A stretch of DNA of 53,130 nucleotides, the filler included, from Jimgerdemannia flammicorona (lineage: Eukaryota), in the NCBI GenBank assembly GCA_003990765.1. It is 3 parts of 3 records of this genome, joined end to end, with 100 filler letters (N's around TTAATTAATTAA, not from the genome) between each part and the next. Parts side by side here need not be neighbours in the genome. Positions count along the whole stretch, not along the records: positions 1 to 17,646 come from RBNJ01002461.1; 2 more parts are not named here. One strand, given 5' to 3'. Positions 1-53,130 of the stretch are shown here, in pieces (the stretch's first letter is position 1; each line of letters begins with the position of its first letter). The position numbers were made by a program, and so were the translations under genes. The notes under the pieces were generated by a model. The model had not been told where the DNA came from. It ran no database searches and was given only the letters and a program-made list of their open reading frames with translations.

Positions 1-217
1 AGAACAACCTTTTGCTATATTTTCTGAGATCCGCAGAGTTGGGACTCAAGTTGAAGACATCGACGGCGATAGATCGACCTTCTTGGATTTTTTGAAGGTT
101 GAAAGAATGGCTTTCAACGAACTGAGATAGATGATGATCAGCGGCGGAAACCTTGACACGGACTCTGGTTTCTTTGGGATTGGCGCTATTAGTATCCTTT
201 GACAAGGATATTAGCAT
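1..217 (-). CDS. Probable host gene exon running off the window edge (MLISLSK/DTNSANPKETRVRVKVSAADHHLSQFVESHSFNLQKIQEGRSIAVDVFNLSPNSADLRKYSKRLF...), product unknown
   Basis: Stop-free minus frame from ATG at 217 to base 1. Alternatively an exon starting at 196 after a GCTAAT branch site and AAAG acceptor. CpG-rich, unlike the surrounding TEs. Confidence 0.4.
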   Translation of the reverse strand, partial: MLISLSKDTNSANPKETRVRVKVSAADHHLSQFVESHSFNLQKIQEGRSIAVDVFNLSPNSADLRKYSKRLF

Positions 218-829
218 ATTGAGATTGTGTTGGTGTGTGTTGGTGTTCTCCAGTTTGACGGAAAACTGATTCGCCGAGTCTATCCTTTTCGGGTTAAACC
301 CGGTTTGGGTTTATTTATCCACCCTCACATGGTCGCTCATAAGACAAAGAGAACTACTATTATTTTTTGTATTCGATTTATTCCCTTCACCATTTCCTGT
401 ACCTCCCAACATATCGACACACCAACATAGTCGTACTTTGGGGTCCCTCATGATCATTTCCCCCTACCCTCATCAGCTTTATCGGTACTTAAGATAATCG
501 TCCAACCTCTCCATCGTATCCGAACACCTCTCTGTATCCGAACACGAACAGGCCGAACTTCACGGTGCGACCGCCATCCAAAATATTTCTTCACGCAAAA
601 AAACCAAAGATCTCCCGAGACACGACATGACCCCACTGCAGCTTCTTCTATGCCAGTATCTTCTTGTGCTCCTGCAAGCCCACGAAATCCATGTAGGTCA
701 AAAGCCCCCGAGGAAACGATCTGTGTGGATGTGCGTGTGTATGTTGGGGTAATACGATACCAGGAACGGGTTTTATCAACGGGAGGAAGAGCCGAGAAAA
801 TAATGCTGTTGAGATTCATACTGGAGTGT

Positions 830-3118
830 GATTTCCTCTTTGAGACATTGGAGTATTGTTTATCTTGAGATGTAGCATGTGAACTGTGGATATAAATATT
901 TTCTATTTGATCATCTATATGCATATTTGTTGTCCTCAATATGCTGGTGCTCAGACATTTTCATATCTAGGTTGTCAGGGGTTGCAGTTTCTTTACTGAT
1001 TCAGCAATATGATCAATTCCATATTATTTGATAAATTCAAACTTGTTGGGATATATGGAGAAAAAGACATCCTTCATTTCATTAAGTTTTCTGATACTAT
1101 CATACATATGCTGAATTGTCTGATTAGTCTGAATAGGTAATGAAGCACTGTAGAAGAATTCCAGAAAATGTCACATTGGATCTGGTATATTAATTCCATT
1201 GTGTTGAAATGGAAAGATACCATGAGCATAAGGCAGAAATATTTTCACAGTATGCTGCTGTCATTTGTGAGAGATTAGATAAACCATTAGAAAAATATTT
1301 CAAGCCCGAAAATTGAGGAATCATTATGATCTGCATGTCAAACTCAGAGAGGATAGCTGTAGATATGTATAGTGAGTCATATGTTTAATAGACAAGCTTA
1401 TCAAACCAATTCACCATATGTTCCCAGACTCTCTTTTTATACTAATGAAGAAGGTCAGGTGTAATATACTGATAAATATCTATCTTAGAAATTTCCCAAA
1501 GAGAGTTCTTTATTGTAACTAAGCTAGTATCTTTGAGAGTCTGCTCTGCTTCTTATTGTTTTTCTATATGGTATAGTTCAATAGCAGCTTGAACTGTAGC
1601 TTTCATATATGTAATCATATATAAGTGATGTTGAATTCCAATCTTTGCCCAATCTTCTTTTAATATTAGATATTGTGAATATTCTTAGCTCTAGTAAATA
1701 AGACATATCTGATATATTTCAGGATAGTCAACAGCAAATGAATAAAGGAGATGAAAGTAATATCTATATCTGCTATCAGAACACTTGATGAATTCATCAT
1801 TATAGCTAGCAATTTTCAATATATCCAAAAGATAGGATATACATATATATCAAAAGTGACATTTTGTATTCTTAAAAGTAGGCTTGCTATACTTTGGAGA
1901 ACTCTCTTCAAGAATAGAAAAATGTGTAATAATAATATATATATGATCTGAATATTATCACCAGTATTCTTTACAGATATTTCCAATTATAAGATAGATA
2001 GGATAAGCCTTTTGATGACTAAGAATATTCAAATGAGTTTTGTCTACAGAGAGTAGTATTGGAATAACAGTTGTATCCATAATAGCAATAGAATCCAATA
2101 TTTGCCACCAGTAATTACTCTAGTAAAGTTCACTATAATAGCTATCTCTATTTTGATTATTTATAATCATAGGCCAATATTCCATACAGTCTTAAAAACA
2201 TAGACTTGCAAGAAGCTTATAGATAGTATCTATTGGATTGTGAAAATAAAGTATATAGCATCTAGTCTATAATTCTTCTTTATGATTAACAATCCAGTAT
2301 TTGTATAGAATGACTATAAATAAGAATAATTAATAAAATTATATTTAAATTAAAAGATATAATTATAAAAATATATATAATTAACTTACCATTAAGAGCT
2401 TTGCAGAATCCATGATCTCATACATTTCTTTTATATTTTGAAACTGAATAGAATTACTTAGAATTAGTCACTTACTTGCAATAGCTTTGAGTAATTTATC
2501 TCCAGCTAAATTAGATAATTTGCCTTTATGAAAAATAAAATCAGTAAGTCAAAATTCCTCTTCATTGTTGAAAAGGTATCAGCAATTAACAGATAATACT
2601 GAGAGTCCACTATTAGGTTAAGAAAAAACATTACTACTGTATAAATGAGAAGTAGCCTTAAATGAGTTTGATGAAATATTATCTGAAATGCTATACTTAG
2701 ACAGTAGATCATCATCCTTCTCTCCATCGTCATCTTTACTATATAAATTACAATTATCACTAGATATCTCACTAAGCTCTGTTTCAGTTTCCCATATATT
2801 GAAGTTCTTAGAAAAAAATCATAATTCAACAGCTTCATCAGACTGTGTAGACTCTTCAGAAAGGCTGTGCTATCAGTTTTCATCTGGATTGTTGTCTGGT
2901 TTGTCTACCATATCATGAAGAGAGTAATTGTCTACAAGCTCAATAATATCTGACAAGATATCAATAGACAAAGATGGATCTATACTAGGACTCAGGAGAA
3001 GCTCTATGATATCTGTCACAATTCTAATAAGCAAATATAGATCAGTACTAGGGCCTAGAGGAAGAGTGTGATTATGCCTTAACCTGTAGATATTGTGTTC
3101 ATAATTATCAATATTCAA
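830..3118 (-). pseudogene. Plavaka-type (CACTA-related) transposase, decayed, with an intron at about 2320-2390
   Basis: Manual minus-strand translation gives Plavaka motifs in the correct order: FNNEEEF*LTDF..LSNLAGDKLL, LYFHNPIDTI, YSELY*SNYWW, TVIPILLSVDKTHL..KAYPIYLIIGNI, VDYPE, PDLLH*YKKRVWEHMVNW, IPQFSGLKYFSNGLSNLSQMT, PDNLD..SEHQHIEDNKYAYR*SNRK. Many stop codons. GTAAGT donor near 2389. Confidence 0.85.
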
Positions 3119-3237
3119 ATAATGGGAGAGATCAGATTGTATGGTAAAGTATCTGCTTTATCTGGGATATAATATATATATAGCTATCATAATATCTTAG
3201 TGGTATGGTTGAATCAGTATGAAGGTATCTGCTCCAA

Positions 3238-3430
3238 ACGAAGATAGGATGAGATAGATAAAATGAGATAAATGATGCAAAATGAAAGTAGGCAAGATGT
3301 GACAAACAGGTAAGATAAGACAAAACCAAGTGAGAAAAGATAGACAAAATGAGAATAAGTAGAAAGAAGTGAGATGAAAGTAGATAAAAACAGGTGGTGG
3401 TGAGAATTGATGAGATACAAGCAAGAAGAG
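3238..3430. repeat. Degenerate ~5-bp periodic purine-rich repeat (GAYRA-like)
   Basis: Runs such as gatga gatag ataaa atgag ataaa; taaga taaga caaaa ccaag. Confidence 0.5.
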
Positions 3431-3489
3431 ACTAATGTTCTGATTATACTTATCAAAACTAAGCATTGCTTTGTTCCAGACCATTTCAG

Positions 3490-3665
3490 AGTTGGTTTCT
3501 GCCATCCTAAAAGCATTGGTGTACTTTATTTTGTCTTAAACATGGGTTTATCCATGTGAATTTCCTTCTGTCTAAGATATATATATATGAGAAATTTTAT
3601 ATAAAATATGGTAATAAAAGAACATCTCAACTCCCATGAAGTCCCTTAGCCATTTTGAAAGCTTA
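3490..3665. repeat. DIRS left inverted terminal repeat
   Basis: agttggtttctgccatcc...ctttattttgtcttaaacatgggttta...tctaagatatatatatatgag...gaaagctt is the reverse complement of 8036-8207, with mostly transition mismatches. Confidence 0.9.
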
Positions 3666-3719
3666 GTAGTTTGCCTCTTCTTGTGACCACAGAATCTTTT
3701 CTTAGTATGTTACTATGAG

Positions 3720-4710
3720 TAATGAATAATGCCTTCAACAACAACAGGCTGCCCTGGCCAAGCATACCAAGTTTCTTCACCAGATCACCAAGGCTGTTGC
3801 AGTCAGTCTCCACCCTCCTCTGCCAGATCCAGAGATCACAAATCAGTGTGACCAACAATGCCTCATCAACACCCTTTTCCTTTGATATTCCTGACATTCC
3901 ATCTCTGTGGTCCTTGGACTCAATGGGAATTCTGATAGTATGGACCTCTATGATGATGCCAATAGCAGTAATGATGAATTTCTCACAGCATCTAAGTCTT
4001 GGGCCATCGGGAGATATCATGTATCCCACACCATTCCACCAGAATGCATCAAAGCACACCACACCTCTCCTCCACCAGTTTCAAGAAACTCCTCCATTGA
4101 AACCCTGAACCCAAACAGAGTGTTCTCTACACCCCCTCTATTGATGAAGTATTCACAGACAATTTCAGCAAATCTGCCAAAGAAGCAGACAAGGTTCTTG
4201 CTGACACCCAATGAGCAATCTACAACACTCTCCAGCCCATTGCCATCACCCTCCAGGCCCTCAAACCTCACTCCAATGGAGCCGATCTCTACCACCATGG
4301 GCTGGTCCACAATGCTGTCATTCTCCCTTTGGTGGAAAAACTGCAAGACTCTCTCCAGATCAGATTCCATGAAGCAGAACATATCTATATCTGCTGCCGC
4401 ATCAAACTTGCCAAATCCACAGGATAGTCACCCACCCTCATCTCTGCCTGCCATACAGTGGCTTCTGGCTCCAAGTATAATAGCAATCTGTTCAGCACCA
4501 AATTCACCCAGTGTTTTTACAATGATGCCAAACACCACAAGCACCTCCTCATGGTCAAGACAACCTCCAAACCAAGAGGTAATCTAGCCCCATCCTATGG
4601 CCCGAATGGTCAGGGCCAGGGAAATGGGTCCTGGGGTAGCCACTGCCCTAACTATCAAAATTCTCAACAACAGAGCTCCTGGAACCGCACTCCAAGTATA
4701 TACAGCTGAG
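3720..4710 (+). pseudogene. DIRS gag-like ORF1 (fragmented)
   Basis: Lies between the left ITR and RT; fragmented S/P/Q-rich frames. Assigned by position only. Confidence 0.5.
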
Positions 4711-4869
4711 GAGGTTCCCAGTACTGAGCTCTGAATCCAGGCAACAGTGTGTTGACACCTGCCACTCAACTCTGAAGGATCAATTGATCTACCATACCAT
4801 TGCCCCCAAGACCTCGAATATTATCTCAAAGGAGGGGCATGATTAGCCCAGGTCCTTGAGACTGTTTGG

Positions 4870-6620
4870 ATGACCCTGGGCATCGACTGCTGGTCCATTG
4901 ATATAGTCTATGGTAAGAACCACATTGAATGGTTACAACCCCCAACCCCACTCCAGACCAAACCCAGGTTCTCCTACAAGAAGAACATGTCAGTGATGGA
5001 GAAGGCTCTGGTAGATGCCACCATCACCAAGTTCCAGGACAAGGAGGCCATCTACCCTACCTAGGAGGGAGAGCTGCTCTTCTTCTCCAACATCTTCACA
5101 ATCCCCCAGGTCGACAAGAACCAAGCCTACCTCAATGTCCATTCGCTGAATGAGTTTATGAGGCAATTGTACTTCAAGATAGAAGGTATCCAGACTCTAT
5201 GCCATATGGTCTGGCCCAGTGACCACCTTGTCAAGATCGACATAAAGGATGCCTACCTACACATTCCCTTACATCTAGCCAATCAACAGTTCCTCACCTT
5301 TCAGTGGTGGAAGATCAACTGAAAATTCCATGCTATACCATTTGGCCTGTCATCTGCCCCGCACATCTGGACGAAGATGATGGCAGCAGTTCTGGAGCCT
5401 CTCCGAGCAAGGGGCATCCAGCTCACCTATTACATTGATAACATATGTCTCCTGGCCTCTACAAGAGATGAAGTGCTCCAACATGGGAGGATCATTCATG
5501 ACTATCTGGAGACATTGGGCTTTCTTCTACACCCAATGAAATGCATATGGGAACCAATGCAACAACAGATATTCCTGGGGTTCCTGGTCAATACCATCAA
5601 TATGGAACTCCACTTACTTATGGACAAGGTATGCAAGATCCGCAAAGAAACTGCATCTCTCCTCTGCCTGCCAACCGTGATCTCCATATACAAGGTGGCA
5701 TCACTGGTAGGTCTTTGCAACTCTATAGTATAGGTGATCTTTCCAGCCCAGTTTCGAGTATAGTCCCTCATTCAGAACATCCAGGACTCCCTCAATGCCA
5801 ACAACCACAACTGGAATGGTCTCATGTTCATCTCTCCAACATCTCAGGAGGACCTCCATTGGTGGTCCCTCAAGCTCTCCAGCTGGAATGGCTGGTCCCT
5901 ACTTACCGAATACCCCAAGGTCACAGTTGATACAGATGTTAGCAACCTAGGTTGGAGCTTCAAAATCACTGCTTTCATGTCCACCAGCCAAGCGATGCAG
6001 CAAGTGATAGACACTTGGACCTCTGTGGAATGATGCCACTCCATCAACTATCATGAACTCAAGACAGTCCTGTTCACACTCCAGATCAACAACTGCCATT
6101 GGGAGGGCTGTATGGTCCTTATTTGGACAGACAATATGACCATGAGGGCTTTCATCAATAAGCAAGGGGGCTTTCTCCTCCACCTGAACAAGATCACTGC
6201 CAAGATACACCACATCTGCATGATAAGGAGGATATGCCTCTTTGCCAAATACATTCCCAGGATCGAAAACATGTGTGCTGATTTTCTGAGCCACATCCGC
6301 CCCAGCCCAGACAAATGGCAACTCAATCCAATGATATTCTATCATCTCCTCCATTGGGGTCCCATATACCTGGACCTCTTCATGTCATTGACAACAACCC
6401 AGACCCCCCTCTTCTACAGCTGGTGGGCAGACCCTGAGGCCCTGGACACTGATGCTTTCCAACCTCAATGGCCAATCTCTGGTGCTTATGCAAACCCACC
6501 ATAGATTCTCCTCAACCACACACTGTGCAAGGTCAAGGAGAACAGATGTACTTACCTAGTCCTCATTATGCCATTTTGACAATAACAGAGCTGGTGGCCC
6601 AAACTCCTGAAAATGGCAAC
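4870..6620 (+). pseudogene. DIRS RT - RNase H - DNA N6-adenine-MTase-like ORF
   Basis: RT: KIDIKDAYLHIPL, FHAIPFGLSSAPHIWTK, YYIDN (YIDD-type). RNase H: VDTDVSNLGW, INYHELKTV, IWTDNMT, YIPRIENMCADFLS. MTase-like: DLFMS..FYSW..DAF..W..YANPP* ..LVLIMPF..SWWPKLL. In-frame stops present. Confidence 0.88.
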
Positions 6621-6739
6621 CACTCTCCCCATTCTCCTTCCTTATTATCTCCTGATGACAATGACGATGATGATGATGACACAGATGACACACTGGGATG
6701 CCCTGGTATGGTGAATCAGCGGCGATCTCCTGATACTGC

Positions 6740-7670
6740 AGTGCTGGCCCCACAGGCTCGCAAACTCATCCAGGCCAGCACACAGACATCCTCATGCAAG
6801 AACTATGAGTCAGCATACCAACACTTTGTCCATTGGTACCATCAATAACATATTGATCCCTTATGAGCTTCTACTAAGCAATACACTAACTGCTTAGCTC
6901 AGCTTTTCAAGGAAGGGATGAGCATGCATCAGCTTTGGAGTGTCTGTACCGCCATTGGCTGGTGGACCCCCATGATGAATGGTGTTTGTTTCTCCAACCT
7001 TTCAACCATCTTCCATCTAATCTGGGGTGCTGTGAATCTTTGACCCCCTCCCTCAAAAGACAAGGCTGCCTGATGGGACGTTGCCACTCTTATTCAGTGG
7101 CTAGCTTCCCTGGGCCCCTACAACTCCATCCAGTGATATATACTCCATGGTAAGAAAACATATGCTCTTCTCCCCCTATATATCTCCTGGTAGGTGGCGA
7201 GTGATTTTGTGAAATACTGGGCGACTGTTAGTTTTTGTGGTGGCATTGGCAATTGGCCTGCTGAAATGGTCCTGACTGCCAACATGACAAAGGAATGCAC
7301 CCCTGATGTTACCACCAAGATCTCCTGTCCCATTCCAGCCCTCTTAGAGGACAAGAATATGTGCCCTGTATATTGAGTTTTCTGCTGGACACATGAGATA
7401 GATCCCCTCTGCCCATGGACAAACAGCAACTGCCTGTTCATCAGTATATGCTCTCACCATCACAACCTTATACCTGACTGCCTTTGAAATTGGTTTTCTG
7501 AATGCATGGTGGCTGTGGGCATTGATCCGGTTCATTGCCCTCACTCTGTTCAGGCTGAATCCTCCACCGAAGCCCTGGAAGGAGGTATACCCATCAATAA
7601 AGTCCTCGAGAGTGGCAATTGGAGTTCCAAAACTACATTTGAATGTCACTATCATCTACTATACCAGATG
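6740..7670 (+). pseudogene. DIRS tyrosine recombinase
   Basis: N-terminal SSCKNYESAYQHFVHW; (R)ASD box near 7197; C-terminal HSVQAESSTEALEGGIPINKVLESGNWSSKTTFECHY (HSxR...GxWSS..TF..HY, with R>Q). Confidence 0.85.
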
Positions 7671-7794
7671 CCAGTCCTTTCACAATCTGCTCAGACCACT
7701 TCCCTCATTTATATGGTCCTCAAACATAAGAGTAAAGTCATGGCCATTGGTGCACCCCTGGCCAGACACTCCACTCATATCAGATCTACAAATA

Positions 7795-7912
7795 ACCAAC
7801 TCTGAAATGGTCTGGAATAAAGTGATGCTTAGTCCTGGATAGATGAGGCACTGTAGGTGCCAAAGTCTGTCCCAGACTTTGCAAGTTTTGGGAGGACCAT
7901 AAAGAGTTGGTT
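7795..7912. repeat. DIRS internal complementary region (ICR)
   Basis: 7795-7841 is the reverse complement of the left end (3451-3495). 7841-7912 is the reverse complement of the right end (8200-8275). Confidence 0.9.
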
Positions 7913-8035
7913 TCCCACTCATTCTCGACCCTTCTTTCATTTTTCTTTGGGTATATTTCATTTTTCCATTTTTGGCTGTACTTTGCCAGCTGGTTTTTTC
8001 CTATATTTCCCTTCAGGTGTTCCTGGCTCACATGT

Positions 8036-8207
8036 CAAGCTTTCTAGGCTAAGAGACTCTATGGGAGTCAAGACATTCTTTTATTACCATGTTTTATATG
8101 AAATATCTCATATATATATATCTTAGACAGAAGGAAATTTGCATAGGTAAACCCATGTTTAAGACAAAATAAAGCATGCCAATGCTTTCAGAATAGCAGA
8201 ACCAACT
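8036..8207. repeat. DIRS right inverted terminal repeat
   Basis: Reverse complement of 3490-3665. Confidence 0.9.
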
Positions 8208-8554
8208 TTTCACAGTCCTCCCAAAGCTTTTAAAGTCTGGGACAGACTTTAGTACCTATGGTGCCTCGGCCATCTGGGAATAGATGGTAGATAGAGATTT
8301 TATAAGGTGATGAATAACAGATATAATTATGTCATTTAAGTTATAAGATAGTCATATAATAACAATATGATCTTGTTTACTTACAAATATATTACCAAAA
8401 ACTTATAGTCAGAAGATAGATACCAAAAAAACTTCTCAAGGATACAAGAAGACATCTTCTATAAATTTTGATGAGTAATCTCTGACATGCAGTACTGCAG
8501 CTCTCCCCACCTTGTCTACTTAACAAAATAGACAAAATTCATAAGGACAAATAT

Positions 8555-8725
8555 ACCAAGGTTAAACTCATAGAGATCAAACTCACTAAGGTCAAACATG
8601 CCAAGATCAAACTTGCAGAGATTGAACTCACAGAGATCAAACTTGCAGAGATCAAACTTATAGAGATCAAACTTATAGAGATTGAACTCACTAATATTAC
8701 ACTCACCAAGCTTAGACTTACTAAG
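8555..8725. repeat. 15-bp tandem repeat (AGAGATCAAACTTRY-like, about 9-11 units)
   Basis: cagagatcaaacttg cagagatcaaactta tagagatcaaactta tagagattgaactca; appears as (K/E)FDL(C/Y) repeats in the ORF track. Confidence 0.8.
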
Positions 8726-8799
8726 GTACATAGAGGTAAGAATACAATAGGACCTACTCTTCTGAAATCTTACCCACAACTAATTCTCACCATTTGTCA

Positions 8800-10843
8800 T
8801 CATACTACATCTCTTCCTATAGATAATTAGATAGACTACCAATACTGTAAAGTGATGCAGAATAATATTTAATGAGAGAGATACTGATATAAAAGATGTG
8901 GGCATAGACAGAAATGACAACAAGAGTGAGAATGATGAGAATATGAATGTAGATGATGAAACTGATACTAAAATATTCAATAATAAAAATATCACTATTG
9001 GCCTTATGATCTCAGATACAATCTCACCTTCCAGTAATTATTCTGAGAGATTCTTTGATAGCAACTACAAACTCACCTCAATATATCACAAGGACTTTCT
9101 CATAGTTACTCCACAACAACTTCAGGAAGCTGTCTTAAAGAAGATACAAAATATTATTACAAACTTACCTTCTATCAAAATGAATATTAAAGGGTAAATA
9201 TATATATATATATATTATTTAGAAACTGAAACTATGAGAAAGTATACTATATGAACTTACTAAAGATATCTTTATTTTATTTATTTTTCAAAAGCTATAT
9301 ACTATCTAAGCTAAAACAAGAATATTATTTAGATGACAATTAGTGGCTATAGATCTGAACAGATCTCCTACTCTTTCAGATGTGTTATAATCAATTTCCT
9401 CCCTATTGTAGATTTAAGCATGATATGGTTATTGCTAGAATACTGGAGAAGTATGGGTACTCATTGGAAAATAATGAACAGATCTATAAAAAAATATATA
9501 CAAAGGTAAAGATTTATCTATTTAAATTAAGATGAAAGCATATAGACCAAAATAGGTTATAAATGTAAACACTACTGTAAAGTTTATCTAACTCTCCAAC
9601 TGATCTTCTATATATCTTATTTATTTTTAAACCTTTAGTACCATTAGCAGTTTCCACTCAACTGCATATATATGAAGGAGTACTTGGTGAAAAAACTCAC
9701 TATTCTCTTTTCTAATATCTCTTTCAAGAAAATTACTACTACTCTGATAAACTCTGACCAAAGGAAGGTGGCTGCTAAAATTGCAAATCAGCAATATGAG
9801 GCTATAGAATATCTTGGAGAGCATTATTACTTTCTAGCAAACTATGATGATATTTCCAAAACAATAGTGCTTAAGTTTCATTCGAAATGTATTATAAATG
9901 CAATTGGTCTTCTTTTTACTAGTGGAAAGGTGTGATTCAAAAATACCATAGAAGAGAGATGAGCTGACAGTTCTCCTGCTAGCTATAGTTATCACACTTA
10001 TAAGAATTATCTATATTACTTATTTTATAGCTGATTCATTCTTTTAAATATTATTTATTAATCTTTCTCAATTTTTCAGCTTGAATATCTCATCACTGTT
10101 CATGGGCATCACTACTTGATAGAATCTGAGATCTGTCCATACTATCATACATGGACTACAAAAATTTAGAAAATTATTGCAACTGATCCGAGGTGAATTG
10201 ACTGGGAATTTTTGCTCAAAAAATCACAAGAGGTAGAAAGCACAGTCACAGATGATCCAATTCCACTTCCAATTGGATAAGAAAATACTATCATTCACCT
10301 GCCTGATGAGATTGAGTACTATAAACCACCCCACAATAACACTATTCAGTAATAAATATTTAAAATACCTGATATGATATTGTTCTTTGCATTAAGATTA
10401 ATTGTCACCATTTATTTCTATATTCAAATCCATATCTTTATTAGTAATTACAAATGTAGTATGCTTTTTATGATTTAGTATTCTTTTTTTACCTTTGTAA
10501 TTGCATAAACAGTTTGGTGTTGAATTTCCCAAATCTCTATTCATGTATTAATTTGTCTTTTTCATTTTCAATACCTATATCAGTTGTGAGGTCTGTACTT
10601 GAAGGGGTGTATGTCACAACCATGGCATGCAATATTCCTCCTGATGTGCAAGCTGCGCCAGAGCACTCTCAGTGACTGGAAATGTCACATGATTTTACAC
10701 TCCAAAACAAGCTGCCCAAGATCTGAACCTACATCCACAGATCTGAACCTACACCACATTATTGTTGAACCACCACCGATATTGAAGAGGGAACTGCAGA
10801 GTATACAGTGCCAAGTATGGCTGGGCTTGATGAGAGTATATAG
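8800..10843 (+). pseudogene. Decayed intron-containing gene of unknown product, divergent from the Plavaka transposase and cut by the Gypsy LTR
   Basis: Open stretches at 8898-9194 (ending at a GTAAAT donor), 9640-9935 and about 10580-10840. CpG-depleted like the TEs. No recognisable motif. Confidence 0.35.
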
Positions 10844-12353
10844 TGTGACAAACTGAGGCATACTACCCAAACTATACCTTAGTTGGATGAAGCAAATAAA
10901 TTAGCCAGATGATGTGAACACACAGCATAGTATAACAGACCAAAATATACTACCTGAATTATAACTTAGCCAGATGACGTGAACAATTAGCATACTTACT
11001 CAGCTTGATGTAACTTCCAGTGTATCATAGTAACTCATACCCGCTACACTTATAATTAGCCAAGACACCAGATCAGGATTGTTTACCTGTGTCCTGAGGA
11101 CACACTCATGTCTGGCAGACACACTCATGTCCTGGAGACACACTCATGTCCTGCGGACACACCTGTACCCAGAGGACACACCCAAATATTACCGAAGATA
11201 GCAAATCTATAATTAGCCACATAGTAACCAGATAGCAACCAACTTGTATAAATTACCCCAGAGGCGAGAGTGAATAAAACCTCAGTCCGAATTGAAGTGC
11301 AAATCAAAGAAGTCTCTAAAGATTGAGCAATTGGTCCCCTTATTCCCACTCTGGTCCACTTTCCGATACAAAGAAGAGTTTGTTACATTTTTGGTTCACT
11401 TGCCAGATAAGCCTGAAGATTTGCTGCCTAAGTTCAAGGAGAACTTTGCCACCTTTTGAAGAACCCGCCGCTTAAGGAATAAGCCGCGCTTTTGGTATGC
11501 TTGCCAGATAAGCCTGAAGAATCCCAGTTTCCTGCCAAGTTCAAGGAAGAACTTCGCCACATTCCCAGAAAGCCGCCTTGCCCAAGCCAGTTTCTGATAC
11601 AACTTCGCAGTGATCCATTCGTATAAATGAAGCCAGTCTTTGATGCAACTTTGCCAAGAGATCCTTTCCAAGCCGTCATCTTGTTTCCCAGAAGAACCCC
11701 ACCAATTCAGGAAGAATCTGTATCACCTGCCATTTTGAGTCATCCACTGTATTCCCAGTTGAAACCGATTCAGAAAGAGTCCGTGCCATCCGAGTTAATT
11801 CCCAGTTAAGCCACTGTTTTCAAGAAGTCTGCTGATTCAGGAAGAATCTGTGTCATCTGCCATCCCCAAGTTATTTGCATTCCCAGTGAGCCTAGGAAGA
11901 ATCCGCGCCATACAATTCCCAGTGAGCCAAATCGAGTTGTCCGCCAAATTATCAGAACATCCGCATAAGGAACCCATCGCGCTACACAGAGATCACCACA
12001 CCAAGATCGTCATGCAGAAACCACATAAGGAGAACAGCTAAATTGCCAGATCATCATGCAGAAACCAGAGATCGTCACTCAAGAAGGAAACTGCTCACGC
12101 TACACACAAAATTCTGCCATTCCCAGTTGACCCAAGAAGGAAAAGACGTACAAATCACCGCTACACCCAGAGAACTGTCCCAATAAGGAAATCTCTCACA
12201 GATATCCAGCTTTGACTATTATACTGCTAAACACCAAGGACCTCAGGAATCTTAGGACATTTTGTTGCTTTTTGACAAAGTAACTGAGGGCTCAAGCCAA
12301 ACTACATCAACTCCCAACCTTGTAATTTGCCTCCATTGAGCCGGCACATTACA
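10844..12353 (+). repeat. 5' LTR of copy A (about 1.5 kb)
   Basis: Starts TGTGACAAACT and ends ATTACA. Homologous ends at 23302/21946 (copy B) and 44376/45682 (copy D). TATAAAT near 11247, AATAAA near 11273, 20-bp tandem array at 11085-11180. Confidence 0.88.
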
Positions 12354-12355
12354 TC

Positions 12356-12372
12356 TGGGGGCTCAACTGGGA
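12356..12372 (+). promoter_or_regulatory. Primer binding site, tRNA-Pro type
   Basis: TGGGGGCTCAACTGGGA lies 2 nt after the LTR and resembles the retroviral Pro PBS TGGGGGCTCGTCCGGGA. The same sequence occurs in copy B (21927-21943, minus strand). Confidence 0.8.
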
Positions 12373-12386
12373 AGATTTTAAAATCG

Positions 12387-15300
12387 ATGTGACTTTTCAG
12401 CTCACAAGAACCCACAGTCAAACTGGATATATTTGATATAACACCAACCTCTGCCACTACAGAAGAACCAGTCATCACTAGCATTTGGACAGGAAGAGAA
12501 GTAATTACCTCAAGACTTGCCAACTACCCAGCATCAGAAGGATCCCAACCAGAAGCAGGAGGCAGTACAGCCCGAAATCCTCAACCAGATCAACCAGATC
12601 AACCAGACAATACAGACAGCCCTGCTGGAGATTTTGGAGAACTTGCACAAGAATTAGAAGACTTTATTACCTAGACCCAACACTTTACAGCCAGACACCC
12701 CACACCAGTCCCACCAATCTCACCAATAGAACCCCTACCACAACCTCTTGCAGAACCAGAAGTAGCTCCTACAAGAATACCTAGGCCTATTCCACCTCAC
12801 CCAAGGACCAGAACACCATCTTCAGAATACCCAAGCTCCCCCACCTCTAGTGACAGTTCAGAAAGCGAATCAGAATCAGAATCCGAACCTGAACCAGAAT
12901 CAGAAGAAAGTGACAATGAAATGGCCACCTCATTGCCAACCTTTGCAGGATACTCAGAGGAGGACCCCAGAGAATTCCTCGATGGAATTGAAGGAATTGC
13001 AGCCTTAGAAACCTCTCAGATGAAAGAAAAATAGCCATCTACAAAGCCCAGCTCAGAGAACCAGCCAGAGGAATTTTCCATCAAACAGCAAACAACTGAG
13101 ATTCAGAACTAGTAAGACAGATACAAGCAGCAATGTCTTATGAGCTAGAATATGAGGCCATGGTCCATTGGCTCATTGAAAAATATGCAGGAAATGAAAC
13201 CCACCACAAGGCTCAGGAATCTATCATGGGAATGAAGATGAATCTTGAAGAATCACCCAGAGCCTTCTTCACAAGAATCCAGAAGAGAATGCATTCTGCA
13301 GGGTTTAATGCCACCAACCAGGACATTATAGGCCCAATGATCTTCATGAATAGAAATCCCCCAAATATTGCCCAGTATGTCCACATCTTAGGCATCAGAA
13401 GGTCTGAAGAGCAAGTAGATGCAGCCCAAGGATTCTTTGATGTCAGGCAAGGAACTACCTGGAGTGACCATGACAAGAAGGAAGATAAAGAAGATATCCT
13501 GGTCAAAGCCCTGCAAGGACTCCTCCAAGGCCAAGAAAGATCTGAAGAAAGAAGGCCAGCCAAGGAAGGAAAGAAGGACAGAAGTGAAATCCAAGACCTC
13601 AGCTCCAAGTTAGATCGATTGATTGGGCAGATTGAAAAACTCACTATATGCAAAAATTGGAGCTACCAAGACAACAGAGGATACCCACCACAGAGGAGCC
13701 AAGGTTATCTGCCAAGGGATAACAGGAATTACCAGCAAGAAGAAAGAAGGTACCCTGCCTGAGACAGAGCCCAAGTCCAATGTTTTCACTGTAGACAATT
13801 CAGACACTATGCCACTGAATGTGACAACAAAAGAAGTGACCGAAGGGACTCAGAACCACCAAACCAAAGGAATGACACCCAGTACAAGAAGACTGAAGCC
13901 CATCCTGTTGAAGATTTTGAGGAAGCAAGCAACAGTGAAGACTACAGTGACCTAGACTTGTATCCTACCAAGGTTACTACCCGAAAGACAGTCTACCCAG
14001 CAGAAAAAAGAAAGAGTCCTGTGGGAAGACCATCCAGGAACATCAGCAGAAGAATCATTCAAGAAGAAGATGAAGAACATGAGGAGGAACAAGTTGAAAC
14101 ACCTCCCCAAACCCCCTTACCTTTTGTGCCTGAGACAAATGAGTTGCCACCAGAAGATGAAGAAATGGAACAAGAAGAATGGGAACCTGCTGCTCCAAAG
14201 TCTAAGAAGAAGTAAACCCTGAAGACCATACCTAGGGATATTTACAATGAAGCCTGGCAGAAGATTCAAGAAGCCAAGATGGAAGTCCCTCTCCTGCAGT
14301 TCTTGCAATTGACACCAGCTGGAGTCCGAAACAAATTGCTGAGAACCACCAGGTCTAGCACTGGCCGAGTTCCAATCCCACAGCAAGAACCAGCTTCCAT
14401 CCCAGTCCAAGCAGCTGAAAGACATGTCAGCACCTACTTACATGGAGATATTGGAGGACAAAAGGCGAAAATCCTCATAGATATAGGAGCAGCTGTCTGT
14501 GTCATTGTGAAACGATTCTTGGATACCCTCCAATGGCCCATTGATGGACCATCCAACCTCAGCATCATAGTAGCAGATGGAGCCCGAACTCAACCCCTTG
14601 GAGAAGTATGAAATATCACCATCTCCCTTGGACACATTCAGTTCTCCATCCCCAAAGCTGTTGTCACTGAAGCTGTCACCTATGACATGATTCTTGGCAC
14701 CAACTGGATGAAGGAAATGAATGCAGTTGTTGATATTGGCCAACAAGTACTCAAGTTTGACTACCGAGGCAAGAAGTATAGAGTTAAGGTAACCAGCTAT
14801 GAGCAATCAAAGAAGAAGAAGAAGGTCACAATTCAAGAAGAATATGCCAGCAGTGAGGAGTCTACTACAGAAGAGGAAGAAGAATCCGAAGATGGAAATG
14901 ATCCCAGACTCAATCCACGAATTAACCTGGTGGATGACAGACCAGAAGACAATGTGTGGGCCAAGAACACTATCCCTATCACCATTGGAGCCATTGCAGG
15001 AGAAGCCAAAGGATGCCCCACATGCCTCAAGAGACACAAGTGTTCCAAGCACTCCTCCAAGATCATGGGAAAAAGGAAATCGCCTGGTACAGCCTGCCCA
15101 GAATGCAGGAGAAAGAAGAAGAAATGCAGACATGTTCCAGAAACACCTGCGACCAAAGCTGCAGAAGTACAAGCAATTTGGGGTCAAGAATTATCTGAGG
15201 AAGAAGAAACTTCTGACCAGGAAGTTCCTGAACAAGAAGCACCTGATGAAGAAGAAGTCCCCAAACTCATCCCCTGGGATGACCCTCGCTGGACACCACC

Positions 15301-16921
15301 TGAAGACAATGACCCCTGGAATACAGAGGAAGGACCCAGTACTATCACCATTATCCCTAAGAAAGAAACCCACCAAGAGAAAGCTTTCCAGCTAGGAAGA
15401 TGTGCACATCAAATGGTCTTCCACTCTCTCCGAGACTACTGCTATCAGTGTCATCTGTTAGACCAACAAGAAAGACAGAGACCCCAGAGACCAGAACCCC
15501 CAACTACTCTTGAACAGTCTACCATCTTTCAGGAAGTCACCACAAGGTTACAAAGTCGATTTAGAGGACAAGGCTCCTTTACCCAGACAGAAATATACCC
15601 CTTGTCTACCCTTCCCCCAACCTATGATCAAGATGGGTACCAATTCCCAAGGCAACAAGAGATAAATAGCTGGGAATATCATTTCCGAGCAATGGGATAT
15701 TGCAACCATGGAAGACACCCTGACTGCCAAGACTGCAGACATCAGAAGATTCACCTCAGTCATGACGTTGCAGTGCACACCCTGAAGAAAGGAGATAACC
15801 GAGGCCAGATTCGAAAAAGTCAGATTCGAAAAAGCCAGACCAAGAAGCCTGGAAAAAGAATTCTCAAGATCTACGATCTAGGAGAAGACATCCTAGCTCT
15901 CATCAGACATATAACCCACCAAGGATGGGCAGAAGATGCCACCAACTTCATGGAAGCCCTTGACCCTACAGGAAGAAGGGGAATCAATTACCTCCAAGAC
16001 CCCTCTACTGGAGCCAGATGGCCACACCTCAACCTTAGAGCTTGGAGGCTTTCTGCTAGTGGAGCTTCAGCCTTAGGAAAGCCTGAACTCAGCAAGGACA
16101 TTGCCCAGTATGCCCTGCTGCACCCCAAGGCCAAACCCCCGACCAAAGCCCACCCAGAGGATGTAGGATATGATCTTCACAGCCTAGAGGATGAATCCAT
16201 CAAGCCTGGAAAAACCTTCATGGTCAGAACTGGATTAGCAATGCAGCCACCTCAAGAAGCCTATATTCAACTGACCTCAAGGTCTGGACTTGCCAGACAA
16301 GGGATAACTATAGAAGGAGGAACCATTGACCCTGGATATACAGGCGAAATCAAGGTTATCCTACACAACAGCAGTGCAGAATGGCACCAAATCATTAGAG
16401 GACAGAAGATTGCCCAAGCAGTCTTCATGAAGGTCAAGACCCCACAGTTACAAGAAGTCTCTGAACTAATGGAAGGAACAAGACAAGCCAAGGGATTTGG
16501 AAGTTCAGACAGAAAAGAAGTACACCTCCTTCAAGTCAACTGCCTCAAGAAGAATGTTCCCCAGCAAGTATACCGGCAACCAGTCAGACTACACAAGAAT
16601 CTCATCCTGGAGCCTGGAGAACAAACCACCTTCGAAATATTTGCACCACTCGACCCCAGAAACCTTTTCTTTGAACCCAAGGAAGATATCCCACACCTAG
16701 ACATAGAGGGACACACATTCCCTGACAAGATGAACCCAGTACACTCCCGAGCAACCAACCAAAGTTGGGAGACCATCATCCTGCCAAAAGGAACCATCAT
16801 AGGACATCTGGTGCCTTTTCTCAACCAAACTCATAGGGAAGTTTACGAACTAAACCTATCAGGAAATGGCAAAAGGTCCCAGAAGAAAGGAAAGGCCCCT
16901 CTGCCACCCAGGAGACAGTGA
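12387..16921 (+). pseudogene. ORF1 polyprotein: Gag (CCHC) - aspartic protease - Cys/His-rich insert - dUTPase - dUTPase-like domain
   Basis: ORF fragments starting at 13133, 13958, 14279 and 14687 share one frame and are separated only by point-mutation stops. A 1-nt deletion near 13008 relative to copy B explains the upstream frame. Motifs: MATSLPTFAGYSEEDPREFL, CFHCRQFRHYATEC (about 13781-13822), KILIDIGAAV (D-T/S-G site mutated), MILGTNWM. Confidence 0.88.
16115..16510 (+). CDS. dut: Trimeric-type dUTPase domain within ORF1
   Basis: All five motifs are present: (A>V)GYDL, SRSGLA, GTIDPGYTGEI, GQKIAQ, RQAKGFGSS. Confidence 0.95.
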
Positions 16922-17646
16922 AGCCTTCCACCAACATTGGAGAAGAATTGACACCTCAACAACAGCAACAACTAGTAGAACTTCTCAACAAATATCAAAA
17001 TATCTTTACCACCAACTATGGCAATCTGCCATACAACCCATCATATCACCACAGCATAAATACAGGAAGTGCAACACCCATCCAGCAGAAACCCTATAGA
17101 ATACCCCATTACTTGAAAACATTCGAAAAGGAGCACATCCAAGAACTCTTAGACAATGGAGTCATCCGACCCTCTACCAGCCCCTGGGCCAGCCCTATAC
17201 TTATTGTGCCAAAGAAAGGAGGATGGAGACTCTGCATGGATTATAGAAAACTCAACTCAGTCACTGAAAAGGACGCTAATCCTTTGCCCAGAATTGATGA
17301 CCTTTTGGACCAGTTACAAGATGCCAGATATTTCAGCAGTATGGACCTCTTCGCGGGATTCCATGAGATCTCCATGGACCCCAAGGACATTCAAAAGACA
17401 GCCTTCCTTGCTCTAGGAAAATTGTTTGAATACCTCCGAATGCCCTTTGGACTTTGCAATGCACCATCTACCTTCCAGAGGATGATGAATTCAGTCTATG
17501 CCCCCTTGATCCACCACTATCTGATTGTATACATGGATGATTCCAACATCTATTCAGCAAATTTTGAAGAACACCTGCACCACCTAGAGGAATTCTTCAA
17601 GCTCACCCGCAAGAATCACTTGAGACTGAATGCAAAGAAATACTAC
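16837..17646 (+). CDS. Gypsy reverse transcriptase (partial), in the -1 frame relative to ORF1
   Basis: PIQQKPYRIP, VIRPSTSPWASPILIVPKK, WRLCMDYRKLN, PLPRIDDLLD, YLRMPFGLCNAPSTFQR, YMDD. The frame is open from 16837 and is cut by the gap. Confidence 0.95.
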
Positions 17647-17746
17647 NNNNNNNNNNNNNNNNNNNNNNNNNNNNNNNNNNNNNNNNNNNNTTAATTAATT
17701 AANNNNNNNNNNNNNNNNNNNNNNNNNNNNNNNNNNNNNNNNNNNN
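17647..17746. other. Assembly gap with six-frame-stop linker
   Basis: N44 + TTAATTAATTAA + N44. Confidence 0.97.

Positions 17747-17809
<63 letters not shown>
17747..17809 (+). repeat. Poly(A) tract, probably the tail of a retroposon inserted into the start of copy B RT
   Basis: About 63 A at the contig start, abutting copy B at the QKPYR codons. Confidence 0.6.
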
Positions 17810-17812
<3 letters not shown>

Positions 17813-20800
17813 ATAGGGTTTCTGTCAGATGGGTGTTGCATTTCCTGTATTTATGTTGTGGTGGTATGATGGATTGTATGGTAGGTTTCCATAATTGGTG
17901 GTGAAGATATCTTGATATTTGTTAAGAAGTTCTACTAAATGTTGTTGTTGTTGGCATGTCAATTCTTCTCCAATGTTGGTGGAAGGCTTCACTATTTCCT
18001 GGGTCGCAGAGGGGCCTTTCCTTTCTTCTGGGACCTTTTGCTGTTTCCCAATAGGTTTAGTTCATAAACTTCCCTATGAGTTCAGTTAAGAAAAGGTACC
18101 AGGTGTCCTATGATGGTTCCTTTTAGCAAAATGATGGTTTCCCAACTTCGGTTGGTTGCTCAGGAGTGTACTGGGTTCATCTTGTCAGAGAGTGTGTGTC
18201 CCTCTATGTCCAGATGGAGAATATCTTCCTTGGGTTCAAAGAAAAGGTTTCTGGGATTGGGTGGTGCAAATATTTCAAAGGTTGTTTGTTTGCTGGGCTC
18301 TAGGATAAGATTCTTATGCAGCCTGACTGGTTGCTGGTACACTTGCTGGGGAACATTTCTCTTAAGGTAGTTGACTTGAAGGAGGTATACTTCCTTTCTG
18401 TCTGAACTTCCAAATCTCTTGGCTTGTCTTGTTCCTTCAGTTAGTTCAGAGACTTCTTGTAACTGTGGGGTCTTGACTTTCATGAAGACTGCTTGGGCAA
18501 TCTTCTGTCCTCTAATGATTCAGTGGCATTCTGCACTGCTGTTTTGTAAGATAACCTTGATTTCGCCTATATATCCTGGGTCAATGGTTCCTCCTTCCAT
18601 GGTTATTCCTTGTCTGGTGAGTCCAGACCTTGAGGTCAGTTGGATGTAAGCTCCTTGGGGTGGCTGCATGACTAATCTGGTTCTGATCATGAAGGTTTTT
18701 CCAGGCTTGATAGATTCATCCTCTAGGCTGTAAAGATCATACATATTCTACATCCTCTAGGTGGGCTTTGGTCAGAGGTTTGGCCTTGGGGTGCAGCAGG
18801 GCATACTGGGCAATATCCTTGCTAAGTTCAGGCTTTCCTAAGGCTGAAGCTCCACTAGCAGAGAGCCTCCAAGCTCTAAGGTTGAGGTGTAGCCATCTGG
18901 CTCCAGTAGAGTGATGGAGACAGTGTTTTTGGCCCATACATTGTCCTCTGGTCTATCATCCACTAGGTTAATTTGGGGGTTGAGTCTGGGATCATTTCCA
19001 TCTTCAGATTCTTCTTCCTCCTCTGTGGTAGACTCTTTACTGCTGGCATATTCTTCCTGAATAGTAACCTTCTTCTTCTTCTTTGATTGCTTATAGCTGG
19101 TCACCTTAACTCTATACTTCTTGCCTCAGTAATCAAACTTGAGTACTTGTTGGCCAATATCAACAACTGTATTCATTTCCTTCATCCAGTTGGTGCCAAG
19201 AATCATGTCATAGGTAGTGCTCCCAATGAATTGAATCAAATCAAATTTGGCCCAAACTCAATTTGATTCGATCAAATCAAGGGTCCAATTCGATTCGATT
19301 CGAACCAAATAAAAGGTCCAATTTGATTTGAAGTTCAATTTGATCCTTAATTTTCAAAATGTAATAACTCAACGAAATCTCATCCAAATTTAACATATTT
19401 TAGCTTGTTAGATTCACCGTAATAATGTGATTCTAACAGGCTAAAGTACATTTGATTTGGATAAGTTTATGCCGAGGTATTGCATTTTGAAAATTAGGGT
19501 TCGAATCAGACCCTCAATTCGATTCGACTTTTGATTCGATTCGAATTGATTCAAATTGAAAAATCCCCAATTCGATTTGACTTGTTTAACCCTCAATTCA
19601 ATTCAATTCGAATTGATTCGACTTGTTTGGGAGCACTAGTCATAGGTGACAGCTTCGGTGACAATAGCTTTGGAGATGGAGAACTGAATGTGTCCAATGG
19701 AGATAGTGATATTTCATACTTCTCCAAGGGGTTGAGTTCAGGCTCCATCTGCTACTATGATGCTGAGGTTGGATGGTCCATCAATGGGCCATTGGAGGGT
19801 GTCCAGGAACTATTTGGCAATGATACAGAGAGCTGCTCCTATGTCTATGAGGATCTTTGCCTTTTGTCCTCCAATGTCTCCATGTAGGTAGGTGCTGACA
19901 TGTCTTTCAGCTGCCTGGACAGGAATGGGAACTGGTTCTTGCCATGGTATTGGGACTCAGTCTATGCTAGACCTGGTGGTTCTCAACAATTTGTTTTGGA
20001 CTCCAGCTGGTATCAGTTGTGGGAACTGCAGGAGGGGGACTTCCATCTTGGCCTCTTGGATCTTCTGCCAGATTTCATTGTAGATATATCTAGGCATGGT
20101 CTTTGGGGTGTACTTTTTCTTGGGCTTTGGGGCAACAGGTTCCCATTCTTCTTATTCCATTTCTTCATCCTCTGGTGGCAGCTCATTTGTCTTAGGGGCA
20201 AAAGGTGAGGGGGTTCAGGGAGGTGTTTCTACTTGTTCTTCTTCATGTTCTTCATCTTCCCCTTGGATGATTCTTCTGCTAATATTCCTGGATGGTCTTC
20301 CTACAGGTCTCTTTCTCTTCTCTGCTGGATAGACTGTTTTCATGGTAACCTTGGTAGGGTACAAGTCCAGGTCACTATAGTCTTCACTATTGCTTGCTTC
20401 CTCGAAATCTTCCACAGGATGGGCTTCAGTCTTCTTGTACTGAGTGTCATTCCTTCAGTTTGGTGGTTCTGAGTCCCTTTGGTCACTTCTTTTGTTGTTA
20501 TATTCAGTGGCATAGTGTCTGAATTGTCCACAGTGGAAGCATTGGACTTGGGCTCTGTCTCAGACAGAGTACCTTCTATCTTCTTGCTGGTAATTCTTAT
20601 TATCTCTTGGTAGATAACCTTGGCTCCTCTGTGGTGGATATCCTTTATAGCTCTGATTTTTGCATGTAGTGAGTTTTTTAATCTGTCTAACCAATCAGTC
20701 CAACTTAGAGCTAAGGTCTCATATTTCACTTCTGTCCTTTCTTTCTTCCTTAGCTGGCCTTCTTTTTTTGAATCTTTCTTATCCTTGAAGGAGTCCTTGT

Positions 20801-23302
20801 AGGGCTTTGACCAGGATGTCTTCTTTTTCTTCTTTCCTGTCATGATTGCTTTAGGTAGTTCCTTGTCTGACATTGAAGAATCCTTGGACTGCATCTACTT
20901 GCTCTTCAGACCTTCTGATGCCTAGGGTGCGAACATACTGGGCAATGTTTGGAGGAATTCCATTCATGAAGGTCATTGGACTGATGATGTCCTGGTTGGT
21001 GGCATTGAACCTGGCAGGATGCATTCTCTTCTGGATTCTTGTGAAGAAGGTTCTAGGTGATTCTCCAAGATTCATCTTCATTCCCATGATGGATTCCTGA
21101 GCCTTGTGGTGGGTTTTGTTTCCTGCATACTTTTCAATGAGCCAGTAGACTGTGGCCACATATTCTAGCTCATAAGATACTGCTGCATATATCTGTCTTG
21201 CCAATTCTGAGTCAGAGTTGTTTGCTGTTCAATGGAAAATCCCTCTGGCTGGTTCTCTGAGCTGAGCCTTATAAATGGCGATTTTTCTTTTATCTGAGAG
21301 ATTCCTCAGGGCTGCGATTCCTTCAATTCCATCATGGAATTCTCTGGGGTCTTCCTCCAGATATCCTGCAAAGGTTGGCAATGGGGTGCCATTTCTTCGT
21401 CACTTTCTTCTGATTCTGGTTCAGATTCAGATTCAGATTCTGATTCACTTTCTGAGCTGTCACTAGAGATGGGGGTACTTGGGTATCTTGGGGATAGTGT
21501 TCTGGATTTTGGACCAAATGGAATAAGTCTAGGTATTCTTGTATGAGCTACTTCCAACTCTGCAAGGGGTTGTGGTAACGGTTCTATTGGTGAGATTGGT
21601 GGGACTGATATGGGGTGTCTGGCTGTAAGGTCTCAGGTTCATGTGATAAGATCTTCTAGTTCTTGTGCAAGTTCTTGGAAATTTCTAGCAGAGCTGTCTG
21701 TATTGTCTGGTTGATCTGGTTGGGGATTTCGAGCTGTATTGCCTTCTGGTTGGGAACCTTCTGATACTGGGTAGTTGGCAAGTCTTGATGTAATTACTTC
21801 TCTTCCTGTCCAGATGCTGTTGATAACTGGTTCTCCTGTAGTAGCAGAGGTTGGTATTGTATCAAATGTATCCAGTTTGACCTTGGGTTCTTGTGAGCTG
21901 AAAAGTCATGTCAATTTTTGAAATCTTCCCAGTTGAGCCCCCAAATGTAACATGCCTGGCTCAATGGAGGCAAATTACAAGATTGGGGGTTAATGTAGTT
22001 TGGCTTGAGCCCCTAGTTACTTTGTCAAAAAGCAACAAAATGTTCTATGATTTCTGAGGTCCTTGGTGTCTAGTGGTATAATAGTCAAAAGCTGGATATC
22101 TGTAAGCAGTTTCCTTTTTGGGACTGTTCTCTGGGTGTAGTGGCGATTTGTGTGAATGGGTTTCCTTCTTGGGTTAACTGGGAATAGGTAGGATTCTGTG
22201 TATGGCATGACGATCTCCAAAAGTATGCAATTTCTGGGTAACGATCTTGTGTAGCACAACCATCTTCTGAGTGTGACAGTCTGGCAATTTAATGGTTCTC
22301 CTTATGCAATTTCTGCATGATGATCTCTATGTAGCATGATGGGTTCCTTATGTGGGACATTCTGATAATTTGGTGGATAACTTGATTTGGCTCACTGGGA
22401 ATAATAAATAATTTCGATGTTGTGGATAACTTGGGCTTTTCTGGGAATAATACTCTGGTGGTGTGGGTCTTCTGGGAATACATATAACTTGGAAACAGCG
22501 GGTGACATAGACTCTTCCTAAGTTAGCAGTTCTCTGGGAAAGAACTTGGATAGTGCAGATTCATCTGAATCAGTAACTTTAACTGGGAATACTACTGGCA
22601 TGGATTCTTTCTAAATCGGCGGCTCTTCTGGGAATATAATGGCATAGATTCTTCCTGAATCGGTGGCTTTAACTGGGAATACAATGGTGTAGATTCTTCC
22701 TGAATCAGTGGCTTTAACTGGGAAATGGCAGCAAAGTTCTTCCTTGAACTTGGGAGGCAAATCTTCAGGCTTATCTGACAAGTAAACCAAAAACAGACTC
22801 ATTCTTTATATCAGAAAGTGGACTGGAGTGGAAGAGAAGAGAACTAAGCTCACAACTTCTTGGCAGTGGCTCATCGGCAGATATATCTCCTAAGTGTTGC
22901 AATCCTTCCTAGATCAAGTGGCTTTTGGCAGGCATTCCTCCTAAGTGTACCAGATAATTGACTTTTGCTTTGGTTTGTATTCAACTTTTGGACTGAGGTT
23001 TATTCACTCTTGTCTCTGGGGTAATTTATATATTGTGATTGCTATCTGGTTACTATGTGGCTAATTATAGGTTTTCTATTTGTGGCAGGTGTATAGAGTC
23101 TGTACAGCATACAGGACCTGTACAGTATATAGAGTCTGTATGGTGTACAGAGTCTGTACAGGTAAACAGACCCTTTATGATATATCTGGCTAATTATAGG
23201 TTCTACAGCAATGGTTGCCAGTTACTATACTGTATGTTCATGTCATCTTGGCTAATTATTCATATCATCTGGTTAAGGTATGGTATATCTTAGTTTGTCA
23301 CA
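17810..23302 (-). mobile_element. Ty3/Gypsy copy B (LTR 21946-23302, PBS, Gag, PR, dUTPase at about 18400-18800, start of RT), with a MITE insertion and a ~1 kb internal deletion
   Basis: Colinear reverse-complement homology to copy A. The ORF track shows LTSRSGLTRQGITMEGGTIDPGYIGEI and the Gag segments. Confidence 0.95.
19215..19638. mobile_element. hAT-family MITE (424 bp)
   Basis: TIRs TAGTGCTCCCAA / TTGGGAGCACTA, a perfect 8-bp TSD GTCATAGG (19207-19214 and 19639-19646), and subterminal ATTCG/ATTCA repeats. The empty site is visible in copy A near 14680. Confidence 0.95.
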
Positions 23303-23328
23303 GTATTGATCAACTCCAGCTGTTATTT

Positions 23329-23329
<1 letters not shown>

Positions 23330-23361
<32 letters not shown>

Positions 23362-24536
23362 TTTAATGGACTCAAAGTCCTGCAGATTTTTATTGGAAGG
23401 AAACCTATACAGTATAGACCAAAACCCTCCCCCACTACTCACCAAGCACTGCCCCTCTATTAATCTAGGCTAGCTATTGTTCAGCAGCTTGACCATGCCA
23501 GGTACAGCAGGGCCTATAGTGGCCTGTATCTCATTCTGCATATCATGCTCTCCCTACCACCAGGGAGAACTCAGCCTTATGCTAACAACTGAAAGCACAT
23601 GCCTGAAACTCTAACATATGTATAAGGCCATGTCTGAGCTGAATAGAATAGCTCCTGCCACTCCAAGAAGAATGACAGGTAAAGAAAAAACCCTCATCAA
23701 AATACATCATGGTGGATAGGGCCTGGTTCACTCAGATGAGATAAGTAAAGAACTTACATATGAGGTAGAAGGAGACCCCCAATACCCCACTACTCAAGCC
23801 TATGAGCCTTGATCATATTGCCATTTCAGCTCTCAGTTCTAGTTTAGTGTAGCTATGTTATCTGAAATAGATAGCCTCAGGCCCCTCAACTCTCTTCAAT
23901 GACAAGGGCCTAATCCCATATATCACCAAAAGAAGCCAAGAGTGATACCTACTACCTAACCACTCTACACCAATCAAAAGGCCCCACTGAAGCAGCACCT
24001 GCCCCAGCCCCAATGACTGCCCCCAGCATGGCACCCTACTGGATCACTGTTATTACTCTTCCTCCTATCTGTGACAGCCATCTTCCCTCCCTTCCTGATA
24101 ATATCTGAAAAACAGTCACCTATACCAGAACTGTGCTCACTGGGAAGTTTGCCAAAGCCAGAGGGCCCCACTACAGATACTGAGAACCTACAGATAACCT
24201 ACACTGAGCACTTGATGCCCAAGGTCAGCTAACTCTCTATATAACCCTTGATGTACCAAGACAATACCTAGTTGATGATGACAAAAGGAAGAAGGTACTG
24301 CACCAAAATAAGTATACTCCAGACATAGCTGAAGGCACCAGAAACTATAAAAAATTAGAGAAGACATTGATTGGACACTAATAAAAGAGTAACTCAACAC
24401 TATTGCCTCCCTCCCACTGCTCTGCAATAGGTACAGCAAACCAACCCAAAGTAGAGGGGGTAATAATTGTGAAAAGTGTGCTTGGAAGGTTGTCTACCAA
24501 ATCATTATAACTAGTAAGGTAGTGGAGAAAGAGGCA
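23330..24536 (-). mobile_element. 1.2-kb non-autonomous poly(A) retroposon, copy 1 (CpG-decayed)
   Basis: Poly(T) at 23330-23360, AATAAA upstream of the tail on the minus strand, 14-bp TSD CCAGCTGTTATTTG (23316-23329 and 24537-24550). Homologous to 35490-36636. Confidence 0.88.
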
Positions 24537-25829
24537 CCAGCTGTTATTTGAATTCCAACATGAGGGTGTTATATTTCATCTTGTATATATATAGTACTTT
24601 ACAAGATAGAAACTGCATGATGAAGAGACTGAGATGTGGATATAGGAGTATATAAACATATTTGAGGTTATTTCTATCACTGAAATTATATATCATATTT
24701 ACTTTATTCCTTTTTTTGTTTAGAAATCTGAAGCAGTGCAAAAGATACTCTTCAAGTTAATAGAGATGCTTGTGACTTTGATCATTTTCTTCTCTACCAC
24801 CATGGTAATCAATTTGTATTCTTCAATTTCAACTAAAAGAATTTGTAATTCCTTATATATTGTAATGTAATCTAGTATTTACCATCATATATATAGAATA
24901 TGGGTGGTGCTAGGCTTATAAGTATGTCATTTGGAAAAGCAGAGCATTTGGAGCATACTTCAAACTTGAACAGATCAGTCTGCATTTGGGCAAAGTTAGG
25001 GAATATGAGGTGGTGAAAAGTTCTCTATCTATGAAATTACTAAGACATGCATCATATTCTATTTTCTCATCTCCGTAAATATTAAGGGTAACAGAAATCA
25101 GACAATAGTCATTACTTTGTATGAGATTTTGGTTAATACATTGAAACTTAACTATTTTTTTAGAAATAAAGCCTCAAAGGTCGTTTTCTATTCTCTAAAA
25201 GGTTGTATGAATTATTCTACAGTTACTGATATCCAAACAACTGTAGAAGTTCCATTATAGCATGGGCTGGAGAATGGTAGCAATAGAATGAAGGACTAGA
25301 GGCAATGGTGATGATGGTTCTTTGATTTAATAAGAGATATCCAAATCAGAGATGTACATCATCAAGAAAGAAGATACAGGTGTAAAAGACCTAGTATAGA
25401 ACCTAGCATTGATACATTTATATATCTGAATACATTGTTCAGAGAGGCTGGACTTTCAAATATACATGACTATATCTAGATATATCTGGCCCTATCTGCA
25501 GCCAATTTAGATATCAGATATATGCAGATATAACTAGAGCAGATAAATTAGGTACAGATGATAGAAAATTTTTCACAATATAGCCATAACAATGAGAGCT
25601 CTCACCATAGACAAGGATGGCCAGTTCTTGCAAATGCACCAATAAGATAAAAAAAAAAAAGAGGCCCAAGATCTGTCAACTCTGTGTAAGCACAATTACA
25701 ATGTGGTAATATCTTTGAAATAAGGATTTTCCCATATAACCAGTACATACCCTACTTATAGTAATAGATCATATATTATACTAGAAAATGTGATCAAAAT
25801 GAAGTCACACCAAATAGGTAAACAAATAT

Positions 25830-26099
25830 AACATCTTTCTCTGGTAACATTCAGGTTACACAACCTTTTATTAGTACTCACAATACTGTTTTCAGAGAAA
25901 AACAACTAGCAGCATAGTAACCAATGAGTATTCCAAGATACATACTGGGCAGGGCAGACCTAGTGCATTCAACTGACAGTATGTGGGATGGGTCCTGGCT
26001 TAGGGAGAAGTATGAGAGGTCTGCTGGTGGGAGGATATAGAAGGGGAGAGAGCAGGGCTAGAGGGCAGGAGACAGGGAGGATAAGTTTTGCCAAGGACA
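25830..26099 (+). mobile_element. Older, decayed 5' fragment of the L1/Tx1-like LINE family
   Basis: acatctttctctggtaacattcaggttacacaaccttt...tactgggcagggcagacctagtgcattcaactgacag parallels 26100-26250. Confidence 0.7.
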
Positions 26100-26182
26100 A
26101 CATCTCTTTCCAGTACCACTCAGGTTACACAACCTTTGGAAGGCACTTTTGACATCATTTTCAGCAACAAGAGACTAACAAC

Positions 26183-28207
26183 ATGGCAACCAACAGGCAG
26201 CCTGGGGGGTGTACTGGGCAGGGCGGCCCAAGCGCTTTCGACTGGCAGCAGGTAGGGAGGGGTCCAGGACTGGCAGGAGGTATGAGGGGCCTGCTGGCGG
26301 GTGGACATGGAAGGGGTGGAGGAGGAGGTGGAGGATCAGGATCTGGGAGGGCAAGCTTTGTGGAGATAGTGAAGGGGAGACAGCAGGCATCGGGGCTGGA
26401 GGGCTGGCTGAGGAAGGGCAAGGAGACCGAGAAGGCGATGGTGCCGGGGGGGGCGGTCCTTGGAAGGGGGGGAGATGGGGCTGTAGGAGTAGTGGCTGGG
26501 GCAGGTGTGACTGCTGATGGTGTTTGGACTGTCAATCGGGAAAAAAATCCAGATGTGATGGCTTATGGTGAGGCTGAGCAGCTGAGGCTTAGGAGACAAG
26601 GGGACTTGGCAGATGGAGTAACGGGTCTGGCAGTGGCCCCGTTACTCAAGAAATTGATTTCGGCATTGGTGGTCACACTATGCTTCCGGGGCCTGGTGGT
26701 GATGGCAAAAATGGTGCTGGGGCTCATCGCTAAGCAGGTGGCAGGTGCAGCATCTGTGAAGTTTTTGAAGGGACTGGAAGGAGTGGAGGTGGGTTTTGAG
26801 GAGGTAGCACCACTGGAGGAGGCGCTGAAGGTTGGATTGGTGGTTGGGGAGGTATGTGTTCTGATGGTGTGGTGCCTGAAGTGGGACCCCAGGGTGGTCC
26901 AACTGCTAGTGAAGGGAGTGCCGATGGTGACAGCAATGGAGACAAGGAAGAGAGTTGAGGATTTCATGGCGGAATATGGCGAGGTGGTAGATATCAGGTT
27001 CAGGGTCTGGGAAGGGACCTTGCTCAGGACTGGTGACGTGGATGTGAGGATTAGGCTGGCTGGGAAGAAAGCCACTGGGAAGGCAAGGGATTGGCCTTCG
27101 GCTATGGTCTGGGGAGCGATCCTGTGTAAGGTGACAAGGGTGAAGGGGAGTGAGGAGGAGGAGGAGGATTTACTGGAAGTGCTCGAGGAGCTGGGGGGTG
27201 CTGTGGAGAGGCAAGCAAAGGCTTGGGAGGCTTTTGAAGAGACGAGACACTTGGAGGTGGTGGATGGAAAGCAGATTCGAGTGACTAAGGAGCAGTGGGA
27301 AAGGGCTCAGGGGCGTAAGAGGCAGAAGGAGTTGCTGGCCAAGATGGGTAGCGGACCACTGGGGGAGGTAAGCAAGGTGAAGGGCACAGGGGGAACTGGA
27401 GCGAGTGTCTGGGCCGGCAAGGGGGAGGGGAAGGACAAGAAGGAAGTGGGGGAGGACAAGAAGAGGGCTGAGAAGGACCTGAATGCAGATGGTACACTGG
27501 AGGTGTGGGAGGAGGACTGGGTGGGCTCCCCTACCCCTACCCCTCTCATCAGGTGTGGCCCGGCTTCCTGGAATAGGGTGGTGGAAGATGTGCCAATGTG
27601 AGGGGCCCAGAGGGTGCAATTTGGAGTTCCAGAGGTGGCATATGGGGGACAGGTGGAGGCAGATGGCGAGGAGGAACTGGTGGATGTCCCGGAAGTATGG
27701 GATGAGTCTGCAAGTGCTGGAGCTAACACCACAATGTTGGATGGAGGGAGGCCAGCGACTCCAGGGGGGAAAGAGGTGGGGAACTTGCTTTGGATGTTCC
27801 AGATGATGAATAATCAGGTGGCAGAAGAGTTGGGGGAAGTGGACTTGCGAGTGATGAGTGATGAGCATTGGGCAGGAATACTGCAGGGGGATGGCGTAAT
27901 GAAGGTATTGAAGGTGGAAATTCTTGCGGTGTACCTGGAGGAGGAGGGATATGAGGTGGATAAGGAGAGGGAGGAGGAGATGGCGGTTGTTGCTGGAGAA
28001 AGGGCTGAATACTACTGGAACAAGTGACATGGACTACAGCTCTGGCAGGAAGCGTATATCGAATACCGAGAGGAGTTTGAGGAGAAGGCCGATGGCGAGA
28101 TGAATGAACTGCTGGCTGGATTGGAGGCTCAGAGGGCTGAAGAGGAGGAGGTGGCTGCGGAACATAATTTGGACAGGGCGCAGGAGGAGATGAGCATGGA
28201 GCAGTAG
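26183..28207 (+). pseudogene. LINE ORF1 (Gly-rich N-terminus, RRM-like core, acidic/coiled-coil C-terminus)
   Basis: A 472-aa open stretch with LVKGVP...EYGEVVDIRF..EGTLLRTGDVDVRIRL, typical of L1/Tx1 ORF1, continuing in frame through stops at 27601 and 28027. Confidence 0.75.
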
Positions 28208-28240
28208 AGGAAGATTGACATCATCACATATATCATCAAT

Positions 28241-31200
28241 ATGAACAGTACAACCAACATTTTCTCTTTGAATGTGAATGGGTTATGGGGCGCTTCTCGA
28301 CATAGGAACATTTTTACTTGGATGAAGGGATTGGAGGCCGATCTCTTCCTCTTACAGGATGTCCGGTGCGAAGATGACTCTGATAGGTTAGAATGGACGA
28401 AGGAATGGGGAGGTGTGGCGATTTGGAAGGGCAAGGTTGGGATTTTGGTTAGGAAAGGCAGAGGGGAGATACAGAATGTGCAGTGCTGGGGGGAGAGACT
28501 GGTCTGGGGAGAGTGGATTTGGGCAGGCTGGGAGCCAGTTACAGTTGGTTCCTGCTACTGCCCTGCGGTACGGGGTGAGAGGGTTGATTGGGTGAAAGGC
28601 TTATAGGAGAGTGGATTACTTGCGGAGGCTGGGGTGGATGTGCTAGGGGGAGATTTCAATATGGTTAGGGATATACTGCTGGATAGATCAGATGGAGGAT
28701 GAGGTGCTGAGAGCAGGAGTGGAGGGATAGTGGCATGGGAGGATGTAGAGAGGTTAAGTGTGCTATTGGATGCTGGAAGGGAGTGCTGGGGGAGTAGGAG
28801 GGTCTATACACATTGGGCAGGGGGTCTGGGGACTCGAATCGACTGGATTTTGACAGCCTGCTGCTGGGGACTAGATGTTTGGAAATCATTGGAGGTGGAA
28901 TGGTGTCTATGGTCGGATCACTGGGGGCTTTTGGGACAGGGGTGCTTTGGGGGAAGTGGGGATGGGCCTGGACATTGGTGCCTCAATTCCTCTTTGTTAG
29001 ATGATAAGACCTGGTGGGATGAGTGGGCTAAAGACATTCAGCTGAAGGTGGAGAATTGGAGGCAGGAAGGGGCTGCAGTTGGGACTCGGTGGATGAGGAT
29101 GAAGGAAATGGCCAGGATTTACTGAAAGGAGGCTGGCAAGGAGGCAGGGAAATGGCGAAAACAAAGAGTGTGCTGGGCCTCTGCTAGATTGACAAGGCTC
29201 CTGGAGGAGTGGGCAAGGCTGGTGATGTTGGAGGGGGAAGAAGATTGGAGATTAATGAGGGCGAAAATGGAGGTTGGGGAACTTCAACAGGTGCTGCAGG
29301 AGGAGGAAGAGGCAAGGGTCCAGAGTTTGGCAGCATGGCTTCATTGGCAGGATCTGGAGGAAGGAGAGAGGCCTTCCAAGCTTCTTACAAGGGCCCTTTG
29401 GGTGAGGCGGGTCCAGCAATGGTGGGAAGGGGTATTGGACTCTGAGGGTGTACTGGTGCATGGTGTACAGGACATTTTTGGATCACTGAAGGAGAGATGG
29501 AGTGGATTGTGGAGTGAGGAGAAGGGTGGGGCAGATGCCGCTACAATTGAACGAACATTGGAGGATTGGCACCCACCACAAGTTGAAGGGCTAGGGGACC
29601 TAGTGATGCCTGTACAGGAGGATGAGATCCACTAGGTTCTTGCCACGACAATGTCCGGTACAGCACCTGGGGAGGATGGGCTGCCCTGGGACTTTTGGAA
29701 GCGAATGGTTGAAGTCCCAGGGGTGATGGGAGAGATGACAGTGTTGTGTGACCTTATTCTACAGACAGGAAGATGGGTGGGGGAGCAGGACCTTGGGCTG
29801 GTGATACTGCTCTACAAAAACAAAGGAAGGCAGGAGGATTGGAAGAACTGGCAGCCAATAATGCTGCTAGATATGGACAGAAAGTTGGTAACTAAGGTGG
29901 TGGTGGTGAAACTACAGAAGGTGGCCCAGCAAGTTGTGGGTGTTGAGCAGAGGGGATTTGTAGGTGGTCGGCTCATCAGGGATGGCACTGCCTGGGTGCA
30001 TGGCATCATCGAAGGGGTGAGGACATGTGGACTGGATGGGTGTCTAGTTTTCTTGGACCAGGAGAAGGCTTATGACCAGGTGCAGAGAGTCTGGCTGGAG
30101 AAAGTCTTGGATAGAATGGGGGTACTGCATCAATTCCAGTCAATGATGGTCAGCCTACTGGAAGGGAGTAGGGCTGCACTCATGTGTAATGGACATAGAG
30201 AGGTAGTATTCCCCTTGGGAAGGGGAGTGCCCCAGGGGGATCCATTGTCCCCCATTTTGTATGCTCTTTCTCTGGAACCACTTATGGACCGAATTAGGCA
30301 GAGGATAGTGGGGCTCTCTGTCTTTGGCATAGGATGGAAGGTTGGGGCCTTTACTGATGACATGGTGGTGGGCTTGGGTTTGATTGCTGATGTTGAGAAG
30401 CTCAAGAGGACTGTGGAGTGGTATGAGGAGCATTCTGGAGCTAAGCTGAATTGGCATAAGTGTGAGACGATGGTACTTGGTAATGGCCTGGTGGGAGGGG
30501 AGGTTATAGGAACAATTGTCCCCACCGGTGAAGCAGTGCAGTACTTAGGTATCTACTTGTCAGTCTATGGGTCAGTTCTGCCCAAGCTTTGGTGAGAGCA
30601 GAGGATTGGAATCTGGGAGGAGGCTCTGCGAAGTTGGGGGGGAAGACATTTTTCTCTGACAGGGCAGGTCTCGATTTTGAATGTCTACTGGCTGCCAAAG
30701 TTGTGGTACCTGGCATATCATCTGGACTTCCCAGCCTGGGTAGTGAAGAGATTGATGAAGTCAGCGAAGGGATGGATTTGGGCTGGCAGGCAGAGTCAGA
30801 TTAGTTGGGAGACCTTGTCCCTACCAGTGGCAAGAGGTGGTCTTGGGCTGGTTGACTTCCCAAAATGGTTACACTGCTTGAGAGCATAGTGGCTGAAGAG
30901 GGTGGTGGAGTTGAGAGGAGGTGGATGGGTTCCTCTGTTACAGAAGTTATGGGAGAGGTGGGCATCACCGAGGGGCTCAACTGGTGATCTCCTCTCCTTG
31001 GTTGGGCTTCAGAACACTGCCCAACTACAATATAAAGGATTTTGGTGGGGAATTGCAGAAGGAGTGCACCGCATTGGTATTCACTGGTAGGGGAATGAAG
31101 GTGAGGAGGATTGGGACCCAGCAATGTGGAGATGGGACTGTATACTGCTGAGTGGTGCTCCTTTAGTTGAGTTCGACATTGGTGATGGAATGGAATGCCA

Positions 31201-31897
31201 AAGGGGACCAGGCCAGGATCTGTGGCCTAGCAGTTGGCAAGGAGTTGAAATTGGCAAAGAGTGGAACTGGCATAGTGTTTGGACCTGGAGCACTGCAGTG
31301 AGAGTATGGCTGCCACCAAAGTACTGGGTGGTCTGGTGGTGCATGCTGTGGAGGAACATTATGCTCAATTTTTGCTCAGGGCACCTGGTTGTAGGGGGTT
31401 GCTTCGACTGTGAGGAGTGCCATAATGTAGGGCAGGAGGGGGGATACGTACAGATGCCAGAACATTGGCTAGGAGAGTGTGAGGTGTTGGGGGATTTTTG
31501 GCAGACAATTGGAGATCGCTTAGGGGTATAGGGTAGGAGTGATGGAGTATGGGGGCAATGGGAGGACTTGAGGGTTAGATTGGTAGGGGGGATAGGGAAG
31601 GAGTGGCTTACTTTAGGTTAGGCTTTGGCAATTTGGGTGGGGCTGGCCAGTCATTGGCTATTTGTTTTTGAGGATGGGAGGAGGCAGAGCTTGGGGGACT
31701 GGTTGCTGTGATGGCATAGACTTATGGAAGATACCTTAACAGGCTGGTGGCTGGGTTGGGGGATGCAGGGTGGTCGGAGGCGCTGCTTGGTAGAGAAAAT
31801 CTGTGGGCAGAGTGGGGGGAGAGTGGAGATAGTTGGTGAAAGGGTGATTTTTATTCATGAGGAAGTAGGGAGGGGCCCCCCTGTAGGGATTGGATAG
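28241..31897 (+). pseudogene. LINE ORF2: APE endonuclease + reverse transcriptase + C-terminal Cys/His motif
   Basis: APE: SLNVNGL, FLLQDV, GGDFN, RIDWIL, WSDH. RT: APGEDGLP..FWK, WQPIMLLDMDRKL, EQRGFVGGRLI, LDQEKAYDQV, GVPQGDPLSPILY, AFTDD. C-terminus: CFDC..PEHWLGEC. Stops and frameshifts present. Confidence 0.93.
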
Positions 31898-31956
31898 TGG
31901 GTCAGAGTGATGTATATTTATTCATAGACTGGTAATAAAGGCGGAGTCCAAGTGAC

Positions 31957-32006
<50 letters not shown>

Positions 32007-32007
<1 letters not shown>

Positions 32008-34325
32008 CAGTATATGAAGCCATGATCCACTTGCTTATTGAGAGGTATGCAGGAAATGAGATCTACCATAAAGCTCAAGAATCTATTATAGAAATGAAGA
32101 TGAATCTTAGAGAATCACTCAGAGCATTCTTTACAAAAATTCAAAAAAGAATACATATAGCTGGGTTTAATGCTACCAATCAAGACATCATAGGTTCAAT
32201 GATCTTCATGAATGAGTTTCCCCTGAACATCACTCAGTATATCCACACCCTAGGCATCAGAAGGTCTGAAGAGTAAGTAGATACAGCCTAAGGATTTTTT
32301 GATATCAGATAAAAAACTACCTGGAGTGACTATAATAAAAAGAATGATAAAGAAGACATTCTGGTCAAAGCTCTGCAAGAACTTCTTCAAGAACAGAAAA
32401 GATCTGAAGAGAGAAAACCAGCCAAAGAACAGAAATAAAAATCAAGATCTCAGTTTCAAGTTGGACTAATTGGTCAGGCAGATTGAAAAACTCACCATAT
32501 GTGAAAATCAAAGCTACTCACAAAACAACAGAGGATATATACCACAAAGGAACCAAGGATACCCACCCAGAGATAATAGGAGCTACTAGCAAGAGAAAAG
32601 AAGATACTCTACCTGAGACAGAGCTCAAGTTCAATGCTTTTACTGTGGACAATTCAGATACTATATTACTGAATATGATAACAAAAGAAATAACTGAAGA
32701 GACTCAGAACTACCAAATCGAAGAAATGAAATCCAGTACAAGAAGACTGAAGTCCATCCTGTCAAGACTTTGAAGAAGAAAGCAACAGTAAAGACTACAG
32801 AGACCTAGACTTATACTCAGTCAAAGTTATCACCAAAAATATAGTTTATCTAGCAGAAAAAAGGAAGAGACTCATAGGAAGACCATTCAGAAATACCAGC
32901 AGAAGAATTTAAGAAAAAGATGAAGAACTTGAAGAAGAGTAAGTAGAAATACCTCTCTGGTCTTCCTCACCTTTTGTTTCCAAAACAAATAAACTACCTT
33001 TAGCGAATGAAGAAATAGAGCAAGAAGAACAAGAGCCTACTGCCCCAAAGCTCAAGAAGAAGTATACTCTGAAGACTATATCCAGAGACATCTATAATGA
33101 AGTCTGGTAAAAGATTCAAGAAGTCAAGATAGAAGTCTCTCTTCTGCAGTTTCTGCAACTGATATCTGCTGGAGTTCGAAACAAACTGTTGAGAACTACT
33201 AGGTCTAGTACTGGCTGAGTCCCAATTCCACAGCAAGAATTAGCTCCCACCTCTATTCAAGCTATAGAGAGATATATCAGCACTTATCTATATGGAGATA
33301 TTGGAGGACAAAAGGCAAAAATCCTCATTGATACAGAAGCAGCTGTTTGTATTATTGCCAAACAATTTCTGGACACCCTCCAATGGCCTATTAATGAACT
33401 ATCCAATCTTAGCATTATAGTATAGCAGAGCCCAAACTCAACCTCTTGGCAAAGTATGAAACATCACTATCTCTCTAGGACACATTCAGTTATCTATTCC
33501 AAAAGCTATTGTTACTAAGACTATCACCTATGATATGATCCTTAGCACCAACTGAATGAAGGAAATAAATACAGTTGTTGATATCAGTCAATAAGTACTC
33601 AAGTTCAATTATTGAGGCAAAAAGTATAGAGTTAAGTTAACTAGCTATGAGTAATTAAATAAGAAGAAGAAGATCACTATTTAGGAAGAATATGTCAGCA
33701 GTGAAGAGTCTACCACAGAAGAGGAAGAGGAATCTGAAGATAGAAATAATCCTATGCTTAATCCCTGAATCAATCTAGTAGATGATAGACTAGAAGATAA
33801 TGTATGAGCTAGGAATACTATCTCTATCACAATTGGAGCTATTGCAGAACAGATTAAAGAGTGCCCCACTTATCTCAAAAGACACAAGTTCTCCAAGCAC
33901 TCCTCAAACATTGGAATAAGAAATTCACCTAGTATAGCCTACTCTAAGTACAGAAAAAGAAAGAAGAAATGCAGACATATTCCAAAGACACCTATAGCCA
34001 AAGCTACAGAAGTATAAGTGATTTGGGGTCAAGAATTATCTGAGGAAGAAGAAACCCCTAAGTAAGAGATTCCTGAACAAGAAGTATCTGAGGAGGAAGA
34101 GCCCCCTGAATTCATTTCCTGAGATGACTCTCACTGGATACAACTAGAAGATAATGACTTCTGAAATATCAAAAAAGGACCCAGTATAATTCCCATTGTT
34201 CCCAAGCAAGAAATACACCAGAAAAGAGCCTTTTAGCTAGAAAGATATCTACATCAAATAGTCTTCCACTCTTCCTGAGACTACTGCTATTAATATTAGC
34301 TACTTGCCTAATAAGAAAGATATAG
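32007..34325 (+). mobile_element. Ty3/Gypsy copy C fragment (mid-Gag to Cys/His-rich insert), heavily mutated
   Basis: Colinear with copy A about 13150-15480 (HLLIERYAGNEIYHKAQES; KILIDTEAAV; EEESEDRNNP). Confidence 0.9.
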
Positions 34326-35389
34326 GCATGAAGAAGAAAGTCAGAATGATAAGCATTGCAATAGTGGTAGAAAAGGTTATGATAATAACAGAGAGCATGA
34401 TGACCACCACCATTGTGATGGCAAGTTCCACTACAGCATTCCTCTGAGGAAGTACCTTAATGATATTACTATTGAGATATGTAGTGCTCAACTTCTTTAA
34501 ATATATCAAATTGGGTGATGCTGATTTTACTTCTGGTAGGCCCTGTAGTTATGATGTATATATTGAATAGAATCATATTTATATAAAATTCTACTAAATC
34601 TCTCTCTTTATGAATAGGTGCATTATTGATAAAAAGTCTAAATTACTTGAGGAATTATTCAGAAACCATTATAATGAGTTCAGAAGCAATGATGATAAAT
34701 GTGACCATGATGAGATCAAGTACCAGAAGTGAGGCAGTATATAAGATAAGCTGATAAGAAAACTGGACTTTGCTTTAAGCTAGATAATAATAATAAAAAA
34801 AACTCCATAATTCTATAATAGAATATCAAAAACAGTACAAAATAAATAAACTAATAAAAACAATGATATATATATTTCAATTAGAGTTATGTAGTGATTG
34901 TTTCAAGTTACACCTCAGTCAAACAATATATTACCAAAAAAACTATAAAAGAATTTGAATTTTATATATTTTAATTTTAAGAGATATAAGTTTCTCACAA
35001 CTTCTACACTCTTTAACTACAAACTCTCTCCCAATTGAGTAAGTACTGCAATACTACAAGTATATTTATATATTAATATATACTTGTTTTTATATTATAA
35101 TGTAAAATATTTAAGAAACTATTCTTGTCTTTTTTTCTCATAGGTTGCAGTGATGGCAGTAATAGTAGTAGTATAAATGATTAAGACTATCTGGACTTTA
35201 GGAGTGAATATTGAAAATAAGCATAGTAATGAACACTGTAGTGCTTTTGGTAGATATATTCTATATTATATAGATTATAATACTTAATACCTTAAGGATG
35301 AAACTATATCTTTTCAATCAATTGTATCTCTAAAATTAAACAAATAATATCTCTACAAACCTGCTGTATAATAAGTAAGAAATTTGGTG

Positions 35390-35489
35390 NNNNNNNNNNN
35401 NNNNNNNNNNNNNNNNNNNNNNNNNNNNNNNNNTTAATTAATTAANNNNNNNNNNNNNNNNNNNNNNNNNNNNNNNNNNNNNNNNNNNN
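35390..35489. other. Assembly gap with six-frame-stop linker
   Basis: N44 + TTAATTAATTAA (35434-35445) + N44. Confidence 0.97.
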
Positions 35490-36636
35490 ATTTTTATTGG
35501 AAGAGAACCTAGACTATATAGGCCAAAACCCTCCCCCACCACCCACCAAGCACTGCCCCCCCATTAACCTAGGCTAGCTATTGTCCAGCAGCTTGACCAT
35601 ACCAGGTGCAGTAGGGCTGATAAGCCCACACCTCATTCTGCACACCATGCTCTCCCTACCACCAGGGGAAACCCAACCATACGCCAACGACCGAAAGCAT
35701 ATGCCTGAGAACCCAACGTATGTACAAGGCCACACCCGAGCCAAATAAAATAGCCCCTGCCACCCCAAAGAGAATGACAGGCAAAGAAAAAACCCTCATC
35801 AAAGCACAACACGGTGGGTAGGACCTGGTTCTCCCAGTCGAGGTGAGTAAAGGACTTACAAGTGAGGCAGGAGGAAACCCCCAATACCCCACTACTCAAG
35901 CCTGCGGGCCTCGATCACGTTGCCGTGTCAGCTCCCGGTTCCAGTTGAGTGCAGCCAAGACGCCTGAAATGGGTAGCCTCGGGCCCCCTGACCCCTCCTG
36001 ATGACTGGGGCCTCACCCCGCTACCTGCCAAAAGAAGCCGAGAGTGACACCTACTACCTAACTGTGCCGCACCAATCAAAAGACCCCACCGAAGCAGCAC
36101 CTGCCCCAGCCCCGATGACCACCCCCAGCCTGGCACCCTACTGGTTCACTGTAATCGCCCTTCTGCCTATCTGTAACGGCCATCTCCCCTCCCATCCTGA
36201 CAACACCCGAAAAGCAGTCACCTACGCCAGAACCGCGCTCGCCGGGAAGCTCGCCAAAGCCAGAAGGCCCCACCACAGGCACCGAGAACCTGCAGGTAAC
36301 CTACACTGAGCACTTGATGCCCAAGGTCGGCCAACTCCCTATGTAGCCCGAGACATACCGAGACAACTCCTTGTTGGCGACGGCAAAAGGAAGAAGGTGC
36401 CGCACCAAAATGGGTGCACCCCAGATGCAGCTGAAGGCACCAGAATCCGCGAAAAAGTGGAAGAAGCACCGATCCGACACCGATAAAGGGGCAACTCAGC
36501 ACCATTGCCCTCCTCCCACCATATCCCTACAGGCACAGCAAACCAACCCGAGGTAGAGGGGGTAATATTAGGGGAAAGGGGACTCAGAAGGTTGCCTACC
36601 AAACCTTGTGACCGGTAAGGTAGTGGAGAAAGGAGC
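35490..36636 (-). mobile_element. 1.2-kb non-autonomous retroposon, copy 2 (CpG-retaining; tail lost in the gap)
   Basis: Colinear with 23385-24536, with the same 5' terminus (GTAAGGTAGTGGAGAAAG on the plus strand). Confidence 0.88.
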
Positions 36637-36637
36637 C

Positions 36638-39600
36638 TGATAACTATATATATCTATAATAATTTATTATATAACAATAAGCTACTAGAAATAACAATAG
36701 AATTTCCAATATAGTATATAGTCAAAGATAATATATATATATAGTATAATTATATATATATATCTAATATATCATATTTAGCTATAGTTCTAAATTTATA
36801 TAAATATCCTCTATACTAAGTATATTATAATCTCAGTTCTATTTTCTCTATAACAGTTCTAGTTTTTTTAAGAGAAAGTGACTAAGTTTTGGTAATTCTG
36901 ACAGATCTAAAGTAGCTCAAAGAGATACTTATAGTTTAAGTATTCTTGAAGGATTTCTAAGAGAAAATATTCTAAGCTTTATTTAAGTAAAGAATAAGGA
37001 TATTTATATAGAATCTGAAAAAAAGATCTGAAAGGATCTAAGAAAGAAGAAAAAAGTCAAGAAATAAGTTTTTAGTAAAGATGACTAATAGAATTCTACA
37101 ATATTCCAAAAGATTCTATGACTAGTTAAGATAAAATACTTAGTATCAAGAAAAGACAAGAATATTATAAAGATGTCTTGATATCAAGAAAAGATTTTTA
37201 GATATTCAGAAGATATTGGAATATAGTAGAATATTCAGAAAAGGACAAGAAAAGACTAGAAAAAAAGTATAAAAAAGTACTAAGATTAAGATATAACTGT
37301 GAAATTATTATATTCCTCTCTTTTTAAGAACTAATATTCTTATTAAATTCTTAGATAATATAAAACTAAATATACTTAATCAAAATTTCTCAAACTTATA
37401 TTAGTATATTAGTGGGAACTAATTATTCTTATATAGAGCAGAGAACCTATTATCAGACTAACTAACTAAGAGAGATTGAACTTAGCTAGTAGCTTAATTT
37501 CAGTAGACTTCTTATTCATTAGATATTCTGCTAGTTCTGGAGTTTCAAAGTAAACTTCTGATATATAAAATACCAGTCATTGCTATAGATCATCAACAAT
37601 CTAAGAAAGTTACTATAGAGATTGAATAATATATTTTATCTTAAAGTCTTGAATTAGGTCTTAAGAGTTCTTAAGATTAACCAGTGGTTTCTAGATAGCA
37701 TCATATTTGGGATAGTCCATCCACTTGATTAGGTATTCAGAACAATAGTAGCAAATTTATTTGTTAAGAATTTTCTTAACTTTATACTCAATATGATTTT
37801 CAATAATTATAGAGATAGATAGCTTGGAAATTTAATCAGAGAGTAGTAATAACTGGTTCCAGATCTTAAGATATAATATATAAAAAACTAAATATACTCT
37901 CATGGTTTCAGATAGCTTAAGATAGTAAGAGAAAATAGAGACTTATTTAGTAATCTCAAAGAATCTAATATACTTAGGTTAAAATTTATTTGATAGATAG
38001 TTAACTTGAGATTTTATCTTAAGGTTTTTGATAGATAGTAAGACTTAATTACTAATAGTATATGTGATATTATAGTACTTCTTATCAGTATACTTGGTTT
38101 GATACTATTGAGCTTTCTGGAGATTTATAATAGTAATTTTAAGTAGTTTATTCATTTTGTCTATAAGGTTTTTGATAGTAAGAACTTATATTTGACTACT
38201 TTTCTTAAAGGAGACTGGACTTGCAGATATCTCAGAATCTTAATTATAGAGTAGCTAAAAAGGGAAAAGACTAATAGATGATTAGATAGTATTATTATAT
38301 ATAAATTTTATATAAGTCAAGTAATAATCCTAATTATCTTGTTTATATAAAATATAGTTTCTGAGTATTTGTTCTAGAGTTCTGTTCATACATTTGGTTT
38401 ATCCATCAGTTTGTGAATAAAAGGCAGTAGATATAGCCAGTTGGATTCTCAGAGTTTTGAAAAGAGTTTATCAGAAGTAACTAGAGAACTTTGGATCACA
38501 GTTACTGACAATTACTTATAGTAAGCTATAGTGATAAAAGATGAACTTGAAGAAGATTTTTACAATCTCAGGTATAGTAGTATTGGTAGTAGTTGATTTG
38601 ATACTATAGTCTTAATCAGATAGTCAATAAATATGACAATAGTATTAGTACTAGAATGGATTTGTAATAGTTGAGTTATAAAATCTCTTGTAATACTCCT
38701 AAATGAATCAAATTGAATTGAGGGTCATTCAAATTGAATTAAATTGGGGATTTTTTAATTTGAATCAAGTTTGAATTGAATCAAATTCAAATTAAATTAA
38801 TAGTCCAATTCAAACTCTATTTTCAAAATGTAATAACTTGACTAATACATGTCCAAATTCAATAATCTTTAGCTTGTTAGATTCCCCTATATAAGAGAAA
38901 TCTAACAAGCTAAAGATCATTAAATTTGGATATATATTTGTCAAGTTATTATATTTTGAAAAATAGTATTTGAATCAGACCTCAAATTGAATTAGTCTTT
39001 AATTCAATTTGATCAATTCAATTTATTAGGAGTATTAGTCTCTTGTAACTTATTCAAATTTCTTAGTTGGAATTAATAGTATTTATAGCAAACTAGCTAG
39101 TACTTAATTGGTAGATTTGTTACATTAGTAGAGATTATAGCTAGTAATATAGTTCTTAATTTTCTTAACTATACTTGGTCAATAGTAGTGATGCTGGATA
39201 TTCTTGATAGTTTTTACAATTCTAAGATAACTAGTAAAAGGGGAGTCATAGTGTTCTTATAGTATCTTATAGTATAGATTCATATTATCAAGTAGGTAGA
39301 CTTTGTCTTGATGGTAGATCAGATTGTTCTCAATAGTATATATATCTTTGAGCTTATTCAAGAGACTCTAGTAATGAAGATATCTTCTTTGTAAACTTAT
39401 CTGATTTGGTCTAGAAATTCTAGTACTAGGGTGATATATATATGATTGTGGTAAAGTCTAAATATCTAAATAAGATATCTAGTACTGTAAGTATTTTGCC
39501 AGACTTATAGATGATTATTGAGTTGAAAGTTTAAAGTTTCAGGCTCTACTTAGTTTATAAATATGATAGAGTAGATTGGGTGTTGATATACTTAAGTACT

Positions 39601-39670
39601 TAATGGTCAGTAATGATATCAAACTTGATATCTTTTAGATAGTATCATATAGAGGTCACTGAGTTCTTCA
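36638..39670 (-). mobile_element. Chromovirus-type Gypsy 3' half (RNase H, integrase, chromodomain, PPT, 3' LTR at about 36638-37312), heavily mutated
   Basis: Minus-strand relics: FDIITDH*VLKY..YKSGK (RNase H); SNCDPKFSS..LAISTAFYSQTDG*TKYMNRTLEQILRNY (integrase); YLIKWMDYPKYDAI*KPLVNL (chromodomain); purine tract at 37313-37325. Confidence 0.85.
38691..39037. mobile_element. hAT-family MITE, older relative of 19215-19638
   Basis: Decayed TIRs TAATACTCCTAA / TTAGGAGTATTA, 8-bp TSD (A/G)TCTCTTG (38683-38690 and 39038-39045), and the same central palindrome. Confidence 0.9.
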
Positions 39671-39959
39671 AATATATCAGATTCTCTTCAAGGTATATCT
39701 CTTAGACTAATTACAAGTTTGTTATAAGTAAGTTTTTATTAGAGCCTTCTCAAGGTCTTATAGTTCTCAAACTTCTTATCTTTAAACTATCTTATTATAT
39801 CTTAGATTTCTTGCATAGAATTGAGAGTAAGTAAACTTAACTGACTTTATTTTAAAGAAAATAAGAGAGATATTTATACAAAATATAATTCAATAGTTGT
39901 TAAGTTATAAAGCTAAATATAAATTTCAATAACTAAATAAAATACTGGAATACAGAAAA

Positions 39960-41260
39960 CTATTGTTATAAATATAGGTTTAAGTGTCTGTACAAATAGT
40001 TGTATAAGTTCAGGATGTTAGTAGAATTTCAGTAATATAGGAAAAGGATACCAGAAGAATTTCTGAGTTATGCAAGATCAGAATATTAGAAGAATAATAG
40101 TAATATAGAAAAAGAATACTGGTAGAATCTGGTATTACTAAGAACTTAGAGCAGAAAGTTCAAGACTATAGAGACTTCATCTTTATTACTATTATTAAGG
40201 CCTAAGATTAGAGATAGGATATCTTTGAAGGAGATGAGGTCTATGAATATTTTGTCCATCTCATCACATATATTACATATTTTGTATGCTTTGCACATAT
40301 TATATAAAATGACATCATCACTGATGACATTATTACATTTGGTAATAGAGAGAATAAGGAGGTCTGGAGCTCTCCAATCTATGACATTCTCTTCCCTATA
40401 CTGCTAATACTATTCAAAAATAAGCTACTCATTACTGATATATCCTACTAACTACTCTCTCAAGTTATTCTATCTCTCTCCCTCTCTATCTCATGGCTAT
40501 ACTTCTAGATAACCCTTAGAAGTCACTGTATATTTTACACTCTCTCAGCCAATGTTTAAATATCTGTATAATTTCTCTCTCTTACTCTATATTATAACAA
40601 TTCTTATACTCAAAAATCCCTCCTTCTACTAAGTATTCTGATCTAAAGTTCAATATGATATTCTTTCTTAAAATATATCACTATACTACTCAGAACTTTA
40701 GAGAAAGTCACTGCTATATCTCAGTACTCTAAGATCAGACTCTAGCTCAGTTCTATACTCTATTAATACCTGCTAACTACCAGTCTATTGGCTATAGATT
40801 TTGTCTTATCTCCCTTTGATACTCTATATCAGAACTAATATCAAAGTTCATTAGCAGTAAACTACCCAATAGAAATATATCTCACCTTTATATCACAGGT
40901 CTCTATTATACTATTCTCTCATTATTATATCAATATAGACTAATATAGTGAGCTCTCTCTACTACTCTCTACCAGAATTCTCTATACTATAAGTACCTAC
41001 TACTTCTTAGTCTAACTATTAATATCAAATCACTTAAAGAATCTTTAGGAGAGAATCTTGCCTCTCAGACCTTTTGCATCAATAGTATCTATTTTCCACT
41101 CTATAACTCAATAGCTCTCTTCAATCACTAAGCTCTATAATAATATAATCTCTATCAGATCTAAATCTCCTCTATCTACTAGAGTCACTAAAATCTCCCA
41201 ACTTATCTGACTCTGTCTTCTGATCCAAATCTAATCTTTAGCTATCTTCAATAATTTCTT
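39960..41260 (+). mobile_element. Possible further LTR-element fragment (LTR end, PBS-like site, decayed gag-like region)
   Basis: ...ATTACA at 40337 is followed by TT-TGGTAATAGAG, then a C-rich decayed stretch. No clear protein motif. Confidence 0.35.
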
Positions 41261-41333
41261 TACCACATATATCAGAAAGTCCAAGTAATATACCAGATAT
41301 TATAACTTTAGCAATCAGTAGATACATATGTAT

Positions 41334-42285
41334 TGTAATAGTTGATCTGAATTAATAATATAAATCAGAGAAATAGACATTTGATTGCAGTATCTGAATC
41401 TGATTTCCAAATATGTATAGTATAGTCTTACAAATAGTAGTTATTTTACAAATATTAAAGTTTTGATAAATATTACTATTTTTACAAATATCAAGATTTC
41501 ATAGATATTAAGAATTAACACTTATGAAAAGTGACTTATAAGAAATATAGTCATAACTTAGCTATCTTATAATATATAAATCTATATAAATATCCTCAGT
41601 ATCTAGAGTGAATAAACCTCAAGTTAAAAGAGTTTGAGTCTTACTCTGATAGTCTGATGAGATTAGATAAATACTACTTATGTATAATTCTGAGAAGTCA
41701 AGAAGAGTTATGGAAATCTACTATATTTCTCTAGTTATATATCTGCTATATTATAACTTAGTACTTATTGACTAGTAATTTAAGATAAATTTCTCACTTT
41801 CAAGCTGAATAATAAATAATTGATATAATCTATTATCTATACTCAATGAGCCTGGAAGCTATCCTATAATACTGAAGTCTATTATCTATATTCAATGAGT
41901 CTGAAAGCTGTCCTATGATATATGATTTATTACTCCAATTCAAAGTCTATTACCCATACTTGATGAGCCTAGAAGCCATCCTATAATATATAATTTACCA
42001 CTCTATCCTAAAGTCTATTACCTATATTTGATAAGTCTGAAAGCCATCCTATGATACAATTTGCTGTTCTGAAGTCTATTACTCATACTTGATGAGCCTG
42101 GAAGCTATCCTATAATATATAATTTACTACTATCTGACTTTTAAAAAAAGCTACCATCTGACTTTTAGAAGAAGCTGCAATCTGACTTTTAAAGATATAA
42201 TCTATTACTTACACTTAATAAGTCTGGAAGCTATCCTATAATGGTTCTGATTTCTTTAAGAAGAAGCAGCTAAATATGGAAGTTT
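41334..42285 (+). repeat. LTR-like fragment related to the dUTPase-Gypsy LTR, with a ~50-70 bp tandem array
   Basis: TATAAAT...GAGTGAATAAACCTC (41585-41620) matches LTR A 11247-11283. About six units of AAGTCTATTAYCYATAYTYRATGAGYCTGRAAGCYATCCTATRAT at 41825-42245. Confidence 0.6.
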
Positions 42286-42287
42286 TA

Positions 42288-43545
42288 GTTGATCTAAAGT
42301 AGCTCAGAGAAATACTTAAAAGTTCAAGTATTCTCAAAGAATTTCTGTAAGAAAAATATTCTGAGCTTTATTCAGACAGAGAATAAGGATATTTACATAT
42401 GATCTGAAAGAAAGATTCAGAAGGATCTTGGAAAGAAAGAGAAATGCCAAGAAATAGATTCTTGATAAAGATAATTAATATGATTCTATAATGTTCCAAA
42501 AGGTTCTATGACTAGCTAAAATAAGATGCTTGGTGCTAAGAAAAGACAAGAGTGTTCTAGTAGTGTCTAGGCACTAAGAGAAGGTTTCTAAGCAAGTAGA
42601 CAGTGGTAGAATATAGTAGAATATTCAAGAAATGATAGGAAAAGGTTAACTAAAAGATGCAAAAATATACTAAGACTAAATATAATTGTGAAATTATTAC
42701 ATCTCTCCCTTCTTAAGAACTAATATCCTCATTGAGTTCTTAGATAATATAAGACTAGATATACTTAATTAAAATTTCTCAAACTTATATCAGTATATTG
42801 ATAGGAATTGGCCATTCTTATATAGAGCAGAGGGTCTATTATCAGACTAATCAACTGGGAGGGATTCAAACCCAGCTAGTAGCTTTATTTTGATAGACTT
42901 TTTTGTTTATTAAATATTCTGCTAGTTCTGGGATCTCAAAGTAAACTTCCAATATATAAGGTACTGATCATTGCTATAGGTCATCAACAATCTAAGGAAG
43001 TTATTACAGGAATTGAGTAATGTGTTTTATCTCAAAGTCTTGAACTAGATCTTGAGAGTTCTTGAGGTTGATCAGTAGTTTCCAAATAACATCATATTCA
43101 GGGTAGTCTATCTACTTGACTAGATATTTAGCAGATTCATTTGTTGAGAATTTTCTCAGCTTTATACTTGATATAGTCTTCAATAATCACAGGGGCAGAT
43201 AGTTTGGAAATTTGACCAAAGTAGAGCAGTAACTGATTCCAGGTCTTGAGATATGATATATAAAAGACTAGATATACTCTTATGGTTTCAGGTAGCTTGA
43301 GGTGGTAGGAGGATACAGAGACTTGCTCAGTGATCTTGAAAGGTCTAATATACTTGGGTTAGAACTTGTTCAATAGGCAGTTGACTTGAGATTATATCTT
43401 GAGATTCTTGGTAGATAGTAGGACTTGATCTCTAAAAGTATAAGTGATATCATGGTATTTCTTATCAACATACTTAGCTTAATACTGTTGAGATTTTTGA
43501 AGATTCATGGTAGCAATCTTGAGTAGTTTATTCATTTTGTCTATT
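42288..43545 (-). mobile_element. Second chromovirus copy (integrase C-terminus, chromodomain, PPT 42702-42714, partial 3' LTR starting at 42701)
   Basis: Colinear with 36905-38165. YLVK*IDYPEYDVIWKLLINL; AAGAAGGGAGAGA followed by TGTAAT on the minus strand. Confidence 0.85.
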
Positions 43546-43825
43546 TATTTCATTTTCTTATTTCATAATTGATATATATTATTTATATAAGGGGACTAAT
43601 TGTGACCTTAGTAGAGACATTGTTACCAGTAAGAAGAGGAGAGTAGAAGTAGTCCAGGATAGAGAGAACCAGGTTCTGGCCACCTTGGCTCTACTAAGGT
43701 TAGGTACTGGATAGCCTGAGGCTACTCTGTTATATGGCCTGACCTCACTTACTTCTTGTCAGGAAATCTGGTGAATACTTTTTACTGTTTATTATATAAT
43801 TATATTCTGAATAAATGAGAATAGA

Positions 43826-43870
43826 AAAAACAAAAAACAAAAAACAAAAAACAAAAAACAAAAAACAAAC
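43826..43870 (+). repeat. (AAAAAAC)n tract, possibly a retroposon tail
   Basis: About six units preceded by AATAAA near 43811. Confidence 0.65.
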
Positions 43871-44375
43871 AGTTTATATTAAGTATAATAGTTGTTTTAA
43901 ATATAAATAATATATTTGCTTATAGAATAAACAGAGCAGTTATATACCAAATTAGTCATATATTCTTAGTCAAATCTACAAACTATTACTTAATTAATAT
44001 ATATAAATATCTCAGTAAATTATATTTAAAATAAATCAGCTTTTAGTTAAATATAAAATATAAAAAGTCTCTCTCAATATATATATTTCTCTTGAGTTCT
44101 TAGTAATGATATATAAGTTACTCTAGTATTTCTAACTAAACTTCAGAAGTCTAACTAACTTCTACCAAACTGAGAACTAGTATATAAATCTAAAAAGAAA
44201 ATTTCTTTAAATCTGAATTATATATAAAAGATTTAGTATATATATAAAAAACCAAGTCTCTTGAGTAATTATGATTATAGAAGAAAAAAACCACCTTTAT
44301 TTTACTATAAAGAAACTGTACTTTTTCAATCTTAGTAAAACTTAATAAAAGAGCAATTAAAAGACTTCTTGATAT

Positions 44376-46920
44376 TGTGATAAGCAAATAGTATAATATA
44401 ACCAGATAATATGAACTCTCAGTATAGCATAGTTATCTATGACCACTATACTTATAATTAGCCAAGAATACTAAATCAGGGTTATTTATCTGTATCCTAC
44501 AGATACACTTATATCCTGCAGACACACTCATATCCTGTAGACACACTCATGTCCTGCAGACACACTTATATTCTGAGGATACATCTAAACATTACTAGAG
44601 ATAGTAAATCTATAATTATCTAGATAGTAACCAGATAGCAACTATAATATATAAAATACCCCAGAGATAAGAGTGAATAAACCTCAGTTCAAATTGAAGT
44701 ACAAACCAAAGAAGTCTCTAAAGATTGAGCATTGGTCTCCTTATTTCTACTCTAGTCTACTTTCCAATATAAAGTCTTGGTTTGCTTACCAGATAAGCCT
44801 GAAGATTTGCTATCAAAGTTCAAGCTGCCACTTAAGGAATAAGCTGCTAATTCCAAGTTACCCATATTCTCAGAGAGCCTTAAGGAATCTTGCTATAAGC
44901 CAGTCTACTAGATGTAACTTCACAGTAATTCATTCATACAAATGAAGTCTATCTTTGATGCAACTTTGCTAAGAAGAGAACCTTTTCCAGTAAGCTGCCA
45001 ATTTAGAAAGAATCTGCTACTAGTTATTATTCTCAAAAGAACTAATTCAGGAAGAATCTGTATCATCCAAGTTATCTGAATATCCACCACCTGAGTTATT
45101 TATCTATTCTCAGTGAGCCCAGTCCAAGAAGAACTCATACCATCTAAGTATTATTCCCAGTGAGCTGAAGCAGAAAAATCTATACCATCCTTTATTTCCA
45201 GCTACTGATTCAGAAGAATCCATACCAAATCAAGTTATGTGTCAAAATTATTTCACTAGAGATTATATACTTTTGGAAATATGACTGTCATATATAAAGA
45301 GATCACTATACTATACAGAGATCATTATACTATATAAAGATTACTTACTACTTAGAAGAAAAACCATTAAATTGCTAGACTATCTCACATAAGGAATCCA
45401 TTTATGCTACATAGAGATTACTGTACTATATAGAGATTATCATACTATATCAAATCATTTACCATATACAAAATCACCATTATACCCAAGAACTCATCCC
45501 AATAAGAAAATCACCAGAATTGCTTACAGATATCTAGCTTTAACTATTATACTACTAAATACCAAGGACCTCAGGATTTATAGAATATTTTGTTGCTTTT
45601 TGACAAAGTAACTAAAGGCTTAAGCCAAACTACATCCATCCTCAACCTTGTAATTTGTCTCTATTGAGCCAGGCATATTACATTTAGAGACTTAACTAGG
45701 AAGATTTTAAATTGATATAACTTTTTAGCTTACAAGAATCCACAGTTAAATTGGATATATTTGATATAATATCAATCTCTGCCACTATAAGAGAACTAGT
45801 TATTATTAGCATTTAGATAGAAAGAGAAGTAATTACCTCAAAACTTGCTAATTATACAGTATCAGAAGAATCCTAACCAGAACCAGAAGCTAGTATAACC
45901 TGAAATCCCCAATCAGATCAATCAGACAACACAGGTAGCCCTGCTGGAAATTTTGAAGAACTTGTCTAAGAACTAGAAGATCTCATTACATAAGTCTGAA
46001 ATCCTGCAGCCAGACATCCCAGAGAGGTTCCACTAGTCTCACCCATTGAACCTTTACAACTAGCTCTTACAGAATTAAAAGTAGCTCCTTTAAGAATATC
46101 TAGGTTCATTTTACTTTATCTAAGGTCCAGAACACTATCCTCAAGATACCCAAGTATCTCCATTTCTAGTAATAGTTCAGAAAACAAATCAGAGTCAGAA
46201 TCTGAATCAGAATCTGGACCAGAACTAGAATTAGAAGAAAGTGATAACAAAATAGCCACCTTATTGCCAACCTTTACAGAATATCCAGAGGAAGATCCTA
46301 GAGAATTCCTTGATGGAATTGAGAGAATTGCAGCTTTATGGAATCTCTCAGATGAAAGAAAAATCACCATCTACAAGACCTAGCTCAGAGAACCAGCCAG
46401 AGAAATTTTCCACCAAATAGCAAGAGACCCACACTCAGAACTAGTAGTATAAATACAAGCAGCAGTATTTTATGAGCTGAAATATGAAGCCATAGTCTGC
46501 TGACTCATTAAAAAATATATAGAAAATGAAACCCACCACAAAGCTCAAGAATCTAAAAGAGAATATATGCAGCTGAGTTTAATGTCACTAACCAAGACAT
46601 CATAGGTCCAATGACTTTTATGAATGAGATTTCCCCAAACATTACCCAGTATGTCTGCACTCTAGATATCAGAAGGTCTGAAGAGCAAGTAGATATAGCT
46701 TAAAAATTCTTTAATATCAGACAAGAAACTACCTAGAGTGACCATGATAAAAAGGATGATAAAGAAGACATTCTTGTCAAAGCCCTATAAGGACTCCTTC
46801 AAGGATAAGAAAGATCTGAAGAAAGAAGGCTAGCCAAAGAAGGAAAGAAGGACAGGAGTGAAATCCAAGACCTTAGTTCTAAGTTGGACCAATTGGTTAG
46901 ATAGATTGAAAAACTCACTA
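44376..46920 (+). mobile_element. Ty3/Gypsy copy D (LTR 44376-45682, decayed PBS, Gag N-terminal half)
   Basis: Colinear with copy A 10844-13648. Carries the 20-bp array at 44490-44580; the PBS has mutated to TAGAGACTTAACTAGGA. Confidence 0.9.
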
Positions 46921-47097
46921 TAATATTTTAGCATAGTTTATTTCTTTTCTTTATCTTTCTTCAATATTCTACAACCTTCTGGTACTTTCCAAATGCTTAG
47001 AAATCCTTTCTTGGTACTGAGCATTCTCTAGTACTTATTTAGTTAGTCACTGATTGTCCTGGAAACTTGTAGAACTTTATTTGTCATCATTTGTCAT
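46919..47097 (+). repeat. Short fragment resembling the chromovirus LTR, interrupted by the hAT element
   Basis: atattctac..gcttagaaa..tttcttggtac..tagttagtca..ggaa..tagaa follows the reverse complement of 42480-42700. Confidence 0.45.
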
Positions 47098-47114
47098 TAG
47101 TGCTCCAAATAAGT

Positions 47115-47500
47115 CAATTCGAATCAAATCTGGATTCGATTCATCACATGATGGTTTGATTCGAATCTCAAATCCGAAGCCATCCGAATCAACTCAGATT
47201 TAATCTGAATCGCCCCATCTGAATCACCCCATCCGAATCACCCATCCGAATCACCTCAATCCGAATCACTCAATCCGAATCACTCAATCTGAATTGCCCC
47301 ATCTGAATCACCCCATCTGAATCACCCATCTGAATCACCCATCCGAACCACCCCAATCCAAATCACTCAATTCGAATCACTCAATCTGAATCACTCAATC
47401 CGAATCACTCAATTCGAATCCTCCAATTCGAATTCTCCAATTTGAATCCTTCAATCTGAATTCTCATCTGAATCCTTCAACCGAATCCTCCAATCCAAAT
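47115..47500. repeat. hAT subterminal repeat array (ATCYGAATCAC-like, 13-14 bp period)
   Basis: atccgaatcacccatccgaatcacctcaatccgaatcactcaatccgaatc..., more than 20 units. Confidence 0.9.
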
Positions 47501-47599
47501 CTTCCACATGACTCATATGCCGGACGTGTCTACAATACAACACACATACATGCATATACACACACATATATACATGCACACACAAACACGCAAACACAC

Positions 47600-50183
47600 A
47601 TGTCGACAGATCAGTCTTCAACAGTTCACAGTACTGATGATGCTTCAAGTCAAACATCTCTGATAGTTCCACACCTTCCATGTAATCCTCACTCCAAAAT
47701 CTGGCAACATTGTGCTAAGATAGGAAATAATGTTGTTTGTAATTATTGCAGGTAAAAAATTAAGATGTACCTATTGACACTTTGTTTTGACACACATATG
47801 ATATTTTTTTAACATACATATGATATTGTTTCATCCACCCCCATGAACTGCACCAGCCAGAAGTTCAAAATGCTTGGGGGTACAACTTCAAACATGAATT
47901 GACACATAAAAGACAAGCACTCTGACAAAATCAAAAAGAATACGGAGACAAATAAAATCGACATCCAAGCTGTAGTGGGTATGTTTATCTGATTGCCTGA
48001 CCATTTCTGTACCAACAATGCCATTTAATCAAAAATATTTAGCCATACTCTTTGGCAGAATTTCGAAATTGACTCATTCGCTGGATTGTATGCACAGACC
48101 AGCCATTCACAACCATCGAGAGTGATCAATTGTATAGCATCTTTGGCCTCCTCAAGCATGATTTATATTTGCCAAGTACCAATACTATTTGCAAAGATGT
48201 CCTGGAGGCCTATAGGAAGGAGCACGACAATCTCTACCAGACACTTCAGGTAAAATAAGGACAGCACTGTGACCTTTGCAAGCTGAATTATATAAAAGAG
48301 TTCACCAATTTAACCTCACATTCAATAAGCAGAATTTGGCAGGCAAAATTTCGTTTATGATTGACACATGGACATCCCCCAATGCAATTTCATTTCTGGG
48401 CATTACTGGTCATTGGATTGATCTCAATTGGCAGCTTAAATCTCTCACCCTTGACTTCGTCAAACTTGCTGGCCCTCATTTTGGAGACAACATCGCAGAT
48501 ACTTTTATTAGTTGTATCTGGGAGTTTGGGATCACTACCAAGATAAAAAAGGGGGGCTTGCCATCAGGTTGGTATTTTGAGAGAGGTCCTAAACCAAACC
48601 AGATTTTATTGATTACTTATTTTCATATAAAATTATCAACCAAATATTTCAAGTACAGATTTTGGCCATTACAATGGACAATGCTACAAACAACTCAACA
48701 TTTTTCCAAGGTTTAGCAGCTAGCCTCAAACAGGAAAACGTGGCCTTTAGTACAGAAAGCTACCGTGTGTGATGCCAGGCCCACGTACTGAACCTCGCTG
48801 TTCAGGACTATCTTACACACATAGACAAAATATCCGAGAGAAGAGGGGCTCTGAGTATAATTTCCAAGCTGCGCAAACTGGTTGTGTTGGTCTGATCATC
48901 TCCACAATGATAAGACAAATTCGCTGCGCAGTGTAGGGCAATCAGTTTAGCCCCAAAAGAGCTTATATTGGACATCTGTATGCATTGGAACTCAATATTT
49001 ACAATGATCCAGCACGTGCTGGAGTTTTCTGTGGTATGCATTCTTTTTTTCTTTGGTCGGCTGAAGCAACTGTTTCAGATAATGGAAGATTTATTTAAAA
49101 AAAAAAAAAAAAAAAAGCCAATAGATTCAATGATGGCTGCCAACAAGGAAATATGGGCTGAGGCTCTAGGTGAAAGTGAGTAGGATGTACTTAGGAATGT
49201 TGTCAGAGTTTTGGAAGTAAGTGGTAGTTGCCCTGGCTCTACACTCATTTTGTCTGCCTCCGTACAATGCAACACCTCACCACATATAACTGCCAGTGTT
49301 TCGATGATTGTACGAAGGATATAGTCAAACAAACGACCCTGACAATAAGCTCTGCGATACTGGTATACAACCTTCTGATTGATCAGCTAGAGGACAAGCT
49401 CGAGGACAGGCTGGAGGGTTGCGGTGATTTATGGTTAAGCTCAGATCAGAGAGACACTGTAGAGGTTGCTCTAAGCAAGCTTAGAAAATACTACTCCCAA
49501 ACAGATACTGCCATATACTCAATCAGTATAGGTATGTTGATGTCAGTGTATGGCCATTACCCCTTCCAAAATAGAGGAAACCCCGCAAAAACTCACTCTT
49601 CTTTTCTTCGAACAGTGCTGGACCCACGCTTAAAGCTACAATACCATAAAGATCAGGGCTGGGAGCAGCACTTCATTGAGAGAACCAAGCTGGCCATAAT
49701 TGAAGTATACTGGAAAAACTATGCACTGCCGCAAGGTTCTGGCCAAAGTCTGGACGAATATGCCGAGGGATCCCTCCTGTCCCACATTTACTTTGGCAGA
49801 AAGAGGAAGAGGGAACCATCAGTGAAAGAGCTGCCATCAATAGACGAACTTACTATTTACCTTGCCAGTGACTGCGTGGTCCTGCTGGAGGGCACAGAGG
49901 TACTCAACTGGTGGAAGGTGGGTTGTCAGGCGGGTGTTGGGTCAATTTAACCCACCAATCTAACCACCGCTCTACCCACTGGGGCATGCAGCTACATCAA
50001 ACAGACTTCCCCAGCCTGTATAGTATGGCTCAGGACTACCTGGCGATTCCTGCCTCCAGCACTCCTGTCGAGTGGATGTTCTCAGGTAGGGTGGACCTCA
50101 TTGCCCCAAAGAGGTGTGCACTGAATGCTGAGATAATCCAGGCATGTATGTGTCTGAAGTCTTGGTGGGGCTCGGGCTGCTAA
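47600..50183 (+). pseudogene. hAT transposase with BED zinc finger and dimerisation domain, multi-intron
   Basis: IWQHC..VVCNYC|intron|GGTTSNMN*HIKDKH (BED finger); WIVCTDQPFTTIE; KISFMIDTWTSPN..FLGITGHWID; ILAITMDNATNN; CQAHVLNLAVQ; HWNSIFTMI; LDPRLKL; LNWWK..FPSLYSMAQDYLAIPASSTPVEWMFS. Confidence 0.95.
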
Positions 50184-50319
50184 AATTCAGCAGGTCTGTG
50201 GATAAGTTGGTTGGCCTTGTGGAATATTTAATATCTTTCAAAATAATAAAAAGGAAAAAAAAACCTGAGGACTCGGCCTGGAGTTTGCAGCCAAAGTAGG
50301 GTGGGGTTAGTGGCAGCGG

Positions 50320-50790
50320 CGGAGGGAGCACACAATATTTGTAGCCCTCAGCTAGCAGCAAGGGGCAGCTCCAAGCTGCCAGTGCCCGGGTCAGTGGGTG
50401 GGTTGGTGGGTGGGTCAGTGGGTCGGTGGGCAGTGGGCAGGTCAGCAGAGAGAGCGCGCAAAATTTGCAGCCCTCTGCCGGCAGCAAGGGGCAGCCCTAA
50501 GCTGCAAGTGTCCAGGTTGGGGGGGTAGGCGGAGGGAGCATACAAAATTTGTGGCCCTCCACTAGCAGTGAGGGGCAGCCCCAAGCTGTCAGTACCTGGG
50601 TCAGTGGGTGGGGTCAGTTGGCGGGCACGGGGTCAGTAGAGAGAGCACACAAAAATTTGCAGCCCTCTACTGGCAGCAAGGGGCTGCCCCAAGCCGCAAG
50701 TGTCCGGGATAGGCAGGGCAGGCGGAGGGAGCACGCAAAATTTGCGGCCCTCTGCCAGTGGCATAGGGGCAGTCCCAAGCTACCAAGAAG
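50320..50790. repeat. GC-rich minisatellite: five ~60-bp cores arranged as higher-order dimers
   Basis: The core GAGCRCRCAAAATTTGYRGCCCTC..GCAGCAAGGGGCAGCCCCAAGCTG occurs at about 50326, 50452, 50536, 50643 and 50729. Confidence 0.85.
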
Positions 50791-51068
50791 TCTGGGGCGG
50801 AGGGTTCTTCTGGTGGTCGGAGGGTGCTTCTGGTGGTTGGAGGGCATTTCCAGCAGTTGAAGTCACCAGTTCGGGTCCCATGGGCACCCCGGCCCTGTGC
50901 CACAGTGCTGCACCAGTGGTACTACAGAGCAGGACCAAGGGGCCGATAGGGCCCTGTATAATAGCTAAGCTAGTGCTACATAAGAGGTGCCCGGCCCAAC
51001 CCCCCCACATAAAACTGCCCAACCTGTACAAAATGGCTACCTAACCCTTATGAAAGATTGTCTAACCC

Positions 51069-52320
51069 TCACAAAAACTGCTCCACCTGCCGGTCCCAGG
51101 CCTTGATGAGTCTGTTGTCCATTGTGAGTGCGACAACTGTTGTGTCCGAGCTCTCCTCAAAGGCGACAGTGCCATGGTGGTCATGTGGTTAGAATAGGAT
51201 GGCCATGTTGGCTGCAAATGGGACCCTGAAACCATAGGTGAGGTCATACCAGACTCCGTCGCTATCCTCCCAGGTTGGGCCCTTCCTTTCTAGAATGTAA
51301 AACATTACCGGGGTGATGTTGTTGTCTGTGTGTGTGGGCAGAGAAAGGTTGCGCCTGACATATTCTGATGTGACGTGAGCGTATGGTTGGGTGAACCCTT
51401 GGCCCAGGACCTCATACTGCCAGGCTGTACTGGTGGATACCTGCCCTTGGTCCAGCCCCAGGAGCCCCAGCTTGGAAACCTGCCAAAACGGATGGCAACT
51501 GGTTAGTTCTTTTTTGCATTCAGAGGGGCAGAAACCCCCCAGACCACAGAAACCCCCTGGGCTGCAGCACTCCAAAAAAGTGGAGCTTCTCACCTCATAT
51601 GGTATGCTAAATTGTACCAAGAATGTATGTACAGCCATGCCGAGATCACCACTAAGCTGGCCTGCCATATGCTCTACCAATCTGCTCAAAGAACCCCAGA
51701 TCATAGCTGCCATCGCCGCACAGGCTGTGTCATGCTCGCGCACAGTTTGCTCTTCGATAACACTTCTAAAGTTCTGGTAGGGGTACAGAATCTTGTGCAT
51801 CCCTGGAATTGTATCAAAAAGAGTATGTCAGCGAAGAGTGTGATTTATCTGGGGAGGGGTTAAAAAAAAAAAGGAGACAAGTGCAGGGGATTTTGGAACT
51901 CCGGAACCCACCCTTCACCAGTGTTGCAGTATACCCAATTCCTGTCCAAACCCCCCCTCCTTGCTTTTTTTGCCCCCTCTTTCCTGCTACTCAGTATTTG
52001 ACACAATCCTCACAAATCTTGTTGATGTGGTGGCAAAGCTCATCACCGTAGAGGTTCCTTACCACTATCGCAATCACCTCTTTATGTTCATTAATAAAGA
52101 TATGGTTCTCTTTATTGTTAGTTACTCCTGCTGGCCAATGGACCCCTTGGTCAAGTACAATTGGCTCTGATTCGAATGTAGACCCCCAAGCCTTGATGAT
52201 GATGCTAATACTACTCATGCTGAACATCTTGCCCTTGAATTTCTCTATTTGATCAGATGCCAGACATGGTTGAACTTAGGTAACTTTGAACTCTCCTTTC
52301 TAATAGAACTGAGCCCTGAT
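51069..52320 (-). pseudogene. Putative TET/JBP-like 2OG-Fe(II) dioxygenase; exons 52320-51912, 51802-51594, 51479-51069
   Basis: GT-AG introns with GCTGAC/ACTAAC branch sites join the exons in frame. The last exon has N.SLPTHTDNN (HxD) ...GVWYDLTYGFRVPF..MAILF*PHDHHGTV..TTVVALT; upstream are EVIAIVVRN and KRG..G.WTGIGY. A few stops are consistent with C>T changes. Confidence 0.55.
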
Positions 52321-52334
52321 CTGAGGGACCAAGA

Positions 52335-52470
52335 TAAGTATGTGGATGGGTTGTGTGCAGGCAGGTTGTGTGCAGGCAGGTTGTGGGCAGATTGCATGCA
52401 GGTGGGTTGCATGTGGGCAGGTTGTGTATGGACAGATTGCATGTGGGTTGCATGTGGGTGTGGGTGTTTT
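52335..52470. repeat. Intronic degenerate ~11-15 bp repeat (GGTTGYRTGYRGGCA)
   Basis: ggttgtgtgcaggcaggttgtgtgcaggcaggttgtgggcagattgcatgcagg. Confidence 0.7.
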
Positions 52471-52519
52471 TTAGGGGGAGACCACATAAAAATGAAATTA
52501 AATAAAACACGGAGATGGG

Positions 52520-53130
52520 TATTTCAGAAAAAGAGCATGAGTAAGTGAGCTGTATGCTGACAAGTTGCATGCCGATGAGTTGCACGAGTTGCACAAGAAT
52601 TGCTCATGAAGGCTTGCTTCTGTTCCTTTTGAGACCTCCACCATATGATGCATTGACTCAACAGCTCAGCCACTAAAGGTATGCCCCACAACATCCACCA
52701 GTCTTTCTTCATCTTGACCAGATGTTGTGAATAAAGTTGGCAGATCTCACCATAGAGCTGTGGACTCTAAGAAAAGCATGAGGTGAATTGGATTATGCTG
52801 GGGAAGTTTAAATAAACATAAGTAAATAAGTGGCAGCCGAGTGAGCAATCTACATCTACTATCGGCTGCTCCAAAAAGACTGCTGCATACATAGCTGTGA
52901 GGTCTGTAAATTCCAAGGTCTGAAGGGCCACCATGAGTTGTTGCTGGAATTCTCCCTCATCCCCACCATCACCATCACCACCACCACCACCGTTGCCCCT
53001 TTGGCTCTTGATGAGCAGCTTGTGTGCTGTCCATATGAGAAAGAATCTAACATTGTCAGCAGAGAGTATGTTTCCACCTCGAATACTCCCTCTTTTGATG
53101 ATCATTGCAGGGTGAAAAATGAGTAGACTG
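52520..53130 (-). CDS. Upstream minus-strand exons: either the N-terminal part of the dioxygenase-like gene or a second cargo gene; product unknown
   Basis: Open frames at 52767-53105 and about 52524-52765, separated by a GT...TTCTTAG intron-like stretch. No motif recognised. Confidence 0.35.

Follow-up and report, generated by a model that had tools for sequence, protein, structure and literature searches.

A putative −1 ribosomal frameshift between dUTPase and reverse transcriptase in a Ty3/Gypsy-type retroelement family present as decayed copies in Jimgerdemannia flammicorona

The heptamer G_GGA_AAC, reported to be among the shiftiest on mammalian ribosomes (PMC5009743), is used for −1 frameshifting by PEG10, a Gypsy-derived gene (PMC2800197), and, as GGGAAAC, by the retrovirus SRV-1 (PMC2995055). 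In PEG10 and its sushi-ichi-type Ty3/Gypsy ancestors, the enzymatic part is contained in the −1 product (PMC2800197, PMC5009743). Alpharetroviruses (RSV/ASLV) are described as encoding the protease in the gag frame at Gag level, with only reverse transcriptase (RT) and integrase (IN) depending on the shift (PMC12789967). Betaretroviruses (MMTV, MPMV, and SRV-1) have separate gag, pro, and pol frames with two −1 shifts, and their dUTPase is part of Gag-Pro (PMC12789967), such that both dUTPase and protease are located upstream of the shift into pol (PMC12789967, PMC2995055). Within the Metaviridae, the order protease (PR)-dUTPase-RT is known from the bdelloid rotifer elements Juno, Vesta, and TelKA, as well as from PosPlaTy3-5 of Postia; in the rotifer elements, these domains are assigned to pol and follow a frameshift between gag and pol, and the portions of the two sources consulted describe no shift between dUTPase and RT (PMC5408684, PMC2864245).

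Here, a 53,130-nt stretch of J. flammicorona DNA (the window, filler included) was analyzed, which consists of three contigs joined by N44-TTAATTAATTAA-N44 linkers; the adjacency of the two related copies discussed below, A and B, is therefore artificial. Both copies are dead members of a Ty3/Gypsy-type LTR retroelement family. A CCHC gag knuckle, a retropepsin, and a Gypsy-type RT were found among copy A, the database relative P0001, and the Pol relatives; the closest Pol relatives found are Gypsy Pol proteins, and the best of these have PR-RT-RH-IN sets of Pfam domains, one of them being named "Pol polyprotein from transposon opus". The domains of ORF1 (first open reading frame) and the second copy are located as follows.

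13100..14611, plus strand: gag and the start of the protease of copy A, in the ORF1 frame (gag-asp_proteas, E 0.005)
14612..16129, plus strand: remainder of the protease (ILGTNWMKE...VVDIGQQVLKF) and Cys-rich insert of ~450 aa in copy A, in the ORF1 frame
14612..16921, plus strand: ORF1 of copy A, from stop to stop
16130..16507, plus strand: predicted dUTPase domain, ORF1 residues 507-632 (PF00692, E 2e-27)
16508..16918, plus strand: ORF1 tail after the dUTPase, 137 aa, family-specific, matching no Pfam family
16919..16921, plus strand: ORF1 stop codon TGA, with the same end position in the relatives P0061, P0063, and P0064
17810..22402, minus strand: copy B, 85-91% identical to copy A

"ORF1" of copy A is not intact. 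Three in-frame stops resulting from decay (13760-13762, 14213-14215, and 14609-14611) cut its gag and protease, which nevertheless share the ORF1 frame; a CX2CX4HX4C knuckle (CFHCRQFRHYATEC) is located in the ORF at 13763, and LIDIGAA, a protease motif, at approximately 14444-14590. The stretch 14612..16129 is collinear with residues ~470-890 of P0001. The match to the trimeric dUTPase family (96 bits versus a cut-off of 22) spans profile positions 3-128 of 129, pointing to a near-complete predicted domain, and comparison of the ORF1 tail with the fungal-type dUTPase-PR-RT protein P0004 gave no significant similarity. Copy B is without the insert region (A 14993-16003 is missing), and its dUTPase carries a 4-nt insertion; additional stops occur, and the copy is truncated within RT, where it meets a poly-T run at the start of its contig. 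The contig of copy A likewise ends inside RT (17646), though further along than copy B, placing RNase H (RH) and IN outside the window.

The undamaged arrangement of the first ORF can be read from P0001, an unbroken ORF of 1179 aa comprising Gag (CCHC), protease, insert, and dUTPase, with Pfam matches to zf-CCHC, RVP_2 (21.0 bits; cut-off, 20.3), and dUTPase (1.3e-32). Since gag, protease, insert, and dUTPase are all within one ORF in this protein, recoding is placed after the dUTPase and not between gag and protease, in agreement with what the preliminary description of this locus, made from the sequence by itself, had proposed. The alpharetrovirus-like gag-pro/pol layout suggested there holds in the same sense, in that the protease lies in the gag frame of P0001; this is a likeness of plan only and not membership in the Retroviridae.

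The junction between ORF1 and pol has the following elements.

16834..16836, plus strand: upstream TAG stop of the −1 (RT) frame in copy A
16837..17646, plus strand: ORF of the pol N terminus and RT in the −1 frame (RVT_1 at residues 124-268, E 7e-31), running off the contig
16845..16847, plus strand: −1-frame codon, CGA in copy A and TGA in copy B
17989..17994, minus strand: end of ORF1 in copy B, TAG (17994-17992) followed directly by the family TGA (17991-17989)

In copy A, ORF1 ends 85 nt past the opening of the −1 RT frame (overlap, 16837-16921). The codon at 16845..16847 is TGA in all 13 aligned metagenome contigs that cover 16846 (16846 C>T: X1, 271/271; X4, 6.61/6.61; X5, 8.89/8.89; X7, 4.86/4.86), and the −1 frame of the family therefore opens only at 16848, leaving an overlap of 74 nt (16848-16921). 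The first methionine of the pol frame is residue 134, inside the RT core, and homology to Gypsy Pol proteins in this frame is seen from around residue 30 (position ~16924) onward, immediately past the ORF1 stop. Pol is thus a downstream ORF that overlaps ORF1 in the −1 frame and has no start of its own, and because it contains no ATG before the RT core, recoding is needed for its expression. Copies A and B align without gaps over 16179-17100 and have an identical frame offset, and re-reading of both copies returned the letters and frames originally given, with ORF1 stopping just before RT, RT in the −1 frame, and equal spacing in the two copies.

This arrangement recurs outside the window. Database searches found five relatives that carry the ORF1 tail, with open ORF1 frames of 226-1179 aa; all five end ORF1 either at the stop of copy A (P0061, P0063, and P0064) or 21 residues later (P0001 and P0062), and RT is included in ORF1 in none of them. 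In addition, 304 metagenome contig pieces from four runs were aligned on 16500-17300 at a likeness of at least 80%, among which the sole indel is located at 16626, in one contig, with none at the junction. Judged by these sequence comparisons, the ORF1/pol boundary after the dUTPase and its −1 offset are, as had been claimed, shared across the family and do not stem from an indel in an individual copy, and it is very probable that the boundary is genuine and requires recoding. Among other dUTPase-bearing proteins, dUTPase and RVT_1 are combined in one ORF in 7 of 29.

These observations suggest the following mode of expression. The first ORF encodes Gag (CCHC), protease, the Cys-rich insert, dUTPase, and the 137-aa tail; pol, which begins just before RT in the −1 frame and shares 74-85 nt with ORF1, would be made as an ORF1-Pol fusion through −1 programmed ribosomal frameshifting within this shared stretch. 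In that case, the yield of Gag, protease, and dUTPase would be that of the capsid, whereas RT (together with RH and IN, which lie outside the window) would reach only a small fraction of this level. The slip site would most likely be an in-phase G_GGA_AAC, of which copy B has the intact form and copy A a degraded one. Slippage into the −1 frame is the simplest route to pol and, judging from the arrangement of the frames, a likely one; the entire proposal, with slippage most likely at this heptamer, is held to be probable, though with less assurance. The candidate signals are listed below.

16861..16867, plus strand: candidate heptamer position in copy A, reading A_GGA_AAT, which does not conform to X_XXY_YYZ
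18043..18049, minus strand: intact, in-phase G_GGA_AAC in copy B
16875..16908, plus strand: proposed hairpin in copy A, with arms at 16875-16883 and 16900-16908
18002..18035, minus strand: hairpin in copy B, GGTCCCAGA (18035-18027) pairing with TCTGCGACC (18010-18002), 7 nt past the heptamer

In the ORF1 frame, copy A reads TCA GGA AAT GGC (16859-16870) and copy B reads TTG GGA AAC AGC (minus strand, 18051-18040). Scanning of the junction in all phases (A 16780-16960; B 18125-17960) revealed no X_XXY_YYZ heptamer other than the G_GGA_AAC of copy B, and the site of this heptamer is located 13 nt past the stop of the family −1 frame and 52 nt ahead of the ORF1 stop; a second GGGAAAC in copy B, at 18143, is out of phase. 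Around the heptamer, the two copies differ at two dinucleotides, both of them complementary TG/CA pairs and together two of the eight such pairs in 922 nt. Pairs of this kind are the usual mark of CpG decay, in support of the reversal of such decay proposed at the heptamer. The Gly-Asn encoded at the heptamer is invariant in all five close sequences (copies A and B, P0061, P0063, and P0064), while variation within the tail is greatest at the residues flanking it (S/L/S/Q/L before and G/S/D/G/L after); for each of S, L, and Q, codons ending in G exist. The in-phase G_GGA_AAC is regarded as a plausible slip site, with confidence a little above even and short of proof for the exact position.

On conservation of the heptamer, a test of which the preliminary description had called for, the findings are mixed. 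At the DNA level, it is intact in one of three readable copies, namely, copy B: an X4 contig covering 16749-16904 differs from copy A only at 16826, 16827, and 16846, and hence carries the degraded heptamer of copy A, and positions 16861 and 16867 do not occur among the 40 of 165 variants listed, with aligned contigs ending at 16855-16865. The Gly-Asn pair is absent from the aligned place in the more distant relatives (L-G-K in P0001 and I-K-K-A in P0062). These points leave room for a −1 frameshift at another, noncanonical or lineage-specific site within 16848-16918, with the GGGAAAC of copy B being due to chance. At the base rate of 2 in 1274 codons for ORF1, the overlap would contain an in-phase heptamer by chance in ~4% of cases, and such a heptamer appears in 16% (strict) to 35% (any X_XXY_YYZ) of dinucleotide shuffles of this purine-rich stretch. 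The 21 additional ORF1 residues of P0001 and P0062 also mean that the usable overlap differs in those relatives. Moreover, six of seven sequences retain a motif in the 0 frame, KGKAPL, that follows the heptamer (P0062 has KGKG-L), indicating that the 0 frame is still under selection past the proposed slip site, which fits slippage there and equally slippage further downstream. Nevertheless, a shift at another site is unlikely, as the scanned stretches of both copies contain no other X_XXY_YYZ in any phase, Gly-Asn is fixed in all five close sequences between codons that are free to vary, and the only relaxed in-phase match downstream inside the overlap, A_GGA_AAG (16888), would pair poorly after a −1 slip under the tandem slippage rules (PMC5009743).

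The hairpin proposed 7 nt downstream is indeed the minimum-energy fold of copy B (−9.9 kcal/mol), but it is no better than chance, with a z of −0.06 and 96 of 200 dinucleotide shuffles matching or bettering it. The fold of copy A (−10.5 kcal/mol; z, +1.05) was matched or bettered by 175 of 200 shuffles; position 16905, in the 3′ arm, is C in copy A, and G in copy B and most aligned contigs (16905 C>G: X1, 105.3/111.5; X5, 4.99/4.99). A crude search for H-type pseudoknots, which enumerates perfect stems only and can miss bulged ones, gave scores that were reached by 187 of 500 shuffles for copy B and 238 of 500 for copy A. Thus, in neither copy did folding against shuffles reveal a stem-loop or pseudoknot above chance at 5-9 nt downstream of the heptamer, and a downstream stimulatory structure is unsupported. 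The 0-frame tail of P0001, NLPPTLE, matches the window's 0 frame just past the ORF1 stop, SLPPTLE, at six of seven residues, suggesting that the same phase relation may exist in this relative, which is only 40% identical.

Foamy viruses express pol through splicing, which provides the mRNA with an AUG. For the present family, expression of pol by such a spliced mRNA, by non-AUG internal initiation, or by reinitiation, that is, with no slippage at all, is improbable, somewhat more so than a shift at another site. It accords with the lack of a standout stimulatory structure and with a weak, below-cut-off match of the pol N terminus to a family of spumavirus proteases (E 0.0011), and the earliest candidate for an alternative start in the −1 frame, GTG at 16918-16920, sits at the ORF1 stop itself. 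On the other hand, the pol frame has no AUG, and the overlap is short; in copy B, a canonical in-phase heptamer follows 13 nt after the point where the −1 frame is closed. Overlaps in the −1 frame with heptamers are the common plan in animal LTR elements, pol being in the −1 frame in 28 of 51 surveyed (PMC5009743). No splice joints were seen in the aligned contigs, which derive from DNA or from libraries of unknown type.

That the offset is an inactivating 1-nt indel inherited by copies A and B from one dead ancestor, a scenario compatible with their heavy decay (stops, 4-nt insertion, and deletion) and, for two copies alone, with shared ancestry, is highly improbable and close to refuted, since five relatives with an open ORF1 stop there without entering RT, the codon being identical in three, and junction indels occur in 0 of the 304 aligned contig pieces.

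The layout, with pol in the −1 frame after the dUTPase, is real and can be compared with the described systems as a variant of known retroviral plans. The rotifer and Postia elements named above share its domain order. PEG10 is likewise Metaviridae-derived and has the heptamer of copy B in the same phase; it differs in that its shift is located between gag and protease and is driven by a defined pseudoknot, whereas the shift proposed here comes after both protease and dUTPase, with no standout structure. The resemblance to alpharetroviruses concerns the placement of the protease; they belong to another virus family, and the likeness is one of plan and not of descent. To our knowledge, alpharetroviruses have neither a dUTPase nor a 450-aa Cys-rich insert. 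In betaretroviruses, the dUTPase precedes the protease and both lie behind the first shift, making them substoichiometric to Gag; in contrast, the present element has the protease followed by the dUTPase, both in the gag frame. The Dictyostelium element Skipper was considered as a parallel with a separate pro ORF and was dropped, as it is described with two ORFs and the protease in ORF2 (PMC5006619).

If the plan holds, the number of protease and dUTPase units per particle would equal that of capsid subunits, and only polymerase and integrase would be rationed, an alpharetroviral solution for the protease that goes beyond the betaretroviral one for the dUTPase. Such capsid-level production of protease and dUTPase is not described for Gypsy elements in the portions of the literature searched. 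The family would also provide a data point on how often retroelements shift the recoding site relative to the protease and on the dose of dUTPase needed. It varies themes that are already well known, and the copies observed here are all dead. A more far-reaching view, which is tentative and rated somewhat below even, is that a Metaviridae lineage, from a eukaryote with DNA that is frequent in metagenomes of soil and roots, converged on an alpha/betaretroviral plan, with Gag, protease, Cys-rich module, and dUTPase at capsid level and RT (with RH and IN) made only via a −1 slip at a PEG10/SRV-1-type G_GGA_AAC after the dUTPase; the downstream stretch, preserved at the nucleotide level across proteins that are 40% identical (0-frame LPPTLE), could then belong to an unrecognized stimulator. 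For experimental work, the junction of copy B is a short natural sequence suited to a frameshift reporter.

P0001 retrieved a single, unrelated dUTPase locus (L001) from the metagenome contigs, the loci that patterns from the dUTPase core retrieved from genome and viral contigs (L002-L161) were all dUTPase loci of bacteria, archaea, and phages, the ORF1 tail alone had no match among the viral contigs, and comparison with protein clusters returned generic RT and dUTPase clusters only. Within the window, Pfam analysis of 36 other ORFs detected no host gene and only two further RT fragments. Repeats at 11012-11457, upstream of copy A, recur near copies B and D.

The window is made up of three contigs separated by N44-TTAATTAATTAA-N44 linkers at 17647-17746 and 35390-35489, and four copies of the Gypsy-type family, or of a sister family, were delineated in it.

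~11915-17646 (end of the first contig), + strand: copy A, Gypsy-type element
22402 down to 17810 (second contig), - strand: copy B, 85-91% identity to A
32009-34320, + strand: older copy, same or sister family, gag-to-insert part, ~78% identical to A
45471-46922, + strand: older copy, same or sister family, gag-to-insert part, ~78% identical to A

Copy B lacks the part corresponding to A 14993-16003, has a 4-nt insertion in its dUTPase, and ends in the reverse transcriptase (RT) at a poly-T run. The tail-to-tail arrangement of A and B carries no meaning, their contigs having been linked artificially, and the inverted pair is a concatenation artefact. The two older copies span gag and the insert only and are therefore uninformative on the junction. 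The second contig opens with a run of ~64 T (17747-17810) that directly adjoins the RT of copy B (after ...KPYR); either an artefact of the assembly end or a truncation with a homopolymer may account for it. The upstream repeats found at 44414-44824 correspond to 11012-11438 and probably represent LTR sequence.

In copy A, the gag frame continues from 13100 to a stop at 16919-16921, broken by three decay stops, and contains a CCHC knuckle, protease (LIDIGAA ... ILGTNWMKE), a Cys-rich insert, dUTPase (PF00692, E 2e-27), and a 137-aa tail. The RT ORF (RVT_1, E 7e-31) lies one base back and has no stop between 16837 and the end of the contig. The gapless alignment of A and B over 16179-17100 upholds the preliminary description, in which ORF1 ends before RT and RT occupies the -1 frame identically in both copies; the junction letters quoted there for each copy are also correct. 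The insert of ~450 aa between protease and dUTPase (14760-16130; residues ~640-800 of the distant relative P0001) carries several conserved Cys/His clusters (for example CPTC...C..H, C.QC, and GYC.HG...C..C in copy A; RC.HG...C.AC and GYCECG...C.YC in P0001). It is without a match in Pfam and is possibly a zinc-binding module.

With the tail as query, three proteins were recovered from 1.84 billion cluster representatives, and three from 5.8 billion proteins searched by word index; pooled with a search for dUTPase-bearing proteins, these amount to five distinct tail-bearing relatives. P0061, P0063, and P0064 (81-84% identity; open reading frames of 226-404 aa) have their C-termini exactly at the ORF1 stop of A (...KGKAPLR[PL]RR[KR]), those of P0001 (40% identity, dUTPase plus tail) and P0062 (35%) lie 21 residues past it, and Pfam detected RT in none of the five. 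Logan contigs from four runs (three soil metagenomes and the coded 'organism A') were placed on 16500-17300 at a likeness of at least 80%; for the resulting 304 contig pieces, the sole indel among the variants listed is at 16626 in one contig, these contigs being short and an absent variant not being proof of identity. The earlier claim that the frame offset is not a copy-specific indel is thus borne out by five relatives ending ORF1 here without RT and by a junction free of indels among the contig variants listed, and the comparison indicates that the frame break after dUTPase is a family feature.

The 1179 aa of P0001 are read from one unbroken ORF that encodes zf-CCHC and retropepsin domains, the Cys-rich insert also seen in copy A, dUTPase, and the tail; therefore, the living state has gag-protease-dUTPase in one ORF, with the gag/protease boundary passed without recoding, in agreement with the proposed placement of recoding after dUTPase rather than between gag and protease. 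Among 29 dUTPase-bearing proteins, RVT_1 occurs in the same ORF in 7 and copia-type RVT_2 in 11, so that dUTPase-RT fusion is the rule in other families. Seven residues past KGKAPL, P0001 reads NLPPTLE in its 0 frame, matching at 6/7 residues the SLPPTLE of the window's 0 frame just beyond the stop, where the -1 frame of the same DNA encodes PSTNIG of Pol; this protein-level match is a sign that P0001 may have the same phase relation as the window. The C-termini of P0001 and P0062 share a 0-frame extension (...E[RH]SSHWRK...), whose HWRK resembles HWRR in the window's third frame, on the same DNA as 0-frame LPPTLE (16922-16951). This likeness hints at a short nucleotide motif, ~CATTGGAGAAG, duplicated or strongly conserved just past the overlap.

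Position 16846 is T in 13/13 covering contigs, as in copy B; in the family, a TGA at 16845-16847 thus closes the -1 frame and leaves a usable overlap of 74 nt (16848-16921). The first Met of the pol frame is residue 134, within the RT core, and likeness to other Gypsy Pol proteins begins at about residue 30 of the -1 ORF (~16924), directly past the ORF1 stop. Given no early Met and Pol similarity from ~16924, a shift within 16848-16918 is the simplest route to pol; splicing or non-AUG initiation may serve instead. With a shift, Gag-PR-insert-dUTPase would be the abundant product and pol would lie behind a -1 break after dUTPase, an arrangement that is well supported at the family level.

The proposed slip site within this overlap, G_GGA_AAC, is plausible, the chances standing about even. 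In copy B (18043-18049, - strand), this canonical heptamer is intact and in phase and sits 13 nt past the opening of the -1 frame; no other heptamer of the form X_XXY_YYZ occurs, whatever the phase, in the junction region of A or B. G_GGA_AAC is described as among the shiftiest heptamers on mammalian ribosomes (PMC5009743), as the site of shifting in Gypsy-derived PEG10 (PMC2800197), and as the SRV-1 site (PMC2995055). The Gly-Asn it encodes is invariant in five close sequences, whereas the tail is at its most variable in the residues that precede it (S, L, S, Q, L) and follow it (G, S, D, G, L); S, L, and Q all have G-ending codons. Against this, among the copies readable there the heptamer is intact at the DNA level in copy B only. 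Copy A reads A_GGA_AAT (16861-16867), and a third copy, an X4 contig covering 16749-16904, has only three differences from A, all outside the heptamer, and therefore carries A's degraded version; contig states were read from 40 of the 165 variants, and contigs break at 16855-16865, which hides the state of most copies. Nor is Gly-Asn kept in P0001 and P0062, which have L-G-K and I-K-K-A at the place aligned with Gly-Asn; other slippery heptamers could be present in their DNA. Dinucleotide shuffles of the purine-rich overlap yield an in-phase heptamer at a rate of 16% (strict definition) to 35% (any), and the ORF1 base rate (2 per 1274 codons) gives an expectation of ~4%. A second GGGAAAC in copy B (18143-18137, - strand) is out of phase, and copy A has GGGAGAC there.

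Copies A and B differ at 95/922 positions (83 of the 95 being transitions), with complementary TG/CA pairs at eight sites, both heptamer-flanking differences included. At other such pairs (16826/7, 17013/4, and 17083/4), C mostly occupies the first position and G the second in the placed contigs, a reading that fits CpG decay in both copies. Together with the CpG observed/expected ratio of 0.20 in the window (40.2% G+C), the excess of transitions would imply heavy cytosine methylation of host repeats. The suggestion that A's heptamer was lost through CpG decay agrees with both A/B differences being TG/CA pairs.

The stimulatory hairpin postulated downstream of the heptamer was not supported, fold stability being at shuffle level in both copies. 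It is the minimum-energy fold in copy B (-9.9 kcal/mol, with 96/200 shuffles as good), copy A folds differently (-10.5 kcal/mol, matched or beaten by 175/200 shuffles), and folding z-scores for the 100-nt stretch are -0.31 (A) and -0.77 (B). Since 16905 is G in most placed contigs, among the variants listed, and this G completes the 3' arm, copy B shows the family's version of the hairpin, though a weak one. Crude enumeration of H-type pseudoknots gave nothing better than shuffles, 187/500 (B) and 238/500 (A) of which match.

A dUTPase between protease and RT is known from Gypsy elements of Postia placenta and bdelloid rotifers (PMC2864245, PMC5408684). As drawn for the bdelloid elements, dUTPase lies within pol, behind the gag-pol frameshift (PMC5408684), whereas here it lies upstream of the candidate shift. 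The RSV/ASLV plan, as outlined, has protease in the gag frame and a single -1 shift into pol, as the present element would; the betaretroviral plan likewise places dUTPase ahead of the pol shift, but there behind a first shift (PMC12789967). As read from dead copies, the layout would vary these known recoding plans by placing the shift after dUTPase; the literature searched did not yield a Gypsy element described as having a shift at this point, which is not proof of absence.

Elsewhere in the window, no host genes were recognised in 36 further ORFs, and a further RT fragment lies at 5323-5730. A non-LTR (LINE-like) element at 26153-31617 (+ strand) has long open frames of 482 and 319 aa (RVT_1, 1.7e-27) and is far less decayed than the Gypsy copies. 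The host is probably a common eukaryote living in soil or associated with roots: the stretch, or near copies of it, was found mainly in soil and root metagenomes (14 studies), plus the coded 'organism A' (sequencing runs X1-X20).

Follow-up and report, generated by a model that had tools for sequence, protein, structure and literature searches.

Does a TET/JBP-like gene that lies tail-to-tail with a hAT transposase gene in the genome of Jimgerdemannia flammicorona represent a transposon-borne eraser of DNA methylation, and which element carried it? TET-carrying transposons are presumed to remove, by means of this enzyme of their own, the methylation by which they are silenced. The two genes are located near the end of a stretch of 53,130 nucleotides (assembly GCA_003990765.1), joined from three parts and referred to as the window in the following; its positions 35,490 to 53,130 derive from RBNJ01002463.1. 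As detailed below, the locus holds, in a broken copy, a fungal gene of the TET-like DNA-base oxidases; the adjoining hAT transposase gene is broken to the same extent.

Gene structure

The TET-like gene was read on the minus strand between positions 51069 and 52694 (P0001 and similar designations refer to related proteins, L001 and L002 to metagenome contigs).

52608..52694, minus strand: exon 0, start codon ATG 52692-52694, encoding an N-terminal helix; seen from the relatives
52321..52607, minus strand: intron 0, 287 nt, donor ATGAGC rather than GT, acceptor CAG
51912..52320, minus strand: exon 1, with the in-frame stops TAG 52300-52302, TAA 52276-52278 and TGA 51991-51993
51803..51911, minus strand: intron 1, 109 nt, GT..AG
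51594..51802, minus strand: exon 2, encoding GMHKILYPYQNF...FSIPYE; match to P0005 with 51% identity (E 9.4e-09)
51480..51593, minus strand: intron 2, 114 nt, GT..AG
51069..51479, minus strand: exon 3, catalytic half, HxD at 51324-51332, terminal TGA 51069-51071

Exons 1 to 3 join in frame at GT..AG sites and encode PTHTDNN with the HxD motif (His codon 51330-51332, Asp codon 51324-51326), the strand run DGVWYDLTYGFRVPFAANMAILF, and HHGT (codon of the distal His, 51174-51176), just as a preliminary description of this DNA had stated. The junction at intron 1, K-G|M-H, agrees with P0003 and P0007 and with the exon break of L001. The extent of the gene given in the preliminary description, 51069-52320, covers these three exons, but the complete gene includes a fourth one upstream. 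Exon 0 aligns with residues 7-27 of P0003 with a local score of 44, as compared to 27 ± 4.4 for shuffled sequences (0 of 300 reaching 44), and the joined N-terminus scored 57 against 23.7 ± 4.2 for shuffles (0 of 1000 reaching 57); the exon 0 junction was picked after the alignments had been seen, and it is a short alignment that supports exon 0 and the two stops farthest upstream. L001 has the same helix exon, with an intron starting GTAAGT after it, and intron 0 agrees with this locus in position and phase. The stretch 52225-52398 alone scored 18 and 20 as against a shuffle mean of 20, i.e., not above shuffles. In an alternative reading, translation starts at ATG 52225-52227, leaving two stops rather than four. 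Intron 0 contains 15-bp tandem repeats at 52349-52447.

The full four-exon reading comprises 371 codons and is collinear, in a global alignment from end to end, with the 374 amino acids of P0003. Because of its four in-frame stops and the intron 0 donor, which reads AT instead of GT, this copy of the gene is a pseudogene; the preliminary description had assumed a single stop in need of repair. The TGA at 51991-51993 aligns with an Arg of P0003 and P0007, while the TAA at 51189-51191 in exon 3 occupies the position of a Gln in P0001. Since the distal His lies past this premature TAA, the HxD...H triad cannot be translated in full from the copy in the window.

Relatives of the encoded protein

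The gene is no chance reading: among 1.84 billion representative proteins searched, six matched at E ≤ 0.001, the best being P0001 (5.2e-64, 80% identity), P0002 (2.3e-30) and P0003 (3.5e-16); the last of these is 32% identical to the protein encoded in the window. The profile of this HxD set reaches P0008 at 7.1e-19, and 25 relatives of P0008 were found in Agaricomycetes, seven of them in one Paramarasmius genome. According to the portion of Kojima 2025 (PMC12730594) available to us, TET-like genes of three enzyme types are carried by 11 transposon lineages, and two of the proteins recovered here, P0023 and P0020, nearly match, by eye, the rows Helitron2-1_LB and PlavakaB-1_GyCo in the accessible part of its Table S1. 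The PE type of that study is multi-copy in Agaricomycetes, as far as described there, and has significant profile-level homology to the clade of the window gene; alignment of the HxD set with the HxE set by hhalign gave a probability of 97.7% and an E value of 1.5e-12 over 268 columns. Both groups share the layout of a GxSAG-like segment, a helical insert, a metal-binding His, GGxFY..YG.R/G.V...N, HGT and then an Arg, and neither has a standard profile match; for the PE type, the text at hand mentions weak profile support, with an HHpred E value of 1.4 to CMD1. However, the stated hallmark of the PE type is HxE, whereas the window clade has HxD, and identity between the two is only 14-21% (27% to P0006).

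In an alignment of 34 rows, 32 of which are filled at the second position of this motif, Asp occurs in five (the window protein, P0001, P0002, P0003 and P0007) and Glu in 25, all of the PE type; P0004 has Asn. As to the catalytic columns, the first His is present in 31 of 32 filled rows, the distal His in 30 of 31 and the Arg in 28 of 31, and the window protein has all three. In the tree, a branch with 100/100 support separates the window clade (6 rows) from the PE type (25 rows). As judged from these alignments, the TET-like gene appears to belong to a small HxD clade whose relationship to the HxE proteins of the PE type is remote yet significant, and which is probably a distant sister group to the PE-type TET/JBP genes on fungal DNA transposons. 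None of the motifs THTD, THVD, AGYTV and PYRNF of the window gene is present in the accessible part of Table S1. The AG type of Kyakuja/Zisupton (KDZ) elements (Iyer et al. 2014, as cited in PMC12730594), the class to which the preliminary description had referred and of which CcTet is described as a close relative, also consists of basidiomycete, multi-copy, transposon-linked TET/JBP genes (PMC12730594, in the part available); nevertheless, the AG-type sequence Kyakuja-1_SuBr in the same part of Table S1 lacks all of these motifs, and the window contains no KDZ transposase.

Scanning of metagenomes yielded two contigs, L001 (3.7 kb) and L002 (2.9 kb), which are counted as one locus because they are 99% identical to each other. 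Apart from the related gene, no similarity between these contigs and the window was found. The metagenome relatives are AT-rich, and one Atlas cluster (score 0.94) suggests a candidate origin from Mucoromycota, as a lead only; among the ten papers that a literature search retrieved for JBP together with Mucoromycota, Glomeromycotina, Rhizophagus or Gigaspora, none contained JBP. Among sequencing runs, no RNA run and three DNA runs were returned, the latter all belonging to a single soil-metagenome study and having small shares (0.14, 0.06 and 0.01).

Fold and enzyme family

Searches against Pfam, including Tet_JBP (PF12851) and 2OG-FeII_Oxy_6 (PF20515), gave no match at E ≤ 1 for five pieces of the window, P0001-P0008 or the 34 rows of the alignment, and the sequence profile had 0 matches in the PDB. 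The fold evidence is taken from an AlphaFold model of P0003, the closest full-length relative (pLDDT 74.7, pTM 0.80), which is 32% identical to the window protein and thus stands in for it; a model of exon 3 of the window, with X at the stop, had a pLDDT of 39.5 and was discarded. The best structural matches to the predicted model, over residues 33-374 of P0003, are human TET2 (4nm6, 9hxv), NgTET1 of Naegleria (4lt5, 5cg8), CMD1 of Chlamydomonas (7cy4) and CcTet of Coprinopsis (7vpn, 7w5p). They have the HxD...H metal triad in common with the window clade, with identities of 10-16% in the structural alignments; TET2 in addition has a Cys-rich domain that the window clade lacks. Foldseek listed exclusively CcTet, CMD1, NgTet and TET2 chains in its top 21 rows (E 2.6e-08 to 7.2e-06), followed by PHD2 at 9.7e-06. 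In a VIA-align comparison with 48,161 PDB representatives, with which a further VIA-align search agreed, ranks 1 to 3 were taken by TET2 (Z 18.8; 262 aligned residues, rmsd 3.5), NgTET1 (17.2) and CMD1 (17.0), whereas CcTet, the only fungal structure, with 13.7 did no better than FTO, which came next with 13.2. The structures of the PE type are likewise closest to CMD1, NgTET and CcTET, according to the available text of Kojima 2025 (PMC12730594). Together with the profile link to the PE type, the model supports placing the gene in the TET/JBP-like branch of the 2OG-Fe(II) double-stranded beta-helix enzymes. This is the identity proposed in the preliminary description, which had looked to profiles as well as structure for support; a match to the Tet_JBP and 2OG-FeII profiles of Pfam failed to appear, but the TET-like fold was recovered in the relative P0003.

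It is highly improbable that the family instead comprises other 2OG-Fe(II) oxygenases unrelated to 5-methylcytosine, such as AlkB/FTO-like repair demethylases or protein hydroxylases: the lack of a Tet_JBP match and Z scores of 12-13.5 for FTO, ALKBH and PHD structures would fit such a family, but the top three TET-family chains exceed the best-scoring chain from outside that family by 3.8 Z units or more, the leading 21 Foldseek rows hold TET-family chains only, and, as a lead only, the feature-based neighbours of P0007 include clusters some of whose members carry PF20515 (15%) or PF12851 (16%).

The preliminary description had considered the 2OG-binding Arg to be missing. It is present, however, 21 residues past the distal His (codon 51111-51113, in TMDNR), in the column that has Arg in 28 of 31 rows, and is a putative 2-oxoglutarate contact. 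The intact ancestor would most likely have bound Fe(II) via His-x-Asp and the distal His, and 2-oxoglutarate via the downstream Arg; it most likely would have oxidized a methylated DNA base, presumably 5-methylcytosine in the first place, as do CcTet, NgTET1 and TET2. Substrate and former activity are thus suggested by the relatives. As CMD1 adds a glyceryl group and does not oxidize 5-methylcytosine, the fold does not disclose the chemistry, and base modifications other than 5mC oxidation are considered possible in the accessible text of Kojima 2025 (PMC12730594). Taken together, the locus probably is a decayed full-length four-exon gene (371 codons) that once encoded an Fe(II)/2-oxoglutarate dioxygenase of TET/JBP-like type, from the small HxD clade.

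The neighbouring hAT element

Remains of a hAT element precede the TET-like gene in the window, and a short relative of it is located elsewhere in the window.

47090-47097: candidate 8-bp target site duplication (TSD), TTTGTCAT, beside the left hAT terminal inverted repeat (TIR)
47098..47501, plus strand: left hAT end, with the TIR TAGTGCTCCAA at 47098-47108, then a 14-bp subterminal repeat in about 22 copies at 47202-47501
47600..50183 (start approximate), plus strand: hAT transposase pseudogene, stop codon 50181-50183
50184..51068: spacer between the two stop codons, 885 bp, 57% G+C, with degenerate GC-rich repeats at 50318-50785
19215..19638: non-autonomous MITE of the same hAT family, 424 bp, inverted ends TAGTGCTCCCA, perfect 8-bp TSD GTCATAGG

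The assignment to the hAT superfamily is supported by the dimerization domain (Dimer_Tnp_hAT in 49872-50180, E 1e-13), the TIR at 47098 and the related MITE, whose perfect TSD GTCATAGG shows that canonical duplications of 8 bp are produced by this family. The transposase gene is dead, its conserved core being interrupted by four in-frame stops (48770-48772, 48893-48895, 48908-48910 and 48911-48913). The spacer of 885 bp between the stop codons agrees with the distance of about 0.9 kb reported initially, and a right hAT TIR between the two genes, likewise reported as absent, was not detected; in the whole of 50184-53130, we found neither an inverted TAGTGCTCCAA (allowing up to two mismatches) nor an inverted cluster of the subterminal motif, and blastn-short searches in which the left 400 bp or the MITE served as query, as well as a search for the TSD word TTTGTCAT, returned nothing. 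No second copy of the hAT element or of the TET-like gene is contained in the window.

Composition and decay

The ratio of observed to expected CpG is 0.43 in the hAT element, 0.31 in the spacer and 0.32 in the TET-like gene, where TpG reaches 1.58. The gene block had been described as richer in CpG than its neighbours, which applies when it is compared to the window as a whole (0.20) and to the region of 38-46 kb (0.00), but not when compared to positions 1-2000 (0.62) and 36001-38000 (0.48). Since two of its stops stand where relatives have Arg or Gln, and in view of the strong regional loss of CpG, the decay of the TET-like gene was presumably of the C-to-T type. The G+C content rises from 0.42 in the hAT element to 0.57 in the spacer directly past the transposase stop.

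Transposon remains occur throughout the window and comprise a Ty3-like reverse transcriptase with dUTPase, a LINE-like APE with reverse transcriptase, and the MITE. An open reading frame upstream of the TET-like gene (52770-53129, minus strand) matched no Pfam model, did not resemble the family and lacked neighbours in the Atlas; it may not be a gene. Rfam families and tRNAs were not found in the window.

Origin of the TET-like gene

Possibly, albeit tentatively, the gene stems from another DNA transposon, such as a Zisupton, EnSpm, Plavaka, IS3EU or Helitron-like element, which, itself or as a remnant, abuts a 3'-truncated hAT, so that the adjacency of the two genes would be an accident of nesting among dead transposons. 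The nearest published relatives, those of the PE type, ride these five kinds of element and not hAT (PMC12730594, in the part available), the window consists of transposon remains from end to end, and the composition shifts directly after the hAT stop. On the other hand, 50184-53130 revealed no transposase, helicase or terminal structure belonging to an element of this sort, and the sole other open reading frame in this region matches nothing.

The preliminary description had understood the gene as cargo of a hAT element whose right end lies past 53130 and which, when intact, it shielded from methylation silencing. As no right TIR or inverted subterminal cluster occurs from the transposase stop to the end of the window, the gene could indeed lie inside the hAT element. 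Both genes are decayed to a similar degree, with four stops in each and the CpG ratios given above, and there is a precedent: while the preliminary description knew of no established linkage with hAT, 20 TET-carrying hAT7 families from Puccinia are on record in the text of Kojima 2025 that was available (PMC12730594), likewise combining a hAT-superfamily transposase with a nearby TET/JBP-like gene. These elements are large, the consensus cells in the accessible table indicating about 8.6-9.6 kb, so that an element reaching past the window would not be unusual. Nevertheless, we regard the cargo reading as unlikely. Neither a right end nor a TSD pair nor a second copy is contained in the window, and the jump in G+C after the transposase stop is as expected where two elements meet. 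Moreover, the hAT7 elements as published (PMC12730594, same portion) differ in having a 7-bp TSD, consensus starts CAACGGTGGG or CAACAGTGGG, and a PU-type TET devoid of any motif of the window gene, as opposed to the 8-bp TSD and the ends TAGTGCTCCCA of the MITE; their cargo was seen in complete elements, whereas here only the left hAT end and the adjacency are known. In L001 and L002, counted as one locus, the four flanking open reading frames scanned contain no transposase domain. A present role in counteracting silencing, as had been envisaged, finds no support, both genes being dead: the TET-like gene by four stops and a non-GT donor, the hAT transposase by the four stops in its core.

The absence of a recognizable transposase domain from these flanking reading frames would also suit an independent host gene, one of a dispersed family and outside any transposon, that died in place in a methylated, repeat-rich region, and relatives are annotated as ordinary "hypothetical proteins" on contigs of up to about 1 Mb. 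Such an origin seems improbable to us as well, given that PE-type genes are multi-copy, with seven of 25 from the one Paramarasmius genome, and are documented within complete transposons in the available part of Kojima 2025 (PMC12730594); the contigs L001 and L002 are, moreover, short.

A further reading combines the hAT carrier with the new clade. A hAT with canonical 8-bp TSDs, unrelated to the hAT7 lineage of Puccinia, would have captured independently a fourth, undescribed TET/JBP-like type, namely the HxD sister of the PE type, and a dead copy would be represented in the window by its left two-thirds; we consider this quite improbable.

Implications

Transposon-borne TET genes, including those borne by hAT elements, have already been published (PMC12730594, as far as available), and the locus is a modest addition rather than a discovery. 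By itself it adds little, being a dead copy with no more than candidate carriers. It does, however, draw attention to a small clade with HxD, akin to the PE type, which Pfam does not detect and which is absent from the accessible part of Table S1 of Kojima 2025 (PMC12730594). Because domain searches miss such genes, comparison of folds or of profiles with profiles is needed to recognize them. Should the HxD clade include intact members that turn out to be mobile cargo, more enzyme types and carrier elements would enter the catalogue; if the independent capture by hAT were true, both the transposon lineages and the enzyme clades involved in the habit of carrying anti-silencing cargo would gain a new one.

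A conserved but decayed TET-like gene

The PTHTDNN, DGVWYDLTYGFRVPFAANMAILF and HHGT motifs reported in the preliminary description were all found by three-frame translation of the minus strand over 51000–52400, with an in-frame TAA between DGVWYDLTYGFRVPFAANMAILF and HHGT. With 51072–51827 as query, the internal stop being read through, six matches at E ≤0.001 were obtained among 1.84 billion representative proteins:

P0001: 136 aa, 80% identity, E 5.2e-64, Gln opposite the TAA of the window
P0002: E 2.3e-30
P0003: 374 aa, E 3.5e-16
P0004: E 1.6e-09
P0005: 55 aa, spans exon 2, E 9.4e-09
P0006: hypothetical protein of Moniliophthora perniciosa, E 7.6e-04

Judged by these six protein matches, the predicted TET-like gene is genuine and conserved, and a chance pattern is ruled out. 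Block boundaries were set by matching the relatives to the window with tblastn and by splicing at explicit coordinates, and exon 0 came from alignment to P0003 and the exon layout of L001, a metagenome contig carrying a relative:

52694–52608, minus strand: exon 0
52320–51912, minus strand: coding block
51802–51594, minus strand: coding block
51479–51069, minus strand: coding block
52300–52302, minus strand: TAG stop
52276–52278, minus strand: TAA stop
51991–51993, minus strand: TGA stop, Arg in P0003 and P0007 (another protein relative)
51189–51191, minus strand: TAA stop, Gln in P0001

The three-exon gene originally proposed for 51069–52320 thus holds as three blocks separated by GT..AG introns (109 and 114 nt), with splice junctions K-G|M-H and P-Y-E|V-S in accord with P0003, P0007 and the exon breaks of L001, but the alignments of the relatives place the gene start upstream of that span. 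The segment 52667–52605 aligned to residues 7–27 of P0003 with a score of 44 (shuffles, 27 ± 4.4; 0 of 300 reached 44). On L001, the N-terminal helix occupies its own exon, followed by a GTAAGT intron finishing just 5' of ARHQF; in the window, the corresponding intron has an AT instead of a GT donor, and its acceptor CAG precedes ATC AGG GCT CAG TTC (I-R-A-Q-F). The joined N-terminus, its junction picked after viewing the alignments, scored 57 against 23.7 ± 4.2 for shuffles (0 of 1000 reached 57), while 52225–52398 by itself did not align significantly to the relatives. Including exon 0, the reading comprises 371 codons with four internal stops and aligns end to end with the 374-residue P0003; an alternative start at ATG 52225–52227 leaves two. 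Since internal stops are present in either reading, the window copy is a pseudogene under either start.

An open frame of 120 codons with a Gly/Asp-rich run (52770–53129, minus strand) extends past the window end. It showed no Pfam match, TET-like family resemblance or ESM Atlas neighbour, and may not be a gene.

Fold and family assignment

Because exon 3 of the window itself could be modelled only at a pLDDT of 39.5, the fold claim rests on P0003, for which an AlphaFold2 model was made with A2, a 34-row alignment of window pieces and relatives (pLDDT 74.7, pTM 0.80). In a Foldseek search of the PDB, the first 21 rows were all CcTet, CMD1, NgTet and TET2 chains (E 2.6e-08 to 7.2e-06), followed by PHD2 (E 9.7e-06). 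VIA-align, run independently of Foldseek against 48,161 PDB representatives, gave the following Z scores:

TET2: 18.8 (262 aligned, rmsd 3.5)
NgTET1: 17.2
CMD1: 17.0
CcTet: 13.7
FTO: 13.2
ALKBH1: 12.8

CcTet is thus level with FTO, and TET2, NgTET1 and CMD1 are at least 3.8 Z units clear; re-examination of Foldseek's own list by VIA-align gave the same picture. In the profile and structure check suggested initially, the P0003 model lies nearest to TET2, NgTET1 and CMD1, and Pfam returned nothing relevant for the window pieces, P0001–P0008 or any A2 row. As leads only, the feature-based ESM Atlas neighbours of P0007 were mainly Basidiomycota clusters, some with 15% of members carrying PF20515, or 16% PF12851.

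A profile built from the first seven sequences had no match among PDB sequences and retrieved the Paramarasmius protein P0008 at 7.1e-19. P0008 has 25 relatives in Agaricomycetes at E ≤0.001, seven of them from a single Paramarasmius genome and others from Lentinula, Rhodocollybia, Collybiopsis and Laccaria. Kojima 2025 (PMC12730594) classes such proteins as the PE type among the TET/JBP dioxygenases that transposons encode, with HxE as hallmark; by eye, its Table S1 entries Helitron2-1_LB and PlavakaB-1_GyCo look nearly identical to our P0023 and P0020, respectively. Aligned by hhalign, the six-row HxD clade, which includes the window gene, and the 25-row PE set gave a probability of 97.7% (E 1.5e-12, 268 columns). 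In a 31-row tree of the catalytic half, which omitted P0005, P0012 and the window exon-1 piece because of their shortness, a branch supported at 100/100 separated the six HxD rows from the rest. Whereas the PE type carries Glu at the carboxylate position, the HxD clade mostly carries Asp (A2 column: 25 E; 5 D, in the window, P0001, P0002, P0003 and P0007; 1 N; 1 T), and THTD, THVD, AGYTV and PYRNF do not occur in Table S1 of PMC12730594, the part of that source available. The Arg thought to be missing after the distal His is in fact present 21 residues on (TMDNR), at an alignment position that is Arg in 28 of 31 rows. Assignment of the gene to the TET/JBP family is supported at the profile level and, through the model of its relative P0003, at the fold level.

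At the carboxylate position, P0004 has Asn and L001 has Asp. L001 (560–1953) and a second contig, L002, hold a relative with four exons that appears intact, in an AT-rich genome.

The hAT neighbour and the rest of the window

The adjoining plus-strand hAT transposase (Dimer_Tnp_hAT, E 1e-13 in 49872–50180) has four in-frame stops in its core. After the left TIR TAGTGCTCCAA at 47098 comes a 14-bp repeat in about 22 copies. Immediately 5' of the TIR (47080–47097), the candidate TSD word TTTGTCAT occurs twice, 10 bp apart. The family is a canonical hAT, because its 424-bp MITE (19215–19638), which bears GATTCGA-type subterminal repeats, has inverted ends TAGTGCTCCCA and a perfect 8-bp TSD, GTCATAGG.

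The remainder of the window is transposon debris:

5323–5730, plus strand: reverse-transcriptase fragment (RVT_1, E 9e-12)
14216–17691, plus strand: Ty3/gypsy-type element whose long ORF encodes a dUTPase (E 2e-27), then a protease-like segment and an RT (E 1.8e-45 to Ty3 RT in the PDB)
18163–18519, minus strand: second dUTPase fragment
26153–31528, plus strand: GC-rich block (50–57% G+C; very strong GC skew, +0.34 to +0.51)

The last is probably a LINE-like element, given a weak APE endonuclease match (28208–28603) and an RT (29636–30592). CpG observed/expected is 0.20 for the whole window and 0.00 over 38–46 kb, and TpG and CpA are over-represented. The hAT/TET-like block, at 0.31–0.43, does keep somewhat more CpGs, but so do other parts. 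Within 38001–46000, 8 kb at 26–31% G+C contain no CpG, about 40 per 2 kb being expected from composition.

Is the gene transposon cargo?

The two stop codons lie 885 bp apart, separated by a spacer of 57% G+C with degenerate repeats. Those at 50318–50785 are GC-rich, 67–83% alike, partly inverted, and have no copy elsewhere within the window. As already noted, no right hAT TIR separates the two genes; 50184–53130 contains neither a right TIR nor an inverted subterminal cluster nor the TSD word, so the right end, if any, lies outside the window. The window holds no second copy of the region, and three soil-metagenome runs from one study contain only small shares of the stretch. L001 and L002 (99% identical over 2.7 kb) show no similarity to the window beyond the TET-like relative, and none of four flanking ORFs scanned on them has a transposase domain.

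A boundary between two elements is slightly favoured by the G+C jump directly after the transposase stop and by the published PE-type carriers, which are not hAT in PMC12730594; equal decay of both genes points in the opposite direction. That shared decay would fit the gene being cargo of the adjoining hAT, which we consider unlikely.

Kojima 2025 (PMC12730594), the sole match found for literature joining JBP, hAT, transposons, fungi and dioxygenase, reports TET/JBP genes within complete copies of 11 DNA-transposon lineages, including 20 hAT7 families from six Puccinia species, which supersedes the earlier statement that no hAT linkage was established. There, hAT7 has a 7-bp TSD, in contrast to the 8 bp of the window family's MITE, and differs from the window in its termini, starting CAACGGTGGG, and its PU-type TET. 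The hAT-cargo and anti-silencing account is unproven for this gene and, in kind, already published; the remaining interest lies in a small HxD clade that escapes standard domain models and stands beside the PE type.
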